Shown: piece after piece, positions 1 through 64,000 of the stretch
Layout of the letters: every line of letters starts with the position of its first letter
Position numbering within the stretch: the stretch's first letter is position 1
Source: a virus
Strand: one strand, 5' to 3'
Length of the DNA stretch: 64,000 nucleotides
IMG/VR virus record: IMGVR_UViG_3300031251_000967
Location: 1 to 64,000 of that record
Notes under the pieces: model-generated
The model's database searches: none
Seen by the model: only the letters and a program-made list of their open reading frames with translations
What the model was told of the DNA's origin: nothing
Program-made: the position numbers and the translations under genes

Positions 1-114
1 CTCCGCTAGGACCTTCGTGATCGCCGCCGTCAGCGACGTCTTCCCGTGATCCACGTGCCCGATCGTCCCGATGTTGCAGTGCGGTTTCGTCCGCGCAAAC
101 TTCGCCTTCGCCAT
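1..114 (-). CDS. tuf: Elongation factor Tu, 5' part (runs off window)
   Basis: Reverse strand reads [38 protein letters not shown], the EF-Tu G1 motif. Confidence 0.97.
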
Positions 115-178
115 TTGTCCCGGCTTCCTGATCCCGAGTACGACGTTACATTCAACCTGTGCGCCGAAGCGGCGGCGT

Positions 179-252
<74 letters not shown>

Positions 253-311
253 CCGTACAACCGCGCTTCTCCGCCCGTCGGGCTCCCGTCTACAGCCCTC
301 GAAAGGCCGCG

Positions 312-397
312 TGGTGGAGGGGGTAGGATTCGAACCTACGTAGACTTCCGTCGGCAGATTTACAGTCTGCTGCCATTGACCGCTCGGCCACCCCTCC
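312..397 (-). tRNA. tRNA-Tyr(GTA)
   Basis: GGAGGGG...GCAGA-CTGTAAA-TCTGC, long variable arm, GGTTCGAATCC, CCA end. Confidence 0.97.
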
Positions 398-585
398 GCA
401 AGGCCGCATTGCCCGGCGCAGCGGAGACGCGCCAGATAAGGTTTTCGCGCTGCTTTGTCAACAGTGCGAACGCGCTACGGCTATTGTCGGCCGCACTGCG
501 GCGCGGCGTCGGCCAGCCGCGGGAAATCCCTTGCGGCGGCACCGCGATGCCGCGACCTTGTCGCGCCACAGAACGACGGACCGCG

Positions 586-1554
586 ATGCGCAAGCAGCAC
601 CCACCCGGCGGCGCCGGCCGCAGCAAGCCGAGGACGAACCGCCCCACCGCCGACCGCGGCGCCGCAGGCGGCACGGGCAGACCCCGCACGCCGCGCCCTC
701 CGGCCGACCGCGCCGCCTCCGCCGCCCCTGCACCCGTCGCGCACGGCCAGGACCGGCGCCCCGCCGCCGCGAGCGCGGCCGCCGACCGCGGCGGCTTCGA
801 CCGCAACGCCTGGATCTATGGACGACACGCGGTGGCCGCCGCGCTCGCCAACCCGGCGCGGCGCTGCCGGCGGCTCGCCGCGCTGCCGGAAACCGCGGCG
901 GAGCTTCAGGCGCTGCTCGCGGAAGCTGCGGCGAAGCTGACGCGCGACGCCGAGGTGCGGACGGTGACGCGCGAGGAGATGACGGCGCTGCTGCCGCCCG
1001 GCGCCGTCCACCAGGGTCTGGCGCTCGCCGCCGATCCGCTCCCGGCAGCCGACATCGAGGACGTGATCGACCGCGCGGCGGCCGGCGCGGCGCGGGCGCT
1101 CGTCGTCGTGCTCGACCAAGTAAGCGATCCGCACAATGTCGGCGCGGTGCTGCGCTCCGCCGCCGCCTTCGGCGCGCTCGCCGTCGTCGTGCCGGAGCAC
1201 GGCGCGCCGCCGGTCACCGGAGCGCTCGCCAAGGCGGCGTCGGGCGGGCTGGAGCACGTCGCGCTGGTCCGCGTCGTCAACCTCGCGCGCAGCCTCGACC
1301 GGCTGAAGGAAGCCGGGTTCTGGTGTATCGGCCTCGACGGCGCGGCCGAACGCAGCCTCGCCGAAGCGGCGCCGGACGACGGCCGGATCGTCCTGGTCCT
1401 CGGCTCCGAGGGCGCCGGACTGCGCCGGCTGACGCGCGAGCGGTGCGACCTGCTGGCGCGGCTGCCGACGCGCGGGCCGGTCGCGTCCCTCAACGTCTCG
1501 AACGCCGCCGCGGTGGCCCTCTACGAGATCGCCCGGCGGAGCGGCACGCCGTGA
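586..1554 (+). CDS. rlmB: 23S rRNA Gm2251 2'-O-methyltransferase RlmB (SpoU family)
   Basis: IYGRHAV, LDQVSDPHNVGAVLRSA, LGSEGAG, SLNVSNA motifs; synteny with tRNA-Tyr/Gly/tuf; start chosen downstream of tRNA-Tyr. Confidence 0.92.
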   Translation: MRKQHPPGGAGRSKPRTNRPTADRGAAGGTGRPRTPRPPADRAASAAPAPVAHGQDRRPAAASAAADRGGFDRNAWIYGRHAVAAALANPARRCRRLAALPETAAELQALLAEAAAKLTRDAEVRTVTREEMTALLPPGAVHQGLALAADPLPAADIEDVIDRAAAGAARALVVVLDQVSDPHNVGAVLRSAAAFGALAVVVPEHGAPPVTGALAKAASGGLEHVALVRVVNLARSLDRLKEAGFWCIGLDGAAERSLAEAAPDDGRIVLVLGSEGAGLRRLTRERCDLLARLPTRGPVASLNVSNAAAVALYEIARRSGTP

Positions 1555-2021
1555 CCGCAAGCGACTCCGACGCGCCGCCGCCGGGCCGCCTTTGCGCCGC
1601 CGGCCTCCTTGTCACGCCGGACGGCCGCTACCTGATGCAGCTGCGCGACGACAAGCCGCGGATCTTCCTGCCGGGCCATTGGGGGCTGTTCGGCGGCAGC
1701 ATCGATCCCGGCGAGGACGCCGCGGCGGCAATGCGCCGCGAGTTGTCCGAGGAGCTGGAGTTCGCCGCCCGGTCGGTCCGTATCTTCACCGACATGACCA
1801 TCGGCCTGCCGCTCCCGGACGCGCCGCGCAATGACCGGCTGATCTTCTTCGAGGTGCCGGTCGAGGAGGCGGACATCGCGCGCATGGTGCTACACGAAGG
1901 CTCGGCGATGCGGCTGTTCCGCCCGGAGGCGCTGACGGCGGAGCCGCGGGTGGCGCCGTGGGATCTCGCCGCCGTGCTGATGCATGCGCGGCAGGCAACG
2001 CTGTTCCGGCGGAAGGAATGA
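1551..2021 (+). CDS. NUDIX hydrolase
   Basis: Nudix box GGSIDPGEDAAAAMRRELSEELEF; GTG start overlaps rlmB stop. Confidence 0.88.
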   Translation: MTASDSDAPPPGRLCAAGLLVTPDGRYLMQLRDDKPRIFLPGHWGLFGGSIDPGEDAAAAMRRELSEELEFAARSVRIFTDMTIGLPLPDAPRNDRLIFFEVPVEEADIARMVLHEGSAMRLFRPEALTAEPRVAPWDLAAVLMHARQATLFRRKE

Positions 2022-2097
2022 GTCGGCCGGCTTGAGCGCCGGCGGTGCGCCCTGTAGTCTCGGCGCGCCGGTCGCTCGCAGCGCCGACACGCGGCTC

Positions 2098-2172
2098 GCC
2101 GGGTTAGCACAGTGGTAGTGCAGCGGTTTTGTAAACCGAAGGTCGGGGGTTCGAATCCCTCACCCGGCACCA
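2098..2172 (+). tRNA. tRNA-Thr(TGT); probable prophage attachment locus
   Basis: GCCGGGT...CGGT-TTTGTAA-ACCG...GGTTCGAATCC...CACCA; phage genes start immediately downstream. Confidence 0.96.
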
Positions 2173-2333
2173 GCGAAAAGCGCTGAATTCCTAGGGTTTT
2201 CGGGGAATTTCGGACTGCGCAGAGCGCGCCATAACTGCGAAAGGGCACGTTTCAGGCGCGCACAAAAACAAGCACAGTTTGTTCCCAATTCGTTCGCGGC
2301 GGATCGGCTTGCGGAGATGCGGCGGGGTGTCGC

Positions 2334-2954
2334 ATGAGCGCGCTCCGGCATTCCTTTCCGCTGCGCTGGCCGATTGGCCGCGAGCGCACGCACCCCGCCA
2401 AGTGGGTGCGCCCGGTCTTCTCCGTCACGCCGGCCAAGGCGTTGGCCTCGCTGATCGAGGAATTGCGTCGGCTCCGGGTGAGCGAGGCCGAGTTGACGGC
2501 GAACATCCCCATCCGCAAGGACGGCACGTTCTATGCGTCGGCGGGAGAGCCGGACGACCCCGGTATCGCCGTCTACATAAAGCGGCGCGGCAAGGCGGGC
2601 GTCTTCGCGCTCGACCACTACGGCTCGTTCTATGGCAACGTCCGCGGGCTGGCACTGTCTATCGAGGCCATGCGCGCTATCGAGCGGCACGGCGGCGCGA
2701 TGATGATGGAGGCGGCGCTTGCGGGCGCGGCCGGGATGCTCCCGCCACCCGGCGCGTCTCCTGTCGCGGTCGAACGCGCTCCGGAGCCTTGGTTCACGGT
2801 TCTGGGCGTCTTCCCCGAAGCGCCGATCGAGGTTGCCGAGGCCGCTTACCGGGCGCTGGCAAAGAAGGCTCACCCCGACGCTGGCGGCTCGTCGGAGGCC
2901 ATGGGCCGCCTTTCCCGCGCGATCGAAGAAGCCCGCGCGCGCGGTGCCGCATGA
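2334..2954 (+). CDS. Phage protein with C-terminal J-domain
   Basis: WFTVLGV...AYRALAKKAHPDAGGS with HPD motif. Confidence 0.85.
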   Translation: MSALRHSFPLRWPIGRERTHPAKWVRPVFSVTPAKALASLIEELRRLRVSEAELTANIPIRKDGTFYASAGEPDDPGIAVYIKRRGKAGVFALDHYGSFYGNVRGLALSIEAMRAIERHGGAMMMEAALAGAAGMLPPPGASPVAVERAPEPWFTVLGVFPEAPIEVAEAAYRALAKKAHPDAGGSSEAMGRLSRAIEEARARGAA

Positions 2955-2994
2955 TGTCCCGCTCCCCCACCCCGTACGCGGCGGGGCGTTCGGC

Positions 2995-3252
2995 ATGAGC
3001 GCCACCCGTCTTACCCCCGCCATGAAGCGCGTCATGCGCAATCTGCACGAAGGCCGCAAAGCGGATCATGGCGTCAGCGGCATGTCGGCGCACGGCGGCT
3101 TGATGAGCACCGTATACGCGCTCATCCGGCGCGGATGGGTCGACGCGTACACCTGGGATTTCACGCCTGCCGGCAGGGACGCCGCAGCAGCGCTGTTTGC
3201 GCGAGCGCCCGAAACGACCGGCGCCTCGTCTCGGGGAGGGAAGGAACCATGA
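2995..3252 (+). CDS. Hypothetical protein, winged-helix-like
   Basis: TVYALIRRGWVDAYTWDFTPAGR pattern; coupled to next gene. Confidence 0.55.
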   Translation: MSATRLTPAMKRVMRNLHEGRKADHGVSGMSAHGGLMSTVYALIRRGWVDAYTWDFTPAGRDAAAALFARAPETTGASSRGGKEP

Positions 3253-3479
3253 ACCAGCTATTCAGCCCCGACCAAGCGCCGCGTAGGCCCCGCCGGGTGA
3301 TGATGCACGTCGTCGACGCCGGGCAAGGCATGGTCGAGCTTCAATGTGCGGCATGCGGCCACAACACGGGCTGGGTTCAGTCGCGCACCGTCACTGAGGA
3401 GAGGCGCGGGCGGCCTTGCCCGAACTGCAACCCGGAAAGCATTCTCGCACCCCGCCCGGCTCGGGGAGGTGAGCGGTGA
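3249..3479 (+). CDS. Small zinc-finger protein
   Basis: CAACGH...CPNC; AAGGAA RBS; ATGA overlap. Confidence 0.65.
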   Translation: MNQLFSPDQAPRRPRRVMMHVVDAGQGMVELQCAACGHNTGWVQSRTVTEERRGRPCPNCNPESILAPRPARGGER

Positions 3480-3670
3480 ACCAGAAACCTGAAATCGACC
3501 GCGAGAGCTACCGCGCGATGCTCAGCGAGCTGGTGACCGAATTCAAGAAGACGTGCGACTTCATGGGCGTTGAGGAGGAGCACCGCGCACCCGAGTACAT
3601 CGGCGATATGACCGACGTATTCGGCGAGATTATCGAGCGCTATGTCGCCGTGCGAGGCACCCCATCATGA
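3476..3670 (+). CDS. Hypothetical phage protein
   Basis: GGAGG RBS; overlapping start/stop chain. Confidence 0.6.
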   Translation: MNQKPEIDRESYRAMLSELVTEFKKTCDFMGVEEEHRAPEYIGDMTDVFGEIIERYVAVRGTPS

Positions 3671-3837
3671 CCGCGCCTCCCGGAGGGGACGAGACCCTGA
3701 CCGAACTGATGCGCCGCGTCACCGAGGAAGCGCGCAGAGAAATCAAAGCGGCGTTCAGGCGAGGAGCCGGACTGCCAGAGATCTCGGCCGGCCGCTCTGC
3801 GCTGGTCGCGACGACCGAAACGAAGGAGTAGGACATC

Positions 3838-4089
3838 ATGTGCCAAGCAACCGAGACCTTCACGTGCGAGCACTGCGAGAAGGATCTCCCGATTGAGCAG
3901 CGGGTCGCGCACGTCGACGTGTACATGTGCGAGGGCTGCACCGCCGGGTGGCGGAAGGAATTTGAGGCGTGCCGGCACGATTGGGAGCCATACAGCGCCG
4001 ACGGCGAGGACGGACAGTACTGTCGGAACTGCCATCATTTCGTGGCGGATGACGTGTTCGCGGATCTGTTCCCGCAGACCACATCATGA
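3838..4089 (+). CDS. Cys-rich zinc-binding protein
   Basis: CEHC, CEGC, CRNC; AGGA RBS. Confidence 0.65.
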   Translation: MCQATETFTCEHCEKDLPIEQRVAHVDVYMCEGCTAGWRKEFEACRHDWEPYSADGEDGQYCRNCHHFVADDVFADLFPQTTS

Positions 4090-4562
4090 CCGCTCCCTCC
4101 GACACCGCCCGCCGCGCCGCCGACGATGAAACGACATGGCGCTTCGACGAGGAGCGGGAACCCTGCGGAGAGGCCGGCAAGCTGGAACCAGTGTTCTGGG
4201 GCGACATCCTGAGCAAGTCGGCGCCAGACCTGTCCGACTGCCTCGCCGTCCAGGTGCCGACGCACCCCTGGTTCCTGATCGTCTGGGAACCGCTGCCGAC
4301 CGACGCACCTGGACCGCATCTGGTACAGCCGTACTGCTGCTATGCCAGAACAGTGATCTTCTACGATCGCTCGTGGACGGTAGACCCGGCGCACGGCGGG
4401 TTCAAGGACTACGGGAAGATCGAAACCCGGCTGAGCTGCTGGACCGACGCTCTCCGGTTCAACGGTGAGGAGTTCACGAGCGGCGGCGGCCGTGTCGTCT
4501 GGCGGCAGAACCGCTGGTGGATGCTCCATTGGGCGCGGAGGAAATCCCGTGACGCAGCGTGA
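4086..4562 (+). CDS. Hypothetical Trp-rich phage protein
   Basis: 158-aa ORF with ATGA coupling. Confidence 0.6.
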   Translation: MTAPSDTARRAADDETTWRFDEEREPCGEAGKLEPVFWGDILSKSAPDLSDCLAVQVPTHPWFLIVWEPLPTDAPGPHLVQPYCCYARTVIFYDRSWTVDPAHGGFKDYGKIETRLSCWTDALRFNGEEFTSGGGRVVWRQNRWWMLHWARRKSRDAA

Positions 4563-4941
4563 TCCCGTCGCCCGCCGCGCCGCCGAACGTGCCTATGCCG
4601 AGTACGCCAAGAAAGGCTATGGCCTGCTGATCGGCTACAGCCTACAGGATCTGCTCGGCGAGCTGGGACCGGCTGTAGCGGAAATCGTCGGGCGGTTCTG
4701 CGAAGGGCCGGGGAGCACAAAAGAGACGGGCGCCGATGTCCGCACCCTCGTCCTGACGATCCCGGCCGACGTCGCCGACGAACTAGACGTCGCGGTAGGG
4801 CGATCGGCTTGGCCCGACGCGACAGCGGAATCGATGGCGGCTGCGGTTCTCTGCGCTTGGGCACGGCGAGTGCGACGGGATCGTGAAGTATCCGGCGAAG
4901 GGCCGGGAGCGAGCGATCAGGATGAGGCCGAACGCTCTTGA
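4549..4941 (+). CDS. Hypothetical phage protein
   Basis: GGAGG RBS before GTG. Confidence 0.5.
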   Translation: MTQRDPVARRAAERAYAEYAKKGYGLLIGYSLQDLLGELGPAVAEIVGRFCEGPGSTKETGADVRTLVLTIPADVADELDVAVGRSAWPDATAESMAAAVLCAWARRVRRDREVSGEGPGASDQDEAERS

Positions 4942-5153
4942 CCCACCGCCGCGATCCACCTGTCCCGCTGCTCCGGGGTCATGATCTCCCAGGCGAGGAT
5001 CACGGCGATGTACGGCCCCGGCGCGTCGGCGGTTTGCCGCTCGCCAGCGAGGGAACGGCCGACCGAGTTCTCGTTCCGCCCCGTCAGTTTGGCGATGAGC
5101 TTCTGTGTGAGGCCGGCGGCGCGGGCACGGGCTTGCCAAGGTGCGTCCTTCAT
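4917..5153 (-). CDS. Small HTH regulator
   Basis: ARAAGLTQKLIAKLTGRNENSVGRSL, XRE-like HTH. Confidence 0.7.
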   Translation of the reverse strand: MKDAPWQARARAAGLTQKLIAKLTGRNENSVGRSLAGERQTADAPGPYIAVILAWEIMTPEQRDRWIAAVGQERSASS

Positions 5154-5179
5154 GCCGCCAGCATCGCACGCGAGAAAAG

Positions 5180-5231
5180 TCTACGCAACGATGATTTTGC
5201 GCTTGCATCACTTATCGACGATGCGTAGATT
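5180..5231 (+). promoter_or_regulatory. sigma70-like promoter overlapped by an inverted repeat
   Basis: TTGCAT(5203-5208)-N17-TAGATT(5226-5231); TCTACGCA 5180-5187 / TGCGTAGA 5222-5229. Confidence 0.6.
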
Positions 5232-5248
5232 AATCCCATCAGAGAGCG

Positions 5249-5431
5249 ATGGAGACAGCGATGACGGCGACCTTCGAGATGAACGGCAAAACCTACCAGA
5301 CCGATACCGAGACCTTGGCCGTGCTCCGCAGCGTCATCCCCTCGGCGAAGGCGGCGAACGACTTTAGCGCGGTCGCGGCGATCATGATCCTCGGACAGGA
5401 GACCGGCAGCATTGTCGAGGCGGGGGAGTGA
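5249..5431 (+). CDS. Hypothetical phage protein
   Basis: Downstream of promoter; GGAG RBS favours ATG at 5261. Confidence 0.65.
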   Translation: METAMTATFEMNGKTYQTDTETLAVLRSVIPSAKAANDFSAVAAIMILGQETGSIVEAGE

Positions 5432-5596
5432 GCCCCGCCGCCATCGAATGCGGCTTCTGCGGGCATAGGCCCGGCGATAAATGCCCCGAGGCGCACGCTT
5501 GGCGGGGCGGAGCCGTGGTCGCCGTCGACCGACCGGCGCCGTGCTTCCCGGAGCCGAGATGCGAAGGGCCGGGAGCGGATCAGGAAAGAGGAGAAC

Positions 5597-5800
5597 GTGA
5601 TGGGAAACACTGAGGAATGGCTGCGCTTGCAGATCGACCGCGAAGAGCGCGTCGCCAAGCACTTCCGTGACGAGCTGGCCCGCAGGGTGGCTGTCCGTGA
5701 GCGGGCTATCGCCGTGGATCGCGAGGTTTTCACGAAGTGCGCACAGGAGGCGGACGAGCGGGCTGCTGAGTTGCGCAGCAGGCTCAACGGTGTCGCATGA
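5597..5800 (+). CDS. Coiled-coil hypothetical protein
   Basis: GAGGAG RBS; charged helical sequence. Confidence 0.6.
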   Translation: MMGNTEEWLRLQIDREERVAKHFRDELARRVAVRERAIAVDREVFTKCAQEADERAAELRSRLNGVA

Positions 5801-6048
5801 TGCCCTCTGATCTCCCCGCAGCGCCGGGGGAGCCGCACATCGACCCGTTCGTGAATTCGGTGTGGTGCCTGATTTTCTCGATGATCGAGCGCGGCGTCGA
5901 CGGGTCTGAACCGTGGTGGGGTCAGGACTTCCTCATGGTGAAGCGCGCCCTTGAGGAACTGGGGCTCAACTGTGATCCGAACGCCGTGACGCTCGATGTT
6001 GATGCCCCTCCCGATCTTCGCCGCACCGGCGAGAGCGACACACAGTGA
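5797..6048 (+). CDS. Hypothetical phage protein
   Basis: ATGA coupling. Confidence 0.55.
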   Translation: MMPSDLPAAPGEPHIDPFVNSVWCLIFSMIERGVDGSEPWWGQDFLMVKRALEELGLNCDPNAVTLDVDAPPDLRRTGESDTQ

Positions 6049-6350
6049 CGAGGAGAACGTTATGATAGAACCGCATGGCGTTATTCGCTACCGCCTTGGC
6101 GGTAAGCGGGCGGAGTTCCATCGGCTGGCGGTCCTTAGACCGCGGCTCGCGCGTGGCGGCCGTCTCGGACGCGGTAAGAAGCGCGGGCACACAGCGCTTG
6201 TCCGGTTGCGCCGTGGGGCAGTCACTTTCCGATGGACGCCGCTACCCCGTCCGCCCTTCCGCCGACGGCACATGAAGAGCCGCGAGCGCCAGTTCGACCG
6301 GATCTACTCGCGCCAGCGCTGACGGCGCCCGTCATGCTATCCTCTCCCGC

Positions 6351-6623
6351 ATGCCCCGGTGGAACGACATTCCGCCCTGGCCCGGCTACACCCTCGCCTC
6401 GTTAGCGGCCGTACATCACGATATCGCAGTACGGTGTGGTGCCTGCGGGAAGCATGGGAAGCCGATCCGGCCGGACGATCTCATTCCCCGCTTCGGTCCC
6501 GACTTCTGGTTGCGGGATCTCGTCAAGTATCTTGTGTGCGCAGGGTGCGGGGAACGATCGGCGGAGATCCAGATCGCGGTACGGCACGAGATGACGTACT
6601 CACGGCTGTTGAGGGACGATTAG
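6351..6623 (+). CDS. Zinc-ribbon protein
   Basis: CGACGKH...LVCAGCGER. Confidence 0.7.
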   Translation: MPRWNDIPPWPGYTLASLAAVHHDIAVRCGACGKHGKPIRPDDLIPRFGPDFWLRDLVKYLVCAGCGERSAEIQIAVRHEMTYSRLLRDD

Positions 6624-6684
6624 CTGTTGCTTTGCTCGGCAGGATGGGGCAGTAGCGGAAGAAACCCGAAGCAGAGTCACTGCC

Positions 6685-6870
6685 ATGACTGAAGTTGTTT
6701 CATGCGTCTTGGCTATCTTGGTCCACCCGGCAGGCCCGATTGTTTTCACTTTCGGGCTGGTCGCGGCAGCATGCGCTTTGACGGTGATCCGCGTTGTGCT
6801 CCCGTGGAACCGGCTTACCGATCGAGAGCGCGAAGAGGTGATCCGCCGTCTCGGCGGACATCGTAAATAA
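6685..6870 (+). CDS. Small membrane protein
   Basis: Hydrophobic N-terminal half, basic tail. Confidence 0.5.
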   Translation: MTEVVSCVLAILVHPAGPIVFTFGLVAAACALTVIRVVLPWNRLTDREREEVIRRLGGHRK

Positions 6871-6938
6871 GGCGGGCGAGGCCCAGTACGTCACCCCCGA
6901 TCCGGCGAAAGCCCTGTCCGATATCCTGAGGTAAACTG

Positions 6939-7301
6939 ATGAGCACGTTGCAAGTTGGGCAGACGCTGTGGTTCGTGCCGTTCCGGAGCTACAACGGACA
7001 GCCGCGGGAACTTCCCGTGACGAAGATCGGCCGGAAGTGGGGAGAGTTGGAAAATGGCCGATATCGGTTCGATCTTCAGACGCTTCAGGTGGACTGCAAC
7101 GGGCACTCGCGCCCCGGCGTCCTGTACACTGACCGTGCAATATGGGAAGCGAAAGAGGCCGCCGACGGCGCGTGGCGATCGTTCACGACGCAGTTCGTTC
7201 GGTTGCGCCACCGCCCGCCACACCTGACCGCCGATCGCATCCGGGAAGCAGCCTCATTGCTGGGGTTCGATATCCACCTGAGGGACGGAGAGAAACAGTG
7301 A
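6939..7301 (+). CDS. Small beta-barrel phage protein
   Basis: LQVGQTLWFV...VTKIGRKW SH3-like pattern; GAGG RBS. Confidence 0.7.
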   Translation: MSTLQVGQTLWFVPFRSYNGQPRELPVTKIGRKWGELENGRYRFDLQTLQVDCNGHSRPGVLYTDRAIWEAKEAADGAWRSFTTQFVRLRHRPPHLTADRIREAASLLGFDIHLRDGEKQ

Positions 7302-7636
7302 GCGACGCAACGGGGCCGATCACGCGCGAGGAGATGGTCGAGCTATTCGGCGCGGAGATGCCGATAGAGGCCGTCAACGCCGTGTGGAACGCTCCGCCGG
7401 ATTGGACGACCGGCGACGTCCGGGCCGAGTTGCGCCGTCTTGCCGAGCAAAAGAAAGCGGCAGTGCCAGAACGTAGCCCGGCCGGCATGGTCTGGATGGA
7501 CCTCTGCCGCAAATTCGCCGACGCTGCCGGGAAGGACGATCAGGAGCGAATGGACTTCCTTATGGCGACCATGAAAGCGCTGGAGGAAGAATACCCTGAG
7601 CAGATCGCGGCCGAGAAGGCTCTTTGGGGCGGCTGA
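7298..7636 (+). CDS. Hypothetical phage protein
   Basis: GGAG RBS, GTGA overlap. Confidence 0.6.
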   Translation: MSDATGPITREEMVELFGAEMPIEAVNAVWNAPPDWTTGDVRAELRRLAEQKKAAVPERSPAGMVWMDLCRKFADAAGKDDQERMDFLMATMKALEEEYPEQIAAEKALWGG

Positions 7637-7747
7637 TCGTGCCCGTAAGCCCTCGTCAGCAGCGCCGCTCTCTCATACAGGGATGTATCGGTCTAGCGAT
7701 CGTGGCGCTGTACGGGATGTATCGGTGGATCATGGGGTGAGGATGAG

Positions 7748-7939
7748 ATGCTGAACCCGCGACCAACTCATATTCGCGCCGAATGGCTCTTGGCTGGCAT
7801 GTTCACCTATCGCATCGTCTACGAGAATGGCGCCGAATCACCCGAACTGACGGCCGGCCAAGCGGTCGACATCCTGTGCCAAGCTGGCGTTACTGATCCG
7901 ATCGGCAAGCTGAAACAAGCCCAAGGCGCAGGCCCCTAG
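7748..7939 (+). CDS. Hypothetical protein (last plus-strand gene before the convergent late operon)
   Basis: GAGGA RBS. Confidence 0.55.
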   Translation: MLNPRPTHIRAEWLLAGMFTYRIVYENGAESPELTAGQAVDILCQAGVTDPIGKLKQAQGAGP

Positions 7940-8136
7940 GCCTCCCTCTTCTCCCTTCCCACCGGCTCACATCTCCACCCTGATAGCATCCACTTCGGGT
8001 GGTCCGCAAGGAACTGAGCGGCTTGTATCTGACCATGTATGGCGCAGGCCATCGGCAGGACAGCCTCGTAGGGTCTGTGCTCCTCGCAGCGGGACGGATC
8101 CGCTGCGAGGCACATCAGAATGACGAGCGTGGTCAC
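7936..8136 (-). CDS. Small Cys-containing protein
   Basis: LVILMCLAADPSRCEE...C...WRC; GTGA overlap with upstream gene. Confidence 0.65.
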   Translation of the reverse strand: MTTLVILMCLAADPSRCEEHRPYEAVLPMACAIHGQIQAAQFLADHPKWMLSGWRCEPVGREKREA

Positions 8137-8315
8137 GCCGGGGGAACCGGCTGGCGCAGCACCAGCGGTGCCACGGCCGCCCACAGGCGAAGGTTCTGTT
8201 CGTCGTTGATCTGACCGGTGGCGACGAGTTCACGGCTCACGGCGACGAACTGCGCCGCCTCTGGGATGGTTGCGAGGGTGAGCGCGATGCGGAGGGCGGA
8301 TGCGGGAGTGTCCAT
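8133..8315 (-). CDS. Hypothetical protein
   Basis: Colinear in lysis operon. Confidence 0.5.
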   Translation of the reverse strand: MDTPASALRIALTLATIPEAAQFVAVSRELVATGQINDEQNLRLWAAVAPLVLRQPVPPA

Positions 8316-8327
8316 GATTGAAGTCTT

Positions 8328-8519
8328 TCAGCGCGGAGGAGTTGAAGTCGGTGCGGCGGCGGCCAGCTCGCACCCGTGGTTCCGATTGATGTCGACCGTG
8401 AACCAGATGCTCGTCGCCTTGATGCAGATCGCGTTCGGATCGCTCGCCAGCGCCTGGAGATCGGGCGCGCAGCCGGCGAGGCACAAGGCCACGACGGCTG
8501 CGGGCAGTACGCGAATCAC
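8328..8519 (-). CDS. Small lipoprotein, o-spanin candidate
   Basis: Lipobox LAGC; GTG overlaps upstream stop. Confidence 0.6.
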   Translation of the reverse strand: MIRVLPAAVVALCLAGCAPDLQALASDPNAICIKATSIWFTVDINRNHGCELAAAAPTSTPPR

Positions 8520-8878
8520 GACCCTGCGGCCGGGGTGACAGCCTGCTTCTGCTTCGCCTCGGCGATCGCCAGCCCGACCTTCACGGCCGCGCCGTTGATC
8601 GCGATGATGGCGGACTTCAGGTCGACCGGCGCCGGCCCGGAGCACGCAGCGTCGGCGGCCTGCATCACCTGATAGAGGGTGCCGGTGGTATCGAGCGAGA
8701 GGCGGCCGGCAGCCACCTCCTGATCGAGTGTCGCCCGATCAGACAGGTAGACCCCGCAGGCAATGTCGATGGCGGTTGCTGCCTCCTGCTGCGGGGTAAC
8801 GGGCGTGCCGTCGGGATTGACGGTCGCACATGCGGAGAGAGCGGCGAGCGCCGCTACTGCGGCAAGGTACTTGCGCAT
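8516..8878 (-). CDS. Lipoprotein, spanin candidate
   Basis: MRKYLAAVAALAALSAC lipobox; GAGG RBS. Confidence 0.7.
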   Translation of the reverse strand: MRKYLAAVAALAALSACATVNPDGTPVTPQQEAATAIDIACGVYLSDRATLDQEVAAGRLSLDTTGTLYQVMQAADAACSGPAPVDLKSAIIAINGAAVKVGLAIAEAKQKQAVTPAAGS

Positions 8879-8896
8879 GATGATGATCCTCAGTGG

Positions 8897-9235
8897 TTAG
8901 GCTTGCGGAGACGCAGGCGGAGTGGCCGGCGTCGATGGAGCGGAAGGGGCGGGGATGGGATCGGCGGCAGGAGCGGGCGCGGCAGCCTGATTCGCCTGGA
9001 CGACGGCGTTGAACGCCTGCGCCAGCTTCAGCGCGAAGTCTTCAGCGGTCGCCGTGCCCTGCTTGTCGGGGACCGCGACGCCGAGCCCGCCGAGCGCCGC
9101 CAGCAGGACCGGGACGAACTTGAAGGGATCGTCCGGTGACAGTTTGAATCCGACGAACACGGCCACGAGCACGAGCACGAGGCCGAGCAGGGACGAAATC
9201 TCCTTCGTCCGGTCAAAGAGCTTGTAACCGTTCAT
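8897..9235 (-). CDS. Holin-like membrane protein
   Basis: Two TM helices, Pro/Ala tail, downstream of endolysin. Confidence 0.6.
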   Translation of the reverse strand: MNGYKLFDRTKEISSLLGLVLVLVAVFVGFKLSPDDPFKFVPVLLAALGGLGVAVPDKQGTATAEDFALKLAQAFNAVVQANQAAAPAPAADPIPAPSAPSTPATPPASPQA

Positions 9236-9299
9236 GATGTCTCTCTTGGTGGATTGCCCGATGACGCGTCGGGCGCGCGTGGTGTAGGATCGTTGCGAT

Positions 9300-9443
9300 G
9301 CTGCGGCTGCTGGGACGAACCAGCCTGCGAATGAGGCCGCCCGTGCTTACCCGCCCCTCAAAAGGTGAGCCCTTGGTGGGTAGGTGCGATTCAGTGGGCC
9401 ACCACATCAGAGGCGGTGCCGGTATCCAATCCGGTCCGTAGCA
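9300..9443 (+). ncRNA. tRNA-like structured RNA, copy A
   Basis: GCTGCGG/CCGTAGC-A stem; GCTGG-GACGAA-CCAGC arm; GCCGG-TATCCAAT-CCGGT arm; internal 14-bp GU-containing helix. Confidence 0.7.
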
Positions 9444-9451
9444 GTTACCGG

Positions 9452-9907
9452 TTAGGCAGACGGCCCGAGCTTGTAGAAGGAGTGGTGCCCGATGATGACG
9501 GGCTTCACCTTCGCGGCGGCCGAATCCCAAGAAGCTTTCGTGCCGGTCACTTTGTAATGGCTCGCGCCCCCGGTCGGGTCCGGCACCTCGCCGAGCATCA
9601 CCCGTTGGCCGATGTCGTAGAGCTTCTCGTAACCGGGAAGGGCGCTCGACGGCCCGCGGAGCTTCGGCGAGTTCGGATCGCTCTTGTTCCAGCATGAGAA
9701 TTGGGAGGGCTTCAGGCACACGTCGGCGACGGTATCGCCCCACCAGTCCTTTCCGGGATCTTCGGCGCGGTTGCGGATGACCCAGGCGACGGCGATCTGA
9801 CCGAGTTCGCTTTCGCCCCTCGCCTCCCCCCACAAGGTTCTGGCAAGCATGTCGAGGTCAACCGGGCGCAGCAATGACCCAACCGTCGTGGTTGTCATGG
9901 AGTTCAC
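9452..9907 (-). CDS. Endolysin, SleB-like cell wall hydrolase (Hydrolase_2)
   Basis: ARTLWGEARGE, QFSCWN, DPTGGASHY, IGHHSFY. Confidence 0.9.
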   Translation of the reverse strand: MNSMTTTTVGSLLRPVDLDMLARTLWGEARGESELGQIAVAWVIRNRAEDPGKDWWGDTVADVCLKPSQFSCWNKSDPNSPKLRGPSSALPGYEKLYDIGQRVMLGEVPDPTGGASHYKVTGTKASWDSAAAKVKPVIIGHHSFYKLGPSA

Positions 9908-9932
9908 CTGTCGGTTGTGCTAAAAGGAATGC

Positions 9933-10085
9933 GCTGCGGCAGCGCGGAAAGCAGACGCGCCGTTCCTGGTAAGAGCTTGGCAGAATTAGGGCGATGCCCT
10001 TAAGTTGCCGTGTGGCCTAGGTGGTTCGATTCCACCGCGCCGGTTCGAGAAGGACCGGAGCCGGAGTAGCGCCCGGCCCGCAGCA
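9933..10085 (+). ncRNA. tRNA-like structured RNA, copy B
   Basis: GCTGCGG/CCGCAGC-A stem; GCGCG-GAAAGCAGA-CGCGC arm; GCCGG-AGTAGCGC-CCGGC arm; internal GGTGG-TTCGATT-CCACC. Confidence 0.75.
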
Positions 10086-10154
10086 AACGCGACCAAGGGG
10101 ATTGCGCAGTTCCGTACCGCGCGTTGCGCCGCCAAGGCTTGGTTGTAGGCGGTG

Positions 10155-10469
10155 CTACTCTCCCTCCCTCACCGCCTCTGCGCGACGCTCAGCGTTCCAT
10201 GCCTGCACCATCGCAAGGGTTCGGGCATAGCCTGCAATGTCCACGGCGCTGTCGACGTGGTTTGGCGTCGTCACCAGCCGAGCGACCTTGACGAGCACCA
10301 TGTAGAGGGCATGGCGGATGCGGGGATCGGCACAATCCTCGATCATCTGCGCCATATGCGCCACTCGAGCGAAATCATCCGCCGGATGGCCGTAAACCGC
10401 GCCGCGCTCCTGCGTTACCGTCTTTGTCGCGGCATCGAATTGCTCGAGTGGGCTCATGCTTGCTCCCAA
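10155..10469 (-). CDS. DUF6378-like protein (all-alpha, putative nucleotide hydrolase)
   Basis: ERGAVYGHPADDFARVA...KVARL...HVDSAVDIAGYA. Confidence 0.8.
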   Translation of the reverse strand: MGASMSPLEQFDAATKTVTQERGAVYGHPADDFARVAHMAQMIEDCADPRIRHALYMVLVKVARLVTTPNHVDSAVDIAGYARTLAMVQAWNAERRAEAVREGE

Positions 10470-10516
10470 AAAATAAGGCCCGCTCGAGGCGGGCCTGCGC
10501 GGCGATGCCCAAGGCG

Positions 10517-11032
10517 TTACGGCGCTCGAGCGCGCTCGCGTCGCTGCCTCGCCTCAATCACCACGCGCCTGTTCTTCGATTGATCCGCCGCTGGGATCCA
10601 GCAGCAGTTGTCCGGCTCATAGTTCCCGTTCACGTCCTTGCGCTCGAGCGTGTAGCCCGGCGGGCACGGCCCCATGTCAGCAAGGAACGCCTCGAAAGAA
10701 GCTGACCACGCGTCGCACATCGTGATGCCTCGAGCGCCGTAGTGCACGCGGCTCTTGTCGTTCGGATTGAAGCAGCGGCCCTTAGCGGCCGACCATGCTA
10801 TGTATTCGCGCGTCCCGAACGCGCCGTGCTTCGTGTTGAGTTCGACCATACGTCGCCGTCGATGACAGCCACAGCTGACCGTCCCCCCGATAGTGAGGTC
10901 TTTCGTCCTCACTGTCTTTTCGGCCCCGCACTCGCACCGGACCATCCAGCCGCCGCTATTCGGCAACTTGACGCGATGCAGAACAGTGAGCTTCCCGAAC
11001 GTTTGACCGGATAGATTCAAAGCTCTTGGCAT
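10517..11032 (-). CDS. HNH homing endonuclease
   Basis: LSGQTFGKLTV, CECG, SCGC, YGARGI, TLERKDVNGNYEPDNC. Confidence 0.9.
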   Translation of the reverse strand: MPRALNLSGQTFGKLTVLHRVKLPNSGGWMVRCECGAEKTVRTKDLTIGGTVSCGCHRRRRMVELNTKHGAFGTREYIAWSAAKGRCFNPNDKSRVHYGARGITMCDAWSASFEAFLADMGPCPPGYTLERKDVNGNYEPDNCCWIPAADQSKNRRVVIEARQRRERARAP

Positions 11033-11069
11033 GTGCTAATTATAGCACGCCCAGTCGGACCAGGGAATG

Positions 11070-12314
11070 CTAAGCGACTTCTCTCGGCCAACTTACCCAG
11101 TCAACATGCGCTGTTGGCTTCGGCTCCTCAGCATATACTGGCCAGTGTGAGGTGATCCCGATCCTCTCATGCACGAACCAAAGGGCTTGCCGTGGCGCTT
11201 CGGGCGGCGCGCGCAATGCCAGCTTGGCGAATTCATCGTAACCTTTTAGGGATCCGTTCACTATTACTCTGTCGAGCGGGATGTATTGGTGCCAATGCCC
11301 GAGGAGCAAAGTATCATATGGCTGACCTACCGCGCTATTGCTTGATCTTATCTTCAAATCTCCGCGCAAAATCGGTCCTAGGCTCCCAATTATGCCATCG
11401 CCCCCTTTGACGCCGAGATTGTCTCCGTGCGTCAGGAGGAATCTGCGACCGGCAACGGTATAATAAGCGTCCGCTCCTGAAGGGATATGAAACTGAACTC
11501 GCCGGTCGCTCGCAAAATGCTTCTCGAGAAGGCAATAGAGAAGCCAGTCAAAGTTGGAGAAATTCCGGTTCTTGAAGATCGGCTTCACCGTGTTTCGGCC
11601 GTGATTCCCCGCCACACATGGCACGAAGACGCGTCCAAACTCATCGGCTAGCGCCGTCAACGCCCATATCAGCACGCCGAAAAGATCGAGGAGAACCGGC
11701 ATGGTCGGCATCTCGTTGGTTTCGCGCAGTTCCTGGTGCAAATCACCGCTGACAAGATCGCCGCCCAAGTTCACGACTATTCCGGGCATCGCCACGCCTG
11801 AGGCGTGCAGCCGCGCGAGATAGATCGTCTTCTCGATGACCTTGCGAAGCCGACGTTGCGCGATGGCGATGCTGTATTCGTTGACGCCGTTCAATTGCGC
11901 CCCATCTACGACCTCGCCCCAATGGAGGTCGGAGAGGAACAGGCAGGGCGTCCCCACGCCGTCTGCCGAATGATGCTCGAGCAGCCAGCCCGGCGGCTCC
12001 GGCGTCATCTCCTTCAGCCCGAGGATGTGCTTGCGGACCACGGCCGCCGTCAGGTTGTCGCGATGCACCGCGGCGAGTTGCGACCGCAGCTCGCGCACCT
12101 GATCGGAGAGTGATAGCTTGGTCTGCTGCCACTCGGCGTTTTCCTCGATCGCCCCGGCGGCGATGCCCTCTCGTTCGGCTCGCTTCAGCCAGCCCTCATA
12201 GGTCTGGCGCTTCACGCCGAGTTGGCTCGAGGCCACTTCGGTATTCGGCTCGATCGCAGCGAGGTTGACGGCGCGCTGCAATTCCGCTCGAGTGGCGGGA
12301 GAGCGGCGGGTCAC
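11070..12314 (-). CDS. Calcineurin-like metallophosphoesterase with N-terminal HTH and coiled coil
   Basis: SDLHWGE, GGDLVSG, GNHGR, HGD, GHWH. Confidence 0.85.
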   Translation of the reverse strand: MTRRSPATRAELQRAVNLAAIEPNTEVASSQLGVKRQTYEGWLKRAEREGIAAGAIEENAEWQQTKLSLSDQVRELRSQLAAVHRDNLTAAVVRKHILGLKEMTPEPPGWLLEHHSADGVGTPCLFLSDLHWGEVVDGAQLNGVNEYSIAIAQRRLRKVIEKTIYLARLHASGVAMPGIVVNLGGDLVSGDLHQELRETNEMPTMPVLLDLFGVLIWALTALADEFGRVFVPCVAGNHGRNTVKPIFKNRNFSNFDWLLYCLLEKHFASDRRVQFHIPSGADAYYTVAGRRFLLTHGDNLGVKGGDGIIGSLGPILRGDLKIRSSNSAVGQPYDTLLLGHWHQYIPLDRVIVNGSLKGYDEFAKLALRAPPEAPRQALWFVHERIGITSHWPVYAEEPKPTAHVDWVSWPREVA

Positions 12315-12565
12315 TTGCTCGCCTCAATCTTCTTGGTCTGCGCCTCTACTTGCTTGAGTTGCGCTGCGATCAGCTTGTTATGGAGATACCGACCCCGAAT
12401 TAGGAGCCAGAGCGCGATGATGCCCCCTACCCCGGTCAAGGCATTCAGAGGCGAGCTTATGAACTGCTGCCACCAGGAGTAGGCGACCCCGCCGAGCGCT
12501 ACCGCGACTTGGGCGAAGAACACGCGAGGCTGCGACGAAGCGTAATGCACGAAGGTCTCAGCCAT
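12311..12565 (-). CDS. Holin-like small membrane protein
   Basis: Two TM segments, basic C-terminus. Confidence 0.55.
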   Translation of the reverse strand: MAETFVHYASSQPRVFFAQVAVALGGVAYSWWQQFISSPLNALTGVGGIIALWLLIRGRYLHNKLIAAQLKQVEAQTKKIEASK

Positions 12566-12806
12566 CGTTACCCACCCCTACGCGCGGGGTGGAGAAATCT
12601 GTTGCCTGTCGCATCGTTGCCACACCCATATCCGGGCATGGTGAGGTATATCCGCTCTCTGGCGGAGGGAACGTGCTTGCCATGATGTTGCGTTCCTGTT
12701 GTAGGCGGCATGGGGAGTGCCGCTTGCCCGCCCGATTCAGCGAGCGTTGGCCGGTTGCAGCTTTTGTGCTACCCTGTTGATCTGATTTTATTTCTGGTCA
12801 GCAGCC

Positions 12807-13172
12807 ATGAAGATCGACGCGCAAGTCTACCCGGCGCTTTCCGCACCGGTTCACCTGAAGACCGTTATCGTGTCACAGGGCGATACAGCCTTCCCGCCGG
12901 GCGCCGAATGGTGCTACGCGAGCGCCCGAGACGTTTACGCTGACGAGCGTATCCCGCAGGGTAGCGAGCCGCAGCTTGGGCTTCTCGGCTATCTGTACCA
13001 CTCGCCGCTTACCGGCCCGTGCTTTCTTCTCGAACTCGGCCCCGGCACTCCCGCCGAGGGGCTGGCGTCTCTGAAAAGCCGAGCGGACTTCGGGAAGTGT
13101 GAATACTTCGCCCCGCAAAGATGGTTCGGAACGTACACGGCGGATGTTCATAACGTTGCGCTTCTATGCTAG
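12807..13172 (+). CDS. Hypothetical moron protein
   Basis: 121-aa ORF opposite to late genes. Confidence 0.55.
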   Translation: MKIDAQVYPALSAPVHLKTVIVSQGDTAFPPGAEWCYASARDVYADERIPQGSEPQLGLLGYLYHSPLTGPCFLLELGPGTPAEGLASLKSRADFGKCEYFAPQRWFGTYTADVHNVALLC

Positions 13173-13211
13173 ACTGTTGATCTTCTTGGATTGACAGGTC
13201 GGCAGGGCATA

Positions 13212-13550
13212 ATGAGCTTCGTAGCAACGCCAGAATTGCAAGAGCGGGTTTCTCGAATGATCGAGGGGCAAGCGGAAGCCAGTCCTCCGACGGCCAAATG
13301 GCTCGCGGAAGAAATCTTGAAGTTGGTCGAGAGCGTCGCCGCTTTTCAGGAATTGTTGGCCGACGACGATTTCCAGCAAACACGCGCCACGCTTCGATCG
13401 GCCACGATATTAGCTGGCGGCGAGATCCGCATCCCCGCCGATCACATGGCGCAAGCCCGCGCCGATGGTTGGGGAACCCGTATTGTCGTCAGCAAAGATC
13501 AAGGCACCGACGAAACAGTTGTGCGCGTTGAGCGGGCGGAGCAGCGGTAA
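13212..13550 (+). CDS. Hypothetical moron protein
   Basis: Coupled (TAATG) to next ORF. Confidence 0.6.
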   Translation: MSFVATPELQERVSRMIEGQAEASPPTAKWLAEEILKLVESVAAFQELLADDDFQQTRATLRSATILAGGEIRIPADHMAQARADGWGTRIVVSKDQGTDETVVRVERAEQR

Positions 13551-13837
13551 TGGACGAGAGGGAACCGATGACGCCGGAAGAGTCGGCCGCTGTCGAAGCG
13601 GTTAGGGCGCAAATCGAACAGGCGATTTCGGATTGCTTGGCTCAAGGGCCGCTCACCGCTGAAGAGTTGGCGGCCTCAGCACAGAAGCGGCTCGACGAGA
13701 TTTTCCCGGTCAAATGGGAGGATCACATCGACGTGTCGCAAGAGGGCAGCACGCTTAAGCTGACCCCGAAGACCGACTTCGGCCGACAGATGATGGTCGA
13801 CGCTAGAATGCTGCCGCCGCCGCTGCCGATCGACTAG
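13550..13837 (+). CDS. Hypothetical moron protein
   Basis: GGAG RBS, 1-bp overlap. Confidence 0.6.
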   Translation: MDEREPMTPEESAAVEAVRAQIEQAISDCLAQGPLTAEELAASAQKRLDEIFPVKWEDHIDVSQEGSTLKLTPKTDFGRQMMVDARMLPPPLPID

Positions 13838-13856
13838 ACGATTACGATTTAGAGGG

Positions 13857-14045
13857 ATGGCCGCTGATTCCTCCCTCCTCCTCTCTTCCCAAGGACATTC
13901 ACCGATGCAGACCGCGCTCGACGAAAGAGCGATACGACAGCGCGAGAAAAAGTGGTTCTTTCTCGGAATCCTTATGGGGCTCAATATCGCGAATTACGCA
14001 GTTATCGCCATCGTCGTCGTGAAATACGGGCTTTTAGCCGAGTAG
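13857..14045 (+). CDS. Small membrane protein
   Basis: C-terminal TM helix. Confidence 0.5.
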   Translation: MAADSSLLLSSQGHSPMQTALDERAIRQREKKWFFLGILMGLNIANYAVIAIVVVKYGLLAE

Positions 14046-14065
14046 CACCGCCTCGTCATCCGCCG

Positions 14066-14548
14066 TCAGGGGATGGTGACGGAATCCGTCGGCCACGATC
14101 CTTGACCAGCCAGCGCAAGGCCGAGTTGGTACAGGTGATCGCGGACAGCCGAATACACGGCCTTGATCTGCGCTTCCGTGAACACCTTGGGCGCGCCGGT
14201 CGCGTCGGGGTACGCGAAGGTCGATCCGCCACCCGGAAAGCCAAGGCCGGCGCCGCAGTCCACCGCCAGTGCGCGGATCTGGTCGAGCGTCACCTTGTCC
14301 AGCGCATACGTTGCTGAGATGGACGGCGATCCCGTAGAGGTGATCTGGAGTCCTGCCGCTATTGCCGTATCGTACTGCTGCTGCGGTGTTGGTCCGGATG
14401 CGGCGACGATCTCCGCCCATGTCGGCTTGGCCCGCGTATCGAACCAGTCGAGCGCGTCGTAAGCCGCTTCTGTATTGTCCGTCACCGACCCGAAATACTG
14501 CGCTCCGGGAACGAGTTGGTCGAGGACCGATGCAACGTCAATGGTCAT
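14066..14548 (-). CDS. Tail fibre assembly-like protein (XkdW/DUF4376-like)
   Basis: LDWFDTRAKPTWAEI; position after tail fibre. Confidence 0.7.
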   Translation of the reverse strand: MTIDVASVLDQLVPGAQYFGSVTDNTEAAYDALDWFDTRAKPTWAEIVAASGPTPQQQYDTAIAAGLQITSTGSPSISATYALDKVTLDQIRALAVDCGAGLGFPGGGSTFAYPDATGAPKVFTEAQIKAVYSAVRDHLYQLGLALAGQGSWPTDSVTIP

Positions 14549-14670
14549 GACGATTTCCTCTGAACGACGGCGTAACTTCCTGCCGTCAGCGTCATCTGGT
14601 TGGAGCCAAGCAATTCCCCTTCGCGATCCGGAAGTTGCGGAACGCTTTTGAGATCACGGGTGCGCCACAT
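14545..14670 (-). CDS. 41-aa mini-ORF paralogous to part of the tail fibre
   Basis: MWRTRDLKSV...SNQMTLTAGSYAV vs fibre WRTRDLNTKV...SNQFTLPAGQYLV; ATGA overlap. Confidence 0.55.
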   Translation of the reverse strand: MWRTRDLKSVPQLPDREGELLGSNQMTLTAGSYAVVQRKSS

Positions 14671-14672
14671 GG

Positions 14673-15359
14673 CTATGCGATCTTCCTGATTCCGAGGTAG
14701 CTGTAGACTTCAGGGCCGAAGTTGCAGGCGAAGCCGAACCCGTTCCCGGTCTGCGAGGCCGTGCACTGGTGCTGGAGCTGGATCGTCTTGGTTCCGGTCA
14801 GTGTAAACGCCCCTTCGATCACGGATGACGTCTGAATGAAATCAGTCGCACCGCTGCCGGACGCGTTCTCCGATGATCCCGAAACAAGAAGTGCACCATC
14901 CGTGACGTTCCAGAGCCGCGCCTGATGTGGATCAACGTTTACCGCCGGAGCCCTGCCAGTTACCAGATATTGCCCTGCTGGCAGCGTGAATTGATTTGAA
15001 GACAGCGTGCAGATACTTGCGGTATCGAGCACCTTCGTGTTCAAGTCTCGGGTGCGCCATGCTCCGGAGGAGAACGTTCCGCCCGCCGTGTTCTGTGTCT
15101 TCTGGTCCTGAAGAATAACCAGCGGTCGCACGTAAAGCTGATTCAGCGCCGCGAGAAGCTGGGCGCGATTTGTCTTGTCGAGAGCAATGCCCGCTTGGGC
15201 GATGACTGCGACAATCTCCTCCTGCACGGCGTTCGCCCAATCGGCGGTAACGATCGTCGGCGTGACGCCCGTGCCGTCTTGGAAGTACCCGCTTGTGGCG
15301 CCGAGCGCGGCGGGCGTCGGAAGGGATGCGGACACCCCAGAGCTATCGATGCGGAACAA
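14673..15359 (-). CDS. Short tail fibre protein (228 aa)
   Basis: TTG start with AAGGAG RBS; PTIVTADWANAVQEEI...QLLAAL Mu-type fibre N-terminus. Confidence 0.85.
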   Translation of the reverse strand: MFRIDSSGVSASLPTPAALGATSGYFQDGTGVTPTIVTADWANAVQEEIVAVIAQAGIALDKTNRAQLLAALNQLYVRPLVILQDQKTQNTAGGTFSSGAWRTRDLNTKVLDTASICTLSSNQFTLPAGQYLVTGRAPAVNVDPHQARLWNVTDGALLVSGSSENASGSGATDFIQTSSVIEGAFTLTGTKTIQLQHQCTASQTGNGFGFACNFGPEVYSYLGIRKIA

Positions 15360-15370
15360 GGTTCTACTCC

Positions 15371-15967
15371 TTACGTGTAAGAGAATTTGACAGTGGTGTG
15401 CGCGGGAGCCCTGGCGTTGATCGAGCACTCCAGCGGAGCGTTGCCGAAGCTTGTGAGGGGATCGCCGACCGCTGAGACGCCGACGCGGAAAGACGTCACG
15501 GTCGTGAGCGGGGCATTGATCTGCCAGACGTGCGCCCAGCCCGCCCCATACAGGGGCTGACCAACGGCGAGCCGCCCGACTCTTGCCGGCGCGAACTGCG
15601 TGATCGTGATCGTGTAGCCGAGCTTCGCCGCTTGGGCGATGAACGATGCCGGCGTCGGAGAATCCGTCGCCGTCAGCCGGGCGACGACCTGTCCGCGCCG
15701 GCCTTGGAGAGTTTGCGCCGGCCCGGCACAGGGATCCGGAAGCCCGAGGGTCTTTTCCCACTCCGGCAGCAGTTCGTACGTCGTCGTCGGAAACGCGTCG
15801 ACCAGCAGATAGTTGGCCCGGTCGTTCACCCGTGCGAAGGTGGGCGCGAACCCAGACAGCGTCTCCGTCTGGATTGCGTCGCTGTCCCGTGGCCAGATGC
15901 GGCCGATTGGGAACAGCCGCTGGAGCAGCGCGAGGTAATCCGCCGCTGAGAAAGACGGTGCCAGCAT
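15371..15967 (-). CDS. Baseplate protein, Mu gp48/YmfQ (DUF2313)-like
   Basis: LLPEWEKTLGLPDPC, LECSINARAPAHT. Confidence 0.9.
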   Translation of the reverse strand: MLAPSFSAADYLALLQRLFPIGRIWPRDSDAIQTETLSGFAPTFARVNDRANYLLVDAFPTTTYELLPEWEKTLGLPDPCAGPAQTLQGRRGQVVARLTATDSPTPASFIAQAAKLGYTITITQFAPARVGRLAVGQPLYGAGWAHVWQINAPLTTVTSFRVGVSAVGDPLTSFGNAPLECSINARAPAHTTVKFSYT

Positions 15968-15971
15968 CAAA

Positions 15972-17096
15972 TCATGTCCAAGTGATCGTGCCGAGTACTG
16001 GCAGCGACCCAACAGGAATTGAGATGTTGGCGTTAGGCACCGAAATCACGAAGCCTGCGGATCCCGGAACGGCACCTATGGCGCTTTCGATATAGGACAG
16101 ATCGACGACACCGCCCTTGGCAGAGCCATATTGCAGGAGCACACCCGCTATGGCAGATGCCACCGCCGACTGAACCGCAGACCCAGCCGTCGAGAGTCCG
16201 CTGATCGTAAAGTTTATCGCCTGTGGCGTCGGTGCCGCCGCATAGACGAGCGCCGTGACCGGTTGCCGTGTGGGCGCAAAGAAATAGTTGGCGACGGTAA
16301 GTTGGTCCCCTGTGGCCGCCGTATCTCGCGTCTCGCCCGTCGCTACGCCGAATGTCCCTTGCGGGAAGCCGTTATGCGCCGCCTGAGCAACGTCCATCAT
16401 GAAGTACACGACGACCGTGCCCGGCCCCATGCCGTTGCGCACGCACCACGCGCGGGTGACGCCGGAGACCTCTAGCGCCCATTCCTCATAGTCGCTCGGC
16501 GCTCCACCCTGCGGCGGTTGCGCGTAAGCCTTCAGCGTGCGCGACCGCAGGCTGTCCATCGTCTCCAGATCGGCACCGCCGGTGAGTGCAGTCGTCGCGG
16601 TGCCGTTCGCCTGAATGCCCGCAATGGCCTGCGCCAGCGTCATCGCGGTTCCGGCGTTCGTGTTGCCGAGCGAACCCGCGGCGTCAGCAATGACGGAGAC
16701 CACTACCGTTCCGCCGACGGAAACCGTACCGTCGGCCGTCGTGGTGTAGCTCGCGCCGTCACCGCGGGCGATGGGGGTGCCGGCAGGAAGGACAGTCCCT
16801 GCTACGCCGTTGAAGGTCACGGCGTTTGTGCCGGACGCAGGGGTCGCCGGCTTCAGCGTAACGTTCTTAAGCGCTGCCCAGCCGAGCAGGTATTCGTCGG
16901 TAGCTGTCCAAGGAACCGCCTGCCGCGCGATCCAGTCGATGTAGCCGAACACGAGGTTGATGAGGTTCGCGAGAACCTTGCCGATGATGCCGAGGTTTGA
17001 GAACCGCAGCAGCGGATCAGAACCCGGCAGCGCGGCCGAAATGTCCTGTGCGGTCTGTTGCTTGAGAACCTTCAGCGTCGGGCGAGCGAAAGGCAT
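15972..17096 (-). CDS. Baseplate J/gp47 protein
   Basis: GGADLETMDSLRSR...PPQGGAPSDYEEWALEVSGVTRAW. Confidence 0.93.
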   Translation of the reverse strand: MPFARPTLKVLKQQTAQDISAALPGSDPLLRFSNLGIIGKVLANLINLVFGYIDWIARQAVPWTATDEYLLGWAALKNVTLKPATPASGTNAVTFNGVAGTVLPAGTPIARGDGASYTTTADGTVSVGGTVVVSVIADAAGSLGNTNAGTAMTLAQAIAGIQANGTATTALTGGADLETMDSLRSRTLKAYAQPPQGGAPSDYEEWALEVSGVTRAWCVRNGMGPGTVVVYFMMDVAQAAHNGFPQGTFGVATGETRDTAATGDQLTVANYFFAPTRQPVTALVYAAAPTPQAINFTISGLSTAGSAVQSAVASAIAGVLLQYGSAKGGVVDLSYIESAIGAVPGSAGFVISVPNANISIPVGSLPVLGTITWT

Positions 17097-17097
17097 T

Positions 17098-17697
17098 TCA
17101 GCGGATCCCCTGCCAAGCCCAATCGAATTTCAGCGTGGATTGCGCGCCCTTTGCGGGCTGATACACGGTGATCCGCGCCCCGAGCATTCCGGGGCGCGTC
17201 CACTCGGCGTAGATGTCGATCGACCCGGCGACGCCGTCGTCGATCATCCATTGCAGCGCTTCGGCCATGTATTCCTTGGCCCGCGCCAGCGTTTCGTCAG
17301 TCTGCTTCGCCCGATCCAGCAACCAGAGCCGCGAGCCGATCGGGTAATCTTCGTCGAGATCGCCGAGCCAGCCGCGCCGGTCGTTGGTACCATCCGGAAT
17401 GACATCGTCTGGAAGGGCGGAACGGTCGGTAAAAAGCGAGATGAGAAGGGCGGTCGGCAGGTCGTTTCCGGCCGCCAGATCCGCTTCGTCCATCGCCCAA
17501 TCGCCGCGGCCGTTGGCAACGTCCCAGATCGTCGCGATGTCGCTCTGCCGCCCCACGATAGAGAAGGACGGCGACGATGTCGGAGAACCGCCGCCTCCCA
17601 CAACGACCGTGGTCGACGTGGTCGAAAAGTCGAGAATGAGGCGGTCGCCGCCCAGCGACAGGAAGTCGCCGGACGTGTCGAGAAGGTAATCCGCCAT
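17098..17697 (-). CDS. Mu gp46-like baseplate protein with N-terminal extension
   Basis: LPTALLISLFTD, RRGWLGD, IGSRLWLLDRAK, EALQWMIDDGVA. Confidence 0.9.
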   Translation of the reverse strand: MADYLLDTSGDFLSLGGDRLILDFSTTSTTVVVGGGGSPTSSPSFSIVGRQSDIATIWDVANGRGDWAMDEADLAAGNDLPTALLISLFTDRSALPDDVIPDGTNDRRGWLGDLDEDYPIGSRLWLLDRAKQTDETLARAKEYMAEALQWMIDDGVAGSIDIYAEWTRPGMLGARITVYQPAKGAQSTLKFDWAWQGIR

Positions 17698-19832
17698 CAG
17701 TGCCACACGCGGACGTAGTCAACGTCCATCGGCCAGTTCGTATCGGTGCCGAGGATCACCGGCATGTGGTGGGCATCGCCGACCGAGTAGGTTCCGCCCT
17801 GCGACCACGTCGTCGTGCCGATCAAGTTGCCGTCGAGGTAATACTTGACGTATCCCGAATTCGGCGTGGCCGTCGCCGGCTTCCACGCGGCGCCGAAGAC
17901 GTGCCAGTTGCCATCGGAAGCCCCTTCGGCTGTATGCAGGTCCTGCGTGCCGCCGGGCCAATCGTGAGTGGTCGCTCCATACGCGGTCGCCGACCCGCCG
18001 AAGTTCCACATAAGGAACTCCATGAAGTCGGACTCGAACCACCGCGTGCCGTTGCCCCCGAACAGGTGCTCCGCAGACATCGTCCAGAAGGACGGCCACC
18101 CTCCGGTGCTGCCGCGGGTCGAGGCGTTGAAGCGGATGCGCGCCTCGAAATACGCTCCTCCGCCTTGCGCGAAGCCCTGCCAGCTCGACCCGCTGGAGCC
18201 GACCGTCGCGATAGAGTAGTTCGGCCCCGTGCCATCGCATTTGATGGTGGCGTACCCGTTCTGAACGGAGACGCACGACCCGGAGAGCGCGGACCAGCCG
18301 AACGGCCGGTCGAAGTACCACTTGAAGCCAGCGGCGCGGGTGCCGTTGACATCGAAAGTGCTGATCGAATCCATCTCGTCGTCGAAGACGAGATTGGTGA
18401 AACCGGCCGCCACCGCAGCGGGCGGCGCGGTGATCGTCGAGGACGGCGGCGGGGACGTACTGCCACCGCCGCCGCTGCTCTTCAGCGCATTGCCGACGAC
18501 ACCGGCGATCTGGTCGCCGAGCCACGGATAACCCACCGTGTCGTTCGGGTGCAGGCCGTCCGCAAGGCCAGTTGACGACGGGAAGTTGCTGCTGTCGTCG
18601 ACCAGATAGACGTGATAACTGGACGAGGACCGCGCGGAGATGACTGAGCCGACGCCCGCGTTGAACCCGCTTTCGTCGACCGCCATGGATCCGGTGCGCG
18701 GCAGCAGGTTCGAGACGACGATGTACGCGTTCGGTACCTTGCCGTGGATGGCGTCGAGGAGGACGCCCATCCGTGTCAGAAGTGCCGACGTGCCGCCGCT
18801 CGTGTAGCTGGCATAGGCCGGCGCGTTCTTGGCCCCTGAGTACCCGGAGTTGTCGTTCGTGCCGATCTCGACCACGACGACGTTCGGGTTGGACGCCAGG
18901 ATGCTGGGAGAGGCGTTGACCTTGTCGATGAGGTCGTCGACGCCCTTGCCCGGATAGCCATCATGGCTGTAGGTGCCGTCGGATTGCGTCCCGACATACG
19001 TGACGGTGATGCCGGACTGCGCGAGCTTGGTCTTGAGTTCCGGGCGATAGCTCAGCCCCGCGCCGCCCTGCCCCGCGGTAATGCTGTCGCCAAGCCCGGC
19101 GACGGTAATCGAGGTTAGCGCGGGAGTCCCGGTGGCGTTGTTGGCGACGGTCAGGCTCAGCGGGGCGGACGCCGAATGCGTCGGCTGTTGGTCTGGCGAA
19201 GCGCCGCCGTTGATCCACGCCGCAACGTCCCACGCATTGACCGAGAGCGAGTTCGGGCCGTTCGGCAGACCGTTCGTGTCGTAGGAGAGCGTGACGAGGC
19301 CGCTCGTCCCGGCCGGCGCACCGCCCGCCAGCTTCTTGTTCGTCGAGTCCCATAGCTCGACGTTCAGCATCCCCGGCGCTTGCACCGAGAACTGCGTGAT
19401 GCCGGTGACGGTCGCCCCGGAAGCGGGGGAGAGAACGGAAACCGTGTACTGGGCCGGGGCAGGCGTTGCGAGCGCGGTTCCAATGGTCGCGATCGGCGCC
19501 CACAGCCCAGGCGTGCCGGCCTGAACGTTCACCCACCCGAGAGGCGCACCGGTGGCCGGGCTTGAGTTGTAGATGATCGTCCCGACCGAGTACGTCCCGA
19601 CCGACGGCGGCGCGGACATAGAGGGCGGAGCGAAATTTTGCCTGATCGACGAGAGCGGCGTCTGGACGAGCGTCTTGACGCCGCCGATCGTCTGCACCGT
19701 CAGAACGGTTTCCGTCCCCTGAAGCGCTGCGGCCTGATTCAGGTTCAGCACGGACGTGTCGGCGCGTGCCGTTACGTTCGCGCTCAGCGCGCACGCCAGC
19801 AGCGCCGCCAGACCAAGCAATCTGCGGATCAT
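17697..19832 (-). CDS. Signal-peptide protein with Ig-like, SGNH hydrolase and GH16-like domains
   Basis: MIRRLLGLAALLACALSANVTARA; GDSIT/GTND/DGLHP; WPSFW and ESDFME (ExDxxE). Confidence 0.85.
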   Translation of the reverse strand: MIRRLLGLAALLACALSANVTARADTSVLNLNQAAALQGTETVLTVQTIGGVKTLVQTPLSSIRQNFAPPSMSAPPSVGTYSVGTIIYNSSPATGAPLGWVNVQAGTPGLWAPIATIGTALATPAPAQYTVSVLSPASGATVTGITQFSVQAPGMLNVELWDSTNKKLAGGAPAGTSGLVTLSYDTNGLPNGPNSLSVNAWDVAAWINGGASPDQQPTHSASAPLSLTVANNATGTPALTSITVAGLGDSITAGQGGAGLSYRPELKTKLAQSGITVTYVGTQSDGTYSHDGYPGKGVDDLIDKVNASPSILASNPNVVVVEIGTNDNSGYSGAKNAPAYASYTSGGTSALLTRMGVLLDAIHGKVPNAYIVVSNLLPRTGSMAVDESGFNAGVGSVISARSSSSYHVYLVDDSSNFPSSTGLADGLHPNDTVGYPWLGDQIAGVVGNALKSSGGGGSTSPPPSSTITAPPAAVAAGFTNLVFDDEMDSISTFDVNGTRAAGFKWYFDRPFGWSALSGSCVSVQNGYATIKCDGTGPNYSIATVGSSGSSWQGFAQGGGAYFEARIRFNASTRGSTGGWPSFWTMSAEHLFGGNGTRWFESDFMEFLMWNFGGSATAYGATTHDWPGGTQDLHTAEGASDGNWHVFGAAWKPATATPNSGYVKYYLDGNLIGTTTWSQGGTYSVGDAHHMPVILGTDTNWPMDVDYVRVWH

Positions 19833-19856
19833 CGGTAGCCTCAAGGTTCGGTAGGG

Positions 19857-20417
19857 TTATTCTTGCTCGTTCGGCACTTCGGTATTGATCGTGCTGGAGC
19901 CGGTCTGGACGTTCTTCACCTGATGGTGGTGCCCGTCGTAGATCGTCCTCATGCTCTGCATGCTGCGCGGCGTGGCCGCATCGCAGCGGTCGGTAATGTC
20001 GCCGGTGACGAACAGGTTCGCGGTCTCCATCCGGACACTCGGCGTATCCGTGATCTTGATCGGCAGGCCGCCCCCGTCGATTACGATGCCCGACCGCGTC
20101 AGGTGAACCTTTTGACCAAGGTCGTCATGGACTGCCGCCTCACCGTCGGCGAGGTGTAGCCGGTAGCGCTGGTCGCCGGTAGCGATGACGACGCCGCTCG
20201 ACCGGTCTCCAGAGATGAATAGGGCGACGGCATCCGCGCCGGGGTGCGGGCGGGAGGTGAACCCGTACTCGGCAAGCCGCGGTGTGCCGTCCCGCACCTC
20301 GTCGGCACCAAGCCGAATCTGCACGATCTGCACCGCGCCGGAATCGTCGGTCGTGGTGATCCGCCCGCGGCCGATCGCCATCATCAACCTTCGATAGATC
20401 CGGTCGACAATGTCCAT
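19857..20417 (-). CDS. Baseplate spike, Mu gp45/gpV
   Basis: EYGFTSRPHPGADAV, GEAAVHDDLGQ, terminal YDGHHH. Confidence 0.92.
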   Translation of the reverse strand: MDIVDRIYRRLMMAIGRGRITTTDDSGAVQIVQIRLGADEVRDGTPRLAEYGFTSRPHPGADAVALFISGDRSSGVVIATGDQRYRLHLADGEAAVHDDLGQKVHLTRSGIVIDGGGLPIKITDTPSVRMETANLFVTGDITDRCDAATPRSMQSMRTIYDGHHHQVKNVQTGSSTINTEVPNEQE

Positions 20418-20457
20418 TAATCTTCGCCTTCTCAGTTCACTCGGTCAGGGGTTCCCG

Positions 20458-21156
20458 ATGCCGTCGAAACTCATCATCACCCTCGCAGCGGTGCTGGTCT
20501 GTGCGGGATGCGCGCCCGACCGTGAGGCGGCACGAGCGCAATACTTCGCGCAGCGTCAGGCCGAGGAGCGCGCCCGCGAAGAAGCCGGAGCAGCGCGGCG
20601 ACATGCAGAAGAACAAGCTCGGCAGGATGCTCTTGCTGCTAACGAGCGGGCGGCGGCCGAGGAACGCGCGCGGCGCGTTATCCAAGACCAGCGCGAACAG
20701 GAGCAGCGCGAAGCCGATCAGCGGGCAACCGCCGAACAAAAGCTGGTCGCCGCCCGCGTGGAAAAAGAACGCGGTTACAAGCGGATGTCGCTTGGCGATT
20801 TTCTTGTCGACTGGCGCGACATGCCGACTGGCACCCACGTTTCCGTCACTGCCCTACACACCTTTGCCGGATCAGTGAGCGTTCTATCCACGGGCGTGCT
20901 AGGGAACCCGATTGTCGTCTTGCTTACCGATGGACTCCCGCGCCAGAGCCGAAAGATGCTTTTGGACTGCCACGCCTACAATACGTGGTGTCGCATTCGC
21001 ATCCGCGGTCGAACCGGATGTGCCGCGACCAGGGACGGTATTCCTTCAGGCGAGGCGTGCCTTATCGCTGAATCTGTTGCCGATAACGACGAGCCAAGCC
21101 CATATGCCCCGGCCCGGGTCCACTACGATCTGCCGGACGGCAGGAGGAATCCTTAA
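20458..21156 (+). CDS. Lipoprotein moron
   Basis: Lipobox VCAGC, coiled coil, C-terminal globular domain; antisense to tail operon. Confidence 0.7.
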   Translation: MPSKLIITLAAVLVCAGCAPDREAARAQYFAQRQAEERAREEAGAARRHAEEQARQDALAANERAAAEERARRVIQDQREQEQREADQRATAEQKLVAARVEKERGYKRMSLGDFLVDWRDMPTGTHVSVTALHTFAGSVSVLSTGVLGNPIVVLLTDGLPRQSRKMLLDCHAYNTWCRIRIRGRTGCAATRDGIPSGEACLIAESVADNDEPSPYAPARVHYDLPDGRRNP

Positions 21157-22538
21157 CTCGCGAGGGCGCGGAACGACGTCGGCATGAAGCCCGGATGCAC
21201 CACGTCCGCTTCGGCAATCAGCTCATCCGCCCGCGAGGCGTCCTGATAGAGCTTCATGGCGATGAGCGGCGCCGGCAGCGGCGCGGCGAAAGAAACCGTG
21301 ATGACGCGTGGAAGCCCGGCCCCGCGGGCATTCATGTCGGCGACCACCGCCGCCTTCAGCGCCCGGAAGGCTGAGAACACCGAGTCCTCTCCCTGATCGC
21401 CCGCCGTATCGATCTCGGCATCAAGGAGCGTCACCACCGCATCTCGTACCGTTGCCGCGTCATCCTGGCTTGCCGGCTGATAGGCTGCTGTCGCGCGTGC
21501 CAGCGCAGACACCGCCGCGCGCCGCCACAGGTCGGAAGTCGCGGATTGCGCGGTCGCGACCGATGCCGACCCCTGAGACACGAGCGGAACGAAGGTCGCG
21601 AGAACTTGAAAGATCCGAACCCGGTCGGCGGGATCCGATGTGGCGCTTCCGAGCGTCGCCATCACCGCCTGAGCCTTGGCCCCCAGATCGGCAGTCGTGC
21701 TGGCACTCAGCGACGCTGCCGAGGACTGCGCCGCTGATACAGCCGCCGTCGCATTCGCCCGCGACTGCGCGCCTGACGCGATCAGGTCGGATACCGTTTT
21801 CGGTGGCTTGCTTGTGGCGGAACTATCCCCGGTCACGCCCAGAAGCGTCGCGGACGCACCATCGAAGAACCGCCCGAACTCTCCTGGAAGCGCCTGGACA
21901 GTCCGAAAGAGAGACGTGGCGTCCGCAACCAGCGAAAACGCCTGCCCGCCATATTGCTGAACCGTGCCTACCACGGACTGCACGACGGCAGCCCCTTGCT
22001 GAAGCGCTGCCGCTATGCGGCTGCCGAAGCTGTCTGCGGCTGCGCTATCGGCATCGTCGGCGGCGGCAAGCGTCTCCTGCGGGGTTGCGGTGATGGAAAC
22101 CGGGTAGATGCGAGGCGTCGAGTTGACGAACGAGAATTCCAACTCGGCGAACCGGCCCTCGATCGTATGCGTGATCGCAAAATCAAGAAGTGAAAACCGG
22201 TTGCGGCCGAATTGAGGGTGGACCAGTTCTCCGCCCTGGTCATCCGAATCCCGCTGCTGACATACCGCCGCCATGCGCTTCGACTGCGCAATGACGTCGT
22301 CGCCGAGCAGGAACCCGACGATGTGGATGACCTGCCGTCCACGGCCGAGGTCTTCGACCCATGGCGCGTCGCGGTTCGGATAGTCGTGAACCACGTTCCG
22401 CCGGCCGAAGCGCGCCCGCGAGGTCGTGACGCCGAACGGCACGCCCTTCCATAACGCAGACTGAAGCTGCCCACGGTAGGACAGCCCAGCGGCGCCGAGA
22501 AGCGCGCTGACGTCGTTGATGAAGCTGCCGATCGTCAT
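21153..22538 (-). CDS. DNA circulation protein (Mu gp43/gpN-like)
   Basis: WKGVPF...GRRNVVHDYPNRDAPWVEDLGR; LYQDASRADELI...HPGFMP. Confidence 0.92.
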   Translation of the reverse strand: MTIGSFINDVSALLGAAGLSYRGQLQSALWKGVPFGVTTSRARFGRRNVVHDYPNRDAPWVEDLGRGRQVIHIVGFLLGDDVIAQSKRMAAVCQQRDSDDQGGELVHPQFGRNRFSLLDFAITHTIEGRFAELEFSFVNSTPRIYPVSITATPQETLAAADDADSAAADSFGSRIAAALQQGAAVVQSVVGTVQQYGGQAFSLVADATSLFRTVQALPGEFGRFFDGASATLLGVTGDSSATSKPPKTVSDLIASGAQSRANATAAVSAAQSSAASLSASTTADLGAKAQAVMATLGSATSDPADRVRIFQVLATFVPLVSQGSASVATAQSATSDLWRRAAVSALARATAAYQPASQDDAATVRDAVVTLLDAEIDTAGDQGEDSVFSAFRALKAAVVADMNARGAGLPRVITVSFAAPLPAPLIAMKLYQDASRADELIAEADVVHPGFMPTSFRALAS

Positions 22539-22539
22539 C

Positions 22540-23664
22540 TCAGTACGGCCCCGCGTTCAGGAGAGGCGTAATCGGCACGGGCAGCACATCGAACGCCGCC
22601 GCCGGCATAACGGTCAGCTCGGCCGCCGTTCCGCGCTCGTCACGGCGGAACATCACGGAGCCGATGACCCATTCCGTCTGGCTCGCCGCCGCGGCGTTGA
22701 CCTTGAGCGTCGGGATCCGGATCGGGATGATGGTGTTAGGCGTCCAGAGGTTTCCGGAGCCGTCCCGCCAGCTATCTACCGTGACGTGTATCTGCGTCGA
22801 CCGGCCGAACCGCCGGCTCGCTTCCCACTCTCCGCGCGCCCGCGCGTAATCGTCACCCATGCCGGCCGGTGTTTCGGCAATGATGTATTTCGGTCGGAAC
22901 CGTGGCACGCCGCCGTCTTGAATCGTCGCGACGATGTCGCCTTCGGGGTTCGCCCCGCCGTCCGCGAACGGCGAGAACGTAAGCCGGCGCACCCGATATT
23001 GGCTGTAGCGGTCGTGCATGCTGTACTGCACGCTCGCTTGCTGGATGTTCGCGCCCTCGACGACACCCGTCGACATGCTCCCGTTTCCGACGCGAGACAG
23101 GACGAGGTTGCCGTTCGCGTCCTCATAGACGAGGAGAGCCGCAAACCGGGCAATGCGCTCGATCAGTTCATAGGGCGTCTCGCCCCACATGATGACGAGC
23201 TGCGGAACCACCCGCTCCTCTCCGCTCAATTGTGAGACGGAGATTCCGAAGGGCTTGGCGAGGCTCTGCGCGATCGTCAGAACCGACTGGTTGTTGAACT
23301 GCCCCGTGGACCAGACAGCGGAGCAATCAACGAGGTCCTGCCCCCTGCCCCGGCCGACGATGCGCAACGAGTGCTGTGACGCGCTCAACCCCGGCGTAAC
23401 GCTATCGATGTAACCGGACACGACAAGATCGCGGCCGAGCCCACGGGTGATGAACACTTGGCACGGATCGCCAGGGCGCACCGGAACGTCGATGGTCGCG
23501 CTCGGATACCGCTCCGTAGCCACGATCTCGAAGACGGACGGGAAGAACTCGCACGACCGCTGAATGCGGACGCTCTCCCACCCGCCTAAGTCGTAGATAC
23601 TTGACCGGTTGAGCGGGGTTTCCGTCTGGTACGGGCCCACCCGGATAACGACATCATCATCCAT
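22540..23664 (-). CDS. Baseplate hub (Mu gp44/gpP-like)
   Basis: GWESVRI, DLVDCSA, GETPYELI, WRDGSGNLWTPN. Confidence 0.92.
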   Translation of the reverse strand: MDDDVVIRVGPYQTETPLNRSSIYDLGGWESVRIQRSCEFFPSVFEIVATERYPSATIDVPVRPGDPCQVFITRGLGRDLVVSGYIDSVTPGLSASQHSLRIVGRGRGQDLVDCSAVWSTGQFNNQSVLTIAQSLAKPFGISVSQLSGEERVVPQLVIMWGETPYELIERIARFAALLVYEDANGNLVLSRVGNGSMSTGVVEGANIQQASVQYSMHDRYSQYRVRRLTFSPFADGGANPEGDIVATIQDGGVPRFRPKYIIAETPAGMGDDYARARGEWEASRRFGRSTQIHVTVDSWRDGSGNLWTPNTIIPIRIPTLKVNAAAASQTEWVIGSVMFRRDERGTAAELTVMPAAAFDVLPVPITPLLNAGPY

Positions 23665-23673
23665 GATGGGCGC

Positions 23674-25239
23674 TTACGGGTTAACCGCGCCGGTCGGCAT
23701 GCTGTAGTGAACGCGCACCGGAGCGAAGGGAGAACTGCTGTTCGCAGAGACCGAGGAACCGGCCGGGGTCGTCACATGCACGTCGACCCGCGCGTTCTGC
23801 CCCTGGCCGCCCGATCCACCCTCGGCCATCGCCGCCTTGATGGCCTGCGCATACTGCTCTGGCGTGAACGGCTGCTTTCCCTGCTCCTGCTTGACGATCG
23901 CCGAAAGGATCGAAGCGTTCGTTTCCTCGCTGCCGTCGATCGGCGCGTTCGGCAGGATGCCGGTTCGCTCGGAGACCTTGCGGATGTAGGCTTCGGTGTC
24001 GTTCTCGTTGGCGGGAGCCCATCGGCCGACGATTCCCGAAACCGTGTTGATGCCGTGCTTCCGCTCGTAGGCGATCAGATTCCGCGCTGCCGCGTTCAGG
24101 CCGTCTTCCGGGCTGGCGTAGGTCTGGAACGCATTCTGCCCCGGCACGCGGAGATTGCCGGGGTTGTTCCGCTTGATCCCGCTCGCGCCGAGCAGATCGA
24201 CGCTGGCGGCCGTTGCCGCGCCGGTGACACCGCCGACGATCGCGCCGCCGAGCGCACCCGGCCCGGCACCGATGCCGCCGAACAAAGCGCCGATGCCGGC
24301 CCCCGTAGCCGCGCCGGCCGCCGCGCCGCCAGCCGCACCACTGAGGATCACGCCAAGGTGAGCGAGTGGCCCAAGCGACTGCGTCGCCTTGTTCGCCCTC
24401 TCCGCCAGATCGCCGAGCCAGTCGACGATCTTCTTGAGACCGGGCGCTAGGATCAGTTCCGCGTTCTCCGCCGCGCCGGTCATGTTCTCGCCGAGCTTGG
24501 AGAGCGACTTGCCGAGAGATGATCCGGCATCCGCCGCAGCCCCTGCGTTCGGGCGGAACTGCGCAGCCGAGTTCGTGAGCTGGTCCATATTCTCGACGAG
24601 CCGCCGGATATCCTCCGGCTGGCCAAGGGCGTTCAGGATGGCGTTCTTGCCCTGCACCGTCGGAGCGCGCTCAAGAGCCCGCGCCAGGTCGCGGTAAGCC
24701 GACGCCACGTCCGCTTGGCCGTTGGCGTCGTACTTGGCGCGGATGCCGAGCTGGGCGAAGTAGCCGGCCATCTGAGGATTGCGGCCCGACAGCACGTCGC
24801 CGATGTTCTTCGCCATCGCGGACGCGCCCTGCGTCGCCGTCTCACCCGACAAGCCGCCAAGGCGAGCCGCCGACTGGAAGCGGGCAAGCTGGTCCGCGCC
24901 GATCCCGATCCGGTATGCTGTGTTCGTCGCCTGCAAGCCCATGTCCGCCCACTGCCGCGTGAGCGCGGCGAGACCAGACACGGTGCCGATACCGGCCAGC
25001 GATCCGGCAGCGCCGCTGACAGATCCGAGCTTGTCCAACATCGCGTTTGCAGCGGTGCCGGCCGAACTCAGCGACTTCGCAACCTTATCGAGCCCGGTAT
25101 CCTTGCCGATCTTGGACAGCACGTCCTGCGTGTTGCGGATCGGCTTCGTGAACTTCTCAACCGCCGCGGTGACCTTGTTGATGATCGCCGACGCGTTGTC
25201 GGCGGCGGTGATGTTGATTGCAAAAGCGTTCGCCATCAC
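23674..25239 (-). CDS. Tape measure protein with C-terminal lysozyme-like domain
   Basis: Ala/Gly helical body; RNNPGNLR...RWAPANENDTEAY. Confidence 0.88.
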   Translation of the reverse strand: MMANAFAINITAADNASAIINKVTAAVEKFTKPIRNTQDVLSKIGKDTGLDKVAKSLSSAGTAANAMLDKLGSVSGAAGSLAGIGTVSGLAALTRQWADMGLQATNTAYRIGIGADQLARFQSAARLGGLSGETATQGASAMAKNIGDVLSGRNPQMAGYFAQLGIRAKYDANGQADVASAYRDLARALERAPTVQGKNAILNALGQPEDIRRLVENMDQLTNSAAQFRPNAGAAADAGSSLGKSLSKLGENMTGAAENAELILAPGLKKIVDWLGDLAERANKATQSLGPLAHLGVILSGAAGGAAAGAATGAGIGALFGGIGAGPGALGGAIVGGVTGAATAASVDLLGASGIKRNNPGNLRVPGQNAFQTYASPEDGLNAAARNLIAYERKHGINTVSGIVGRWAPANENDTEAYIRKVSERTGILPNAPIDGSEETNASILSAIVKQEQGKQPFTPEQYAQAIKAAMAEGGSGGQGQNARVDVHVTTPAGSSVSANSSSPFAPVRVHYSMPTGAVNP

Positions 25240-25391
25240 GCGCCGTCCTTACCGTTCATCCGCACCGCTTGAGCGGTCCACCACTGGATTTCCGACCACG
25301 TCAGAGACCAAGCGTCCTTTGGCCCCCACCCGTAGAACTTCGTCAGGTCTGCGACGGAGTCTCGCCAGTCTCGGGGGAGGCGTTCATAAAA
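25236..25391 (-). CDS. GpE'-like extension of tail chaperone (probable -1 frameshift product)
   Basis: -1 frame reads ...VADLTKFYGWGPKDAWSLTWSEIQWW...; ends at tape measure start. Confidence 0.7.
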   Translation of the reverse strand, partial: FYERLPRDWRDSVADLTKFYGWGPKDAWSLTWSEIQWWTAQAVRMNGKDGA

Positions 25392-25639
25392 GCCCCGAGA
25401 TATTCCGACGCCGCGTTGAAGTCGCGCGCGCCGAGCTTTTCCAAGAAAGGCTTGTCGATGCCGGTGATGAGGTTGATCAGCAGCAGCGTCGCGGAGACGC
25501 CGCCGTCCCGCGCAATGGCTCGGGTGAACTTGTCCAGTTCGCCGGCCGTAGGCTCGCGGAGAGCGAGGCTCTGCACCTCGCCCTTTGCTGTCACCAGCGG
25601 CTTGCGGAGGGCGATCGTCAGTTCGTCCTTTAGGTCCAC
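25343..25639 (-). CDS. Tail assembly chaperone (Mu gp41/gpE-like)
   Basis: LRKPL...LALREPTAGEL...LGARDF. Confidence 0.88.
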   Translation of the reverse strand: MDLKDELTIALRKPLVTAKGEVQSLALREPTAGELDKFTRAIARDGGVSATLLLINLITGIDKPFLEKLGARDFNAASEYLGAFMNASPETGETPSQT

Positions 25640-25640
25640 G

Positions 25641-26018
25641 TCAGATCTCCGTCACGCGAGGCGCTTCCCACTTCACGTCAAGGGTCGCTTCGGCTGAATC
25701 CACGTCCTGCGCGTCGACGGTCCAGGCGCCGGAAGCCATTACCGTCTTGCCGTTCGCGAGTTGCAGCACGACAGTTTCATCGGTCATAGCATTCAGGGCC
25801 GCAACACTGAGTCCGCCCCCATCACGCAGTGACGCCACGATGTTTCCAGGGACCGGCGTCTCCTTGAATCCATGGACGCCGTCCATGCCGACGACGGTCT
25901 CGCGCGTGACGGTCGAGACCCTGTACCCCGCCTTTCCGGCCACCTGATACGGCGTCCCATTAATCGACAGGTATGCGATGCCGGCGAGAAAGTTCGGCGT
26001 GCCGACTTGGCTGGTCAT
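25641..26018 (-). CDS. Tail tube protein
   Basis: RETVVGMDGVHGFKETP, LQLANGK. Confidence 0.92.
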   Translation of the reverse strand: MTSQVGTPNFLAGIAYLSINGTPYQVAGKAGYRVSTVTRETVVGMDGVHGFKETPVPGNIVASLRDGGGLSVAALNAMTDETVVLQLANGKTVMASGAWTVDAQDVDSAEATLDVKWEAPRVTEI

Positions 26019-26037
26019 GGCGAATTATCCTTCCGGC

Positions 26038-27843
26038 TTACGAGAGGCGGAACTGCGCGAGCAGGGCGAAGATATCAAGCTGCTCGATCAAGGTCGGTGG
26101 GAAGAGCACGTCCACGCGGTTCGGATTGGACGGGTTGATCTGCACGATCAGTGCCTGAGCAAATTCCTTGCTCTTCTGGACCTGCCCTTCCGCTTCGAGC
26201 TTCTGATACTCGGAGATGATGTCCGCCTTGATGATCTTCGGCGTGACGATGTTCGAGCCGGCCGCAAACTGCGTCCCATCTGCGGCCAGCTTCACCCGCG
26301 CATATTTGGTCGTGACCACGGAGGCGAGGCGCCGCAGGATGTACATCAACTGGTACATCGTGTTGACGCGCAAATAGCTGTCGTCCGGCTGCCCGAAGCT
26401 ATTCTGCTGGTACGTGGTGATGAGCCGCTGAATGAGCACGTTCCCGGCGGCATCGACCTTGTATGTGGAAACGCCGCTGTAAAGGAGACTGTTCTCGCTT
26501 GACAGATTGAACCGCGACTGAACGGGCGGTGCGAGAACGTCCTGAAGGACAACATCACGGATCGGGATGCCAGGGTCGGCGCGAACGCTGATCGCAGTCT
26601 GCGCAGCGATGGCCGAAGCCCACTTCCATGAAGGTGTCGGCGAGTCATGGAAACCCATGTTCGACCCGTGCTGGTCGTTCCGGGTCGGGCCAAACGCCAT
26701 CTGATTGGCGAGATTGCCGCGATAGGCGTAGAAGAAACCGCCGTAGATTTGCGACGCCCACGACCACCGTCCCGACGTGTCGTTGAGGAACGCCTGGAGC
26801 GCATTCAGCGTGGTCGCATCGGTGTACGGGCATGCGATGAAGTCGAACGGCATGTCGCCGAGGTTCGCCAGCAGCGCCGCGATGCTCGGCGTGCCGGTGC
26901 CGCCCGACATCGGCACGATCGCAACCTGCATGCCGGTCGGAAGGGACTGCCCGCCGGCCGTTCCGAGGTAGTTCACCCGAAGGTCGATTTCGTTGCCAAC
27001 CACGCCGCCGTTCTTGGCGGTGAGGGTGACGACGGCGCTTGCGGCCGAAGCGGTCACGGCCAGATCGTTGTTCGCGTTCACCGCTGCGGCAATGGCGCTC
27101 GCCACCTGAGACGTGGTCGCGCTCGCCGCGACGGTCACCGGGACGTAGATACCGCCCACGTACAGCGCCAGCGTCCCATTGGCGGTCGGCGGGTTGGTCA
27201 CGGTAATCGTACCGGTCGCCTGAATAGCCGTCACGCCTCCCGAGAGCGTCGCGCCGGAAAGCGTGATCGCGGTCGATGACTTGGCGAGCGACAGACCGTT
27301 GCCGGCGCTGCCGCGCGTAACGGAAGTGATGTTCAACACCGAGCCGACGACGGCATAGGTGCACTTGACGATGTTCGTATCGGCCGAGGTCTGGAGGAAG
27401 CCCAGCAGGTTCGCCAGCGTCTGCGCCAGCGTGGATCCGATGAGAACCTGAAGTCCGCTCGGAGCGGACGAGACGAAGGTGACGGCCGTTCCAGCGATCG
27501 TCAGCGTGTCGTTGGCGGCCGGGTTCGCCGAGAAGGTCGCGGAGCCGGTGGCGGCAGTATTGTCGGACAGCGGGCCGTACCAGAACTCGCCGAACGTGTC
27601 GTTCCGGCGGTAGGCATAGGCCATCTGCGCCAGGACGGATCCCTGACCGCACACGCTTTTGGCATCGGTCACGCCAGCGGAGATTACCGGGATATCCGGC
27701 GCCAGGGTTCCGGCGCTCGTGATTTGCCCGATCAGCAAGGCGCGCTGATTGATCGTCGCCGTGTTCGCCTGACTCGGGTCGACTTCGGCGTAAAACAGGG
27801 GCACCCGGATGCCGGCCGGGATGTTCTTGAATGCTAGCGTCAC
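26038..27843 (-). CDS. Tail sheath protein (Mu gpL-like)
   Basis: [38 protein letters not shown]. Confidence 0.95.
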
Positions 27844-27846
27844 GGG

Positions 27847-28491
27847 TCAGCCTCCGGTGAGGGGGATCTTCAAAAAGCCTTCGTCGCGTCCGTCCGGGCC
27901 GGCGGTGCGCGGTGCTGGCGTCGGCGTGCAGGCAGGATCGGTCGGCGCCGGATAAGTGCCTGTCCGATCAAAGACGTTCGTTGCGTCGACATGCGCGTCG
28001 ACTTCGGTGAGTGGCGTGCCGAGAGGATTGCCGGCCGCATCTACGTTCGGCTCGAACACCTGATAGACTTCGATGCCGAAGGTGATCGCGACGACGCCGA
28101 TATGCCCCTCTCCGGGGCTTTCGACCTTGATGTCGACGTCGGCCATCGACACGTTCTGAACTTGGTTCTCGTAGAGGAACCGGCCGTTGCGGAGGATCGC
28201 GCCCTCGATCTGCTGGCCGAGCGCTTCCGCTGCCTCTTCGGCGTCCTCTTCAGTGTTCCGCTCGATCTCGCCGACCACAGAGAGCATGATCGTGGAATTG
28301 AACTGCGGCGGCCCCATCAGAGCCGCGCCAAGCGGGGAGCGCTTCTCCTGCCGCGTCCGGACCACGATGAGCGGGGTTTTCGCTCCGGTGACAGGCCAAT
28401 CTCGGGGCGAGAACACCCGGTCATTCGCAAGCGTCTTGGCCTGCTTCAGAGCGTCCACCGCCGCCGCTCGGATTGCGACGCGGTTGATCAT
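27847..28491 (-). CDS. Tail terminator/completion protein
   Basis: Position; RVFSPRDWP; C-terminal PDGRDEG. Confidence 0.7.
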   Translation of the reverse strand: MINRVAIRAAAVDALKQAKTLANDRVFSPRDWPVTGAKTPLIVVRTRQEKRSPLGAALMGPPQFNSTIMLSVVGEIERNTEEDAEEAAEALGQQIEGAILRNGRFLYENQVQNVSMADVDIKVESPGEGHIGVVAITFGIEVYQVFEPNVDAAGNPLGTPLTEVDAHVDATNVFDRTGTYPAPTDPACTPTPAPRTAGPDGRDEGFLKIPLTGG

Positions 28492-28817
28492 TCGTCCGCG
28501 CTCCGGAGGCGGTTCAGCATCAGCTTTGCTGCGCCGTGGCCGTCCGGGCGCACGTCCTTGACGACGTACACCCCGCCTTGGACGGTGAGTTGATCGCCCT
28601 GCTTAGGACCGATGGGGAACTGAGAAAGCCGGACGCCGAGAACGGGGAGCGTCGTATTGATCTGCGTTCCGTCCTCGGCGATATCGACTTCCGTGTATGC
28701 CCGGTCGAAGATGCCCGTCGTCTGGAACGGGCCATCATCGGCCGGCGCGTACGTGACGGGTTCGCCGAACACGCGCTGCGTCGGCCCGAGGACGAGCCTG
28801 TCCCAATCGACGGCCAT
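28488..28817 (-). CDS. Head-tail joining protein (gpFII-like)
   Basis: FGEPVTY, GIFDRAY, PKQGDQL, VRPDGHG. Confidence 0.85.
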   Translation of the reverse strand: MAVDWDRLVLGPTQRVFGEPVTYAPADDGPFQTTGIFDRAYTEVDIAEDGTQINTTLPVLGVRLSQFPIGPKQGDQLTVQGGVYVVKDVRPDGHGAAKLMLNRLRSADE

Positions 28818-28822
28818 ATACC

Positions 28823-29098
28823 TCAGCCTCCGACCGAGATGCGGTTCGCCACCCCGTTGACGGTGACGCCCTCGTTGACCGGTTCGCCGGTCGGGAGGGC
28901 CGGCGCGATCTCGCCTTCCGCGACGACGAGGAAGCCGAGCGCCTTGAGGCGCGTGACTTCCTCCGCCGGGAGGTCGACGAGTGAGCCGGGACCGAACGAC
29001 TTGTCTTCGACGGTGATGGTGCGACCGCGCGCCACCACCGCCTTGACGAGCGCCACGGGCTCCGGCGCTGCCGCAGCAGACTTAGGAGCCGGAGGCAT
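28823..29098 (-). CDS. Small capsid-adjacent protein
   Basis: FGPGSLVDLPAEEVTRLKALGFL; directly after capsid gene. Confidence 0.7.
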   Translation of the reverse strand: MPPAPKSAAAAPEPVALVKAVVARGRTITVEDKSFGPGSLVDLPAEEVTRLKALGFLVVAEGEIAPALPTGEPVNEGVTVNGVANRISVGG

Positions 29099-30177
29099 CA
29101 GCTAAGCACCGCAGCGCAGACCGTCGCCGCAAAGCAGGCGTTAACCCGCGAAGGAATGACGATCGGCGAGGACTGCATCATGATATACCGCTGCGCCGGA
29201 TCCTTTTGGACCCAGGTCTTCGGCGCGAACGGCAGGTTCGCATAGCTGAACTCCGGATCCAGGATCTGGCCGAAGGCGCGGGTGCCCATCATGTCCGGGC
29301 CGCACAGGATGACGGTGCCGTCCGGGAGCATCGGCTTCTCGGTATTGTCGGCGTCGTCGACGTACCACTCGTTGTACAGCCAGAGCCGATACTGGCCCCA
29401 AATGCCCTTGAAAACCGCGCCCTTCTCGATCTGCGGGCCGGGGTTGATGACGTTGCTCGCCTCGCCGAGCCGCGGATAGTAGATCGCGCCCTGAACGCCG
29501 ACGGCGTTGAGGAACAGCGTCCACGGGGTAGTGGTGAACACGATGTCCGTCGTACGGGCGCCGGACTTCTTGAGGATGATGTTCTGCCACGTTTCCAGGT
29601 TCTTCGTCGGAACCGGGTCATGACCAGCAGGGGTGAGGTTGCCGGAAACACCCCACTGATTGCTGCCGGACAGCGCGACCGTCAGCGCGGCGTCGCGGCC
29701 GAAATCAACGACCTGCGTCGGGAAGCCCTCGCCGGAGATCGTGACCGCGCCCGATTGGAGGACCTGCGCCGCCATCCATTCGAGCCGGCGGGTCAGCATG
29801 TCGATCTGATCCGTCATCTCGAATTCGAGGTTGGCCATCTCGCGCTCGGCCGGCGTCATGTCTCCGCCGATCCGCTCGCCGATCATGCGGCGCACGGGGC
29901 GGCGCAGGTCGGGAACGCGCTTGTCCTTGATGTAAGCCGGCTTGAAGGTGTTGGTCTGGACCTTCCGGGCCTCGACCAGTTTGCCCTCGACGAGCGGGCT
30001 GACGAACGGCGACATCCGGCGCTTACCGACATCCACGTCGATCGAGACGTACTCGCTGTCCGACATGACGATGTTCGGGAAGAAGTTGTCCAGGAGGAAC
30101 GACGACGCCGTCTTGAGGTTCGGCACCACCTGGATCAGGGTATTCGTATCGTAAATGAACGCGTTCTGTGCGACCAT
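29098..30177 (-). CDS. Major capsid protein (lambda gpE family)
   Basis: KRRMSPFVSP, FKPAYIKDK, RRLEWMAAQ, MQSSPIVIP. Confidence 0.95.
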   Translation of the reverse strand: MVAQNAFIYDTNTLIQVVPNLKTASSFLLDNFFPNIVMSDSEYVSIDVDVGKRRMSPFVSPLVEGKLVEARKVQTNTFKPAYIKDKRVPDLRRPVRRMIGERIGGDMTPAEREMANLEFEMTDQIDMLTRRLEWMAAQVLQSGAVTISGEGFPTQVVDFGRDAALTVALSGSNQWGVSGNLTPAGHDPVPTKNLETWQNIILKKSGARTTDIVFTTTPWTLFLNAVGVQGAIYYPRLGEASNVINPGPQIEKGAVFKGIWGQYRLWLYNEWYVDDADNTEKPMLPDGTVILCGPDMMGTRAFGQILDPEFSYANLPFAPKTWVQKDPAQRYIMMQSSPIVIPSRVNACFAATVCAAVLS

Positions 30178-30240
30178 TTGCGGTCTCCAAAGAGAAGCCG
30201 CGCACTAGGCGGGGCTCTTGTCGGTTGCGTGAGGTGCCGA

Positions 30241-30918
30241 TTAGCTCGGGTCGGCGGCCGAAACAGAGGTCTTCAGGAAGATGCTGGACGACCGCAGTGC
30301 GGCCTTCGCCGCTGCCGCAGTGATGCCGGCCCCGAAGGTGAGCGCGTTCGTGTTGAACTCTCCGGTCAAGTAGATGCCGCCGACCACGTCGCCGCCGGAT
30401 GCATCGACGTCGTCAGCCAAGATCGCCGCCGGAGTCTGGCTGCCGTCTGTCGCAGCGGCTGCGGCAAGCTTGTAGCTATTGCTCCCCGCCGCAACGGCGA
30501 TCGTGATGCTGTCACCGGCCACCATGGCGGTGCCGCCGGTCGCGAAGGTGAAGCTGATTTCGGCGTCCGAGTAGGCGCCGGCAGCCGTTCCGGCGACGAG
30601 TTCGACGCCGTTCGGATTGATCACGTCGTAGGTCGTTGCCGACTTGAACTTGATCGTGTAGTTGCCGACCTTCGCCTTGCTGCCGAGAGCGACGCTTGAA
30701 ACGGTGCCGTTGCCGGTGTTGCCGCCCGTGGCGGTCGGCGTGCCGGCCGCGCCGACGGTGACCTGACCGAGAACCGCTCCACGCTTCAGGGCGGCCCCGC
30801 CGGTGATCGTCACGGAGTCGGTGACGAGCTGGAACGGACCGGCAATGAGCTGGTCGGGAAGATAGACCTGAGAGGCAACGCCCGGAACCTGGGGATTGTC
30901 GGAAATGCTGAGAGCCAT
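30241..30918 (-). CDS. Head decoration protein (gpD-like) with inserted beta domain
   Basis: YLPDQLIAG, LKRGAVLG, DGSQTPAAILADD, YLTGEFN. Confidence 0.9.
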   Translation of the reverse strand: MALSISDNPQVPGVASQVYLPDQLIAGPFQLVTDSVTITGGAALKRGAVLGQVTVGAAGTPTATGGNTGNGTVSSVALGSKAKVGNYTIKFKSATTYDVINPNGVELVAGTAAGAYSDAEISFTFATGGTAMVAGDSITIAVAAGSNSYKLAAAAATDGSQTPAAILADDVDASGGDVVGGIYLTGEFNTNALTFGAGITAAAAKAALRSSSIFLKTSVSAADPS

Positions 30919-30949
30919 TTGGTGAATTCCTTATGAGGATCAGGACGGA

Positions 30950-31582
30950 TCAGGCTTCGCCGCGGCGCTTCTTGCCGGCCGCGACGATCGCGGCGGCAAC
31001 GGCCACCGGGTCGGTCGGGTCAAGCTTTGCGGTCGGCGCATCGGAGCCGGGGTTCGGGACGTTGACCGAAGCCATGCGGTCGGCGACGCCGCCGGTTGCC
31101 CGCTTGTCGCCGGCAACTGCGGCGCTGAAGAAGCGGACCGCTTCGTCAGCGCTCATGCTGGTGCCGAAAGCGAGTTCGGCGGCAAGGTCCGGACGCTTCC
31201 CGGCAGCCGGGCAACCGAAGATGGCAGCGCCACGTGCGCGCTCCATCTCACGACCGGCCTTGATGCCGCGAGCTTCCGCCTTCTTGGCATCGTCCTTCTT
31301 CTTATCCTCGTCTTCTTCCTCCGCGCGCTTGGCGTCTTCTTCCTTTTTCTTCTCTTCCTCCGCGCGCTTCGCGTCCTCTTCTTTCTTCTTTTCTTCTTCG
31401 GCGCGCCTCGCCTCTTCCTCCTGCTCCTGCTCTTCGGCCTTGCGGGCCTGCTCTTCCTCGTCCTCGCGCTTCTTGCGCTCCTCATCGGTCTCCTCCGCAC
31501 GGGCGGCGGCGACGGTCGAAGCATTGGGGCGGCGCAGCAGATGGGCGAACGGCGCCGCGCCCGCGATTGCTCGCAGAGTCAT
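30950..31582 (-). CDS. Scaffold-like protein with charged repeats
   Basis: AEEEKKKEEDAKR tandem repeats; ERARGAAIF; between protease and gpD. Confidence 0.75.
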   Translation of the reverse strand: MTLRAIAGAAPFAHLLRRPNASTVAAARAEETDEERKKREDEEEQARKAEEQEQEEEARRAEEEKKKEEDAKRAEEEKKKEEDAKRAEEEDEDKKKDDAKKAEARGIKAGREMERARGAAIFGCPAAGKRPDLAAELAFGTSMSADEAVRFFSAAVAGDKRATGGVADRMASVNVPNPGSDAPTAKLDPTDPVAVAAAIVAAGKKRRGEA

Positions 31583-31604
31583 AGTTTCTCCTGTCGTTAC
31601 GAGA

Positions 31605-32489
31605 TCAGCCGAGCTTGTCGAGCAGGGCTGCAAAGGCGGCGTCTGGCGCCATCACCGCATCCGCAAGGCCAAGGGAAACCCCCTGTGCCCCGAGGAACGT
31701 TGCGGCTTCTGTGTCGCGGACCTTTTGGGCCGCGAGATTCCGGTTTCGGGCGACGGTCTCGACGAACAGTTCGCCCATGGTGTCGATATCCGCTTGGAAG
31801 CGCTTCAGCGCCTCCTTTTCGAGCGGTTTGTAGGGTTGGCCGTCAGCCTTACGGTCGCCGTACTGAATGACGGTGACCTTGATGCCGTCGGCGTCGAGCG
31901 CCTTGGACAGGTCGACGTGCATGCAGATGACGCCGATCGAGCCCGTGCCGCCGGTGCGTGGCACGGTGAGGAAGTCAGCGGCGGAGGCGATGGCGTAGGC
32001 GGCCGAGTAGGCGCACTCGTTCAGGATCGCCCACACCGGCTTTTCGCCGCGCGCCTCATAGATCGTGTCAACCAAATCGAAGCAGCCCGCCACCTCTCCG
32101 CCCGGCGAGTCCACGTCGAGAACGATCGCCTTCACTTCGGGGTCGGACAGCGCAACGAGAAAGTTCTGACGGATGCCGTCGTAACCCATCATCCCCGAGT
32201 AAGGGCGAAGCGTGCCGAGCTTCTGCACCAGGGTTCCCGAAACCGGGATTACCGCGACGCCCGCGACGAGGTCGTATCCGACGTCAGGCCGATCATTCCG
32301 ACGCGCCGGCCTGTCGTAATCCTCATCGAACGCCATCGGTTGAAGCACGACCATGTCGCCGTTCGGCCGGAACAGCTTGGCGATGCCGAGCCGATCGGCG
32401 AGCGCCGCCATGATGACCTCTGCCTTGTGCTCCGTGATGGCGATTGGCGTATTGAAAAGCCGCTGGGCCAAGTGAGGGAAATTCATCAC
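31605..32489 (-). CDS. Head maturation protease, S49 family
   Basis: DVDSPGGEVAG, AYSAAYAIAS, GSIGV. Confidence 0.95.
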   Translation of the reverse strand: MMNFPHLAQRLFNTPIAITEHKAEVIMAALADRLGIAKLFRPNGDMVVLQPMAFDEDYDRPARRNDRPDVGYDLVAGVAVIPVSGTLVQKLGTLRPYSGMMGYDGIRQNFLVALSDPEVKAIVLDVDSPGGEVAGCFDLVDTIYEARGEKPVWAILNECAYSAAYAIASAADFLTVPRTGGTGSIGVICMHVDLSKALDADGIKVTVIQYGDRKADGQPYKPLEKEALKRFQADIDTMGELFVETVARNRNLAAQKVRDTEAATFLGAQGVSLGLADAVMAPDAAFAALLDKLG

Positions 32490-34138
32490 GTCGGCTCCGG
32501 GTTCTGCGGTTTCTTCGCGGCTTCACGGGCGGGAACGGCATCTTGCGCCCAGCTCGGCAGGGCAATTCCGCGATCTTCGAACATCTTGATTTCGCGCGCC
32601 CGCTGATCGAGGACTTCTTCCAGCTCAAGCCCCTGCTCGGCGCACTCCATCTCCAGCGTCGACAACCCGGCGTCGATACCGAGGATCGCACCCGCCTTCT
32701 CGTCCACGGGGTCGATCCACCCGCGGCCCGGCCCCATCCATTTCACGCGACAGTATTCGGTGCGGCATTCGAGGTAGTCCGGAACCTGACCGCTCGGCAT
32801 CGGGAGGTCGTCGACCTCCATCACCTCTTCGAGGAATGCCCCATAGATCGGCGAGGCGAAATTCACGGCGAAGTCATTCCGGCGGCGCGCGAGCGTCTTC
32901 CAAGCCTCCAAGAGGGCCGCGCGAGCCGAAGAGTAGTTCGTGCGAGACCAGTCCTGGCTAAGCTGCTCCGCCGAGATGCCGAGAGCCGCGCTGACATTCC
33001 GAAGCGCTGCGTGCTCAAACTCGGCAAAATTGCTCGTCGGCCGCGCCGCGCTGACGGAGGTGATCCGCTCGCCCGGATACAGGATCGGCATTTTCGCGCC
33101 GCCCAGTACCGTCCGGTGCTCCTTGTGGAATGCCGCCCGGTCGGTTTGGTACTGCGGCAAGTTGCCGTCGTCGCCAAGCGCTTCGGCTACGAGGTTGTGA
33201 TCGAACGGGCTCTCGATGTATGCGCCGAACACCGCGTTCAGGATCGCCGCGTCCAGTTCGACGGCGTCGTACTTGACCAGCATCTTGAGCCGCTGAAGAA
33301 CGGGCGTCAGAACGCCGCCGGCTCCGCGGTGTTGCGGTGTGCGGTCCCGCTCGAAGTCATGGACGACGATCGGACGGCCCCACGACGTTTCGCGCTGGAT
33401 GCGCTCCCACGTGACGCTTTGCGCTGCGCTGAACCAGTCGCCCTGGTGCGCCTTGCGGATCCAGTACGCGACCGCGACATCAAAGCGCGGATCGACCTCA
33501 ACGCCGCCGCGCATCGTCTGCTGATCGAAGCGGAGTTGCGGGTTGGAGAGCCGGTCAGGGTCGATCAACTGGATGGACGTGCAATAGCGCGCACGGCCCA
33601 TCCCAACCCGCTCCGGCAGCCAATGCAGGACCGCCAGGGCATCGCCGTCAATGACCTTGTGCCGGTAGGCAAGGCGCAGCATCTGCGGAACGGTGAGTGA
33701 CCGCTGCGCGTCGCAATACTTGGCCGGATCATCCGCCCAACGCCGCCAGCTCGCCTCGACCGCCCGGCCGAACTCGTCCGCCCAATCGGCGTCGAAACCC
33801 TTGTTCCCCGAGTAGAGGGCGAGCGAGCGATAGTCCGGCTTCGCCACCGGCCGGAACGTCGCACCGATGACGTTGTCGACGATCCGGGTAATACCGCCCG
33901 ACGCCCACCCGTCGTTCCGCTCGATATCCCGGATCCGGGAGACGATGCGATCACGATAGATGTTCTTTTCGCCGTCGACCGACCAGAGATACGGCTGCCA
34001 CGCCGCCATGTGGTCGCCGTAGTTGTCGGCCGCGTCGTACGGAACGTTGCTGTTGTTCGCCAGCGCCTTCGCCTTGCCCGGCTGAACCGGTGGGAACGGC
34101 GTCCCGTCCGGCTTCAGGATAGCCACGTCGCGCGACAT
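32486..34138 (-). CDS. Portal protein (lambda gpB family)
   Basis: RNDGWASG, NYSSARAALLE, GWIDPVDE. Confidence 0.95.
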   Translation of the reverse strand: MSRDVAILKPDGTPFPPVQPGKAKALANNSNVPYDAADNYGDHMAAWQPYLWSVDGEKNIYRDRIVSRIRDIERNDGWASGGITRIVDNVIGATFRPVAKPDYRSLALYSGNKGFDADWADEFGRAVEASWRRWADDPAKYCDAQRSLTVPQMLRLAYRHKVIDGDALAVLHWLPERVGMGRARYCTSIQLIDPDRLSNPQLRFDQQTMRGGVEVDPRFDVAVAYWIRKAHQGDWFSAAQSVTWERIQRETSWGRPIVVHDFERDRTPQHRGAGGVLTPVLQRLKMLVKYDAVELDAAILNAVFGAYIESPFDHNLVAEALGDDGNLPQYQTDRAAFHKEHRTVLGGAKMPILYPGERITSVSAARPTSNFAEFEHAALRNVSAALGISAEQLSQDWSRTNYSSARAALLEAWKTLARRRNDFAVNFASPIYGAFLEEVMEVDDLPMPSGQVPDYLECRTEYCRVKWMGPGRGWIDPVDEKAGAILGIDAGLSTLEMECAEQGLELEEVLDQRAREIKMFEDRGIALPSWAQDAVPAREAAKKPQNPEPT

Positions 34139-34401
34139 CAGCGGTACAGGAACCGGAGGGGGCGGCGGGCGCGGCAGACGATGCCGAGTTGCTGCTGAAG
34201 CTGACGGATCAGGGTCGTCAGCTTGGCAACGTCAGTCTGCGTGAAGGTTACCGAGCGCGCGCCGTCGCCCTGCGTGTATGACGCGGTAACTTCCTTTTCG
34301 CCGCTCGATAGAGCGATGTACGCCTGCTGAGCTGAGGAGAGCGCCGCCTGTAGGGCAGCCCTGTCCATTCCAGCGAAGAGGCTGGTCGAAGGATCGAACA
34401 A
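34138..34401 (-). CDS. gpW-like head-tail joining protein
   Basis: AQQAYIALSSGEK...RSVTF; between terminase and portal. Confidence 0.88.
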   Translation of the reverse strand: MFDPSTSLFAGMDRAALQAALSSAQQAYIALSSGEKEVTASYTQGDGARSVTFTQTDVAKLTTLIRQLQQQLGIVCRARRPLRFLYR

Positions 34402-34412
34402 GGGCGTTTCTC

Positions 34413-36515
34413 CTAGTGTGCCAGAAGGCTGGCGAGCGATCGGCGCGGCGTGGGCGGTGCCGGCGGTACAGCCGACGTCATCTCAGGCGCCGTCACGATC
34501 CGCTCCGGCTGCGCCTCCGAGGCTCCGACCTCGTCAGCACGCTTGTTCAGTTTCAACCCGAAGTGCAGCAGGCCGCAGAGCGCTGCGTAGGCGTAGACAC
34601 GACAGTCAAGGGCCTCGTTGGCCTTGCCGGCAGGGCATTCCCAGACCCGGAACCGCTGACCCGCGACTTCCTTGATCACGATCCGCTCGGCCGTAAGCTG
34701 CGCGTACCAGTTGATGTCCCGAGCGTCCGGGAAGTGCATGTATCCGGCACCCGGCCGCTCGATGTGCAGCCGCGCTCTGATCGTGTCCTTCGCCGCGTTG
34801 ACGCCGATGATCACCGGCCGGAACGACTGCTTCGTGCGGGATGTCGGGCGCTTGGTCGGCCACACCGGAGAGCGTTGCCCCGATCGCGCCGACTCACCCT
34901 TGATCGCCCACACCCGCCGCGCCAGCCGCGCCTTGGCGAATTCGTAGACCTTTTGGGTGTGATGGCCGCCTGAGTCGATGCACGCCGACATCACCTCGAA
35001 CTCGCGTCCGTCCGCGCGCTTCCACTTCCGTTTCAGGAAGGCGTCGACCCGGTCCCAGAGCGCTGCGGTCTCCGGATCGCCCTCGAACACCTCTTGGGCG
35101 ATCGACCAGCTTTCCTCGTTGCGGCCCCAGCCAACAACCTCAGCCTCTAGGCGATCGTCCTGCACGTCGATCCCGACAGTGACTACGGCGACGCCGTCAG
35201 GAACCTCGCCAGCCCAGACCTCTCCGCGGGCGGCGAGCGCTTCGAGGCGAAGTTCTTTGCCGGCATGCGGGCGATAGGGAAGACCCTGTTGCGTATTCCA
35301 CCACGCCTGCTTCTTTTCCTCGTCGTCCTTCGCGGCCAGCCATTTTGTGGCTTGATCGGACGGCTTGTCCTTTTGCCACGGGCTGAACAGTTTCGACGCT
35401 TGGAAGCCAGCGTGTTCGTTATCAACGGCCCACTTACCGCAGTCCGGGCACTTCGCCCGGTAGACGGCCCAGCGGTCGCCAGCCCACCAGTCCCACACCT
35501 TCGCGACCGGGTCGCCAGCCTCGTCCTCAGCGTCGCGCCACGCGCGCCCGTGGTCATCCAACGGGACGTGACGCTTGCCGCAGCACTCGAACGGCCGCGT
35601 CTGATGCCAGCGCACCGTCTTCAGCGACCGGAGGCGTTCGCCCTCCGACCAGCCGACCCCGCACGCCTCGCAGTAGATCCGCGCCGTCTTCGGCCTATGC
35701 TCGTTCCCCGTCTTCTCCCACTGCACGTGGGCGAAGAAATCGGGGAACTGCCTATGGAGACAGTGCGGGCACTCGACGGACGCCCGGCGCTGGTCCGACG
35801 CGGCATAGCTCGCTGCGATCCGGCTTTCGTCCTCCACCGTGGGAGAACACGCCCGAACCGACAGCCAGTTGACGCCGAAGGTAGCGGTGCGCTCCTCAGC
35901 GAGCGTGATCGGGTCGCCCTCTCGGGTGACCGGGTACTTGTCGACCTCGTCCGCCAGCAGAACGCGTATCGGCCGACGGGCGAGGTTGTCGGGGCTGCCG
36001 GCGCCGGCCAAGGCCAAGAACCCGCCGGGGAACGCCTTGTACAACAGCGTCTCGTCGGCGTTTCGCGTCTTGCTCGTTCCCACCAGCTTCCGCAGGACCG
36101 GCGTCACCTTGACCAGCGGCGCGATCCGCTCCTTCGAGAACTGCTGCGCCGCGTCTTCCTTCGGCTGCAATAGAAGCATTGGGCACGGATCGAGGTGCGC
36201 GAAGTAGCCGAAAACGTTTTCCAGCAAAGCCGTCTTCATGAGCTGCGTCGAGCACATGACCGTGATCACGTGAACGCCCGGCTCGGTGACCGCGAGCATC
36301 GGCCCGCGCGCTACCTCTACCGTCTCGGTGCGCCAGCGTCCGGAAGTTGACCCCGCTTCTGGCGCAAGCCTCCGATATCGATCCGCCCAAGCCGGGACGC
36401 TGATCCGCGGCGGCGGCGTCCATCCCCGCTTCGCCGCGAGGCGGAGCCGGTCACGCTTCTCGGTCGGTGAACTCGACTTCGGGTTCGCCAAGCTCCTCAA
36501 GGTGCTTGTGGACAT
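34413..36515 (-). CDS. Terminase large subunit (GpA family)
   Basis: STQLMKT, LLADEVDKY, GIDVQDDR, IDSGGH, NEALDCRVYA; exact start uncertain. Confidence 0.95.
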   Translation of the reverse strand: MSTSTLRSLANPKSSSPTEKRDRLRLAAKRGWTPPPRISVPAWADRYRRLAPEAGSTSGRWRTETVEVARGPMLAVTEPGVHVITVMCSTQLMKTALLENVFGYFAHLDPCPMLLLQPKEDAAQQFSKERIAPLVKVTPVLRKLVGTSKTRNADETLLYKAFPGGFLALAGAGSPDNLARRPIRVLLADEVDKYPVTREGDPITLAEERTATFGVNWLSVRACSPTVEDESRIAASYAASDQRRASVECPHCLHRQFPDFFAHVQWEKTGNEHRPKTARIYCEACGVGWSEGERLRSLKTVRWHQTRPFECCGKRHVPLDDHGRAWRDAEDEAGDPVAKVWDWWAGDRWAVYRAKCPDCGKWAVDNEHAGFQASKLFSPWQKDKPSDQATKWLAAKDDEEKKQAWWNTQQGLPYRPHAGKELRLEALAARGEVWAGEVPDGVAVVTVGIDVQDDRLEAEVVGWGRNEESWSIAQEVFEGDPETAALWDRVDAFLKRKWKRADGREFEVMSACIDSGGHHTQKVYEFAKARLARRVWAIKGESARSGQRSPVWPTKRPTSRTKQSFRPVIIGVNAAKDTIRARLHIERPGAGYMHFPDARDINWYAQLTAERIVIKEVAGQRFRVWECPAGKANEALDCRVYAYAALCGLLHFGLKLNKRADEVGASEAQPERIVTAPEMTSAVPPAPPTPRRSLASLLAH

Positions 36516-37059
36516 GCGTGGTCAGGGCCTCGGTCACCTTGTCGGCTTCTAGGCCGAGATCGGCCGCCAGCAGTGGACCCACCCGCGCCGGCCAGTTGAG
36601 CCACGAATCACGCGCGGCCCGGCTTACTTCGAACAACACCGTCGTTGCGGTCTCAATGTCGACCAGCGCTCCAGCCTTCTGCCGCGCGTCGAGCACGTGC
36701 TTCAGGGCAAGGGCGTTTTCCTTGACCCGCTCCGCTTCGAGGAGCGTTGCGAAGTCGCCGGCCAGAACCTTACCGATGAACTCGTCGAGACTTGCGACAA
36801 CCGCGTCCGGGTCGGCATCAGCCGACGGAGTTACGGGCAGCGCGTTACCGCCCTTGTTACCAGCGGGTAACGGTACTGCGGCGGCCCCGGTAACATCCTT
36901 GAACCGCCCGACGCGCTTCTCTCGGAGCCGGGCGTCCGACGCCTCGACGTCGACCTTGTCCCCTGAGAAAACAAGGAGACCAGACTGTTTCCAGATCGTC
37001 GCCGTCTTCCGCGACACGCCGTGCAGCGCGGCGAACTCAGCCTGCGAAGCCAGCGCCAT
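36451..37059 (-). CDS. Terminase small subunit (Nu1-like)
   Basis: N-terminal HTH SQAEFAALHGVSRKTATIW; RDSWLNWPAR. Confidence 0.85.
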   Translation of the reverse strand: MALASQAEFAALHGVSRKTATIWKQSGLLVFSGDKVDVEASDARLREKRVGRFKDVTGAAAVPLPAGNKGGNALPVTPSADADPDAVVASLDEFIGKVLAGDFATLLEAERVKENALALKHVLDARQKAGALVDIETATTVLFEVSRAARDSWLNWPARVGPLLAADLGLEADKVTEALTTHVHKHLEELGEPEVEFTDREA

Positions 37060-37109
37060 CTCAACTCCAGATCAAGCCGGTGTTACCCGGTTTTCAGACC
37101 CCATAGCTG

Positions 37110-37163
37110 GGCAAATACCGGGGCGCGCAATGCCCCCGATGCAGGAGGGGCCAGGAAGGACCC
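37110..37163 (-). promoter_or_regulatory. Candidate cos site (cosQ-like GGGTCCT plus cosN-like dyad)
   Basis: GGGTCCT at 37163-37157, then GGGGC-ATTGCGC-GCCCC just upstream of terS. Confidence 0.65.
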
Positions 37164-37197
37164 ACGACCCCACCCCGTCGGCCCCCGCGCGCGACGG

Positions 37198-37881
37198 TCA
37201 CCGTGCCGTCTTCATCGCCGCGGCGAGCGCCTTGCTCATCTCGGCTTGGAACGTGTCCCTGACGATCTTCTCGGCGCGTTGGCGATAGTTCAGGTGCTGC
37301 TTCACCGGGAGGGCGTCGCCGAAGCGGATGAGGAGCTTAAGCCCGCCCTTCTGCTGCGGCTGCGCTCCTTTGCGTGGAGCGCCCTTGCGCGTTGCCTTCG
37401 CCACTCGTGGGCGCTGCCACACGCCGTTGATCGCCTGCCCCTTCTTGGTGACGATCGTGCCGATGAAGATATCAGGGCGTCCTTTGAGCGATTGCAGCTT
37501 GCGGGCGGTCAGGTTGCCGTACTGGTTGAGCCTGACGTTCTTCGGGTTAAGGAGCGTGCCGCCGCGCTTGCTCGGGTTCAGGTAGTGCTTGCCGCCCGTC
37601 TCGTAGGGTTCGAGGTACTTGGCGGCGATATCCTTGACGAAGACGGTTGCCGTGAGGTTGGACTTGCGAGCGCCCTTCACGCCGATGGACTTGAGGGTGA
37701 ATGGCGTCGGGTTCTCGAAGGTCTCGGCGAGCGCCTTCGTCTCGGCTTCCTGCACCTTCATCGCTACCGCTGTCAGAGCCTGCGCCGTGGCGAACGGCAC
37801 CTGACGCTTGGCGAAGTCGTCGAGAGAGCGGGTGAGCTTCTTGACGTCAGCCCTTACGTTGATGGAGATGAGACCGGCCAC
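37198..37881 (-). CDS. Phage morphogenesis protein (gpZ-like)
   Basis: QVPFATAQALT...FENPTPFT family typical upstream of terS. Confidence 0.75.
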   Translation of the reverse strand: MAGLISINVRADVKKLTRSLDDFAKRQVPFATAQALTAVAMKVQEAETKALAETFENPTPFTLKSIGVKGARKSNLTATVFVKDIAAKYLEPYETGGKHYLNPSKRGGTLLNPKNVRLNQYGNLTARKLQSLKGRPDIFIGTIVTKKGQAINGVWQRPRVAKATRKGAPRKGAQPQQKGGLKLLIRFGDALPVKQHLNYRQRAEKIVRDTFQAEMSKALAAAMKTAR

Positions 37882-37890
37882 GCTGCCGAC

Positions 37891-38058
37891 CTACATCCAT
37901 CCGCAAAAATAGAACACCGCTCCCAGCGCGCCGCCTATGCACCATGCGGCGATGATAACCGTTCCGAACCGATCCGCGTCCTCTTGCGGCGTCCTGATGC
38001 GATCTTCCGGATTGGCTGAGGAAGCCTGTTCGCCGTGTGCTTGGGTTTGTTCGCTCAT
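37891..38058 (-). CDS. Small membrane protein
   Basis: 55 aa, C-terminal TM helix, AAGG RBS. Confidence 0.45.
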   Translation of the reverse strand: MSEQTQAHGEQASSANPEDRIRTPQEDADRFGTVIIAAWCIGGALGAVFYFCGWM

Positions 38059-38072
38059 GGTCGCCTTTTAGC

Positions 38073-39344
38073 TCACTCCGGCTGACTGCACCACACGTGA
38101 CCGTACCCGGAGATGGTGCGGCCGTCGGAGGTGTGATAGGTCGCTTCGAGCAGATACTTGTTCCCGACAACCGGATTGTTTCCGATTCGCTGGTTCGTGA
38201 ATGTCGTAGGCTTGCCGGTCACCGGGTTGAAACCCGTCGTGACGTTCGGCAGGCCAATGATGCGAGCCGATGGGTTCGTGTCGAGCGTCGCCCCACCGCG
38301 TATCTTGGAGACGGTGCACGCCCAGGTGACGGATAGGACGGTGACGCCCTCGGGAACGTCGACCGTCAGCTCCAGCGTGAAGGTGTCGTCTTCCTCCGGC
38401 TCGATGTCGTCCCACTGCGCGTCGAATCTGCGCGGACGCTCCAGTGTGACGGTGCGCGCCGGGTTCGCGCTGAGCGGCGGTATCGTGGAGAGCGCGACCA
38501 CATCGCCGTGCGTGTCGCTCGCCGCGTCGAACAGATCGGCGGAGTCAGACGCGACGTTGAAGGTGAGGAGAGCGAAATCTCCGGTCGTGTCCGATGCGGC
38601 ATCGTTCGGCACGACGCGAGAGCCGGACGGGTCGTAAGCCGTCAGAATCGAGAGACCGCCGGTCGTGCTCGATGCCGCGTCGCCGATCGGCAGAGACAGG
38701 CGCGGATGATAGGTGAGGCCAGCGGCATCGGCGGCCGTCGCCGAAGACACGCCGGTTACGCTGAGGCTCGGCGGGATGTTGTAGGTAAGACTCGCGACAT
38801 CTCCCGTCGGCTGGGAACTCGCGTTGTTGATGCCGAGCACCAGCGCGCCAGGGGCGTGCGGGGTGAGAGTAGCTACGTCGGTGACCGCATCGGACTCGGT
38901 GTCGTGCACCACCAGCGGAGTCGATGCAACCAGCGAGGCGACATCGGTTGCCGGCTGCGAGGATGCGTCGCTTACCGTTGCCGCGGGAGGACCATGCGGC
39001 GTCAATGCAACTATGTCCGTCGCCGGCTGAGACGAGGCGTCCGAGACGGTGGCCGAAACGTGCGTGGTTAGCGCGGCGACATCGCTGGTCGGCTGCGACG
39101 ATGCCGAAACGACAGTCAGGTACGGCGCGTACGGCTTTCCGGCAAAGGACGTCGTGCGCCGCGTGCCGTAACCAGCCGGGCCAAGCCGCGTTTTCGGCCC
39201 CGTCGCCGGAAGCGAGAGAGTGGCTACATCACCCGTCGGTGCAGACGACGCATCGACAACGGTGAGCAGCGGAACCTTGCCCGCAAAGCTCCCGGCTCTG
39301 CGGACGCCGTATCCGCCTAAACCAAGCCGGGAAACAGCGGTCAT
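38073..39344 (-). CDS. Repetitive fibre/adaptor-like protein
   Basis: About 10 imperfect DASSQPATDVASLT repeats; C-terminal Ig-like adaptor-type domain. Confidence 0.7.
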   Translation of the reverse strand: MTAVSRLGLGGYGVRRAGSFAGKVPLLTVVDASSAPTGDVATLSLPATGPKTRLGPAGYGTRRTTSFAGKPYAPYLTVVSASSQPTSDVAALTTHVSATVSDASSQPATDIVALTPHGPPAATVSDASSQPATDVASLVASTPLVVHDTESDAVTDVATLTPHAPGALVLGINNASSQPTGDVASLTYNIPPSLSVTGVSSATAADAAGLTYHPRLSLPIGDAASSTTGGLSILTAYDPSGSRVVPNDAASDTTGDFALLTFNVASDSADLFDAASDTHGDVVALSTIPPLSANPARTVTLERPRRFDAQWDDIEPEEDDTFTLELTVDVPEGVTVLSVTWACTVSKIRGGATLDTNPSARIIGLPNVTTGFNPVTGKPTTFTNQRIGNNPVVGNKYLLEATYHTSDGRTISGYGHVWCSQPE

Positions 39345-39358
39345 CTATCGCTGTCCGT

Positions 39359-40120
39359 TCAGGTGATTGAGAACGTGTCCCCGGAGGCCGGGGCGGTGGT
39401 CAGAGCGGTAACCGTGAGCGTACCGGAACCATTGGTCGCCGTGATGTCCGTCGACTGTGAGCGGAGCGCGGGCGTCGTGGTGTCCGCGTCGAACGTGATG
39501 ATTTTCCCCTTGAACTGCGAGGCGACGCTGTCAGAGGGGGTAAGCGCGCTGGTCGGGATTGAGGTCGTTGTCGCACTCGCGCCGACCGTGCCGCGGCCGA
39601 TGGCCCTGGTCGTCTTGGCGAGGTTCGCCGCTGCGGTCGCGTCACCGTTGACGGCACTTAGGTTGGACGCCACGCGGAGGTTGGAGTCGAGCGCGGGCAA
39701 CCCGCCGTTCGCGCCGGCAGCCGCATTCGGGAGAGCGGTCGGGGCGCCGACACCCCGAATGGCATCGCTCAGCAGGACGAGGATCTTCTGAGGGGCGACA
39801 TTGTTCGAGCCTGCGTCCTGAACGCTGAACTCAACCCAATCCGCGCCCGCCGCCAGCGCGGCATTGGGCACGCCGAATTCGTAGAGCCCCTTGTCGTTGG
39901 TGGAGTCTTTCTCCGCGAAGCCGCCGGAGGACCACGTGCCGCGAGTACCGGACGAAAGCGTCACGGCCGTCGCGCCCGCATTCCCCTGATCGGGCCGCGA
40001 ATAGGCGATGGTCACTGACCCGTTGGTCAGGCCGGTCTTGTACGCACCCGTGGTCGAGGACGTGTCCTTGATCGCGACGGGCAGGATGAAGGACGTTTTG
40101 CCCTGCGGGACAATAAACAT
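39359..40120 (-). CDS. Virion accessory structural protein
   Basis: Thr/Gly/Ala-rich; GLYEFGVP; ALTTAPASGDTFSI C-terminus. Confidence 0.7.
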   Translation of the reverse strand: MFIVPQGKTSFILPVAIKDTSSTTGAYKTGLTNGSVTIAYSRPDQGNAGATAVTLSSGTRGTWSSGGFAEKDSTNDKGLYEFGVPNAALAAGADWVEFSVQDAGSNNVAPQKILVLLSDAIRGVGAPTALPNAAAGANGGLPALDSNLRVASNLSAVNGDATAAANLAKTTRAIGRGTVGASATTTSIPTSALTPSDSVASQFKGKIITFDADTTTPALRSQSTDITATNGSGTLTVTALTTAPASGDTFSIT

Positions 40121-41295
40121 TAGCTGAGACCCCCAATGTAGCCCGTCGGGGCAAAGAGACGTGCGGTCGAGCCGCCAGAACCGTCATCGAGCGCGGAAAG
40201 ACGCACGCCGCCCCAGTACCGGCGCGTACTTGTCGTCACCGGCACAGCCGACGAACTGGTGCGGCTGGCGGCCACGAAATCACCGCCGCCGGGCAGAACG
40301 GTTGCGTGGGATGCGCTCGCGATATCGGTATAGATCGCCGTGCAACCGGTGGTCGTGCCGTTCGTCGCGCGGAGCCCGACGTAATAGGCCGTGCCGGCCG
40401 CAAGTGTCTGCTCTGAGGGGAGCGGAACCACCCACGGCTTGGCCGAGTTCTGCGTATTGAAGTTGTTGCCGAGCGTAACCGAGGTGATTACCGCTCCAGT
40501 AGAGGCGTTGACCAACTCCGCTACGGCGGTGGCGCCCGAGTTCATCGCCCAATTGCCCCAGAGCGCGTCGCACTTTGCCGTATACGGAAGCGTGAACTGC
40601 GCTCCGAAGCTGACCGGTGAGGACGTAGCCCCGTATGCCGTCGAGCCGTTAGCAGACAAAACGAAACCGCCGTCCAACGTCCCAAACGTGCCGTCCGAGA
40701 ACTCAATGACGACGTTCGGAAGGCCGAGGTTGGTCCATGTCGTGCCGTCTGGCGTGCTCTGCGTCGCGTTGAAGTGACCGGCGACCGTGCCCGTGATGAC
40801 GTTCTCATAGCTGAGCGTCAGCACGGCGCCGGTGCCAGCCGTGCTCCAATCCCACACCAGCGACAACAGATCGCCGAAATTGAACGTAGGCTGCGTACCG
40901 AAGCTCGTCCCCGACGGCGTCGTGAACCACCCGCTCGCCGTGACGCCGCTGTCCGTCATGTTGAACGTGTAGGTTGCGCCGCCGCTGCCGGCGATGTTGC
41001 CGTCCGGCGTCGCTGCTGAACCGCCCGCGACGCCCTGCACGGATACGCGGACCACCGCACCAGAGCCGGCCGTTATGGTCGACCCGAAGCGCCAATGTAT
41101 CTTGGCGATCGTCTTCGATCCGCTTTTCGCGTCGAACCACAGACGGCCAAACATGGCGTGCTTAGCGCTCGCGTTCGCCGATACCATGGTAGTATTGCCC
41201 GAGTTGCCGGGCGTAAAACTCCCCGTGGTGACGTTCAACTCCCACGGCTCGCCCGGAACGTATAGATGCGCGCCTTTCGTGCTCTGAAACGCCAT
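40120..41295 (-). CDS. Beta-rich virion accessory protein
   Basis: 391 aa, two jelly-roll-like halves, TLAAGTAYYVG. Confidence 0.7.
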   Translation of the reverse strand: MAFQSTKGAHLYVPGEPWELNVTTGSFTPGNSGNTTMVSANASAKHAMFGRLWFDAKSGSKTIAKIHWRFGSTITAGSGAVVRVSVQGVAGGSAATPDGNIAGSGGATYTFNMTDSGVTASGWFTTPSGTSFGTQPTFNFGDLLSLVWDWSTAGTGAVLTLSYENVITGTVAGHFNATQSTPDGTTWTNLGLPNVVIEFSDGTFGTLDGGFVLSANGSTAYGATSSPVSFGAQFTLPYTAKCDALWGNWAMNSGATAVAELVNASTGAVITSVTLGNNFNTQNSAKPWVVPLPSEQTLAAGTAYYVGLRATNGTTTGCTAIYTDIASASHATVLPGGGDFVAASRTSSSAVPVTTSTRRYWGGVRLSALDDGSGGSTARLFAPTGYIGGLS

Positions 41296-41301
41296 CTTTC
41301 G

Positions 41302-44300
41302 TTACCTCGGCTTGCAGGAATGCATCATGAAAGTCAGGTTGTTGGTGGCGATGATGTTGTCCGCATCGCACCAACTCTTGATCGTGCTGTAAGCCGCCTT
41401 GCAGGCCGAATAGCGGGCGGGAAGCGCCGACAGAGCCGCGATCCCCCACCGCCACGTCAGCGAGTATTCCGGGATCACCCCGCCGTTGTTCAGCCCGCCA
41501 TGCGGCCACATGTGCACGACCTGCTGAGGACTGGTGACGGTCGCTGGACCGGAGAGGATCCAGTTCGTTCCCGTCCCCTGCGTATTCGCCGGCAGCGGAT
41601 TGTTGTTCGGAAACGGAGCGATGATCGTGGCCGTCACGGTATCCGTGATGCTCGATCCGCTCGCATTCGTCGCCGTGATCCGCGCCTCGCCCGCATAGAT
41701 CCGCAGGCTGCTCGTCGATGAGAACGTGACGTTCGTCGTCATCGCCGCCGACGTGAACAACTGAAGCGTGTTTACGTCGACAACGTGTGCATAGTAGGTC
41801 GTCCGCGGGGCGAGGCTCGTCGGGAACGCGCCGTTGCTGCTGCTGACCCGAACCGGCTGGCCCTCGCTGTACCCGTGAGCCGTCAGCGTAACCGTTCCGG
41901 CTGAGGCATTGAGGACGGTGATGTTCCGCTGCGTCCCGGCGATAAAGCCGGTGACGTGATCGGCGTAGAATACCGGCGTGTTGGCCTGGAACGTCACGGT
42001 GTTCCCGACCACCGTTGCGTCACCACTCGCGATCGACAAAGAGGCAATCGGGCCGGGCGCGGTATAGGTCGCTTGGTTGGTGTCGGTGTTCCCGTTCGAC
42101 GGGAAGTATTCGAGGAATGCCGACCAGAGATCGGCCATCGACGTGACATAGCCGTAGCTGGCGCCGCCCTTGTGCACGAAGGGGAAGTTCGTCACGTACC
42201 CGAGGTAGCGGGCCTGAACGCCTGGATTCGCGAACGCCTGATAGAGAAGATCACCCAACCAGTCGAACAGCGCCTGCCCGTTCGTGTCGAGGAGTTCGTT
42301 CTCGTACAGGTTGCAGAACTGCTCGGCGTTGTAGGTGACCTGCCACATCACCGTGTTGTGGTTCGATCCCCACCAGTGGCAATCGCCCTTCTGAGCGGCC
42401 GTGATCCCGTATCCATCCGGCCCGGTGACGAGCGCGCTATACCCTTGCGACAGCCAGTTCGAAAGCAGCGTCCGCAGGCTCCCGCTCGGAGACGTGTCCA
42501 TGACGATGCCCGAGGTGTACGGGCTGTCGGGAGCGTGGATGGTGGCGTGGATGAGATCGCGGAAGAACCAGGACACCTGCCGCGGCTGCGCCGTCGCATT
42601 GGCGCTCGGGCCCCAGCAGGATCTGTTCAGGCCGTTCCCGTTGTTGTTCAGCAGAAGCCATCGCGCGGTGACGTTATGCTGAAGCGCCTCAAGGAATTTC
42701 AGGTCTCCAGTCAAAAGATATGTCAGCCGGCACTTCGCGTTGCTGTGCGCGATGTCGGTGTTCCACCAGGAGAAGTTGCCGTAGTAGTTGTCGACGCCGA
42801 CAGCGCGCTGAGCATAGAACTGCGGGCTGAACGTCGGCTGCGGCCCGGTCGAACCGTTGGCGGCATAGTTCGTGCGGATGGCCGGATCCAGCGGCAGCCC
42901 GGTGTTCTCGTCCCTATGGAAGATCGGCGAGGCGAAGATGGAATGCGCGCGATCGTGCGCGCTCCGCCACGCGTCCCATGTCCCGCTGATCAGCCAATAG
43001 AGTTCGAACGAGCTGTCGCTCCCGATGCCTGCATCGACACCCGACGTAGACTCGAACAGGAAGTACCCGAAGTGATTCCCATCCGGCCCGGTATAATAGA
43101 ACGGGCTGTAATCGCGGCCGTCAGGACAAGTCGTCGGTGCGGAGATGCCCGGCAACCCATCGAGGGTGCCGCGCTGCGTCGTCGCGGTGCTCGCCGCAGT
43201 CGCCGCCGACGGTTCGTCGATCGCGTAGTTCTGGATAACCCTTGTCGAGACGAGATAGTAGTTGTCGAACGCCACGTAGTGCCGGGGCACCACGTTGTGC
43301 CACGTCCGCAGCGCCGGCAGAGTGAGCCGGGTTCGGTTCGGGATCACCAGCCCGAGGATCTTCCAGCCCGTCGAGGGAACGGTGATGCCGTAGGTGACGT
43401 CGATCAACGAGCTGAGCGCGCCCGACGGCCCTGCCTGCCCGCCATGGCCGACTTGGATGTTGGCCGGGTTCGATCCCGTGTAATTGATCGAGGAGATCGT
43501 TTCCCACTGATATGCAGAGTAGCTGTGCGCGTGCGCCGTCGGGCCGACGATCCCGGTTTCCGTGAACGATGCCCCGGTGTCCGTCCGGACGCCGTTGATC
43601 GTGAACGTCGCCCCGCTGTTGTCGCTCGCCGAGTAGAAGCGGACGGTTCGCCCGCCTTCCATGCGGACGTAGGCCACGCCTCCCGATACGCACTGCCCGT
43701 TCAGCGTCAGCGAACCGCCGGTCGGGCTCTGCGTCTTGCAGATGCTGGACAGTGTCTGCGGGCAGAACCCCGTGATGCCGGTGATGCCGGGCGAGACGTG
43801 CGCCAGAACCTGGGCGCCCGTTCCACCGCCGCCCGTGATCGACGGGGCGCCGCCGAGCTGGGTCGGCAGCGTCGGATAGACCGCGACGACCGACCCACCG
43901 CCGATCACCGCCGCAGCATTGCTGTTGCTGTTGGCGACCGTCGGGTTCGAGGTGAACCCGCTGCCGGCCGCCGTGACGACATAGCCGTCAGGGTTCTTGA
44001 CGACGGCCGCCGCGCCGGTCCCGCCGCCCCCCGAGAACGAGATCGTGCCGACGGTCCCAGCCGCAGTCACCGTGACCGACTGGACACCGCCGCTCGCGAC
44101 CGTTGCTGCGAGAACCGCCGTACCGCCACTGTTTACCGTCGGTGCCGACGTGTAGCCGCTGCCCTTCGCGGTAACGACGATGGTCGGCTGATTGGCATCG
44201 CGAATGTAGATCAACTGCCCGTTGGCGTTGATCACCCTCCCCGCATGAGAGGGATCGAACGTGAACGTGCCACCCGTGACATAGGCCGAACAGAACTGCG

Positions 44301-45663
44301 TCGCCCAAGACGAACCGCTGAATGCGCCGTAGGCGATGTTCAGCGCCGCATCCGATGTTACCGCCGTGCGGCTCCAGACGACCGCATTGCCCTGCTTGAG
44401 CGTGATGCTTTCGATCGGCACGCAGCCGTTTCCGACCGAGGCGACGTTGCCGTTCTCGATGTACGGATCCGTGCGGACGTCCTGGATCGTCCCGCCGGGA
44501 TGGTAGACGCGGACGTGGAAGCCGGCGAGGAGGATGCGGTGCGGGGCGTGGCCCGACGTGGTCCACACCGGCATCGTTGCCACGAACTCGGTGCAGAGCG
44601 GGTTCTTCGTCCAGATGCCGCGGAAGCTGGGAGCGGTGTTGCTCCAGGTCGACGAGCCCGCAAGGGCCGTATTGGCGTCCGCCGTGTAGGCGACGCCGTC
44701 GATCGTCAGCGACCACGTGACGTTCCATCCATTGGCGGATGCCCAGGACTGGAACGCCGCTAGGGTGATACCGGTGTGCGTCTCCGATCCCGATACCGCC
44801 TTGACATCGAACAGCGCCGACGTGGGGTTGCCCATCGGATCGGTGAGCGAGGCCGTTCCGGGTAGGCTCGGAACCTGATAGTGCAGCGTCGCGTACTTCA
44901 GCGAACCGTCGGACCAGAACTTTTCGTGGTCGATCCCCTGCGCCGAAAGCTGCGAACCGCCGTGGGCAAAGACGCGCGGGACGAATCCCGCCGGGATATC
45001 GCCCTTCTTGAACGGCATCCCGTGGCTGACGAGCACGTTGCTCAAGGCCCCGCCGGAACCGGGATTGGACGGCGTCGAGAGGATGCCGAGCGACGTGACG
45101 GCGGTGAGGTTGTGGTCGTTGACGCTGATCGTAACGGGCTGGTCGACCGACGTTCCGTTCTGCGTCGCGTGGATCGTGATCGACGGCGTGGACGCTCCTG
45201 CGGGAAGTGCCGCAGCAACTGTGACGTGTCCGGCTGCGTCGATCGCGAACTCGCTATTCGGGTTGATGGTCAAGGACAGCGTGCCAGCGAAGGGGCTTCC
45301 ATCCGACATCGTGACAGTAGCAGTCCCGACGAGCGTTCCAACCGGCGCATTGTCGAGGACCGAGCCGCCTGAGAACGAGATCCCGGTCGGGACGGTCCCC
45401 GTGCCCGTCGCTGCGGCTAGCCCTTCCTGGACAAGGAAGTCACCGAGCGGATTCGGGATGGTGTAATTCGCGCCCGTCAGATACCGCGTCGTGCCTTCCA
45501 GCCAGTCCTGGCTCATCGTCAGGGCTGTCGACCCAGCCGGCGTTCCGGAGGCCCATCCCCGCTTGATCAGCCGATCGGCGATGGCGTCCGCGACCGTGTA
45601 CGACTGGCCCGACGTGTACGTCGTCGCGCCGAGCCGGAACGTGCGTGTCGCGGTAATGAGCAT
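41302..45663 (-). CDS. Large modular virion protein: cadherin-like, lyase-like (PcRGLX/YetA-type), GSGYTSAPTV repeats
   Basis: HGMPFKKGDIP...WSDGSLKYA; GSGYTSAPTV; TAHGYSEGQPV...TTYY. Confidence 0.75.
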   Translation of the reverse strand: MLITATRTFRLGATTYTSGQSYTVADAIADRLIKRGWASGTPAGSTALTMSQDWLEGTTRYLTGANYTIPNPLGDFLVQEGLAAATGTGTVPTGISFSGGSVLDNAPVGTLVGTATVTMSDGSPFAGTLSLTINPNSEFAIDAAGHVTVAAALPAGASTPSITIHATQNGTSVDQPVTISVNDHNLTAVTSLGILSTPSNPGSGGALSNVLVSHGMPFKKGDIPAGFVPRVFAHGGSQLSAQGIDHEKFWSDGSLKYATLHYQVPSLPGTASLTDPMGNPTSALFDVKAVSGSETHTGITLAAFQSWASANGWNVTWSLTIDGVAYTADANTALAGSSTWSNTAPSFRGIWTKNPLCTEFVATMPVWTTSGHAPHRILLAGFHVRVYHPGGTIQDVRTDPYIENGNVASVGNGCVPIESITLKQGNAVVWSRTAVTSDAALNIAYGAFSGSSWATQFCSAYVTGGTFTFDPSHAGRVINANGQLIYIRDANQPTIVVTAKGSGYTSAPTVNSGGTAVLAATVASGGVQSVTVTAAGTVGTISFSGGGGTGAAAVVKNPDGYVVTAAGSGFTSNPTVANSNSNAAAVIGGGSVVAVYPTLPTQLGGAPSITGGGGTGAQVLAHVSPGITGITGFCPQTLSSICKTQSPTGGSLTLNGQCVSGGVAYVRMEGGRTVRFYSASDNSGATFTINGVRTDTGASFTETGIVGPTAHAHSYSAYQWETISSINYTGSNPANIQVGHGGQAGPSGALSSLIDVTYGITVPSTGWKILGLVIPNRTRLTLPALRTWHNVVPRHYVAFDNYYLVSTRVIQNYAIDEPSAATAASTATTQRGTLDGLPGISAPTTCPDGRDYSPFYYTGPDGNHFGYFLFESTSGVDAGIGSDSSFELYWLISGTWDAWRSAHDRAHSIFASPIFHRDENTGLPLDPAIRTNYAANGSTGPQPTFSPQFYAQRAVGVDNYYGNFSWWNTDIAHSNAKCRLTYLLTGDLKFLEALQHNVTARWLLLNNNGNGLNRSCWGPSANATAQPRQVSWFFRDLIHATIHAPDSPYTSGIVMDTSPSGSLRTLLSNWLSQGYSALVTGPDGYGITAAQKGDCHWWGSNHNTVMWQVTYNAEQFCNLYENELLDTNGQALFDWLGDLLYQAFANPGVQARYLGYVTNFPFVHKGGASYGYVTSMADLWSAFLEYFPSNGNTDTNQATYTAPGPIASLSIASGDATVVGNTVTFQANTPVFYADHVTGFIAGTQRNITVLNASAGTVTLTAHGYSEGQPVRVSSSNGAFPTSLAPRTTYYAHVVDVNTLQLFTSAAMTTNVTFSSTSSLRIYAGEARITATNASGSSITDTVTATIIAPFPNNNPLPANTQGTGTNWILSGPATVTSPQQVVHMWPHGGLNNGGVIPEYSLTWRWGIAALSALPARYSACKAAYSTIKSWCDADNIIATNNLTFMMHSCKPR

Positions 45664-45672
45664 GGAAAGTGC

Positions 45673-45960
45673 TTAGGCAGCCGAGGACAGAACGCCGGTC
45701 GTGCTGTCGTCGAACTGGATCACTTCGCCCTCTTTCGGCGGATGGAACGTGAGGACGGCGATTTCCGCCTCCGCGCCCTGGCTCGCATCGGCCGTGACCG
45801 TAGAGAGGTCGCGCGCCCAGCCGGCCGCCACGAAATACGCCAACTCGTCGGTGTGGCGATGGCGGTACTCGGCCGGCGCGTCCGCCTCGTCTGTGAGGAG
45901 TGCCCCGGCTTCGAACCGCTCGGCCCCGTGCAGGAAGGTCGAGACGACCTGAACTCGCAT
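45673..45960 (-). CDS. Small structural protein
   Basis: TFLHGAERFEAG...YFVAAGWA; coupled to upstream gene. Confidence 0.65.
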   Translation of the reverse strand: MRVQVVSTFLHGAERFEAGALLTDEADAPAEYRHRHTDELAYFVAAGWARDLSTVTADASQGAEAEIAVLTFHPPKEGEVIQFDDSTTGVLSSAA

Positions 45961-46340
45961 CAGACCGGGTCCTTGATCTGATACTTCGCCGAGGCCACAT
46001 CGACCGTGCCGCCGGAGGTCAGGGCAGTGGACGAGGTCGCCAGCTCGTAGACGTAGGTCGAGGAGCCCGGCGCGCTGAACACGAGAACCGCGGCGGTGCC
46101 CGAGGTGCTGACGGGAATGCCGGTCTTGCCGTTGAAGGTCAGCTTGCGCCCGCCGCCGGACGAGGCGTCGGCAGCCGGGCCAGTGAAAAACGTGCTGTCG
46201 ATCGTCGCGTGAGCGAGGCTCAAACCGGCGATGTTGCCGAAGTTCTTACCCGGCGAAGCCGAGCACACGTCGATCTGCGTCGGCGTGGTCTTGCAATAGG
46301 TCAAACCGCCGTCGAAGCCGGCGTCGGACATAGCAGGCAT
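45960..46340 (-). CDS. Small fibre-subunit-like structural protein
   Basis: DGGLTY...IDVCS...GGGRKLT...LTSGGTVD...IKDP; GGGG RBS. Confidence 0.7.
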   Translation of the reverse strand: MPAMSDAGFDGGLTYCKTTPTQIDVCSASPGKNFGNIAGLSLAHATIDSTFFTGPAADASSGGGRKLTFNGKTGIPVSTSGTAAVLVFSAPGSSTYVYELATSSTALTSGGTVDVASAKYQIKDPV

Positions 46341-46498
46341 GGCCTACCCCTTTCAGGTGCGTACTGGTCGTTTGGGAGTGTCCGATTGCTTTACAGAGCG
46401 TCGGATCAGCGCTTGCCCGCGAGCCTGAAAGCCGCGGAATTCTTGCTATGGCACGTAGTTTGCGGCAGGCTTGGCATAGCCCAACTACCGGTTGGAAC

Positions 46499-47464
46499 AT
46501 GCGGAGCGCACGAGCCTTGATCCCTGCCCTGACCGGAATCCGCGGTGCCGCCGCGCTATGGGTGTTCCTGTTTCATCTGCCGCTCACCGCGAGCCTGCCG
46601 CTGATCCGCGACGGGTTCCTCGGTGTCGACGTGTTCTTTGTGCTGAGCGGCTTCGTCCTATCGCTGGCGTATGCGGGAAAACCGCCGTCCGGGCTTGATG
46701 GTTACTGGCGTTTCCTGGTGACGAGAGCGGCCCGGATCTGGCCGCTCCATGCCGTCGCTCTGCTCGTCCTCGCCTGCCTCGTCTTCGCCCTTCCGGGCTT
46801 CGCCGACCGCTACAGCTCCGACAAGTTCGCGTGGGGCGATCTGCCGGCGCATATCTCGCTGACGTACCTTTGGTCTGGCCACCACATCGCGTGGAACGTC
46901 CCGTCGTGGTCGCTCAGTGCAGAGGCGTTCGCCTACCTGCTGTTTCCGTTCTTGCTCTCCGGCATCACGCGATTGGTCCGCTCGCCTCGCCTCGCTCTGA
47001 TTGGGGCGGTGCTGGCCTTGTCAGCGTGGCTTGCAGTCTTTGCCGTCATCGGATTCGACAAGATGGAGCGCCCGTCGCTCTGGATTCTCAGGCTAGCGCC
47101 GGAGTTCGTTGCCGGGTGCCTGCTCTACCGGGCCTATGCGCTCGGCGGCCTTGATCGCGTAGTGCGGCCTGCACCGCTCGTCGCTGCCGATCGATTCCTA
47201 TCGTGGCGTCCGGTGTTCCTGCTCGGCGAGTATTCGTTCTCGCTGTACATGACGCACTGGACCGTGATCCAGGTCATGAACTGGCTGGCGCTTCCAAACG
47301 TCGCCGCTGAAGCCAGCATAACGATTGCCGCCACAGCAGCCTTGACCCTCGCCGGATACCGCTTCATCGAGCAGCCCGGTCGGAAATTGGGGCGCCGCAT
47401 CGCTCGGCGGGATACCCTTTCGTCTCCGTCAGGGAGTAAGCTCCGCGCCACTGTGGTCAGCTAG
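46499..47464 (+). CDS. Acyltransferase 3 family (OafA-like) membrane protein
   Basis: LTGIRGAAALWVFLFH, GVDVFFVLSGF, WSLSAEAFAY, GEYSFSLYMTH, IEQP. Confidence 0.92.
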   Translation: MRSARALIPALTGIRGAAALWVFLFHLPLTASLPLIRDGFLGVDVFFVLSGFVLSLAYAGKPPSGLDGYWRFLVTRAARIWPLHAVALLVLACLVFALPGFADRYSSDKFAWGDLPAHISLTYLWSGHHIAWNVPSWSLSAEAFAYLLFPFLLSGITRLVRSPRLALIGAVLALSAWLAVFAVIGFDKMERPSLWILRLAPEFVAGCLLYRAYALGGLDRVVRPAPLVAADRFLSWRPVFLLGEYSFSLYMTHWTVIQVMNWLALPNVAAEASITIAATAALTLAGYRFIEQPGRKLGRRIARRDTLSSPSGSKLRATVVS

Positions 47465-47480
47465 CGCGAGTAGCACCCCT

Positions 47481-47633
47481 ATGCTTAATGACGTGAGCGC
47501 CGGATCCCTACTCATCCTCGTCGCGTCGCACGCTGCAGCTTTCGCAGCTGGATTCGGCATCCGTCACGCTATGTCGGTATCGAGACGACGCCGAGCACAG
47601 CGGCGGTACAGCGTGTTCCCGCACGCCGATTAG
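47481..47633 (+). CDS. Small membrane protein
   Basis: TM helix then RRRRAQRR. Confidence 0.5.
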   Translation: MLNDVSAGSLLILVASHAAAFAAGFGIRHAMSVSRRRRAQRRYSVFPHAD

Positions 47634-47796
47634 GCTGCGATTCTAGGAACCCTACTTGCCCGCACGATCGCCGCCGCGTCCTGCTGCACCTTCTCCACGG
47701 CGATGCACTCCCAGTGTGAGGAGACATCCTCGTGGGAATAGGTGCGCCAGACGGCGTACATGTCGTCGTAGGAGCGCTGGCGGATCTCGGTTCGCA

Positions 47797-48030
47797 TCAG
47801 TCGGGTTCGACGCCGAGTTCGCGGAGACGGGCGTCGAGCACCTGAATGGCCTTCGCATTGAACTCGCGGTTCAGTGCGTTCAGCGCCTCCAGGTGCGCTT
47901 CGTACAGCGCAATGTACTCGTCGCCGCCCTGCCGAAGCCACCCGCGCGAGACCGTCTGATCCTTCTCCTGGAGATGGACATCCCGCAGGTTCTTGACGGT
48001 GCCGATCAGTTCGAGGTCGGACAGCTTCAC
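47797..48030 (-). CDS. Hypothetical protein
   Basis: C-terminal LDARLRELGVE; coupled chain. Confidence 0.6.
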   Translation of the reverse strand: MKLSDLELIGTVKNLRDVHLQEKDQTVSRGWLRQGGDEYIALYEAHLEALNALNREFNAKAIQVLDARLRELGVEPD

Positions 48031-48439
48031 GGATCAGGGCTCCGGTTCGGGTGTAGGTAACGGCGGTTCGGCCTGGAGCGCGCGTGTGGTAGCGGAATCA
48101 GATGATTGCTGACCGCGCCGGCCAGGAACCGCCGTATGGGATGAAACAACGTCGAAGTCGTACCTGAATCCGAGGCAACCTGAACGACGACACGCGCTAT
48201 TTCCGCATGCCTTGATGTCGCCGGTGCACATTAGCGAACAGCGTTCAGTGAGCGCCGGTAGGAGTAACCGTTGCGGATCATCTCGCACGGCCGCGACCAC
48301 GTGGAAGGCAGTCCGCGCCGCTTCCCTTCGGCAGTTGCGCGCAGTCGGCGCTTCCAGCGGGCCAGATACACCGAGTATTTCTTGCGGGGTGGCGGATGCG
48401 GAAACTCACGCAACGCCCCGTTTCGATCGAAACGGCGCA

Positions 48440-48571
48440 TTATCGGTGATGCTTTCCGGTGATCGCCGTCTTGTAGCCACGGTTCTTTCCGTGACGGCCT
48501 GGACGACGTACCTTCACCTTGACGCGACGACCGGCGCCGATGCCGCCACCGGTTGCTTTCGGCTTGGCCAT
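48440..48571 (-). CDS. 43-aa highly basic protein
   Basis: MAKPKATGGGIGAGRRVKVKVRRPGRHGKNRGYKTAITGKHHR; TAATG coupling. Confidence 0.55.
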   Translation of the reverse strand: MAKPKATGGGIGAGRRVKVKVRRPGRHGKNRGYKTAITGKHHR

Positions 48572-48697
48572 GTCGATGATCTCTTGATGTGCCGATCGGC
48601 TGATGGTGCGGCGCGGAGAGGTCGGCTACTCCGGGCGAGGGGTGTCGAGGTTAGGCTCGACAGGTCGTTCGTATAGGTATTGTCGGAATGACAATCC

Positions 48698-48901
48698 CTA
48701 CGCGGCCTCCGTTCCTATGCGGAACTGTCCGGTGATCTTCCGCCCGGTGATGGGCTGCGGCTCGGTCCCGATGTGGCCGTGGCTCATCCAGAGGAGTTGC
48801 CGGGTCACGCGCTGCCCGGTATCGGCCCGTATTCCCTGTATGACCGTCGCGCCGAAGATGCTCAGCAAGCGCCAGTCGTGGAGGAGAGGGGGACGGGACA
48901 T
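48698..48901 (-). CDS. Hypothetical protein
   Basis: 67-aa ORF in late leader region. Confidence 0.45.
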   Translation of the reverse strand: MSRPPLLHDWRLLSIFGATVIQGIRADTGQRVTRQLLWMSHGHIGTEPQPITGRKITGQFRIGTEAA

Positions 48902-49012
48902 AAAACGGCGGATTTCCTAGCGATTCGGGATCGGCCGCGAAGCGCGGTTTTCGCCGCTTTCGTTTGCCCGGGAACCGCAGAAAACCGCCATTCTGCCGTA
49001 CGATTCGGGCTA

Positions 49013-49147
49013 CCGGGTGGATGAAGCTGCGGGCCGCCAAGCGGCTAAGCTGTTCGCCAGACTTCTTCGGCGCTGGCTGCGCCATGGTCGGGAGAGCTGA
49101 TCCCGCGCGTGTCACTCATCCACGCCGCCGCAGCTTCATCCACCCGG
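49013..49147 (-). ncRNA. tRNA-like structured RNA, copy C, closed by a perfect 20-bp inverted repeat
   Basis: CCGGGTGGATGAAGCTGCGG (49013-49032) / its complement (49128-49147); GCGTG-GATGAGTGA-CACGC arm; CGGGA-TCAGCTC-TCCCG arm. Confidence 0.7.
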
Positions 49148-49467
49148 AATCGCCATCGCCCGTCCTCGGAGAGATCCGGGGACGAGCGGAGAATGTTCTG
49201 TGGTCGTATTTCGTCGAGGGTCCGTGCGGACGCACCTCTACTGACACCTTAAGCCCGACCTCGCGGGGAGGTAACGGGCTTACGGTGTCCGTATTACCTC
49301 AGGTTGATGCGGGGCGCAAGCGGATTTTCATGCTAACGCACAGAAAAACCCCACGAATACGAAGAGGCACACCGCCCCTATCGCGCCCAACACGCTCGGA
49401 GCCCATACCGCGAGCGCCACAAAGGTTGCAAGAAGCGCGGTGATAACGAAAGCGGTCGGCCAGCCCA

Positions 49468-50022
49468 TCACTCGATCCCCCGATGCTTGGCAAGCGTGTC
49501 CAGGCCAGCTCGCAGCGTCTGAAGCCATTGCCCCGGCGACTTGTCGAAGCACACTACGCCCTGAACGAGTCCGCCGACCGGCCCCATGGCGCGCATCGCC
49601 TTCAGGTAGCGGTTCATGGCTGCGTCCTCATAGTCGTCCATGGCGTAGCTGGCGTTGCTGTCCCCGCCGCCTCCCGATCGCGGGCCGAAATTGCACGTTC
49701 CGCTGTCCTGAAGCCCCGCGTCGTTAAAGGTCTCCCAGAGCCACGCCGCCGCCGTGTAGCGTCGGTCGGCTTCGTCCTCGCCTTCCTGTGCCGTTCGGAG
49801 CATCCCCTTCACGTACAGGCTGTCGATGAGCTTCTGTTCCGTCTCCCGCGCCCGGATGACACGCTGGCCGTCAGGATCAACGGTGAGGATTTCCTTGCCG
49901 TCTCGGGTGTAGCTGCGCTGCCGGCCCTCGATCACCACGCGGCCGTGGCGGTGCCGCATGGCTGAGCCCAGGTCGATGGCTGGGTCGATGCTCTGAACGT
50001 TCTTGCGCTTTGCTTTGGCCAT
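49468..50022 (-). CDS. Putative late-gene activator/antiterminator (Q position)
   Basis: Last early-right gene; IDSLYVKGML...RRYTAA...LRAGLDTLAKHRG. Confidence 0.65.
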   Translation of the reverse strand: MAKAKRKNVQSIDPAIDLGSAMRHRHGRVVIEGRQRSYTRDGKEILTVDPDGQRVIRARETEQKLIDSLYVKGMLRTAQEGEDEADRRYTAAAWLWETFNDAGLQDSGTCNFGPRSGGGGDSNASYAMDDYEDAAMNRYLKAMRAMGPVGGLVQGVVCFDKSPGQWLQTLRAGLDTLAKHRGIE

Positions 50023-50063
50023 TTGGGGGACTGGCTCCGGTTGGCAGAAAGTGCGGGAGGGGA

Positions 50064-50411
50064 TTATTCTTCGCGCACGTGCACGAGAGCACGAGCGTCG
50101 AAAGTCGCGGTCCATGTCGGCGAGCCCTTGCGGCGGGCGTCGAATTCGACCTTCGCCATAAGCGATGCGCGGCGACCCATGGGGGTGAAGGTGTGCTTCA
50201 CCGTGCCCACGCGGTGTCGCACCTTATCGCGGACGACGGCAACGTAGTCTTCGGGCTCCTTCACGCGCACCCGATCGCCGACCTTGATGGCTTCGTCTGT
50301 CATTGGCGTTCTCTTCTCAGCAGGGGCCCGGCACCAGCACGGGAGATTGTGGGGACCGGAGCGACCTTTGCCGCCGCAGGACCAGCAGGGAGAGGACTTG
50401 GCAGGATTCAT
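50064..50411 (-). CDS. Hypothetical protein, KOW/SH3-like
   Basis: IKVGDRVRV; ATGA overlap. Confidence 0.55.
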   Translation of the reverse strand: MNPAKSSPCWSCGGKGRSGPHNLPCWCRAPAEKRTPMTDEAIKVGDRVRVKEPEDYVAVVRDKVRHRVGTVKHTFTPMGRRASLMAKVEFDARRKGSPTWTATFDARALVHVREE

Positions 50412-50929
50412 TGTGGCGCCTGCCCTCCGGGCACCCGGCTCTCGTGCTCCGCGCTCAGCCCCGCCTGCGGCGTGTCTTCGCCCTTCGGGCTTCGATCCGA
50501 TGGCGCAAGGGCGTAACCCTCTGGCGGAGTCCAAGAGCCTTGGCCCCAGACGCCGCGCATGTCGGGAAATCGCGCGTAGACGGCATTCTCGGCAGACCGG
50601 CGGGCGGCTATCGCCGCGTCTACCGCTACGGTCTTTTCTTCTCGCAGCGGGCGCAGCACGGCCATAAGCCTTTCGTTTTCTCGCTCGCGCAGGCTCTGCA
50701 ACTCGCGAATCTGCCGGTCGATGTCTTCGATGGCGCGGCTCTTGGCGTCCCACGCTTCCTCACAAGCCTTCACGGCGTCATCGCGCGCCCGCTCAGCATC
50801 AACGACATCTGCCGCGCCCGTCGCCGCCTCCATAGCGGCGGTAAATTCCTTGCGCCTCTGATCGTAGAGCTTCTGCTTGGCCTTCTTGGCTTCGCGGCGC
50901 TGCGCCTTTTGTTCCTCTGTCAGCCGCAT
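50408..50929 (-). CDS. Coiled-coil protein
   Basis: AGGAG RBS; charged helices. Confidence 0.65.
   Translation of the reverse strand: MRLTEEQKAQRREAKKAKQKLYDQRRKEFTAAMEAATGAADVVDAERARDDAVKACEEAWDAKSRAIEDIDRQIRELQSLRERENERLMAVLRPLREEKTVAVDAAIAARRSAENAVYARFPDMRGVWGQGSWTPPEGYALAPSDRSPKGEDTPQAGLSAEHESRVPGGQAPQ
50416..50506 (-). repeat. Multibranch structured motif, copy 2
   Basis: Aligns with 52378-52459 with compensatory changes. Confidence 0.7.
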
Positions 50930-51041
50930 GTGCGTGTCTCCTGCGATATGCGATCGTTACCGAAGGCCGAGACCGCTTGCGGGCTCGGGGAGCGCCGAAG
51001 GCGCGAGTAGAGCGCGGTGCGCGGTAGCGCAATCGCCATAA

Positions 51042-51326
51042 TCAACCATCAGTTGTCTCTCCTCGTGCGGGTGCAGGCGCGGGACAGGCGGGAGGATCGA
51101 TACGGACGATTTTGAGCCCAGCCGATTTGAGGTAATCCATCAATGCGGCGGTTAGCTGTTTCGGCATTCGGCCGTTCTGCCGGAGGTCGGCGCAGATGCC
51201 CTCAAGGTACTGATCAATGACCGTGTCCACGATCCGTGGCATGGCAGCGTCGAGCCCCGTCTTGACGCCGCTCGCGACGCCTTCGCCGATAGCGCTGTCC
51301 ATGTCCTTGCGAAACAGTCCGAACAT
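51042..51326 (-). CDS. Hypothetical protein
   Basis: 94-aa ORF with purine-rich RBS. Confidence 0.6.
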   Translation of the reverse strand: MFGLFRKDMDSAIGEGVASGVKTGLDAAMPRIVDTVIDQYLEGICADLRQNGRMPKQLTAALMDYLKSAGLKIVRIDPPACPAPAPARGETTDG

Positions 51327-51733
51327 TGTTGCTCTACCCCCCTCTCCCCTGACGCGCTGCGGAACCCGTTCGGAGTACTGTTTGACGCTTTTCGGAGGAG
51401 CGGCCAGTGGTCGCGGAAAAGCGCTTTCAGCCCTTCCGGTGCCGGCGGTGGGTTGTCGATGATTTCCATGAAGCGGTCGAAAGCGTCTGGCGAGGCGCAG
51501 AACGTCGTTTGATCCTCGGAACCATCTCGCGCCCGTTCCGAACCCTTCCCTGCATCACAGCCCCGTGAAACAGGCGTTTCACGCGATCCTGGCGGCAGGA
51601 GGTCAGCCGGCAGTGCAACTCCGAGCGCGAGAAGCCCGTTCAGCACGACGTCCACTCGTTCCAGCGATCCATGGATGGCCGGGAACCCGTCGTGGTCGGC
51701 CAGTTGCTTGGCGAGGTGATGGCGGCGGGTCAT
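51152..51733 (-). CDS. Hypothetical protein with DUF1778/TacA-like C-terminal peptide
   Basis: SPDAFDRFMEIIDNPPPAPEGLKALF. Confidence 0.5.
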   Translation of the reverse strand: MTRRHHLAKQLADHDGFPAIHGSLERVDVVLNGLLALGVALPADLLPPGSRETPVSRGCDAGKGSERARDGSEDQTTFCASPDAFDRFMEIIDNPPPAPEGLKALFRDHWPLLRKASNSTPNGFRSASGERGVEQQCSDCFARTWTALSAKASRAASRRGSTLPCHGSWTRSLISTLRASAPTSGRTAECRNS

Positions 51734-52131
51734 GAGGGAGCACGCCCAGCGAATTCGATGCGGATGACCCACGGCGGAGAGCGCGTCTCGTCGCGCTCAA
51801 TCGCGACCGACTTAACCTTGCGGCCGTTCCACTTCCTGCCGGGCCTCGCGATCGGCCGGACCCGATACCAGCAATCGGGTTCCTCCCCTTCGACGTAGTC
51901 GTCGGGATGCTCCCACTGCACGCGAAGGTGAAGATCGAAAGGGGCTTCTTTGCCGAACAGGTATTCCAGCACCGAGGCGCGGTCGCGGACCTCCTCCTTG
52001 CCGTTCCAGCGCAATCCGGTCCACGCCGGGCTGTCCGGCGTCACGCGATAGCCGAGCACCGTGCATGTCGTCGGATCGACGGGGAACAATTCGCGATAGG
52101 GATCGCGTTGGATGCGCGGGTCAATGGTCAT
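51730..52131 (-). CDS. Hypothetical protein
   Basis: ATGA-coupled; ends PWVIRIEF. Confidence 0.6.
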   Translation of the reverse strand: MTIDPRIQRDPYRELFPVDPTTCTVLGYRVTPDSPAWTGLRWNGKEEVRDRASVLEYLFGKEAPFDLHLRVQWEHPDDYVEGEEPDCWYRVRPIARPGRKWNGRKVKSVAIERDETRSPPWVIRIEFAGRAPS

Positions 52132-52346
52132 GAGGGGACATCCGAGATGAGGCGATAGTGCTTGCTGCGGAACAAATGCGTTCCGAGCGGCAGGCGCGCT
52201 CCGATCAGCCGCGGCACTGGATGCATGAGCACGTCGCACATCGCGACACCTGGGCGAAGGTCCGCGATCCTGTAACGAGAGACGGCGTTGCGCCGCCGAT
52301 CGTCCATCTCCCACACCTGCCCCACCCGTACCTCTGGGGCGATCAC
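52128..52346 (-). CDS. Small SH3-like protein
   Basis: VRVGQVWEMDDRR. Confidence 0.6.
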   Translation of the reverse strand: MIAPEVRVGQVWEMDDRRRNAVSRYRIADLRPGVAMCDVLMHPVPRLIGARLPLGTHLFRSKHYRLISDVPS

Positions 52347-52795
52347 GAGGCACCGCCGACGACAGAGGAAGGGTTTAGCGCATCGGCGTTGCCGACCGGG
52401 CTCTCGTCTCCGACCGAGCCCCTATGGGTCTCGGCCCTCCGGGCTTCGATCCCTTGCGCGTCCAGCGCTTCCAGCCCGTTCGCGAACACGTAGCAGAGCA
52501 CCGCGAATGATCCGGTGGCGTCGTTCGGCGGCTGCTGAAAGATGCTCATGACGCCGTCGGCGTAGCAGCGTTCCAGCGCCATCATGTCCGGAGCTTCCGG
52601 GTCGGTTATCAGGCGCAAGATCGCCATCGCCCGCGCGGCGGCGTCGTTGACGTGGCCGTTGAACACCGCCATGTGCACGTCGGGGAACGCGATAGGGATC
52701 GCAGCCGAATGGCCAAGACCCGAAGGGGCTTGGTGCGGAGCACAAGAGCCCGGGCCGAAGGCATCGCCGTTATCTAAGTTGTTGGTTTCGTTCAC
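52343..52795 (-). CDS. Hypothetical protein
   Basis: GAGG RBS before GTG. Confidence 0.5.
   Translation of the reverse strand: MNETNNLDNGDAFGPGSCAPHQAPSGLGHSAAIPIAFPDVHMAVFNGHVNDAAARAMAILRLITDPEAPDMMALERCYADGVMSIFQQPPNDATGSFAVLCYVFANGLEALDAQGIEARRAETHRGSVGDESPVGNADALNPSSVVGGAS
52378..52459 (-). repeat. Multibranch structured motif, copy 1
   Basis: GGATCGAAGCCCGGAGGGC...GGGGCT...ACGAGAGCC shared with 50416-50506. Confidence 0.7.
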
Positions 52796-52826
52796 TGTCC
52801 TCGTCTCCCCTGTTTCCTCAGGCCGA

Positions 52827-53339
52827 TCACTCTGCCGCCATCTTCCGGTCGTACTTGTCGCCGTCGATGCGCTCGGCAGCGGGAGGCGCCCATCCTCGCG
52901 GCGAGAGGGCCTTCGCCTTTTCGGCCATCTCCCCGACGGCGGCATGGAACCGGCTGACGAGAATCTTGCGCTCGCGCTCGGCGATGGCCCGCTCCGCGTC
53001 GGTCAAGTCATTGGCCCGGATCTGCCGCCAGTTCGGGCGCACCATGTCGCGCGGCGCCCACGGCGGCTGCACGTACTGCTCACGCTTCGGCCGGCCGTGC
53101 ATGGCGAAAATGACGCGCTCGGCCTCGCGGTCGTAATCCGCGTCGAGCCATTCCTGCATCGGGTCGGCGGGGCTCGGAAGCTGAAGCCCCATGCTCCGCC
53201 GCCATGCGCGATCGTAAGCGTGCCAGCGCCACGTCTGCGGGGTGTCAAGCCTCTGACCTGATCCACGTTTTTGGCGGAGGTGCAGAAGGTCGTTCGCGCT
53301 GAACGGGGAGTGATAGGATGTCGGCGGGTTGTCTTGCAT
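52827..53339 (-). CDS. Hypothetical protein downstream of replication initiator
   Basis: 170-aa ORF; start uncertain. Confidence 0.5.
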   Translation of the reverse strand: MQDNPPTSYHSPFSANDLLHLRQKRGSGQRLDTPQTWRWHAYDRAWRRSMGLQLPSPADPMQEWLDADYDREAERVIFAMHGRPKREQYVQPPWAPRDMVRPNWRQIRANDLTDAERAIAERERKILVSRFHAAVGEMAEKAKALSPRGWAPPAAERIDGDKYDRKMAAE

Positions 53340-54024
53340 TTGGTTCGCCTCGGGCGTTCAGAGCCCAATTAATCCAGGTACGATGCCAATCGGCTTTTCG
53401 GCCCTTCGCCGCGGACTGCGAGAGCCAGTGGTTCGTGAACTTGATGACCTCAGCCTCCAAGTTCGCCCTCGGCAGCGAGACTTTCTCCCGCGCCTTGCGG
53501 GCGTCCTCGATCCACTCCTCTGGCATGACGAAATCCGAAGGCAATCGAGAACCGCGTTCTTCGCTCCCCCGCTTGCGGGGGGGCTTAAGGGGGGATTCTT
53601 CTTCTTGGTTATGGGGATGGGGATGGGTAGGTTCTTTCTGGGTTGCCTGGAAAGAACCTACCGGGTTTTCTGTTTCGTTTGTTTTCTGAGACTTAGGCCG
53701 CCCACCTTGTGCGCCGTTCGCGCGGCTGTTCGCTGCGCGTTCTTCGACAAATTTCCACTCTTTTTCGAGCCTTTCGTTCCGCCATGTGCCGGCGGACAGG
53801 TCGAAGAACTCGGCAATCACCGGTCGCAGCTTGTCGGTCCAGCGCGCCACGGTGACGCCGAGCATGCGGGCAATGCGCTTGTCATCGTCCGGAAGCGCTT
53901 GCCCGGCGTTCCGCCACGTGATCATCAGCAGCTTGAGGTACGCGCCATGCTCCTCAAGCGACAAATGCATGGTGTCGCCGAGATAGTCGCCGCAGAATAG
54001 GGGCATGGCAGGGGCTTGGCTCAC
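53245..54024 (-). CDS. Replication initiator-like protein (DUF1376/YdaU N-terminus)
   Basis: MPLFCGDYLGDTMHLSLEEHGAYLKLL; C-terminal KFTNHW...DWHRTWINW. Confidence 0.88.
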   Translation of the reverse strand: MSQAPAMPLFCGDYLGDTMHLSLEEHGAYLKLLMITWRNAGQALPDDDKRIARMLGVTVARWTDKLRPVIAEFFDLSAGTWRNERLEKEWKFVEERAANSRANGAQGGRPKSQKTNETENPVGSFQATQKEPTHPHPHNQEEESPLKPPRKRGSEERGSRLPSDFVMPEEWIEDARKAREKVSLPRANLEAEVIKFTNHWLSQSAAKGRKADWHRTWINWALNARGEPNARQPADILSLPVQRERPSAPPPKTWIRSEA

Positions 54025-54248
54025 CGCTTCACCTTCACCGCGAGATACCAGCGGGCGTAGTTCTCAGGCGTCGGCCGGCGGCTCCCCGCCTCCCAGCAGG
54101 ACAGGGCTTGTGGACTGACGCCGATCTGCCGGGCTACCGTCTTCGCGAGAACGCCGCGCTCCTCACGCAGCCGCCGCAGTTCGGCCGCGCTGACGACGTA
54201 CTCGGCAAGCGGGTTCTCGCAGCCGCAATGACGGCACCTACCGGTCAT
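54021..54248 (-). CDS. XRE-family HTH protein
   Basis: LRRLREERGV...GVSPQALSCWEAGSRRP. Confidence 0.8.
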   Translation of the reverse strand: MTGRCRHCGCENPLAEYVVSAAELRRLREERGVLAKTVARQIGVSPQALSCWEAGSRRPTPENYARWYLAVKVKR

Positions 54249-54299
54249 TCCGGTCTCCCTGGATAGGAGATAGACAGGGGGAGAGGAGAGGAGGTCACG

Positions 54300-55130
54300 C
54301 TAGACACCGCAGAATCCTCCGCAAGCGTTGTTGAACATGCTGAGCTGGTCGCGCTTCAGGTGCGGCGGCTTGGGGACGAACTTCACTTCGCTCAACGGCT
54401 TGCGGCTTTCGTGCAGGTACGGCACGGCGCGGAACTCCGTCGATTGGGCGTATGCGGCTTGGAGTTCGAGTTCCTTGGCGGCGGCGTCGGCACGCTCGGC
54501 CGGCGTAAGCTCAAGCCACGCGTCGTCGTCCTTGAAGGGGCAGAAGGTGCAGGCAGATCGCGGCGGCTCCGGATAGCCCCGCTTCTGCATCCAGGCGAAG
54601 CAGTCGGCGCGCGTCATGTCCTGCTCGATCAGCGGCCACCGAGTTTCAATCCAGTCCTTCCTACTAGGAGCCATACGAGATGCTTCGTCGGTGCTGATGC
54701 CGATCCACATCTCGACAAGCGCACCGTGCCTCTTCGTCACCCGCTTCATGCCAAGCAGTTCACGGCACTTGCGCGTGACTGGATCGATCTTAAAATCCTG
54801 CGTGCACTGGCGCTTGCCCAAGCCCTTCGCGAGGCCGTCAAGCGTATAAACGGGAATAGCTGTCTGGACGTATGTCCGTTGGCCGTCCCGTGTGCGTCGT
54901 ACGCGCGTTGCCGACTGCCAGAGATTGCCGCGCGATACCCGATATACCGGGAACGAAAGGACGCTCTCCAGCCAATCCAGATGGCGATACACCTTCTCCG
55001 GCTCGCCCTCAGTGTCTGAGAAGATGGCGCAATCCGGTTTCGGCCCGACCTCGCCATGTTCGGCCATCAAAGCGAGCGTCGTGCTTTGCACGCCCGCCCC
55101 GAGCGATATCGCCCGCAGCCTGACGCTCAT
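54300..55130 (-). CDS. PAPS-reductase-family phage protein
   Basis: SLGAGVQST, DTEGEP, RQCTQDFKI, PRSACTFCPF, CGGFCGV. Confidence 0.85.
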   Translation of the reverse strand: MSVRLRAISLGAGVQSTTLALMAEHGEVGPKPDCAIFSDTEGEPEKVYRHLDWLESVLSFPVYRVSRGNLWQSATRVRRTRDGQRTYVQTAIPVYTLDGLAKGLGKRQCTQDFKIDPVTRKCRELLGMKRVTKRHGALVEMWIGISTDEASRMAPSRKDWIETRWPLIEQDMTRADCFAWMQKRGYPEPPRSACTFCPFKDDDAWLELTPAERADAAAKELELQAAYAQSTEFRAVPYLHESRKPLSEVKFVPKPPHLKRDQLSMFNNACGGFCGV

Positions 55131-55185
55131 GCCGTCCCCCGTCTTTTGCGATCGACGAGGACAAGGGTTTTCCTGGCAGGGGCCA

Positions 55186-56844
55186 TCAGAGCAAAGCCTC
55201 TTGCTGATCGCTGGAGAGCGATTGGAACAGGGGGGAGTCGAGACCTTGCATGCGGTCGAGACGGCGCTTGATATCGGCTACGTACTCGGCTTCCCGCTCG
55301 ATCAGGATCGCGTCGAAACCTTCCCGCATGCAGGCCGCGCCCGTGGTACCGGAGCCGGCGAAGGGATCAAGCACGGTGCCACCCGGCGGGGTGACGAGGC
55401 GCACGAGCCAGCGCATGAGCGCGATCGGCTTTACGGTCGGGTGCTTGCTGTCGCAGCGATCGTCGGCGTCGGCCTTGGCGGAGAAGAAGAAACGGGCGGC
55501 AGAGCCTGTTTCACTCTCAATGGCACCGATGGGCGATCCGGCCGCCGTACTGCCATAACCCGGCGCGCGCACCGTGCCGCCGCGGGTCCCGTGCGTCTGT
55601 CGCTCTCCGAACTGCGCGAAGGCTTCCAGCACCTCGTCAGAGCCGTCGTGGACGAGGTTAGCGGGCCAGCGGCCGAGCGCTTCGCCCGGTCGCTGCTCGG
55701 CAAAGCGTTCGGGAGTCGTGCGATCGGTAATCGTGTGACCGTATTCACCGGGCGTGCCCGAAGGCGCGTAGCCGCGGCGTGCGACGCTCGGGTTCTCGCC
55801 CGCCACCCGGCACGCATCGACGTTCAACGCCCCGGTGCCGTGCAACAGCACGTTCGCAGCAACGGTGCCGTCGAGAGGCTTACGGGCAAGGACGATCGGC
55901 TCCCAGGCGGGCTTTAGGGCGGTTCCTATTCCGTCAGGAACAATCGGTTTGCCGCACCTTCCGCAATCCGGCCATGCTCCGCCATCTTGTGGCTCCGGTT
56001 GTCCGGCCACAGTTCCAGATTGCTCGGATCGTTGTTCAGCGGCTTGTGATCCCCGTGGTGAACCACTTCCACCCGCAGCAACGGACGGCCGATCCGCTTC
56101 GCCATTACTAACCGATGTTCCATCACATAGCCGTCCGCACGCGCCATGCTGATGAACTCCGGCGGGCATCTGACATACCGAACCGAGACATAGTTTCCGT
56201 GTCTCTTCCGGTAGGTTACGCCGCCCTTCCAAGCCCAGTTGGCAGCACCCTTCGGCGGGGGCGGCGCATTGCAGTGCTTCAGCGGATGCGCCTTGTTCCG
56301 GCAGGCACGGGAACAATACCTGCCGCTGCCCGCTCGCAACTGATGAGGCCGCCGATACATCGGCGTCGTGCACAACACGCAAGTTGTATTCGGGCGACGG
56401 TTCGGGGTGCTCACAGTCGCAGATTTTACCATCTAACGCCTTGTTTATGCTATGACTTTTCGGAAATCCGGCACCATAGCACCAAGCCAATTGGTCACGG
56501 ATCTCGAAACCGGCATCCTCGATAGCGCAGGCGAGCCGGTGATAGGTGCGCGTGCCGCTGAAGGCGATCAGATGCGCGCCCGGCTTCAAGACGCGGTAGA
56601 CTTCACGCCACCAGTCAGGATCGAACGCGGTCTCCCCAGTGTCCCATTGCTGGCCCATGAATCCAGCCGATGCCCGCTTGTAGAGGCCGTCCCGGTCCTT
56701 GGCTGGCGCGCTGCCGGGCTTGCCGAAACGCTTCTGGATGCTGACGAGCGAGTACGGCGGATCTGTCACGCATGCGTCTATGCTGCCGTCTGCGAAAGTG
56801 CGCGCGACGTCGCGGCAATCGCCGTGCTCGACGCGAATGTTCAT
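55186..56844 (-). CDS. DNA amino-methyltransferase (N6/N4) with large internal insertion
   Basis: TDPPY, GFPKS, GTALKPAWEPI, HPTVKP, LDPFAGSGTT. Confidence 0.92.
   Translation of the reverse strand: MNIRVEHGDCRDVARTFADGSIDACVTDPPYSLVSIQKRFGKPGSAPAKDRDGLYKRASAGFMGQQWDTGETAFDPDWWREVYRVLKPGAHLIAFSGTRTYHRLACAIEDAGFEIRDQLAWCYGAGFPKSHSINKALDGKICDCEHPEPSPEYNLRVVHDADVSAASSVASGQRQVLFPCLPEQGASAEALQCAAPAEGCCQLGLEGRRNLPEETRKLCLGSVCQMPAGVHQHGACGRLCDGTSVSNGEADRPSVAAGGSGSPRGSQAAEQRSEQSGTVAGQPEPQDGGAWPDCGRCGKPIVPDGIGTALKPAWEPIVLARKPLDGTVAANVLLHGTGALNVDACRVAGENPSVARRGYAPSGTPGEYGHTITDRTTPERFAEQRPGEALGRWPANLVHDGSDEVLEAFAQFGERQTHGTRGGTVRAPGYGSTAAGSPIGAIESETGSAARFFFSAKADADDRCDSKHPTVKPIALMRWLVRLVTPPGGTVLDPFAGSGTTGAACMREGFDAILIEREAEYVADIKRRLDRMQGLDSPLFQSLSSDQQEALL
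55926..56432 (-). CDS. HNH endonuclease nested in +1 frame inside the methyltransferase
   Basis: CVLC...YCSRAC, NWAWKGG, YVMEHRLVMA...EVVHHGDHKPLNNDPSNLEL. Confidence 0.88.
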   Translation of the reverse strand: MVKSATVSTPNRRPNTTCVLCTTPMYRRPHQLRAGSGRYCSRACRNKAHPLKHCNAPPPPKGAANWAWKGGVTYRKRHGNYVSVRYVRCPPEFISMARADGYVMEHRLVMAKRIGRPLLRVEVVHHGDHKPLNNDPSNLELWPDNRSHKMAEHGRIAEGAANRLFLTE

Positions 56845-57317
56845 GTGAGCACCTGCGGCCCTGACATACGGATCTCAAATCCGTAAATTGCTTCGACGAC
56901 GGCGCGACGGAGACGAGACACTGAGTCGTCTATCCCCTTGTGCTCCTCGACCACGAACCGGCCGTTCTTTTCGCGGTAGGTGAAGTCGGCGGTGTAGACG
57001 GCCGTGCGACCGTTCGGATACCGCTCGGAGCGGATGACGACTTGGCGTTCGCCGATCTTCAGGACGAACCGGACTTGGCGGCTGAGGTGGGTGATCTGCC
57101 CTGCCCGCTCCATCAGCTTCAGTTCGCACCAGCGGTCGTACTCGGACTGGCTGTCGAAGCGCACGCCGTCCACGATGACGGGCTTGGCCTTCCACTTCGA
57201 GGGCAAGGGATCGCGCGCCGGCTTCTGTTGCGCGATCTGCTCCGCAAGCAGTTTGGCTGCTACCTGTTCGCGCGCGGCCGGGCCGAGGGAGAGGATGGAG
57301 AATGTGCGCTTCGACAC
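56841..57317 (-). CDS. DUF1064 PD-(D/E)xK nuclease-like protein
   Basis: SKWKAKPVIVDGVRFDSQSE...YTADFTY...VVEEHKG. Confidence 0.85.
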   Translation of the reverse strand: MSKRTFSILSLGPAAREQVAAKLLAEQIAQQKPARDPLPSKWKAKPVIVDGVRFDSQSEYDRWCELKLMERAGQITHLSRQVRFVLKIGERQVVIRSERYPNGRTAVYTADFTYREKNGRFVVEEHKGIDDSVSRLRRAVVEAIYGFEIRMSGPQVLT

Positions 57318-57564
57318 GATGGATCGCCCTACTCCGCGGCCTCGCGCAGGGGCGCCCCGAAATACTGGCGGCGTCGGCGGGCTTTCTCTCGCCCGCCTTG
57401 GTGCGGCATGTATCTTGACGAACCGCGTACCGCGCGAAGCTTGCGGTCGCATGTGCCTGGATGGACCAGCGTCGGCCGCAAGCGCCAGTTCTCCCTGATG
57501 ATCGCGAAGGTGATGTGGCGATTGGTGGTGGCGAAGCCGCGGGCGAAAGGATTGCTCTTCCGCA

Positions 57565-57870
57565 TCACGCATCCTCCTGCTCATCGGAGGACAGATCCGG
57601 GATCATCCCCAGAGCCCGCTTGTAGACATCAAGAAGCGCTTCTTCTTCGTCGATTTCGTCGGGATCTTTGCCGCGAAGTGCTATAATGCGCTTCAGGATC
57701 TTGGTATCGAACCCGGAGCCTTTGGCCTCCGAGTAGACTTCCTTGATATCCTCGCTGAGCGCCTTCTTTTCCGCTTCAAGGCGTTCGATCCTCTCCACAA
57801 AGGAGCGGAGTTGATTTGCAGCGACGCCGTCCACGTCATTGCTCGGCAGGGAATCGCTTTGTTCGCTCAT
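57565..57870 (-). CDS. gapR: GapR-like nucleoid-associated protein (DUF2312)
   Basis: [38 protein letters not shown]. Confidence 0.92.
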
Positions 57871-58048
57871 GGTAATGTGCTCCTGAAGGTAAGGTTCGGA
57901 TCAGTTCTGTTCCTGCCGCCACTCGCGGATGTGTTGGTGGCATTGGTCGGTGCAGTGGAAATACCGGGCCGCGTAGCCCATCAGAAAGCAGGCGAGACAC
58001 GCACCAAACCACGCGAGGTATTCCATGCTGTCCTCCTGTAAGGGGCGA

Positions 58049-58663
58049 TCAGACCCGACCGTCTTTGCCGGTGCGGGGGCGAACGGGAGTCGGTCCCAAG
58101 GCGTCGTTCTTCACGGTGTAGTGAGGGGCGCGGGCTCGAACGGCATCGACGCCGCCGGCCGCGGCAAGCCACTCCTCGATGCTGTCCGTGACGATCGCGG
58201 GGCGGGTGAACTCAGCGGGCGGAAGACCTATCTTCTCATCCTCACGGGCGCGCTGAAGCCGCTGAGTGGGCGCGCCGTGACGCGATGCTGTTACCCTTGC
58301 CCCCGCCCTTCCGCCGTCGGCACAGCGAGACCGCCGGCACTTCATGGCGCCGCACGTCCGGCCGGTGTGGGTGTAGGTCGCCTCGCAGACCGGGCAGATA
58401 CGCTTGGCATTCTCCCGCATCGCCCGCGCAGCCATCTGGCAGGCGGCATCCCGGCAGTAATGGCGTCTCTCGAATGTCTTCTGGCTTTCGCGGGACTTAT
58501 CGCGGACGAGGACTTCGTTGCAGGCGAGGCAGCGGCGCGCGTTGGCGGCGATGTGCGCCTGCCGGCACGCCTCGTTGCAGTACTTCCGCTTCTCCCACTG
58601 AGCGCGGCTGAGAGCACCCTTCACCAAGGGCTTTCCGCACCCGGGAAAGGCGCAGATCTTCAC
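58049..58663 (-). CDS. Multi-zinc-finger protein
   Basis: Three CxxC...YCxxxC-type modules; start uncertain. Confidence 0.65.
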   Translation of the reverse strand: MKICAFPGCGKPLVKGALSRAQWEKRKYCNEACRQAHIAANARRCLACNEVLVRDKSRESQKTFERRHYCRDAACQMAARAMRENAKRICPVCEATYTHTGRTCGAMKCRRSRCADGGRAGARVTASRHGAPTQRLQRAREDEKIGLPPAEFTRPAIVTDSIEEWLAAAGGVDAVRARAPHYTVKNDALGPTPVRPRTGKDGRV

Positions 58664-58961
58664 ATCCGAAGAAGCCGGCGCTCCGCACCCGTTCATATCA
58701 GCCGGCGAGGCGGATTGATGCGGAGCGCCGCAGGTAGCGGTGGGCGAGACCGCTCGGGAGGGAAGCCCGCGGGGACTCTCCCCGCCTTCGGACGCCGCAA
58801 CACTCAACAGCGCCGGAAGAGATGAACCGGAGAGCATTACTTGCACCCTCCGGCGATCCACAAACTCCCGACGGTAATCGCGTGGGAGATGATCAGCGGA
58901 TAGAGATACGGGAGCATGAGTGCGGTGAATGCCGCGCGGTAGGGGGCGAAGGGATCGAGGA

Positions 58962-59240
58962 TCATGACTGAATGCCCAGCCGCGTCATCAGCGCTTCGAC
59001 GCCGTCCTTCGCGTCCTTGAGCGAAAGGCCCGCAAGGGAGCGCGCCAACTTGATCGCCTCGATTTTGGAGATGCCGGCCCGAAGCTGGCGCTCCACTTGG
59101 TCGGCCCAGCACACGCCGCGAAAGGTCTCGACGAGGGTTCGCGGGTCGCGCCGTGCGATGGCGTAGACGAGCGCGCGATAATCGAGTTCGCCGGCAAGAA
59201 CGGCGATGGCCTCTGCGTGCCAGTTGACTTGGTCGCTCAC
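58962..59240 (-). CDS. Protein with ribosomal bL12 (L7/L12) C-terminal-like motif
   Basis: KIEAIKLARSLAGLSLKDAKDGVE. Confidence 0.7.
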   Translation of the reverse strand: MSDQVNWHAEAIAVLAGELDYRALVYAIARRDPRTLVETFRGVCWADQVERQLRAGISKIEAIKLARSLAGLSLKDAKDGVEALMTRLGIQS

Positions 59241-60046
59241 GCCGTCACCTCGTCCACCGGGACAGCGGAACGACGGCGCTTGGGGAACTGGAGGACGCCT
59301 TGCCCTCCGACGACGCCATTGTGTTCGAGCACCCATTCGTTGCCGAACTCGACCATGCAGGCGTTCGCGAAGTCGATCGGGAACAGCCATTTGGCGGAGT
59401 GCGGGCAGCGGCGGAGCGCCACGCCCTTCAACAAGGCTCTCTCGCGCATCGCGTAGTAGAGCCGGGCCTGGAGGCTGCGGCGCTTGCGAGATACGGCCTT
59501 GGCGCGGTCAAGGATGGCGCGCACGGAGATGTATTCGGCGACGGCGATACGGGCGTCCGCCGCCAGCATCAGCGCATCGACCCTGTTCCTAAGCTCCGTA
59601 ACGGTGTCTCGCAGGGCGGCAACGTCTTCGTGAACACCCTCGAAACGCGGGCTGACGACGCTCTTGACGATGCCGCCGAACTGACCGGCCGGGAACTCGT
59701 ACGCCGGCTGAGGCTTGCCGACCATCCGCTCGCGGACAACCTCGTTTACCCAGGCATGGAACTCGGGCGACAGGTACTTCGCATAGGCAAGTCCAACCTG
59801 CCAATGCGCCCACGTCGAGCCATTACGGCCGCGCTCACCCACGATAATGTCGCCCTGGCGGACATTTTGCGCCGAGGCGACGTATTCAACGAATTCGCGC
59901 GTCGCGTCGATTTCCAGCCATTTCGACGGCCGCCGGCTGTCGTCGGCACCGGCTGCGCGCCACATATCCGTGAGGTTCAGCCGCTCGCCGCGATCGCGGA
60001 CAATCTCGCCATTGAAGGAGAGCGCCGGAAGGTTCTTGTCATTCAT
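59237..60046 (-). CDS. KilA-N domain protein (antirepressor-like)
   Basis: LNLTDMWRAAG...RPSKWL...GSTWAHWQVGLAYAKYLSPEFH. Confidence 0.9.
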   Translation of the reverse strand: MNDKNLPALSFNGEIVRDRGERLNLTDMWRAAGADDSRRPSKWLEIDATREFVEYVASAQNVRQGDIIVGERGRNGSTWAHWQVGLAYAKYLSPEFHAWVNEVVRERMVGKPQPAYEFPAGQFGGIVKSVVSPRFEGVHEDVAALRDTVTELRNRVDALMLAADARIAVAEYISVRAILDRAKAVSRKRRSLQARLYYAMRERALLKGVALRRCPHSAKWLFPIDFANACMVEFGNEWVLEHNGVVGGQGVLQFPKRRRSAVPVDEVTA

Positions 60047-60312
60047 AATGAACTAGTCCTGGTGAAATTAGCCTCGCCGTACATCTTGATCGCGCCGACT
60101 AACCGGCCGCTGATCTCATGCATGGCGTCGAGCATCCCTGGCGTGCCGGGCTTGCCCATCTCGATCTCACCGATTTCGACGGTGAGTTCATGCATCATTT
60201 CGTGCGCGAGGTCGTACAGACGCTTGGTTCGCGCTGCGGTAGCGGAACCCTTGGAATGTTCAGGACGTTGTTCCCCGTTGAGGGCGGAATGTGCGTGCGA
60301 CCCGTCCGGCAT
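60043..60312 (-). CDS. Hypothetical protein
   Basis: GGGG RBS; ATGA coupling. Confidence 0.55.
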   Translation of the reverse strand: MPDGSHAHSALNGEQRPEHSKGSATAARTKRLYDLAHEMMHELTVEIGEIEMGKPGTPGMLDAMHEISGRLVGAIKMYGEANFTRTSSL

Positions 60313-60466
60313 GATTACCCCCGTCTGTCCTGGTTGCTGTTGCCGCCGCTTCCGCTGCGCCCCCATCGGACCAGCGCGACACCGAGGCGAGCGACGGCGG
60401 CACCGGCATCGCCAAAGGTTCGTCCAAGGGCGACCAGCGCCCGACCCGCATAGACCGCGAGGGTTT

Positions 60467-60757
60467 TCATCCGTTGTCGTCTTCCAGTTCCCCGCGGATC
60501 AGGGCGATCTCGCGCCGACGCAATTCCAACTCTCTCAGCCCAACGTCGATCGTGCGGGCGAGTTCTTCGCGGCGGCTCTGCGGCACGCCTTCGATGAGCC
60601 AATTACGCGCCGTGGCCCAAGCGATCCCAAACTGTCGCGCTGTCCACTTCGCAGTGTCGCGCGGGGCGAGCTTGTAGAGGATCGCGGGCGATATCCGTTC
60701 GACGCGCGCGGTCATTCGTCTACCCCTTTTGGGTAGATGCATCTTGCTTCTGTGCAT
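60467..60757 (-). CDS. CII-position HTH protein
   Basis: DTAKWTARQFGIAWATARNWL; downstream of cro. Confidence 0.6.
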   Translation of the reverse strand: MHRSKMHLPKRGRRMTARVERISPAILYKLAPRDTAKWTARQFGIAWATARNWLIEGVPQSRREELARTIDVGLRELELRRREIALIRGELEDDNG

Positions 60758-61281
60758 TGAGGGCTTCCCACGGCAATGTCTTGTCCGTGATGACCAGCAA
60801 GCACGTTCATACCATCCGGGAAATTGAGGCGCGCGAACTCGCCGAACCATTGCTTGGCGGCGCGGTCGTAGGCGGTAGCGGCCTCGATCTCGGTGTCGTA
60901 AATACCGATGAATACGCGGTTCGCCCCACATTTCAGTGCGGCGTGGTACTTCCTATAAACCTTGCTCACGCCCTTGAAGCCGGTGCGAGCGGAGCGTCTG
61001 TTCCGATTGTTTTCAGTTTTCGAGCAGAGACGGAGATTGGCGCGGCGGTTATCAAGACCGTCGCCATTAATGTGATCAACCAACAAGCCCGGCGGCGCGT
61101 CGAGGATGAAGCGATGCATCCATACGTGGGTGATCCGCTTACCGTCCCGCACGCCACGGCTCGCATATCTGCGGTCACTCGGGTAAAGGCGCGCCTGCCA
61201 CCGGAACGCCAGAACGCGGTCTGCGTCGGCGTCGTCGACGATCGCTTCCAGCCCTTTTGTCAAAGGAACGCGCGCAACCAT
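60712..61281 (-). CDS. HNH-AP2 homing endonuclease
   Basis: MHRFIL...VDHINGDGLDNRRANLR; EAATAYDRAAKQWFGEFARLNFP. Confidence 0.92.
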   Translation of the reverse strand: MVARVPLTKGLEAIVDDADADRVLAFRWQARLYPSDRRYASRGVRDGKRITHVWMHRFILDAPPGLLVDHINGDGLDNRRANLRLCSKTENNRNRRSARTGFKGVSKVYRKYHAALKCGANRVFIGIYDTEIEAATAYDRAAKQWFGEFARLNFPDGMNVLAGHHGQDIAVGSPQCTEARCIYPKGVDE

Positions 61282-61432
61282 GTCACGCACTCCTGACCGG
61301 CAAGCGCTCGCCAAGGGCGGCGGCGGTGAGAAGAGAGTTTTGCTCCGGGAGGCGGGAGCGGAGAGCGGCCGGGACCAGCGCGGGGGTGCTGGACCGGCCG
61401 TTTCCTCGTGCACGTGCACGAGCGGACGGCTG

Positions 61433-61570
61433 ATGACGGCCGAGAGCTATCTCGAAGCCGCCGCCAAGCTGAGACGGGAAGCGGATAGCCTGCCCGACAA
61501 TATGCGGCAGGCATGGCTGCGCGGGGCCGAGCGCTTCGAAGCCATCGCGGCCGAAATCGACACCGATTAA
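61433..61570 (+). CDS. Small helical protein
   Basis: AESYLEAAAKLRREA...AWLRGAERFEAIA. Confidence 0.5.
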   Translation: MTAESYLEAAAKLRREADSLPDNMRQAWLRGAERFEAIAAEIDTD

Positions 61571-61854
61571 CCGAAAATCAACTTCTCGTCCGGCAGCGCA
61601 GTCCGTTAGGCACCCTAAGATTGAGGGTCCGAACGGACTGATTTCTTTGCTGGCAGGGCCGAGCGGCATGGGGGTGCCTGAGTGGGGTTTAGGTCGGGGG
61701 AAGGCGCAGGCGTGCTAGGCGGTTACGATCGGCCTACGCGTGTACGTGCATGTGCGGGAGCCGGCGGGCCCCTGGTGGAAGGGGCCAATCCGCCCGCCGG
61801 GCCGCTCCACGGCGCTCTCCGAACGGCCGAAGGAAAGAGCGCTGCGGAAGAGGG

Positions 61855-62100
61855 TCATCGCGTGATGGCGTCCTTAGAGTCTTTCGCGCACGCTTCCGTG
61901 TGCGCGGATAGCCATGCTTGATTGAAGTCGTTCGCCGTGACGTGGCCGTCCGTAACCGCTTCGATCTTCGCTATGATTTCAGGACGAGGCCGCCGGATGC
62001 CGCGCTCGTAGCGGCTCATGGAGACCTCGGTTACGCCAACCCTCGCGGCGATTTCCGCTAGGGTAACGTTCGCGCTGTTTCGATATTCACTGAGCTGCAT
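61855..62100 (-). CDS. cro: Cro-like repressor
   Basis: MQLSEY...SRYERGIRRP...TDGHVTANDF; divergent from cI. Confidence 0.88.
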   Translation of the reverse strand: MQLSEYRNSANVTLAEIAARVGVTEVSMSRYERGIRRPRPEIIAKIEAVTDGHVTANDFNQAWLSAHTEACAKDSKDAITR

Positions 62101-62106
62101 GCGCCC

Positions 62107-62172
62107 ACACTAACCGCACCGGTAAGAGATGTCAACCGAAACGGAAAGTGACTTACCTTACCAAAACGGTAA
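62107..62172. promoter_or_regulatory. cro promoter and three operators (OR-like)
   Basis: Minus-strand TTGACA-N17-TAGTGT; operators at 62111-62125, 62133-62147, 62158-62172, consensus TTACCG-N3-CGGTAA. Confidence 0.8.
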
Positions 62173-62215
62173 GACTCCTGGCATATGGACTTTTGGTCAG
62201 AGAGGCGAGCGGCGC

Positions 62216-62881
62216 ATGAACAATTTGCGCGCAATTAGAGAGATGCGGGGCCTTACACAAAAAGAATTGGCCGATCGCATAAATACGACCGATGTATCGG
62301 TTTCGCGGTATGAGAGCCAAGATAGCAGACTGAACCTGCCACTTCTCCGCCAATTGGCGAACGTCCTTAATGTATCGGTCGGGCAGATCGTGGGCGAAAG
62401 GCCCTTGCCTTCCGAAGTGGAGAAAGTAAGGATACCTACCGGTCAGAAGATAAGGGTGGATGATACCAATCCGGTCCCCCTTCTCCGCTGGGAGGAAATC
62501 GAACCTTGGTTGGGCTTGACACCGTCCGAGCGTCGCGCGAAACAAAGCGAGAACATTTGGACGGACCAGTCCGTGGATGAAAACACCTTCGCTATCCGGC
62601 TCGTCGATACCAGCAACGCGCCAGAGTTTAATCCTGAGGAAGTAATTATCTTCAAGGTTATGACACCACGTCCCGGCGACATGGTCTTGGCGAAGCGCAA
62701 GGGCGCAATTGATTGCGTTTTCCGCAAATATCGCCCGCTTGGCCCGTGCTCTGCCACTGGACCTGTCGTATGCGATCTCGTCCCCCTTAATCCGGACTGG
62801 CCGACTATCCGGCTTGACGGCGAGCATCTTGGCGTCATCCACGCGGTGATGATTGAGCATCGCCGCTACAGGAAGCCGTGA
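62216..62881 (+). CDS. cI: CI-like repressor (XRE HTH plus S24-like domain)
   Basis: LRAIREMRGLTQKELADRI; FAIRLVDTSNAP; LVPLNPDWP. Confidence 0.9.
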   Translation: MNNLRAIREMRGLTQKELADRINTTDVSVSRYESQDSRLNLPLLRQLANVLNVSVGQIVGERPLPSEVEKVRIPTGQKIRVDDTNPVPLLRWEEIEPWLGLTPSERRAKQSENIWTDQSVDENTFAIRLVDTSNAPEFNPEEVIIFKVMTPRPGDMVLAKRKGAIDCVFRKYRPLGPCSATGPVVCDLVPLNPDWPTIRLDGEHLGVIHAVMIEHRRYRKP

Positions 62882-62912
62882 ACCGCACCGCTCCCACTTA
62901 ATACGGCATCGC

Positions 62913-62960
62913 CTACCGTTACGGTAATTTCTGCTGGACACTGACTTACCGATACGGTAG
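62913..62960. promoter_or_regulatory. Two operators (OL-like)
   Basis: CTACCG-TTA-CGGTAA 62913-62927; TTACCG-ATA-CGGTAG 62946-62960. Confidence 0.8.
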
Positions 62961-63012
62961 ATATGATCTCCATCAGCGCCGCTCACCCGGCGAGACGCGA
63001 TGGAGCCAGACA

Positions 63013-63363
63013 GTGTCAGCAGACGGACAGAACAAGCCCCAGACGCCCTGGTCCGCTGGTAAGTACCTCATCGGTCCGAACGTCGAGCAGATCCGGGCGC
63101 AAGCGACGCGAGTGATCCGCGGGCGCATCCCGCAGCAGGTGCGCCGCGAATTGATGGCAGCCGTAAAAGCGGGCGCGCTCGGTCACCTCAAGAAGGACGG
63201 CTTGAAGCCGGAAATCTTCTTCCACCCCGACCACGAGAACGGCGCGATTGAGCGGCAGAAGCGCGAGGCCGCCTACTCCATCGAGTGCATCGCCACGGTG
63301 ATTGCGCCGACTCCGGTGTCGGAGCGCATCGACGCCGCTCTCTCCAAGGCAGGTGTCTCGTGA
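63013..63363 (+). CDS. Hypothetical early protein
   Basis: GGAG RBS; first gene after OL. Confidence 0.7.
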   Translation: MSADGQNKPQTPWSAGKYLIGPNVEQIRAQATRVIRGRIPQQVRRELMAAVKAGALGHLKKDGLKPEIFFHPDHENGAIERQKREAAYSIECIATVIAPTPVSERIDAALSKAGVS

Positions 63364-63386
63364 CGGCGCAGCGGGAGAGCGAGGCG

Positions 63387-63755
63387 ATGACGCCGGCAGA
63401 GATCCTGCGGGAGGCGATGGAGAACATGACTTCTCCGACGCCATGGTCGACTTGGATGCAGGATGATCTTGTCGTCATCACCGACGCGGACGGCGAGTTG
63501 GTCTGCGATCTCGGTAGCGACAATCTCGACGCTGAAGACCCGGAAGAGGCGCCGATCAAGGCCCGCCTTCACGCCGACGCTGACCTGATCGTCACCGCAG
63601 TCAACAGCCACATCTCCTTGCTGGCGGCAGCAAAAGCGTCGCTTGAAGAACTCGAATGCTTCAACCGCATGCCAATGGCGAGCGGAACGCTTGATGACGT
63701 GATCTCCCGGCTACGTGCCGCCATTTCCCTCGCCGAGCAGGGAGACGCACCGTGA
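63387..63755 (+). CDS. Ead/Ea22-like early protein
   Basis: SPTPW...ADADLIVTAVNSH...LRAAIS. Confidence 0.65.
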   Translation: MTPAEILREAMENMTSPTPWSTWMQDDLVVITDADGELVCDLGSDNLDAEDPEEAPIKARLHADADLIVTAVNSHISLLAAAKASLEELECFNRMPMASGTLDDVISRLRAAISLAEQGDAP

Positions 63756-63949
63756 GCGACACCTATCGGTACCGCAACTCATGGATTTACCTCCGCCCTG
63801 GCCACTCCGGCTGGTGGCTCTGGACGGTGGAATTTCCTGAAGGAACGCCGGAGCCGGAGTCCCTGCCAGACAACCGAGCAGCATCGAAGAGCAATGCGCA
63901 CGCTGCCGCCCTCCAGTTCATCGACGCTACTCTCGGAGCCGCACCGTGA
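63752..63949 (+). CDS. Hypothetical early protein
   Basis: GGAG RBS, GTGA overlap. Confidence 0.55.
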   Translation: MSDTYRYRNSWIYLRPGHSGWWLWTVEFPEGTPEPESLPDNRAASKSNAHAAALQFIDATLGAAP

Positions 63950-64000
63950 GCACGGCATCAGTCATCACGATCGACGACATCGAGCGCCGCCGCCGGGAGA

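Follow-up and report, generated by a model that had tools for sequence, protein, structure and literature searches.

Polysaccharide-active esterases on phage tails are exemplified by gp63.1 of phage G7C, a tail-associated SGNH esterase and receptor-binding protein that is docked on gp66 through an adaptor module. The rhizobial ExoK, in turn, is a secreted GH16 succinoglycan depolymerase that acts on an acylated exopolysaccharide. Exported proteins encoded in phage tail regions include morons, such as Lom and Bor of lambda and Llp of T5, which act at the cell envelope, carry a signal peptide and have genes that neighbour those for receptor binding; a moron comes with a promoter and a terminator of its own, often lies on the other strand or differs in composition, and is unlike virion proteins. 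To our knowledge, every described tail depolymerase or fibre adaptor is assembled in the cytoplasm, and we know of no tailed phage that adds an exported protein to its virion. Moreover, no account of Sec-exported tail fibres in tailed phages, or of exported proteins added to their virions, turned up in our literature searches. A deacetylating tail fibre is reported for Pectobacterium phage Possum (PMC9569702). As for soil prophages, a signal peptide was found on about 5% of 64,678 prophage CAZymes, which were read as auxiliary metabolic genes or cargo in a survey from which genes linked to tail fibres or baseplates through their Pfam annotation had been excluded (PMC13507307).

The window (the whole stretch of 64,000 nt analysed here) comes from a soil prophage, an integrated temperate phage adjoining tRNA genes, in whose Mu-type baseplate operon an open reading frame of 711 residues lies between gp45 and gp46 on the minus strand, from an ATG at 19832 to a TGA at 17699-17697 (window 17697-19832; Table 1). 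In 90 related loci the median gap between gp45 and gp46 is 6 nt, as against 2310 nt here. Taken as a whole, the observation proved to be real and unusual, and the open reading frame, gene order and junction sequence all agree with the sequence-only reading, which had placed an enzyme of about 711 residues between these two genes and had coupled it to gp46 through TGATG. The enzyme/gp46 junction is bridged by identical contigs in other, independent rhizosphere metagenome runs, and no RNA run is listed among the sequencing runs holding the sequence. A joint of 18455 to 20560 (20-nt side), present in one contig only, was weak and disregarded.

Here, the GAGG of the spacer sits 6 nt 5' of the enzyme ATG, and this Shine-Dalgarno sequence implies that the signal-like N-terminus is translated; the TTG at 19844 would make a poorer start. 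No promoter-like site was found in 17000-20500 and no terminator-like site on the minus strand there, and the GC of the enzyme gene (0.64-0.66) equals that of the flanking genes. Own promoter and terminator, separability and atypical composition, the marks of a moron or lysogenic-conversion cassette, are therefore lacking in the enzyme gene. Judged from this layout, the gene is predicted to be expressed from the late baseplate operon, with a ribosome site of its own and a stop that overlaps the gp46 start. Since there is a separate canonical short fibre, the enzyme would be accessory and not the sole receptor-binding protein. On the opposite strand, an ORF with a lipobox (20410-21156) adjoins the operon.

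Table 1. Features of the baseplate operon and of the inserted enzyme gene (window positions).
Feature	Positions	Strand	Basis
Canonical short tail fibre, without signal peptide	14673..15380	-	PHROG tail-fibre matches; N-terminus read
gp48, start uncertain, without terminal extension	15371..16012	-	Pfam Phage_Mu_Gp48 2e-33; C-tail length 0
gp47 (Baseplate_J), next gene of the operon	15972..17096	-	Pfam 5e-60
Canonical gp46 baseplate wedge core, residues 52-199 and stop	17098..17544	-	Pfam GP46 (PF07409) 8.5e-37, 125.6 bits
gp46 linker, Thr/Ser/Gly/Pro-rich, residues 24-51	17545..17628	-	translation
gp46 N-terminal arm, residues 1-23, two hydrophobic-acidic-Gly units (YLLDTSGDFL / SLGGDRLILD)	17629..17697	-	translation
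TGATG, enzyme stop/gp46 start overlap, translational coupling	17695..17699	-	sequence
Divergent GH16 glycoside hydrolase domain (predicted), residues 469-711, ESDFME motif	17700..18428	-	family profile, fold, motif
SGNH/GDSL esterase domain (predicted), residues 247-431	18540..19094	-	Pfam PF13472 (GDSL_2) 4.5e-13
Possible Ig-like domain, residues ~130-198	19239..19445	-	Pfam Big_7, E 0.0023, 19 bits, under 24.1-bit cut-off; weak
Phage-fibre-type N-module of mature protein, residues ~27-125	19458..19760	-	PHROG, ESM Atlas, alignments
Sec-type signal peptide, residues 1-24, predicted cut after Ala24/before Asp25	19761..19832	-	n/h/c regions read by rule
Spacer gp45/enzyme, 24 nt, with Shine-Dalgarno GAGG at 19842-19839	19833..19856	-	sequence
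gp45, Mu-type baseplate spike/assembly protein, upstream of insertion	19857..20417	-	Pfam Phage_Mu_Gp45 6e-26

The leader of the enzyme consists of the n-region MIRR, a 14-residue Leu/Ala h-region (LLGLAALLACALSA) and NVT-A-R-A, followed by D. In a rule-based reading this gives the positive n-region, the h-region of 10-15 residues and the small residues at -3 and -1 expected for Sec export and SPase I, so that the Sec-type signal peptide with an AxA site proposed earlier is upheld by the n/h/c regions and by the Shine-Dalgarno-backed start. Neither a Tat signal (RR-L-L-G) nor a lipoprotein signal (LLAC) fits as well as Sec/SPase I, and both are absent from the other leaders on the same N-module (type A). 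A weak lipobox-like LLAC does lie inside the h-region. As the signal peptide is missing from two homologues of the catalytic part (P0001 and P0002) and from several proteins with the N-module, export appears to be an add-on and not intrinsic to the module. The N-module itself is built from a L-N-Q-A-A-A-L-Q-G-T-E-T-V..Q..V-K motif and a small G-W-V..G-T-P-G-x-W domain. Its PHROG matches (21471, 23059) are to the C-terminal part of PHROG 21471 and to a tail-fibre PHROG, and its ESM Atlas neighbours are viral only and include tailspike and fibre N-terminal models, in keeping with the fibre-like N-terminal module of the sequence-only reading. Though the N-module is alignable to the N-termini of L040:9590 and L077:8331, and of fibres lacking a signal peptide, BLASTP of the window enzyme N-terminus against that of L040:9590 was not significant, the likeness being at the motif level only. 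P0001 and P0002 carry a fibre-like N-terminus as well. The Ig-like domain of that same reading is retained as a possible one, its Big_7 match (E 0.0023) being weak and below the Pfam cut-off.

Both catalytic domains have intact catalytic motifs and, judged by sequence, are predicted enzymes. The SGNH domain clears the Pfam cut-offs for PF13472 (50.5 bits vs 32.9) and PF00657 (30.9 vs 23.6), and its blocks I, III and V are present as the Ser of GDSIT, GTNDN and the Asp-x-x-His of DGLHPN, all invariant with respect to P0001 and P0002; the SGNH blocks noted at the outset are thus real. Its closest and only solved match (4.7e-9) is 2vpt, deposited as a 'lipolytic enzyme', which we take to be a carbohydrate esterase family 3 (CE3) esterase. 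As a single sequence, the GH16 region gave no Pfam match (PF00722 not even at E 10) and no PDB sequence match. There are 885 homologues of the region, and Pfam GH16 (PF00722) was matched by 21 out of 40 of them (best 1.4e-12), while the family profile matches 62 GH16 sequences in the PDB (best 1.4e-16). An AlphaFold2 model of the region (pLDDT 93, pTM 0.92) has the β-jelly-roll (concanavalin-like) fold of GH16, and all of the top Foldseek matches listed from the PDB are GH16-fold proteins (E ~1e-10, probability 1.00). In the E-x-D-x-x-E motif, Glu132, Asp134 and Glu137 are invariant or nearly so in 40 family members and align with the EIDIM of 4crq. Conservation, family profile and modelled fold together bear out the GH16 motif of the sequence-only reading, and from them the C-terminal domain is predicted to be a true but divergent GH16 glycanase. 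Its closest relatives (P0125, P0127, P0129, P0130, and P0133) are bacterial-type secreted proteins with signal peptides of their own.

Relatives of the enzyme as a whole proved scarce. Neither the enzyme nor gp46 gave any match when scanned as a single sequence against IMG/VR. Among 50,697 phage records, megablast of the region and tblastn of the enzyme turned up no relative, and the sole match there was to an Arthrobacter phage tail protein, over a motif of 45 residues. Alignment of the enzyme to viral and metagenome contigs returned only remote SGNH domains.

The identity of gp46 follows from its PF07409 match and its place between gp45 and gp47, and its residues 52-198 align with PHROG 180 ('baseplate wedge subunit'). 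It has 199 residues, as against 147-149 in nearly all of 4275 homologues, and so bears out the extension of ~50 residues with a linker reported earlier, the core beginning at residue 52. At the canonical Met codon there is now CAG (Gln), and no stop interrupts the frame over 51 codons, whose third positions are rich in G+C. Only one other gp46, P0006 (62-67% identical overall), has the arm; it keeps the pattern L-L-D-x-x-G-D-x-L...G-x-x-L-x-L and the P-T-S-S-P linker, and the remainder of the extension has diverged. An N-terminal extension of gp46 was otherwise found in 0 of 80 viral loci and in none of its other top protein homologues, a genome-contig scan with gp46 showed no sign of the arm among 28 loci, and a word-based search with residues 1-56, the arm by itself, returned no sequence but the query. 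Matches of residues 5-198 in L001-L006, L016 and L020, which had the look of extended gp46, were an artefact, because the tblastn alignments ran on in frame past the gp45 stop; these gp46 genes are canonical. Arm-like units do occur at gp46 or gp48 termini in L040, L077, L094 and L049. The AlphaFold2 model of gp46 (pLDDT 54 overall; about 39 for residues 1-52, with no secondary structure) is too weak to use. In the whole window there are exactly one arm and one matching N-module.

Among the type-A loci, the N-module co-occurs with short arm-like terminal peptides on baseplate proteins (gp46 or gp48) in 5/5, a count based on post hoc definitions, set after the data were seen, and on phylogenetically non-independent loci with short flanks. 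Two of these loci (L040 and L077) have the signal peptide and three (L042, L003, and L147) do not, and the N-module is found on fibres without a signal peptide in L042, L003 and L145-L149. When any extension was set against any signal-peptide fibre in 75 loci, the counts were 8/12/4/51 (odds ratio 8.5, p = 0.0018), with 12 loci having an extension but no such fibre and 4 such a fibre but no extension. For the exact pair of the window (arm plus this N-module), presence with presence is a single case (n = 1).

A second kind of pair (type B) is analogous. Here, the fibre always has a signal peptide and a mature end of QF-x-x-G-x-(I/V)-LTA-x-x-LN, and the tag is a C-terminal L-D-x-x-F-x-L-x-x-S-x-L, the two pairing in 21-22 of 23 loci and, within an unbiased set of 121 loci, giving 3/1/0/117 (p = 1.4e-5), again under post hoc pair definitions. 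Carriers of the tag belong to at least six unrelated families, including gp48, DUF2612, a Pam3-gp18-like plug and a wedge PHROG, and the pairing holds with the tag and fibre genes 2-4.5 kb apart. The tag is conserved as a peptide and not as DNA (pS 0.79 vs pN 0.34). In the fibres of the 23 loci and of Bcep781, the conserved sequence begins exactly at the predicted cleavage site and the hydrophobic leader varies freely, which is the signature of a cleaved signal peptide. The pair is present as gp50/gp49 in Bcep781, a cultured, obligately lytic Burkholderia phage, and also in Bcep43, Bcep1 and BcepNY3, these cultured-phage relatives of the fibre having been found with the full-length query and not with its 120-residue N-terminus. 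The GenBank note on Bcep781 gp49 reads 'possible tail fiber; possible signal peptide domain', and no description of this tag/fibre pairing was found in the searchable literature.

We tentatively favour, at somewhat under an even chance, an accessory two-enzyme depolymerase of a temperate phage with a Mu-type tail, one that is exported, is docked to the gp46 arm and meets the virion outside the cytoplasm. Acting together, the SGNH O-acyl esterase and the GH16 endo-glycanase would strip and cleave an acylated β-glycan at the host surface or in the periplasm, candidate targets being exopolysaccharide, capsule or O-antigen. The enzyme would be exported and cleaved after Ala24, and the gp46 arm, in several copies at the baseplate rim, would be the docking peptide for the mature N-module. 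Export together with docking on this arm would therefore mean that enzyme and virion meet outside the cytoplasm, either on the mixing of compartments that lysis brings about or afterwards, in the medium or on cells; before that meeting, the enzyme, once exported, may also clear polysaccharide around the dying cell. Of the sequence-only reading's proposal that the gp46 extension is a docking arm, a part stands: support is indirect, from the co-occurrence of baseplate peptides with N-module fibres and from the type-B analogue. Joining the virion only at lysis, also proposed there, would be one of several routes by which a baseplate built in the cytoplasm could encounter an exported protein.

A rather less probable account is that the depolymerase is free and never virion-bound, being exported late and released at lysis, with the gp46 arm otherwise used or a by-product of the insertion; it might then strip and cleave host polysaccharide in a receptor-destroying role that lets progeny get away instead of being caught on debris, or might release carbon as an auxiliary enzyme. 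The signal peptide and the intact SGNH and GH16 domains speak for such an enzyme, its closest GH16 relatives are likewise secreted, its association with the virion is a matter of inference, and signal-peptide CAZymes are known from soil prophages (PMC13507307). It would leave unexplained, however, why a fibre-type N-module lies exactly at the mature N-terminus, why N-modules and baseplate peptides recur together and why the type-B tag on virion proteins is conserved at the protein level, and the gene is translationally coupled to gp46 instead of being a self-contained moron. Rather improbable, in our judgement, is a conventional tail depolymerase assembled in the cytoplasm, its leader being inefficient, overridden by fast folding or docking, or giving dual localisation, so that a cytoplasmic fraction binds the gp46 arm. 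The signal-peptide-free N-module fibres, which must assemble in the cytoplasm, would fit this, as would P0001 and P0002 with the same catalytic cassette and no leader, but the n/h/c regions and AxA site are textbook-like, and type-B conservation that starts at the cleavage site is a cleaved-signal signature.

Quite improbable is a role in lysogenic conversion or superinfection exclusion, whereby an exported enzyme expressed by the prophage would remodel the lysogen's glycan and block adsorption of related phages. The phage is indeed integrated and temperate, a lipobox ORF lies next door on the opposite strand, and exported surface-modifying morons occur in tail regions (for example, lambda lom and T5 llp); against this, the enzyme strand has no promoter-like or terminator-like site, the gene overlaps gp46 and resembles its neighbours in composition, and the type-B analogue occurs in obligately lytic phages, where conversion cannot apply. 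We give very little credence to the gp46 extension being a non-functional insertion scar or a mis-called start, with the true start at a GTG three codons ahead of the core. While the near uniqueness of the arm, found only as itself in the word-based search of 56 residues, and the lack of modelled structure would suit this, no ribosome site precedes that GTG, the canonical Met codon is lost, the 51 codons are open and G+C-rich at third positions, P0006 preserves the arm pattern and linker amid divergence, and the same repeat units are found at baseplate protein termini of other phages. A decoy-receptor role, as an exported copy of the phage's own fibre, was rejected, as the enzyme and the canonical fibre have nothing in common.

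Beyond the favoured reading of exported enzyme and gp46 arm, we consider it conceivable, if rather doubtful, that many proteobacterial tailed phages, ranging from Mu-type prophages to lytic phages of the Bcep781 group, have a two-part attachment system in which a short peptide tag on the baseplate captures a Sec-exported, cleaved accessory fibre or enzyme. This protein would be added to the virion outside the cytoplasm, at lysis or after it, or else would bridge cell and virion in soluble form; the window enzyme would be the first enzymatic member of the system. On this two-part reading, the tag is grafted onto the end of whichever baseplate protein, and the docking motif is the new free N-terminus left by cleavage. 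If true, tailed-phage virions would be either completed after lysis or equipped with secreted adaptors, which would change how host range is predicted from genomes and how virion proteomes are read, and phages might be re-targeted with a portable tag and an exchangeable secreted fibre. Burkholderia phages that are cultured and obligately lytic carry an analogous pair, which makes the docking idea directly testable. Even without docking, a bacterial-type secreted GH16 domain that is fused with an esterase and a phage module, and wired into a baseplate operon, makes a clear example of phages domesticating host exo-enzymes.

When compared with known systems, the window enzyme resembles the G7C/Possum-type proteins in being an accessory SGNH polysaccharide esterase with an N-terminal attachment module, encoded in the tail module. 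In contrast, those proteins are assembled in the cytoplasm and are not known to have a signal peptide or a GH16 fusion, and their docking partner is a folded adaptor domain, whereas that of the window would be a terminal peptide of ~20 residues on a gp25/W-like wedge protein. With the GH16 endo-β-glycanases, namely laminarinases such as ZgLamC (4crq) and PtLam (8xph) and the rhizobial ExoK, the enzyme has the β-jelly-roll, the E-x-D-x-x-E motif and secretion by signal peptide in common, but the identity is 17-23%, and the window domain is fused to an SGNH domain and a phage N-module and encoded in a baseplate operon. Like the CAZymes of the soil survey (PMC13507307), it is a CAZyme with a signal peptide from a soil/rhizosphere prophage, though unlike them it is coupled to a baseplate gene and has a fibre-type N-module. 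None of the moron features (own promoter and terminator, composition, no likeness to virion proteins) fits it. In Bcep781 gp50/gp49 the logic of the arrangement is the same, a baseplate protein bearing a short terminal peptide being followed by a fibre-like protein that is conserved from a Sec-type cleavage site on, but there the tag (L-D-x-x-F-x-L-D-x-S-x-L) is C-terminal, the N-module is QFAPGQVLTAAQLN, the carrier is a Pam3-gp18-like plug, enzyme domains are absent and the phage has a lytic life cycle. Depolymerases carried on tails, like modular adaptors for fibres, are known already, and what is new here is a variant with a possibly new assembly route.

On the minus strand of the window, which derives from a virus record of a rhizosphere metagenome, there is a lambda-like head module together with a Mu-type contractile-tail module, and a short canonical tail fibre and then its assembly protein come after gp48. 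Here, the enzyme ATG lies 24 nt past the gp45 stop with GAGG 6 nt before it, and the enzyme TGA shares bases with the gp46 ATG (TGATG). Since identical contigs from other rhizosphere runs span the enzyme/gp46 junction, this is not an assembly chimera. Moreover, the order in the window is tape measure, gp44/P, DNA-circulation protein, and gp45, as against DNA-circulation protein, gp44/P, and gp45 in related loci, and so the rearrangement covers all the DNA from the tape measure to gp46, beyond the gp45-gp46 junction. An opposite-strand ORF of 248 aa, without a family match, has a lipoprotein-type leader (MPSKLIITLAAVLVCAGC) from an internal Met, followed by a Glu/Arg/Ala-rich region, and is probably a moron.

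Coordinates of the features discussed (in the window or, where prefixed, in the compared viral or contig locus, L)
Feature	Position	Strand	Basis or remark
gp44/P, tape-measure neighbour	22540-23664	-	Pfam
DNA-circulation protein	21153-22538	-	Pfam
Segment with swapped gene order	21153-23664	-	
248-aa ORF	20410-21156	+	between DNA-circulation gene and gp45
gp45	19857-20417	-	Pfam
Enzyme gene, 2136 nt	17697-19832	-	between gp45 and gp46
gp46	17098-17697	-	Pfam
gp47/Baseplate_J	15972-17096	-	Pfam
gp48	about 15371-16012	-	Pfam
Junction ORF	L077:5595-5996		
Junction ORF	L092:7544-7960		
gp46 with internal insert	L069:5062-6387		contig shared with L137
gp46 with C-terminal extension	L079:670-1350		
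Three signal-peptide ORFs	L094:10702-14792		Desulfosarcina MAG prophage
Signal-peptide fibre	L041:8261-10303		
Signal-peptide fibre	L069:8186-9574		
Bcep781 gp50-gp49 pair	L150:4543-7007 (NC_004333.2)		cultured lytic myophage

The sequence-only reading had described the enzyme as a signal peptide followed by a phage-fibre-type N-module, an Ig-like domain, an SGNH domain, and a GH16 domain, and the Pfam SGNH blocks, the GH16 family profile, and the AF2 fold bear this out, with the Ig-like Big_7 match being sub-threshold. By a rule-based reading, as used for signal peptides throughout, residues 1-24 fit a Sec leader (MIRR, a 14-residue Leu/Ala core, and NVT-A-R-A, then Asp25). Both the last part of PHROG 21471 and a tail-fibre PHROG match the N-module (residues about 27-125), whose neighbours in the ESM Atlas are viral only (features 0.92, structure TM 0.53-0.59) and include tailspike and T7-tail-fibre-type N-terminal models. 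Residues 247-431, which contain the Ser, Asn, and Asp-x-x-His blocks, clearly form an SGNH/GDSL esterase, for which the closest solved chain is 2vpt. The C-terminal 243 residues gave no direct match in Pfam or PDB sequences; their family counts at least 885 proteins. Of 40 members sampled, 21 match Pfam GH16, and the family profile matches 62 GH16 structures (best 1.4e-16), with ESDFME falling on the catalytic EIDIM. In addition, the AF2 model of this domain (pLDDT 93) finds GH16 folds only. Only P0001 and P0002 are related to the enzyme over its full length (40-42% identity); in them the SGNH-GH16 cassette is retained behind a fibre-like N-terminus that has no signal peptide, and two Cys in the GH16 domain of the window enzyme are absent from both. 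The chemistry is likely de-O-acylation plus endo-cleavage of a host-envelope beta-glycan.

Nearly all of the 120 top-ranking proteins among 4275 gp46 homologues have 147-149 aa, while gp46 in the window has 199 aa and its PHROG 180 alignment starts only at residue 52. The named best relatives are from Alphaproteobacteria and Burkholderiales. Because CAG stands where relatives have the Met codon, and the GTG closest to the core has no ribosome site, the extension is translated. This N-terminal arm consists of two hydrophobic-acidic-Gly units (YLLDTSGDFL and SLGGDRLILD) followed by a Thr/Ser/Gly/Pro linker; no structure was seen for it in the AF2 model of gp46, which is poor. The homologue P0006 (62-67% identical) retains L-L-D-x-x-G-D-x-L...G-x-x-L-x-L and P-T-S-S-P, with the other extension residues diverged. 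Separately, in four close gp46 homologues (P0004, P0025, P0092, and P0118) the C-terminus is lengthened by 20-35 residues and finishes in a …LD…(S)G.(L)L…-like sequence.

The gp45-gp46 insertion is unusual, the distance from the gp45 stop to the gp46 core being 2310 nt in the window versus a median of 6 nt in 90 related loci. A gap above 400 nt occurs in about six of these 90, which marks the junction as an occasional insertion point; a small ORF lies there in L077 and L092, and a reverse-strand gene in L102. The two small ORFs are homologous, of ~135 aa, and helical-looking. An N-terminal gp46 arm was found in 0 of 80 viral loci and in none of the genome contigs scanned for gp46, and, apart from P0006, arm and enzyme are both absent in the relatives examined. 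Seemingly full-length tblastn matches to gp46 in L001-L006 were rejected as read-through artefacts. In L069, a canonical gp46 start (MSDTTTVWDP) is followed by a ~300-aa internal insert and then the conserved core, and thus the wedge protein tolerates large inserts; in L079, gp46 has a 76-residue C-terminal extension resembling a bacterial Ig-like domain (…TVELYRDGVLVGTAVADASGAWSL…).

Elsewhere, arm-like units were noticed at the C-terminus of gp46 in L040 (LATETGALLTTENGTLITI) and L094 (IDDETGSGIVDETGSLILD), and of gp48 in L077 (DLTTESGLALTTEAGGFVTVES) and L049 (LLLEDGLTFLLTEDGRTIATE). In L040 and L077, each has a protein in which a signal peptide is followed at once by the enzyme-type N-motif L-P-A-A-x-x-L-x-G-x-E-x-V...Q...V-K/R. 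The same motif starts fibres without a signal peptide, with arm-like extensions in the same loci in L042, L003, and L147. For 75 loci with enough flank, a gp46/gp48 extension set against a signal-peptide fibre-like ORF gave counts of 8/12/4/51 (odds ratio 8.5, p = 0.0018), under post hoc definitions and with a statistic that ignores kinship. The numbers for this pairing (type A) are small. In the comparisons as a whole, motifs were defined after inspection, related loci were treated as independent, and the flanks were short. In the L094 prophage, three signal-peptide ORFs follow in a row after the baseplate genes: one CBM5/12, one without a known family, and one right-handed beta-helix.

A second pairing (type B) emerged from L012, L041, and L069, in which gp48 ends in G-x-L-D-x-x-F-x-L-D-x-S-x-L and an extra fibre has a signal peptide, then QF-T-P-G-x-V-LTAAQLN. 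Scanning IMG/VR with this fibre N-terminus gave 23 loci (L121-L143), and in all 23 the conserved sequence, QF-x-x-G-x-(I/V)-LTA-x-x-LN, directly follows an A-x-A-type site, the leader itself being variable (Lys/Arg plus hydrophobic). The tag L-D-x-x-F-x-L-x-x-S-x-L lies one residue before an ORF stop in 21-22 of the 23, and of the two loci that depart from this, L140 carries a comparable peptide close to the N-terminus of a different ORF. The tag sits on unrelated proteins of the baseplate or virion (Mu gp48, DUF2612, a Pam3-gp18-like plug, a wedge-subunit PHROG, and others), and the tag gene mostly adjoins the fibre gene, with 2-4.5 kb between them in L130-L132, L135, L141, and L143. In 121 loci gathered irrespective of either feature, tag versus fibre gave 3/1/0/117 (p = 1.4e-5). 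Positions 38073-46340 of the window contained neither an arm nor a tag nor an N-module. Moreover, 19 distinct tag DNAs are near-saturated at synonymous sites (pS 0.79 versus pN 0.34), and the key Leu, Asp, Phe, and Ser are preserved via differing codons, so that it is the peptide that is conserved and not a DNA recombination site. In the L041 and L069 fibres, a conserved Cys pair (…MPSCS…F-x-C…) shortly past the N-module may hint at periplasmic disulfide formation.

Members of the Bcep781 group, Burkholderia phages that are in culture and obligately lytic, have the type B pair as well. In Bcep781, the baseplate-plug-like gp50 has the C-terminal end LDIDFVLDKSILG, and the tail fibre gp49 has a Sec-type leader and, at once, the conserved QFAPGQVLTAAQLN; GenBank annotates gp49 as 'possible tail fiber; possible signal peptide domain'. 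This phage would be an ideal test system for a tag that pairs with an exported fibre. We consider the wider co-occurrence of tag and fibre, as a lead, to be the main result.

In such pairs, the tag would sit on a virion protein assembled in the cytoplasm, and the partner's docking end would be freed by signal-peptide cleavage; since the docking end is made by that cleavage, the two could meet only outside the cytoplasm, unless the leader goes unused. A meeting there was the core of the earlier proposal that the gp46 arm docks an exported enzyme joining the virion only at lysis, and the comparative data make it respectable. For the window, we tentatively favour an accessory depolymerase that would be exported and would dock on the gp46 arm. 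The enzyme might instead be exported as a free depolymerase with the arm unrelated to it, a possible reading of lower probability. In its favour, the proteins closest to the GH16 domain (55-61% identity) are of bacterial type and bear a signal peptide of their own or a carbohydrate-binding module; against it, the N-module is of phage-fibre type.

Assembly in the cytoplasm despite the leader is improbable; in its favour are the relatives with a fibre-like start and no signal peptide, and against it the type B fibres, with their conserved end directly at the predicted cleavage site. Lysogenic conversion is very unlikely: the enzyme gene has the G+C of its flanking genes, no sigma-70-like promoter was found in 14000-23800 of the window, and no terminator-like site on its strand near the gene. 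Least probable of all is an arm that is a meaningless scar; the rarity of the extension speaks for this, and its translation and the units retained in P0006 speak against it.

Literature searches turned up no account of a pairing between signal-peptide fibres and peptide tags of baseplate proteins, the sole trace being the Bcep781 annotation note. The components have precedents: SGNH esterase fibres, adaptor-docked accessory receptor-binding proteins, and secreted GH16 enzymes are all known. Likewise, signal-peptide CAZymes are already known in soil prophages (PMC13507307).

Follow-up and report, generated by a model that had tools for sequence, protein, structure and literature searches.

What is the signal that overlies the 3′ ends of small genes in this provirus, and does it act as DNA or as RNA? 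A preliminary description of the window (the whole stretch of 64,000 nt analysed here, from IMG/VR virus record IMGVR_UViG_3300031251_000967) had pointed to two minus-strand copies of a covarying, multibranched motif, and had offered an antiterminator, a processing site or a module-shuffling site as possible roles. Both look-alike copies were found where described. They carry an exact 19-nt core, GGATCGAAGCCCGRAGGGC, for which the window has exactly two occurrences where 0.06 would be expected. The count of two proved too low, as two diverged plus-strand copies in the window and a third pair outside it had been missed. The element family, with a length of ~80–100 nt, is termed E in what follows. 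The stretch itself was located in rhizosphere DNA metagenomes only, with no RNA run listed.

Copies of the element in the provirus

Six copies of E are present in the provirus, four of them within the window, and they form three inverted pairs that each flank one small gene (Table 1). Each pair has one copy per strand, on the 3′ side of a small gene without assigned function. The replication module is followed directly by two of the pairs, and the remaining pair is near the integrase.

Table 1. Coordinates of the E copies and of neighbouring genes in the provirus.
Feature	Position	Strand	P1 closing stem	Score (E value)	Remarks
E copy A	52373..52462	-	GCGCA/TGCGC	81.6 bits (3.5e-15), covariance model R1	
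E copy A′	52686..52772	+	GCGAT/ATCGC	51.3 bits (2e-8)	Inverted partner of A
Cargo gene A	52343..52672	-			109 aa; no known family
E copy B	50411..50509	-	GCGCC/GGCGC	38.9 bits (1.1e-5)	Exact 19-nt core
E copy B′	50940..51041	+	GCGAT/ATCGC	28.2 bits (0.0028 over 466 kb; 4.5e-4 in the provirus alone)	Inverted partner of B
Cargo gene B	50408..50929	-			173 aa, coiled-coil-like; no known family
Third E pair, first copy	G000:73201-73290	-			Beyond the window
Third E pair, second copy	G000:73586-73677	+			Beyond the window
"Primosomal protein" gene	53245..54024	-		phrog_9327 (4e-32), phrog_3992 (1e-31)	Replication module; just upstream of the cassettes
Integrase	74986-75414				Prophage type; 378-residue frame; only integrase in the provirus

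Copies A and B each overlap the final ~30 codons of their cargo genes, and copy A encodes the C-terminal tail QGIEARRAETHRGSVGDESPVGNAD of its cargo product. At the other end of each cassette, copy A′, which is on the template strand, stops ~14 nt short of the cargo gene A start codon, and the 5′ end of copy B′ adjoins the ribosome-binding site (GGAG) of cargo gene B. Three of the six provirus copies are antisense to the adjacent gene. The genes preceding phage cassettes encode a "primosomal protein", a DNA methyltransferase and a Holliday-junction resolvase.

The cargo genes resembled no catalogued family: a longer reading of the cargo gene A frame (52343-52945) was without a Pfam or PHROG family, all Pfam matches of cargo gene B were sub-threshold and PHROG gave none, and cargo proteins B and C had neither a tblastn match in plasmids nor a Pfam or PHROG family. 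The signal from gene calling by GC content at codon positions was too weak in the cassette region to assign coding strands. Current annotations either pass over E or treat it as the tail of hypothetical proteins.

A covarying multibranched fold

Model building and a covariance model search, proposed in the preliminary description as a check, recovered 115 copies of E across 49 viral loci. Among 111 distinct copies, 95.5% of the pair cells were paired, compared with 71.6% in shuffles and 32–41% with the partners slid, the first figure being inflated because pairs were counted from an alignment fitted to the model. Both sides change in 23 of the 26 pairs, and double-change cells numbered 560 against 145.

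The fold begins with a 5-bp closing stem, P1, of the form GCGNN/N′N′CGC, which is found in nearly all copies and has CC after it. The second stem, nGGATC/GAGCCn′, contains an internal A.G and two G.A oppositions, and leads into a four-way junction made with a GCCC-GNA-GGGC hairpin, a CCGAG..CTCGG stem and one small hairpin. A side hairpin is optional. E has both three- and four-way junctions. In copy B, P4 is a tandem G.A variant (CGAAG/CTGAG). All three stems first noticed as covarying correspond to genuine helices in the family. P1 is the closing stem, P5 was described as the "last hairpin", and the "middle hairpin" forms the tip of P4. A T-loop-like reading, GGG-ATCGAAG-CCC, was dropped on account of its clash with the covarying GCCC/GGGC hairpin.

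Folding energies of two window copies were weakly better than those of shuffles (z of -2.65 and -0.65 as RNA; -3.0 and -0.4 as DNA); thus, the structural proof rests on the comparison of copies. That comparison bore out the description of a single covarying multibranched element that overlies gene 3′ ends, and E is conserved at the nucleic-acid level, not at the protein level.

No catalogued RNA corresponds to E. At the gathering threshold, Rfam 15 reported only tRNAs in the window; a permissive scan of positions 50200-52700 (E value up to 10) gave no match on E, nor did Rfam searches of E in Fibrobacter, Pseudomonas and viral loci. ARAGORN found no tRNA or tmRNA in 12 E-bearing loci. Searches of the literature with core-motif strings returned chance matches only, and no mention of E was found in the recent open papers on plasmid leading regions that were consulted (older literature lay beyond the search).

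Distribution and strand rule

Exact matches to the 19-mer were obtained from over 120 species, which belong to several phyla, and from 48 viral stretches. Hosts of E include conjugative plasmids, F among them, as well as single-stranded DNA phages, tailed phages and genomic islands. With a plasmid copy as the query, 4032 plasmid records were matched, of which 3073 are conjugative. When an Enterobacterales chromosomal copy served as the query, neither chromosomes nor plasmids of E. coli gave a match.

In Microviridae, whose genomes measure 4-5 kb, E is present as a single copy on the virion strand, which is the strand of the capsid gene. This was seen in the gokushoviruses KT264808 and MH572438 (GenBank) and in two contigs with Phage_F capsid genes (L030 and L039). 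A comparable rule holds in plasmids, where all 12 copies examined are antisense to the flanking genes and therefore lie on the transferred strand. These copies come from F (two), an IncF Winslowiella plasmid (three), pKP1034 (two), a Massilia MOBF plasmid (two), an E. coli IncF plasmid, a Xanthomonas plasmid and Bradyrhizobium pCW1_1 (one each). The genes opposite E encode ssb, psiB, psiA and ArdA or ArdC-like proteins, and the strand complementary to leading-region genes of the ssb/psiB type is the transferred strand (PMC11541004 and its preprint). Plasmid F has two copies (NC_002483, 58088-58175 and 63476-63563), each ~180 nt beyond one of the single-strand promoters Frpo2 and Frpo1, and at least 3870 F-like plasmids have E next to their Frpo promoters.

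Genomic islands of Fibrobacter contain same-strand arrays in which one copy of E, on the sense strand, follows each defence-type gene (AAA_21 with RloB, YhcG nuclease, DUF3800). A GTTAGGC word located ~45 nt upstream of E in Fibrobacter at first resembled an attC core. It proved to be part of a conserved block whose opposite strand reads as a nine-codon mini-ORF (M...KWLEA*) behind GGAG.

A probable signal in single-stranded DNA

Among 2729 pair cells, 2572 were Watson-Crick, 35 were G.U, 43 were A.C and 79 were of other types. The d(C-GNA-G) loop is a classic and very stable DNA mini-hairpin. On the E strand, 211 C-GNA-G triloops were counted where ~6 were expected from shuffles, and the complementary form, C-TNC-G, was never seen; this rule is weaker in the copies of plasmid F, which have the loops GCCA, TTC and ACCA. 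Tetraloops of the GNRA type numbered 34 against an expected ~10, which was rated as not enriched, and a single UNCG-type loop was found. Because G.U is no more frequent than A.C, C-GNA-G triloops are abundant and the strand is fixed in Microviridae and plasmids, E looks more like folded single-stranded DNA than like RNA.

The explanation that we favour, while holding it tentatively, is that E is a widespread, strand-specific folded cis signal that acts while its strand is single-stranded DNA. Judging by its pairing and its strand rule, E probably acts as DNA. The single-stranded stage would be either the entry of DNA, as for the transferred strand of conjugative plasmids and the Microviridae genome, or passage through replication. 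Its likeliest role would be control of complementary-strand synthesis; speculatively, E may serve as a loading site for the host priming machinery, or may fulfil the same role as a stable barrier to the polymerase.

A more sweeping version, which seems doubtful to us, makes E a near-universal and hitherto unrecognised signal of single-stranded DNA whose branched fold is read by a conserved host factor and times conversion from single to double strand near early anti-defence-type genes. Here, the three-way and four-way junctions might, for example, mimic a fork or junction and so load a PriA-type restart primosome or halt a polymerase. The users would be conjugative plasmids (beside Frpo1 and Frpo2 in F), gokushoviruses, integrative elements and temperate phages.

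Some observations sit less easily with a signal in single-stranded DNA. Paired copies in phages are the hardest to account for, since a tailed double-stranded DNA phage has no obligatory single-stranded entry stage, and any reason given for the pairing is speculative. The Fibrobacter sense-strand copies also count against it, since they are also what one would expect of an attC-like site or a 3′ mRNA element.

Comparison with known single-strand signals

Systems close to E include the single-stranded-DNA promoters of plasmid leading regions named Frpo, ssi or ssp (Masai and Arai 1997; PMC9849209; PMC11541004). Like E, these promoters are folded, belong to the transferred strand of conjugative plasmids, recur several times within a leading region and stand upstream, in the sense of transcription, of ssb, psiB and anti-restriction operons. 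They differ in form, however: Frpo is a long hairpin of ~330 nt, whereas E is a multibranched, GC-rich fold of ~85 nt in which no -35/-10 boxes (TTGACA/TATAAT-like) were seen by eye. E lies ~180 nt outside the experimentally used Frpo2 fragment, and the string GAAGCCCG is absent from five reference Frpo/ssi sequences. Unlike Frpo/ssi, E is also found in Microviridae, tailed phages and chromosomal islands.

The "G site" of the G4 oric, the phiX174 n′-pas and plasmid ssi sites, which depend on primase or PriA, are clusters of hairpins on the incoming strand of Microviridae and plasmids, at which host enzymes start the complementary strand. The G4 signal is intergenic and follows the major capsid gene, and E occupies the same place in gokushovirus KT264808. 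A scan of the G4 genome with the full model gave its best match at oric, although with only 6.6 bits (E value 2.2), which does not amount to homology. E further differs from a G4-type origin, in which a 5′-CTG-3′ start comes after three hairpins, in its terminal closing stem, its three- and four-way junctions and the lack of a conserved CTG start after it. Given that E is not homologous to the G4 primase origin and has no visible -35/-10 boxes, its mode of recognition would be new if it does prime.

Alternative explanations

One alternative is that E is a recombination site or cassette boundary, comparable to integron attC or to the pdif sites of Acinetobacter dif modules, and marks slots that exchange small accessory genes. 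We consider this fairly unlikely, although several observations invite it. Among divergent neighbouring pairs of E, 27 of 32 are spaced by less than 700 nt, and each of the 21 that were read through (gaps up to 460 nt) holds an unrelated coding interior. One phage genome contains two cassettes with common flanking elements (96% and 93% identity) around unrelated cargo of 181 and 523 nt, with similarity stopping exactly at the 5′ ends of the elements; this is a weak echo of the module shuffling first suggested. Likewise, some homology blocks of F-like plasmids begin exactly at the inner end of E. E shares with attC a fold kept over sequence, a single folded strand, a position at the 3′ ends of small cassettes, same-orientation arrays (those of Fibrobacter) and strict Watson-Crick pairing, which fits a DNA site of this kind as well.

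Several results speak against this alternative. In BLAST comparisons between phage loci, 8 of 224 homology-block ends fell at E, which covers 2.7% of bases, so that block ends are not enriched there. No form lacking or swapping a cassette was present in contigs from four metagenome runs; one apparent "joint" in these contigs was a cross-match to another E copy on the same contig. The closing stem contains no RYYYAAC/GTTRRRY core sites, and E has no R″/R′ cores or adjacent intI and is branched where attC is a single bulged hairpin. Moreover, attC sites are direct repeats, whereas phage copies of E form inverted pairs, and Microviridae have one copy. As for enzymes, no tyrosine recombinase (PF00589) was matched on the contigs with the two Fibrobacter arrays, and the provirus has its own prophage integrase but no Y1 transposase (PF01797, RAYT-type).

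It is rather unlikely, in our estimate, that E is a structured RNA (a 3′-end stabiliser, processing site, antiterminator or small RNA) whose reverse-complement copies are incidental. Sense-strand copies do lie at or just past gene 3′ ends in the studied phage, Microviridae and Fibrobacter; the helices covary as those of RNA families do, and tandem G.A and A.G oppositions are common in RNA motifs as well. The pairing and loop counts given above, with no preference for G.U over A.C and with triloops of the DNA type far outnumbering GNRA- and UNCG-type tetraloops, argue against RNA, as do the antisense copies of plasmids and provirus, the lack of a U-tract 3′ of E and the empty Rfam scans. The put sites of HK022 offered an RNA parallel, being cis-acting stem-loops in at least two copies in the early region of a temperate phage. 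However, put acts as nascent sense RNA just downstream of early promoters, whereas the orientation of E to transcription is not fixed and its pairing statistics are DNA-type. Both an antiterminator and a processing site would need constant sense orientation and RNA-type pairing; with E antisense in every plasmid copy examined, sense in Microviridae and Fibrobacter and on both strands in this phage, these two suggestions of the preliminary description were not supported.

E could also be a selfish palindromic repeat with no function for its carrier, like REP/BIME or the Rickettsia palindromic elements, that spreads in mobile DNA and is tolerated within reading frames and at the ends of genes, a possibility that we regard as quite improbable. 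There are many copies per genome on both strands, ORFs often read through at both cassette ends, and E takes gene-boundary positions in very different elements. REP/BIME sequences with RAYT are, however, species-specific palindromes accompanied by a Y1 transposase, which the provirus lacks, whereas the same 19-mer and fold of E span several phyla and persist in Microviridae, whose small genomes can ill afford spare DNA. In plasmid leading regions, E keeps to one strand. Copies within one genome have diverged and still pair, which points to selection rather than recent copying.

That the similarity reflects a common C-terminal peptide (AQGIEARRAET..GSV.DESP) of a protein family is hardly credible: copies A and C do share a frame and an identical peptide, and the stretch has a weak PHROG match (E value 0.021), but the first block of copy B is in another frame, hairpin lengths differ by non-multiples of three, A and C are identical at 26 of 26 positions over nine codons with zero synonymous change, and many copies are intergenic or antisense. 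The differing frames and indels led to rejection of the protein-motif reading. The earlier statement that the copies are translated in different frames holds for the first block (QGIEARRAE in one, SDRSPKGED in the other) but not for the second, ACGAGAGCC, whose frame the two copies share (DESP and HESR).

Implications for mobile DNA

We know of no defined complementary-strand origin for gokushoviruses, and the priming and duplex conversion of an incoming single strand is an open point. For the F plasmid, a 2026 preprint says only that the incoming strand is "repeatedly primed" by host machinery. Strand-fixed, beside Frpo, on the virion strand of Microviridae and near a prophage replication module, E is thus an easily deleted candidate for that step. 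It would also offer a new way to mark leading regions and the accessory-gene slots of mobile DNA. Should E turn out to work in recombination or as an RNA, it is still a large, uncatalogued family that spans several phyla.

The element in the provirus

Two minus-strand segments of the window, 52459-52378 and 50506-50416, carry in common the sequence blocks reported in the preliminary description, and the 19-nt core GGATCGAAGCCCGRAGGGC occurs twice in the window, against 0.06 expected. The window comes from a 75.5-kb IMG/VR provirus, whose third exact core is located beyond the window (73597-73614, plus strand), likewise at an ORF 3' end. Scanning with R1, a covariance model of the element (E), revealed six copies in the provirus, all arranged in three divergent inverted pairs, each enclosing one small gene without known family. 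In every pair, the partner upstream of the gene has GCGAT as helix P1, lies on the template strand, and ends 10-20 nt ahead of the start codon, and the final ~30 codons of the enclosed gene are supplied by the downstream partner, which is on the sense strand. Directly upstream of the window cassettes is a replication module with 'primosomal protein', PAPS-reductase-like, DNA methyltransferase, and Holliday-junction resolvase genes. Residues 11-545 of the methyltransferase match phrog_67, yet over only ~230 profile positions, which fits a large insertion. The left edge of the record carries three tRNA genes, which probably mark the integration site or a host flank.

Copies A and C share a reading frame (peptide AQGIEARRAET..GSV.DESP) and are identical over 26 nt, or nine codons, without a synonymous change, while the hairpins between their conserved blocks vary but keep their pairing. 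The copies had been described as translated in different frames; this is true of the first block of copy B, but its second block is in the same frame. Among relatives, hairpin lengths vary by non-multiples of three. Because frames differ, synonymous changes are absent, pairing is kept, and lengths change irrespective of codons, E is conserved at the nucleic-acid level, as originally suggested.

Table. Locations of E copies and associated features (L-numbers, loci or contigs carrying E)
Feature	Location	Strand	Remark
Pair A'/A	52686-52772 / 52373-52462	+ / -	interior 223 nt
Pair B'/B	50940-51041 / 50411-50509	+ / -	interior 430 nt
Pair C'/C	73201-73290 / 73586-73677	- / +	interior 295 nt; outside the window
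DNA methyltransferase gene	window 55186-56874	-	
tRNA gene	window 182-252	-	
tRNA gene	window 315-397	-	
tRNA gene	window 2098-2169	+	
E, plasmid F	NC_002483 58088-58175		69.4 bits
E, plasmid F	NC_002483 63476-63563		58.9 bits
E, Gokushovirus WZ-2015a	intergenic, VP1-VP2		63.8 bits (R1)
E, Microviridae sp. SD_MC_78	between VP3 and VP4		46 bits (R1)
GC-rich stretch	L010 6440-7430	-	
DUF932 or ERF gene	L007 2591-3421	+	
DUF932 or ERF gene	L004 1796-2506	+	
5' extension	L102 2175-2200 and 7160-7180		
5' extension	L088; L107; L131; L174 5970-5990		
5' extension	L176 6177-6200		reverse complement
Fibrobacter mini-ORF	L074 ~800-855 and 5995-6040; L121; L100	opposite to E	
DUF3800-XI RNA (RF02975)	L074 6893-6939	-	60 bits
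DUF3800-XI RNA (RF02975)	L121 7021-7067	+	55 bits

Family and fold

Exact matches to the core number 48 in IMG/VR and at least 120 in species genomes, spanning Alphaproteobacteria, Fibrobacter, Pseudomonas, Acidobacteriota, and other phyla. R1, built from 13 copies (85 positions, 26 pairs), detected 115 copies in the window and 49 viral loci. The fold opens with P1 (GCGNN/N'N'CGC), followed by CC, 1-2 linker bases, and P2 (nGGATC/GAGCCn'), which contains a conserved A.G opposition and could be lengthened by neighbouring G.A and A.G oppositions. A four-way junction then bears P3 (GCCC-GNA-GGGC), P4 (CCGAG-A-C..G-G-CTCGG), and the small hairpin P4b; an optional hairpin, P5, lies between P2 and P1. 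The three covarying stems noted previously correspond to P1, P5, and the tip of P4. Among 111 distinct copies, pairing is seen in 95.5% of pair cells, a value inflated by the fitting of the alignment to the model, versus 71.6% in column shuffles and 32-41% with slid partners; the same compensations are already visible in a hand alignment predating any model. Both sides change in 23 of the 26 pairs, with 560 double-change cells versus 145. This bears out the proposal of a covarying nucleic-acid element; Rfam has no match to it. E is apparently a large, uncatalogued family of mobile-DNA cis elements.

Cassettes and chromosomal islands

Of 32 divergent neighbour pairs in viral loci, 27 have a spacing below 700 nt, whereas convergent neighbours are anywhere from 44 to 5422 nt apart. 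The genes inside the pairs are unrelated and may point either way; in one phage, two cassettes have both flanking elements in common (96% and 93% identity) but not the cargo. Homology between two cassettes of one phage often begins or ends exactly at the 5' (inner) end of E (L038 and L043). In a 46% GC phage contig (L010), a ~1-kb GC-rich stretch without long ORFs separates divergent operons, has E near its downstream end, and may hold more structured elements.

In Fibrobacter, insertions lengthen E to ~140 nt, and in defence-type islands a same-strand copy comes after every gene; contigs carrying these arrays gave no integrase match. On the strand opposite E, the reverse complement of each element is followed by a conserved GGAG and a 9-codon mini-ORF (M-x-x-x-K/R-W-L/Q-E-A/V-stop, ending in GGCCTAAC), which might encode a leader peptide or represent another nucleic-acid motif. 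DUF3800-XI RNA adjoins a DUF3800 gene inside these arrays. In Pseudomonas, E is found between accessory genes in antisense orientation, with a conserved extension on its 5' side, GCAAGCGGAGCGCGC; gammaproteobacterial copies carry this or GCAGCAAGC.

Conjugative plasmids and Microviridae

A viral copy as query matched 516 plasmid records, and a plasmid copy matched 4032 (3073 conjugative; 2409 from E. coli, 1091 from Klebsiella) at 8130 places. In an IncF plasmid, three copies occupy the interval from traM/oriT to ssb. These, like both copies in plasmid F, are located on the strand complementary to the leading genes, among them ssb, psiB, and psiA. Since the transferred strand is the template of leading-region genes (PMC11541004 and its preprint), E lies on the transferred strand. 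The same strand rule is followed by two copies each in pKP1034 and a Massilia MOBF plasmid, and by E in an E. coli IncF plasmid, a Xanthomonas plasmid, and Bradyrhizobium pCW1_1 (~380 nt upstream of an ArdC-like gene), giving 12 of 12 plasmid copies examined.

The plasmid F copies lie ~180 nt beyond the single-stranded-DNA promoters Frpo2 and Frpo1, on the later-entering side, and a colinear E-Frpo2-ssb order recurs in at least 3870 plasmid records. E is not itself Frpo: the string GAAGCCCG is missing from the five reference Frpo/ssi sequences, and the experimentally used Frpo2 fragment begins past E. One Salmonella 'Frpo*' intergenic candidate ends within the 5' half of E. The recent open leading-region papers examined make no mention of such an element, and literature searches for motif strings returned chance matches only.

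F-like plasmid homology often starts or stops exactly at the 5' (inner) end of E (plasmid F 58175/58176; L176 query positions 96-97). Immediately 5' of E, the F transferred strand carries a hairpin-CTGCAAGCC similar to CTGCAAAGCC at the phage G4 oric primer start, a likeness that may be due to chance; E is not a G4 oric homologue. Genes for DUF932, a family of plasmid leading regions, or for an ERF single-strand annealing protein occur on some small 'viral' E contigs, which may be pieces of a plasmid or integrative element and not of a phage.

A BLAST search of GenBank phages placed E in two Microviridae, Gokushovirus WZ-2015a and Microviridae sp. SD_MC_78, in both cases on the packaged strand, the one that also carries all genes. 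Two IMG/VR contigs with a Phage_F capsid gene, L030 (circular, 4.5 kb) and L039, each contain one copy on the capsid-gene strand.

Evidence for folded DNA

Three independent lines, namely pair types, loops, and orientation, point to folded DNA. The 2729 pair cells comprise 2572 Watson-Crick, 35 G.U, 43 A.C, and 79 other combinations. Structurally selected RNA tolerates G.U far better than A.C; because E does not, its pair types speak for DNA. The element strand contains 211 C-GNA-G triloop hairpins (~6 expected from shuffles) and no complementary-type C-TNC-G triloops, along with 34 GNRA-type (~10 expected) and one UNCG-type tetraloops; d(C-GNA-G) is a textbook hyper-stable DNA mini-hairpin. 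The plasmid F copies obey this loop rule less well. In Microviridae and conjugative plasmids, orientation is tied to whichever strand becomes single-stranded and not to transcription direction. We infer that E acts as folded single-stranded DNA; the put-like antiterminator or RNA-processing site first envisaged is not supported, given the DNA-type pairing statistics and an orientation independent of transcription.

Possible functions

E combines a strand-specific covarying fold and DNA-type pairing with placement on the single-strand-entering strand in two unrelated kinds of element. Speculatively, its job would be in complementary-strand synthesis, with two versions favoured. E might be a primosome or priming site, its branched fold perhaps mimicking a fork or junction, analogous in kind to G4 oric and the phiX174 n'-pas. 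Alternatively, it might be a polymerase barrier that would delay conversion to duplex at the neighbouring single-strand promoter and operon, a prolonged single-stranded state that a 2026 preprint shows for the ssp2 promoter of plasmid F. A recombination or cassette-boundary role would account about as well for the paired copies in a dsDNA phage and for the sense-strand Fibrobacter arrays, although no recombinase, core sites, or population variants were found. In kind, E comes nearest to the single-strand initiation and promoter signals that plasmids and Microviridae carry, and plasmid F would allow a direct test of what E does.

Follow-up and report, generated by a model that had tools for sequence, protein, structure and literature searches.

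Our analysis of a 64,000-nucleotide stretch of viral DNA (the window; positions 1 to 64,000 of IMG/VR record IMGVR_UViG_3300031251_000967) reveals a prophage DNA methyltransferase gene in which one insert is coded twice, once in the methylase's own frame and once, in the +1 frame of the same strand, as a zinc-finger HNH homing endonuclease. Taken as a whole, the evidence makes it likely that this insert is a mobile HNH cassette through which the methylase is translated straight, and that the cysteine pairs at its two ends act, probably by binding zinc, as a clasp for the loop that translation leaves behind in the host protein.

An HNH gene nested in a prophage methylase gene

Profile searches identify the 552-residue host protein as a beta-class N6/N4 DNA methyltransferase (PF01555, E 3.6e-28; phrog_67, E 4.9e-72). 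Its motif IV, DPPY, lies near the N-terminus at residues 28-31 and its motif I, FAGSGTT, near the C-terminus at residues 495-501, which is the order of the beta class, as in CcrM and DpnA, and distant sequence matches to the structures of both of these enzymes were obtained. The gene is surrounded by phage early or replication genes (DUF1376, an HTH protein, DUF1064 and a GapR-like protein). The source record is a 75.5-kb IMG/VR provirus in which the methylase and HNH genes each occur in a single copy, and a search of that record for a methylase or HNH paralogue, or for an empty copy of the gene, returned none.

The junctions of the insert were located, each to within about 5 codons, by alignment with insertion-free methylase homologues, as had been proposed with the initial annotation of this locus. 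Between GFPKS (residues 126-130) and GTALKP (residues 307-312) the window methylase carries about 170 codons that are absent from insert-free relatives, the shortest of which read GFPKSHN, then 0-10 residues, then GTALKPA; the original estimate of about 175 extra codons was correct to within about 10. The cassette occupies the variable loop that follows motif VIII (GFPKS) of the methyltransferase. In the host frame the insert begins with GKI-C142-D-C144 and closes with W-P-D-C294-G-R-C297-GKPIVPDG, running into the junction PDGI/GTALKP, and the CDC and CGRC ends noted in the initial annotation are therefore present as described. The coordinates of all features are collected in Table 1.

Table 1. 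Features of the methylase gene and its nested HNH cassette (positions are those of the window)
Feature	Position	Strand	Remarks
Host methylase ORF	55186..56844	minus	552 aa, one uninterrupted ORF through the insert
Insert (cassette) in the methylase frame	55927..56430	minus	approximately residues 139-306; each junction +/- ~5 codons
Putative clasp, N-terminal half, C142-D-C144 (TGC GAC TGT)	56413..56421	minus	Cys in 52/52 and 51/52 site-A loci
Putative clasp, C-terminal half, C294-G-R-C297 (TGC GGA AGG TGC)	55954..55965	minus	Cys in 40/40 aligned loci
HNH core as read in the host frame (methylase residues 151-285)	55990..56394	minus	by-product peptide, predicted disordered
HNH homing-endonuclease ORF	55926..56432	minus	168 aa, +1 frame of the methylase; lies wholly between GFPKS and GTALKP
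HNH-frame N-terminal zinc finger, C18-x2-C21...C40-x3-C44	56301..56381	minus	(nearly) invariant among 101 family members
HNH catalytic core, H126...H129...N134...N138...H148	55989..56057	minus	invariant columns; overlaps the HNH_3 match
Shine-Dalgarno-like AAGG	56439..56442	minus	6 nt 5' of the HNH ATG, within methylase codons K135-A136; weak motif

The hidden gene begins 412 nt downstream of the methylase start, which places it in the +1 frame, and its own TAG stop falls within the G-I-G codons at the 3' junction. The encoded protein matches phrog_20891 (E 1.2e-16) and, over residues 106-144, the Pfam family HNH_3 with an E value of 3.9e-5 and a score of 23.6 bits that lies just below the 24.8 cut-off. 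All of the invariant residues of the family are retained (C18/C21/C40/C44, H126, H129, N134, N138 and H148), and the N-terminal zinc finger shows weak matches to zinc fingers of the FCS/YacG type. AlphaFold2 (AF2) folds the HNH-frame protein with a mean pLDDT of 86.9. The best structural match of this model by VIA-align is a weak one to I-HmuI (Z 4.9, rmsd 4.8 over 79 residues), and a Foldseek search of the model against the PDB gave no significant match. Reading frames, profile matches and invariant residues together bear out the initial annotation of a complete zinc-finger HNH ORF nested in the +1 frame.

Selection on the two reading frames

The methylase frame through the insert is kept free of stops by selection and not by chance. 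If the HNH protein is held fixed and its synonymous codons are redrawn according to the codon usage of the host gene itself, the window insert should contain 5.0 methylase-frame stops, and none is present (P(0) = 0.003), while the third frame of the same strand holds 9 stops against 4.4 expected. Because long called ORFs would bias ascertainment, further loci were collected through the HNH protein alone; species genomes supplied 24 of them and viral contigs 80. Both methylase flanks were present at 90 of these loci, and at 88 of the 90 the flanks share one frame, always HNH minus 1, which contains no stop over 460-1230 nt at GC contents ranging from 0.38 to 0.72; the third frame of the HNH-ascertained loci holds 4-31. 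Across about 95 loci, each carries 0 methylase-frame stops against 2.3-24 expected, with the control frame behaving as expected, and the methylase frame is open even at low GC (0.38-0.45) although 12-24 stops are expected there.

The same selection is visible in the codons of the nuclease, whose third positions are fixed precisely where a T would give the methylase frame a TAA or TGA. H148 is encoded by CAC in 80/80 lineages because K149 (AAR) comes next and a T would give a host-frame stop, and CAC at H129 and AAC at N133 are used in 94% and 89% of lineages, respectively. The initial annotation had proposed that the insert stays harmless by keeping the host frame open and had named stops in most homologues as an observation that would speak against it; the near-complete openness of the HNH-ascertained loci, far below the expected number of stops, upholds that proposal.

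Codons were aligned for 53 non-redundant loci that carry the insert where the window does (site A), and the per-frame selection check suggested at the outset was run on them as a codon-phase analysis. In the methylase flanks of insert-bearing relatives, most of the variation falls at methylase codon position 3, a sign that insert-bearing methylases are under purifying selection, and these filled methylases are intact despite a divergence so deep that relatives are only about 50% identical. The insert core (methylase residues ~150-290) shows a different phase, with variation at methylase position 1, equivalent to HNH position 3, and with HNH positions 1-2 often invariant. The core is thus selected as HNH alone, and its host-frame reading is a by-product. 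Structure prediction, likewise among the checks proposed earlier, points the same way: in the AF2 model of the methylase the enzyme core exceeds a pLDDT of 90, and residues 151-285 fall below 50 and are devoid of secondary structure.

The ends of the insert follow yet another pattern. The codons of C142, C144, C294 and C297 fall on the two ends of the HNH ORF, which are not conserved. Methylase positions 1 and 2 of these codons show no diversity and position 3 alone varies, so that selection acts on the four end cysteines in the host frame. The AF2 model gives these ends pLDDT values of 70-89, with residues 291-300 at 89. Among 55 non-redundant lineages without an intein, 47 carry both cysteine pairs, 5 carry neither and 3 carry one, a co-occurrence with a Fisher p of 3.5e-5 by a statistic that, like the conservation figures, ignores phylogeny. 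Four cysteines arranged in this way probably bind one zinc and pin the ends of the loop together.

The pairs belong to the cassette. They are missing from all 43 insert-free relatives found in the 120 best methylase matches (P0078 has a lone cysteine), and in five relatives (L059-62 and L101) a cassette with CxC and CxxC sits at a second site just before GFPKS, with the usual site empty. The absence of the pairs from insert-free relatives and their movement with the cassette to a second site show that they are cassette-borne and not the host's, and a zinc ribbon as a native feature of the methylase was rejected on the same grounds. In P0116 most of the HNH has been deleted, yet both cysteine pairs and the open frame are kept. 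Conversely, 7 of 80 lineages have no cysteine pair and the host frame is still open, which suggests that a clasp would be helpful but not obligatory.

Mobility of the cassette and alternative explanations

Empty alleles, whose absence the initial annotation had listed as a finding that would count against homing, do exist. The filled methylase P0001 (618 aa) and the empty P0064 (391 aa) have flanks that are 95% and 98% identical at the protein level, and the few differences between them are crowded beside the junctions, as expected of a conversion tract. When 56 lineages are compared pairwise, HNH identity hardly correlates with identity in the methylase flanks (Spearman 0.12). One pair of loci (L005/L086) shares HNH proteins that are 84% identical within methylases that are 44% identical, and another (L015/L052) combines methylases at 76% with HNH proteins at 50%. 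A near-identical filled and empty pair, together with the uncoupled histories of HNH and methylase, indicates that the cassette is mobile among methylases. No close empty allele of the window's own methylase gene was found, and in four rhizosphere metagenome runs the contigs over 54800-57200, an assembly product that drops rare variants, contained the filled form only and no joint across the insert. Among the sequencing runs listed for the locus, none is of RNA.

Relatives of the window HNH also occupy other settings. Some sit inside an intein at the YG/SGFPKS site of the same methylase family, with intein blocks in L008, L012, L014-L021, L040, L090, L097 and L104; these inteins were called by alignment to the known ShiLan gp65 intein and from blocks recognised by eye, Pfam having missed the intein of L019. 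In two low-GC loci (L087 and L103) the methylase is split into two ORFs around a free-standing copy of the HNH gene. The HNH core is found with three host adaptors, namely the putative clasp, the intein and none, and the family may capture steps in the association or dissociation of nuclease genes and inteins. We put forward only tentatively, as an idea with somewhat less than even prospects, that CxC...CxxC is a zinc clasp that travels with the cassette and, in place of splicing, works at the level of the protein by tying off the cassette's own translated loop, thereby opening coding sequence to the nuclease gene, and that the core swaps among clasp, intein and no adaptor.

These observations fit a mechanism in which translation of the HNH would start at its own ATG, in the +1 frame inside the methylase gene, and the methylase would be translated through the same DNA with neither RNA nor protein splicing. 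The insert core of about 135 residues would then emerge as a disordered loop, with a sequence that only follows from the HNH code and has been cleared of stops. The cassette-borne CxC at the start and CxxC at the end would bind one zinc and hold the loop ends together, and with its ends so tied the loop would let the methylase fold close around the retained insert, leaving the insert-bearing enzyme presumably active. Cutting of empty alleles by the HNH would spread the cassette among methylases.

Several alternatives to this translated-through cassette have to be weighed. If the open methylase frame were a chance by-product of GC-rich DNA, the gene would be effectively disrupted, and the insert, at a GC of 0.61, is indeed of the kind in which long alternative frames can arise. 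The stop deficit of the window insert beside a third frame with 9 stops, the open frames of its relatives down to the lowest GC contents and the fixation of stop-avoiding HNH third positions rule this explanation out, and the flanks of the gene are still under purifying selection; we give chance practically no weight. Removal of the insert by an unrecognised form of RNA or protein splicing or cleavage, with the open frame and the cysteines (as nucleophiles, for example) serving that removal, takes encouragement from the related cassettes that occur within a genuine intein in this methylase family and from the presence of cysteines at both insert ends. Against it, an Rfam scan of both strands of 54800-57200 found no family at E<=1, group I and group II intron models included, a Pfam search found no Hint/intein domain in the methylase insert, and inspection of the insert ends found no terminal His-Asn and no Asn followed by Cys, Ser or Thr. 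In these respects the missing C-terminal His-Asn motif of the initial annotation, and its inference of a non-splicing element, agree with our results at the level of sequence, where no signature of an intein or of a group I/II intron was found in the window insert. An open frame would moreover be unnecessary for an intron, AF2 gives the core no fold and cysteine-free lineages occur, so that we regard removal as unlikely.

A different possibility is that the HNH has been domesticated, with methylase and nuclease forming a functional pair, either restriction-modification-like or with the nuclease as a DNA-binding helper, in place of a host and its parasite. The stability of the arrangement across such deep divergence, with filled methylases that remain intact, is what would be expected of such a pair, and the idea has also been raised for the ShiLan insertion (PMC11855218, section 4.2). 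It accords poorly with the patchy distribution of the cassette and its near-identical filled and empty alleles, with the uncoupled HNH and methylase histories, with the occurrence of the cassette at two sites, within an intein and as a free-standing copy that divides the methylase, and with the decayed P0116, in which the frame is still open although the HNH is gone; domestication is accordingly improbable in our estimation, to about the same degree as removal. The HNH might also be made as a fusion to the N-terminal half of the methylase through programmed +1 ribosomal frameshifting, a route to which the weakness of the AAGG motif and the heterogeneity of HNH start sites and Shine-Dalgarno-like motifs across the family lend some colour. 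In the window, however, a TAG stop in the HNH frame immediately precedes the HNH ATG and would confine any shift to the few codons past that stop. In many relatives an ATG or GTG lies 10-20 codons ahead of the first zinc-finger cysteine, in some cases with GGAGG-like motifs, and the arrangement AAGGCnTTAG-ATG/GTG recurs in L026 and L070. The TAG directly before the HNH ATG and the AAGG just upstream favour internal initiation over a frameshift fusion, which we judge very unlikely, and the HNH would by this reasoning be made independently from its own ATG.

To our knowledge, homing endonuclease genes were once thought to require an intron, an intein or an intergenic site in order to live in essential DNA. 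The ShiLan report of 2025 added a fourth way, that of being translated through, and the loci collected here reveal that this way is not confined to actinophages and is followed by a large lineage across phyla, in which it is kept by measurable selection. The four end cysteines are a device that could explain how an insertion of 170 residues does not wreck the enzyme, and if the clasp is real it would amount to a simple natural design for placing long loops in proteins. The intein-hosted and gene-splitting relatives offer a comparative series on how inteins gain and lose nucleases. There is also a consequence for annotation, in that gene callers give the methylase or the HNH and never both. In the records searched here the two products were divided between collections, 656 HNH proteins being called in one record set and long methylases in another.

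Comparison with known systems

The closest known system is the ShiLan domain of the mycobacteriophage methylase gp65 (Arsenault, Gosselin & Gogarten 2025, PMC11855218). This insertion is free of stops, hides an HNH in another frame and shows no features of an intron or intein. The statement in the initial annotation that alternative-frame HNH insertions had been reported in actinobacteriophage methylases was thus correct. The ShiLan insertion had first been recorded, without an explanation, in 2023 (PMC9957025). A tblastn search with the window HNH recovers ShiLan, Mantra, Starcevich and others at 33-36% identity (E 1e-6 to 3e-9), in each case under methylase genes. The host proteins belong to the same methylase family and align with each other, including GFPKS and ALKP..EP..ARKP; in both systems the host frame has no stops, a different frame encodes a zinc-finger HNH whose end coincides with the 3' junction, intron and intein signatures are lacking, and the loop is predicted to be disordered or to loop out.

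The differences are nevertheless several. The ShiLan site lies inside ALKPxxEP..A.KP / EPIVVARKP, whereas that of the window lies between GFPKS and GTALKP, and the frame offset is +2 in ShiLan compared with +1 here. The window HNH is without the second, C-terminal zinc finger, and it comes from a GC-rich provirus from rhizosphere metagenomes and not from an actinophage. The window cassette, in addition, has the host-frame CxC...CxxC, while zinc is mentioned in PMC11855218 for HNH-frame fingers only. By sequence comparison, the window insertion is of the ShiLan type but represents a separate, distantly related lineage at another site and offset. The hidden-HNH layout has been in print since 2025. 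The cysteine clasp is apparently unreported, a literature search for such a host-frame feature having found nothing.

Out-of-frame nucleases have also been described within inteins, as endonuclease VII-like homing endonucleases in frame 3 (bioRxiv 10.1101/2025.01.02.630785) and as a homing endonuclease in a cyanobacterial dnaX intein (bioRxiv 10.64898/2026.09.14.751524), these 2025-2026 examples involving other nuclease types and other genes. They share with the window cassette a nuclease that is overprinted on a host-frame segment which must stay open, and the relatives of the window HNH within the YG/SGFPKS intein are arranged in just this manner. They differ in that the window insert has no splicing domain and that its ends are cysteine pairs and not Hint halves, so that the loop presumably stays in the host protein.

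Free-standing homing endonuclease genes that split their hosts, known as "genes in pieces" from Aeh1 nrdA/mobE and as "fractured genes" (PMC2677866), likewise place an HNH-type selfish gene within a conserved phage gene, and two of the relatives collected here do split the methylase. The window host ORF, in contrast, is continuous and without split-intein halves. A more distant parallel is provided by the Rickettsia palindromic elements, which Ogata and colleagues reportedly described in 2000 as selfish DNA inserted in frame in protein-coding genes. Those elements are short non-coding palindromes with no nuclease gene and no dual coding; what they share with the window cassette is that a selfish insertion is tolerated as a translated extra surface segment of the host protein.

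Positions and host-frame ends of the cassette

Among the loci retrieved with the HNH protein (L handles), five (L059-L062 and L101) carry a cassette with the putative zinc clasp, the host-frame Cys pairs CxC and CxxC at its ends, inserted just upstream of GFPKS and near the intein site. In these loci a short duplication places the host xAWxYG motif on each side of the cassette, and nothing is inserted at the usual position behind GFPKS (L101 sequence: GFPKSHNLDGAWDGWGTALKP). At the host-frame N-terminal end of many cassettes the first Cys pair is followed by a conserved motif, either CxCxxxxLPYxH or, in low-GC cassettes, CxCGNMEAYE (for example L042, L050, L054, L056, L066 and L101, and low-GC L005, L063 and L067). 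Two lineages, L080 and L089, begin with CxxCG.MV.Y.H and are without the C-terminal Cys pair. Taken together, these start motifs suggest that His may be an additional or alternative putative ligand in the host-frame clasp.

Split, decayed and other insertions in the methylase

Two low-GC (0.33-0.35) viral contigs, L087 and L103, encode the window-type HNH as a free-standing ORF. Lying at the same insertion point, it divides the methylase into N-terminal and C-terminal ORFs in differing frames, an arrangement that is the classical 'gene in pieces' version of the same invasion. P0116, a 480-aa methylase relative, retains only 96 residues between GFPK and ALKP; most of the HNH is deleted while CLC and CRRC are kept and the frame is open. 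It is a decayed cassette and resembles the phase of a homing cycle in which the element degenerates. In two further members of the methylase family (P0075 and P0095), a different, helix-turn-helix-like insert occupies the loop after GFPKS; this loop thus seems to accept additional modules of various kinds. In the window's provirus, a GapR-like gene lies two genes from the methylase; GapR is typical of alphaproteobacteria, which hints at an alphaproteobacterial host.

Coordinates of methylase-associated features and the GapR-like neighbour
Feature	Sequence	Positions	Strand or frame	Pfam match
Locus with intein-hosted HNH (example)	L019	1627-3795		
908-aa methylase ORF	L040	2382-5108		
Second hidden HNH, ShiLan-type	L040	3845-4288	+2 frame	
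Methylase locus split by free-standing HNH	L087	2155-3664		
Free-standing HNH ORF	L087	2566-3075		
GapR-like DNA-binding protein gene	window	57565-57870	minus	PF10073, E 4.8e-34

Hidden HNH genes in the intein and at the ShiLan site

Relatives of the window's HNH also lie in the +1 frame within a true intein that this methylase family carries (L008, L012, L014-L021, L040, L090, L097 and L104), with the layout YG/CLSEDTE...TDQIVSRxHRCLVERGG...(HNH overlap)...VWCxxVxTGAFVARRNGKxFxTGN/SGFPKS, slashes marking the boundaries. This intein was undetected by Pfam. It is homologous to the intein of the mycobacteriophage methylase ShiLan gp65 and identical in site, whereas the ShiLan intein carries an in-frame LAGLIDADG-like domain in place of the out-of-frame HNH. 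The types listed in bioRxiv 10.1101/2025.01.02.630785 do not include a methylase intein with an HNH encoded out of frame.

L040 (IMGVR_UViG_3300011116_000364) holds two hidden HNH genes in a single methylase ORF: the first is intein-hosted in the +1 frame, and the second occupies the ShiLan site, between ALKPAFEPVIVAQKP and EPIVLARKP. This second HNH closely resembles its mycobacteriophage counterpart, so the ShiLan type extends beyond actinophages.
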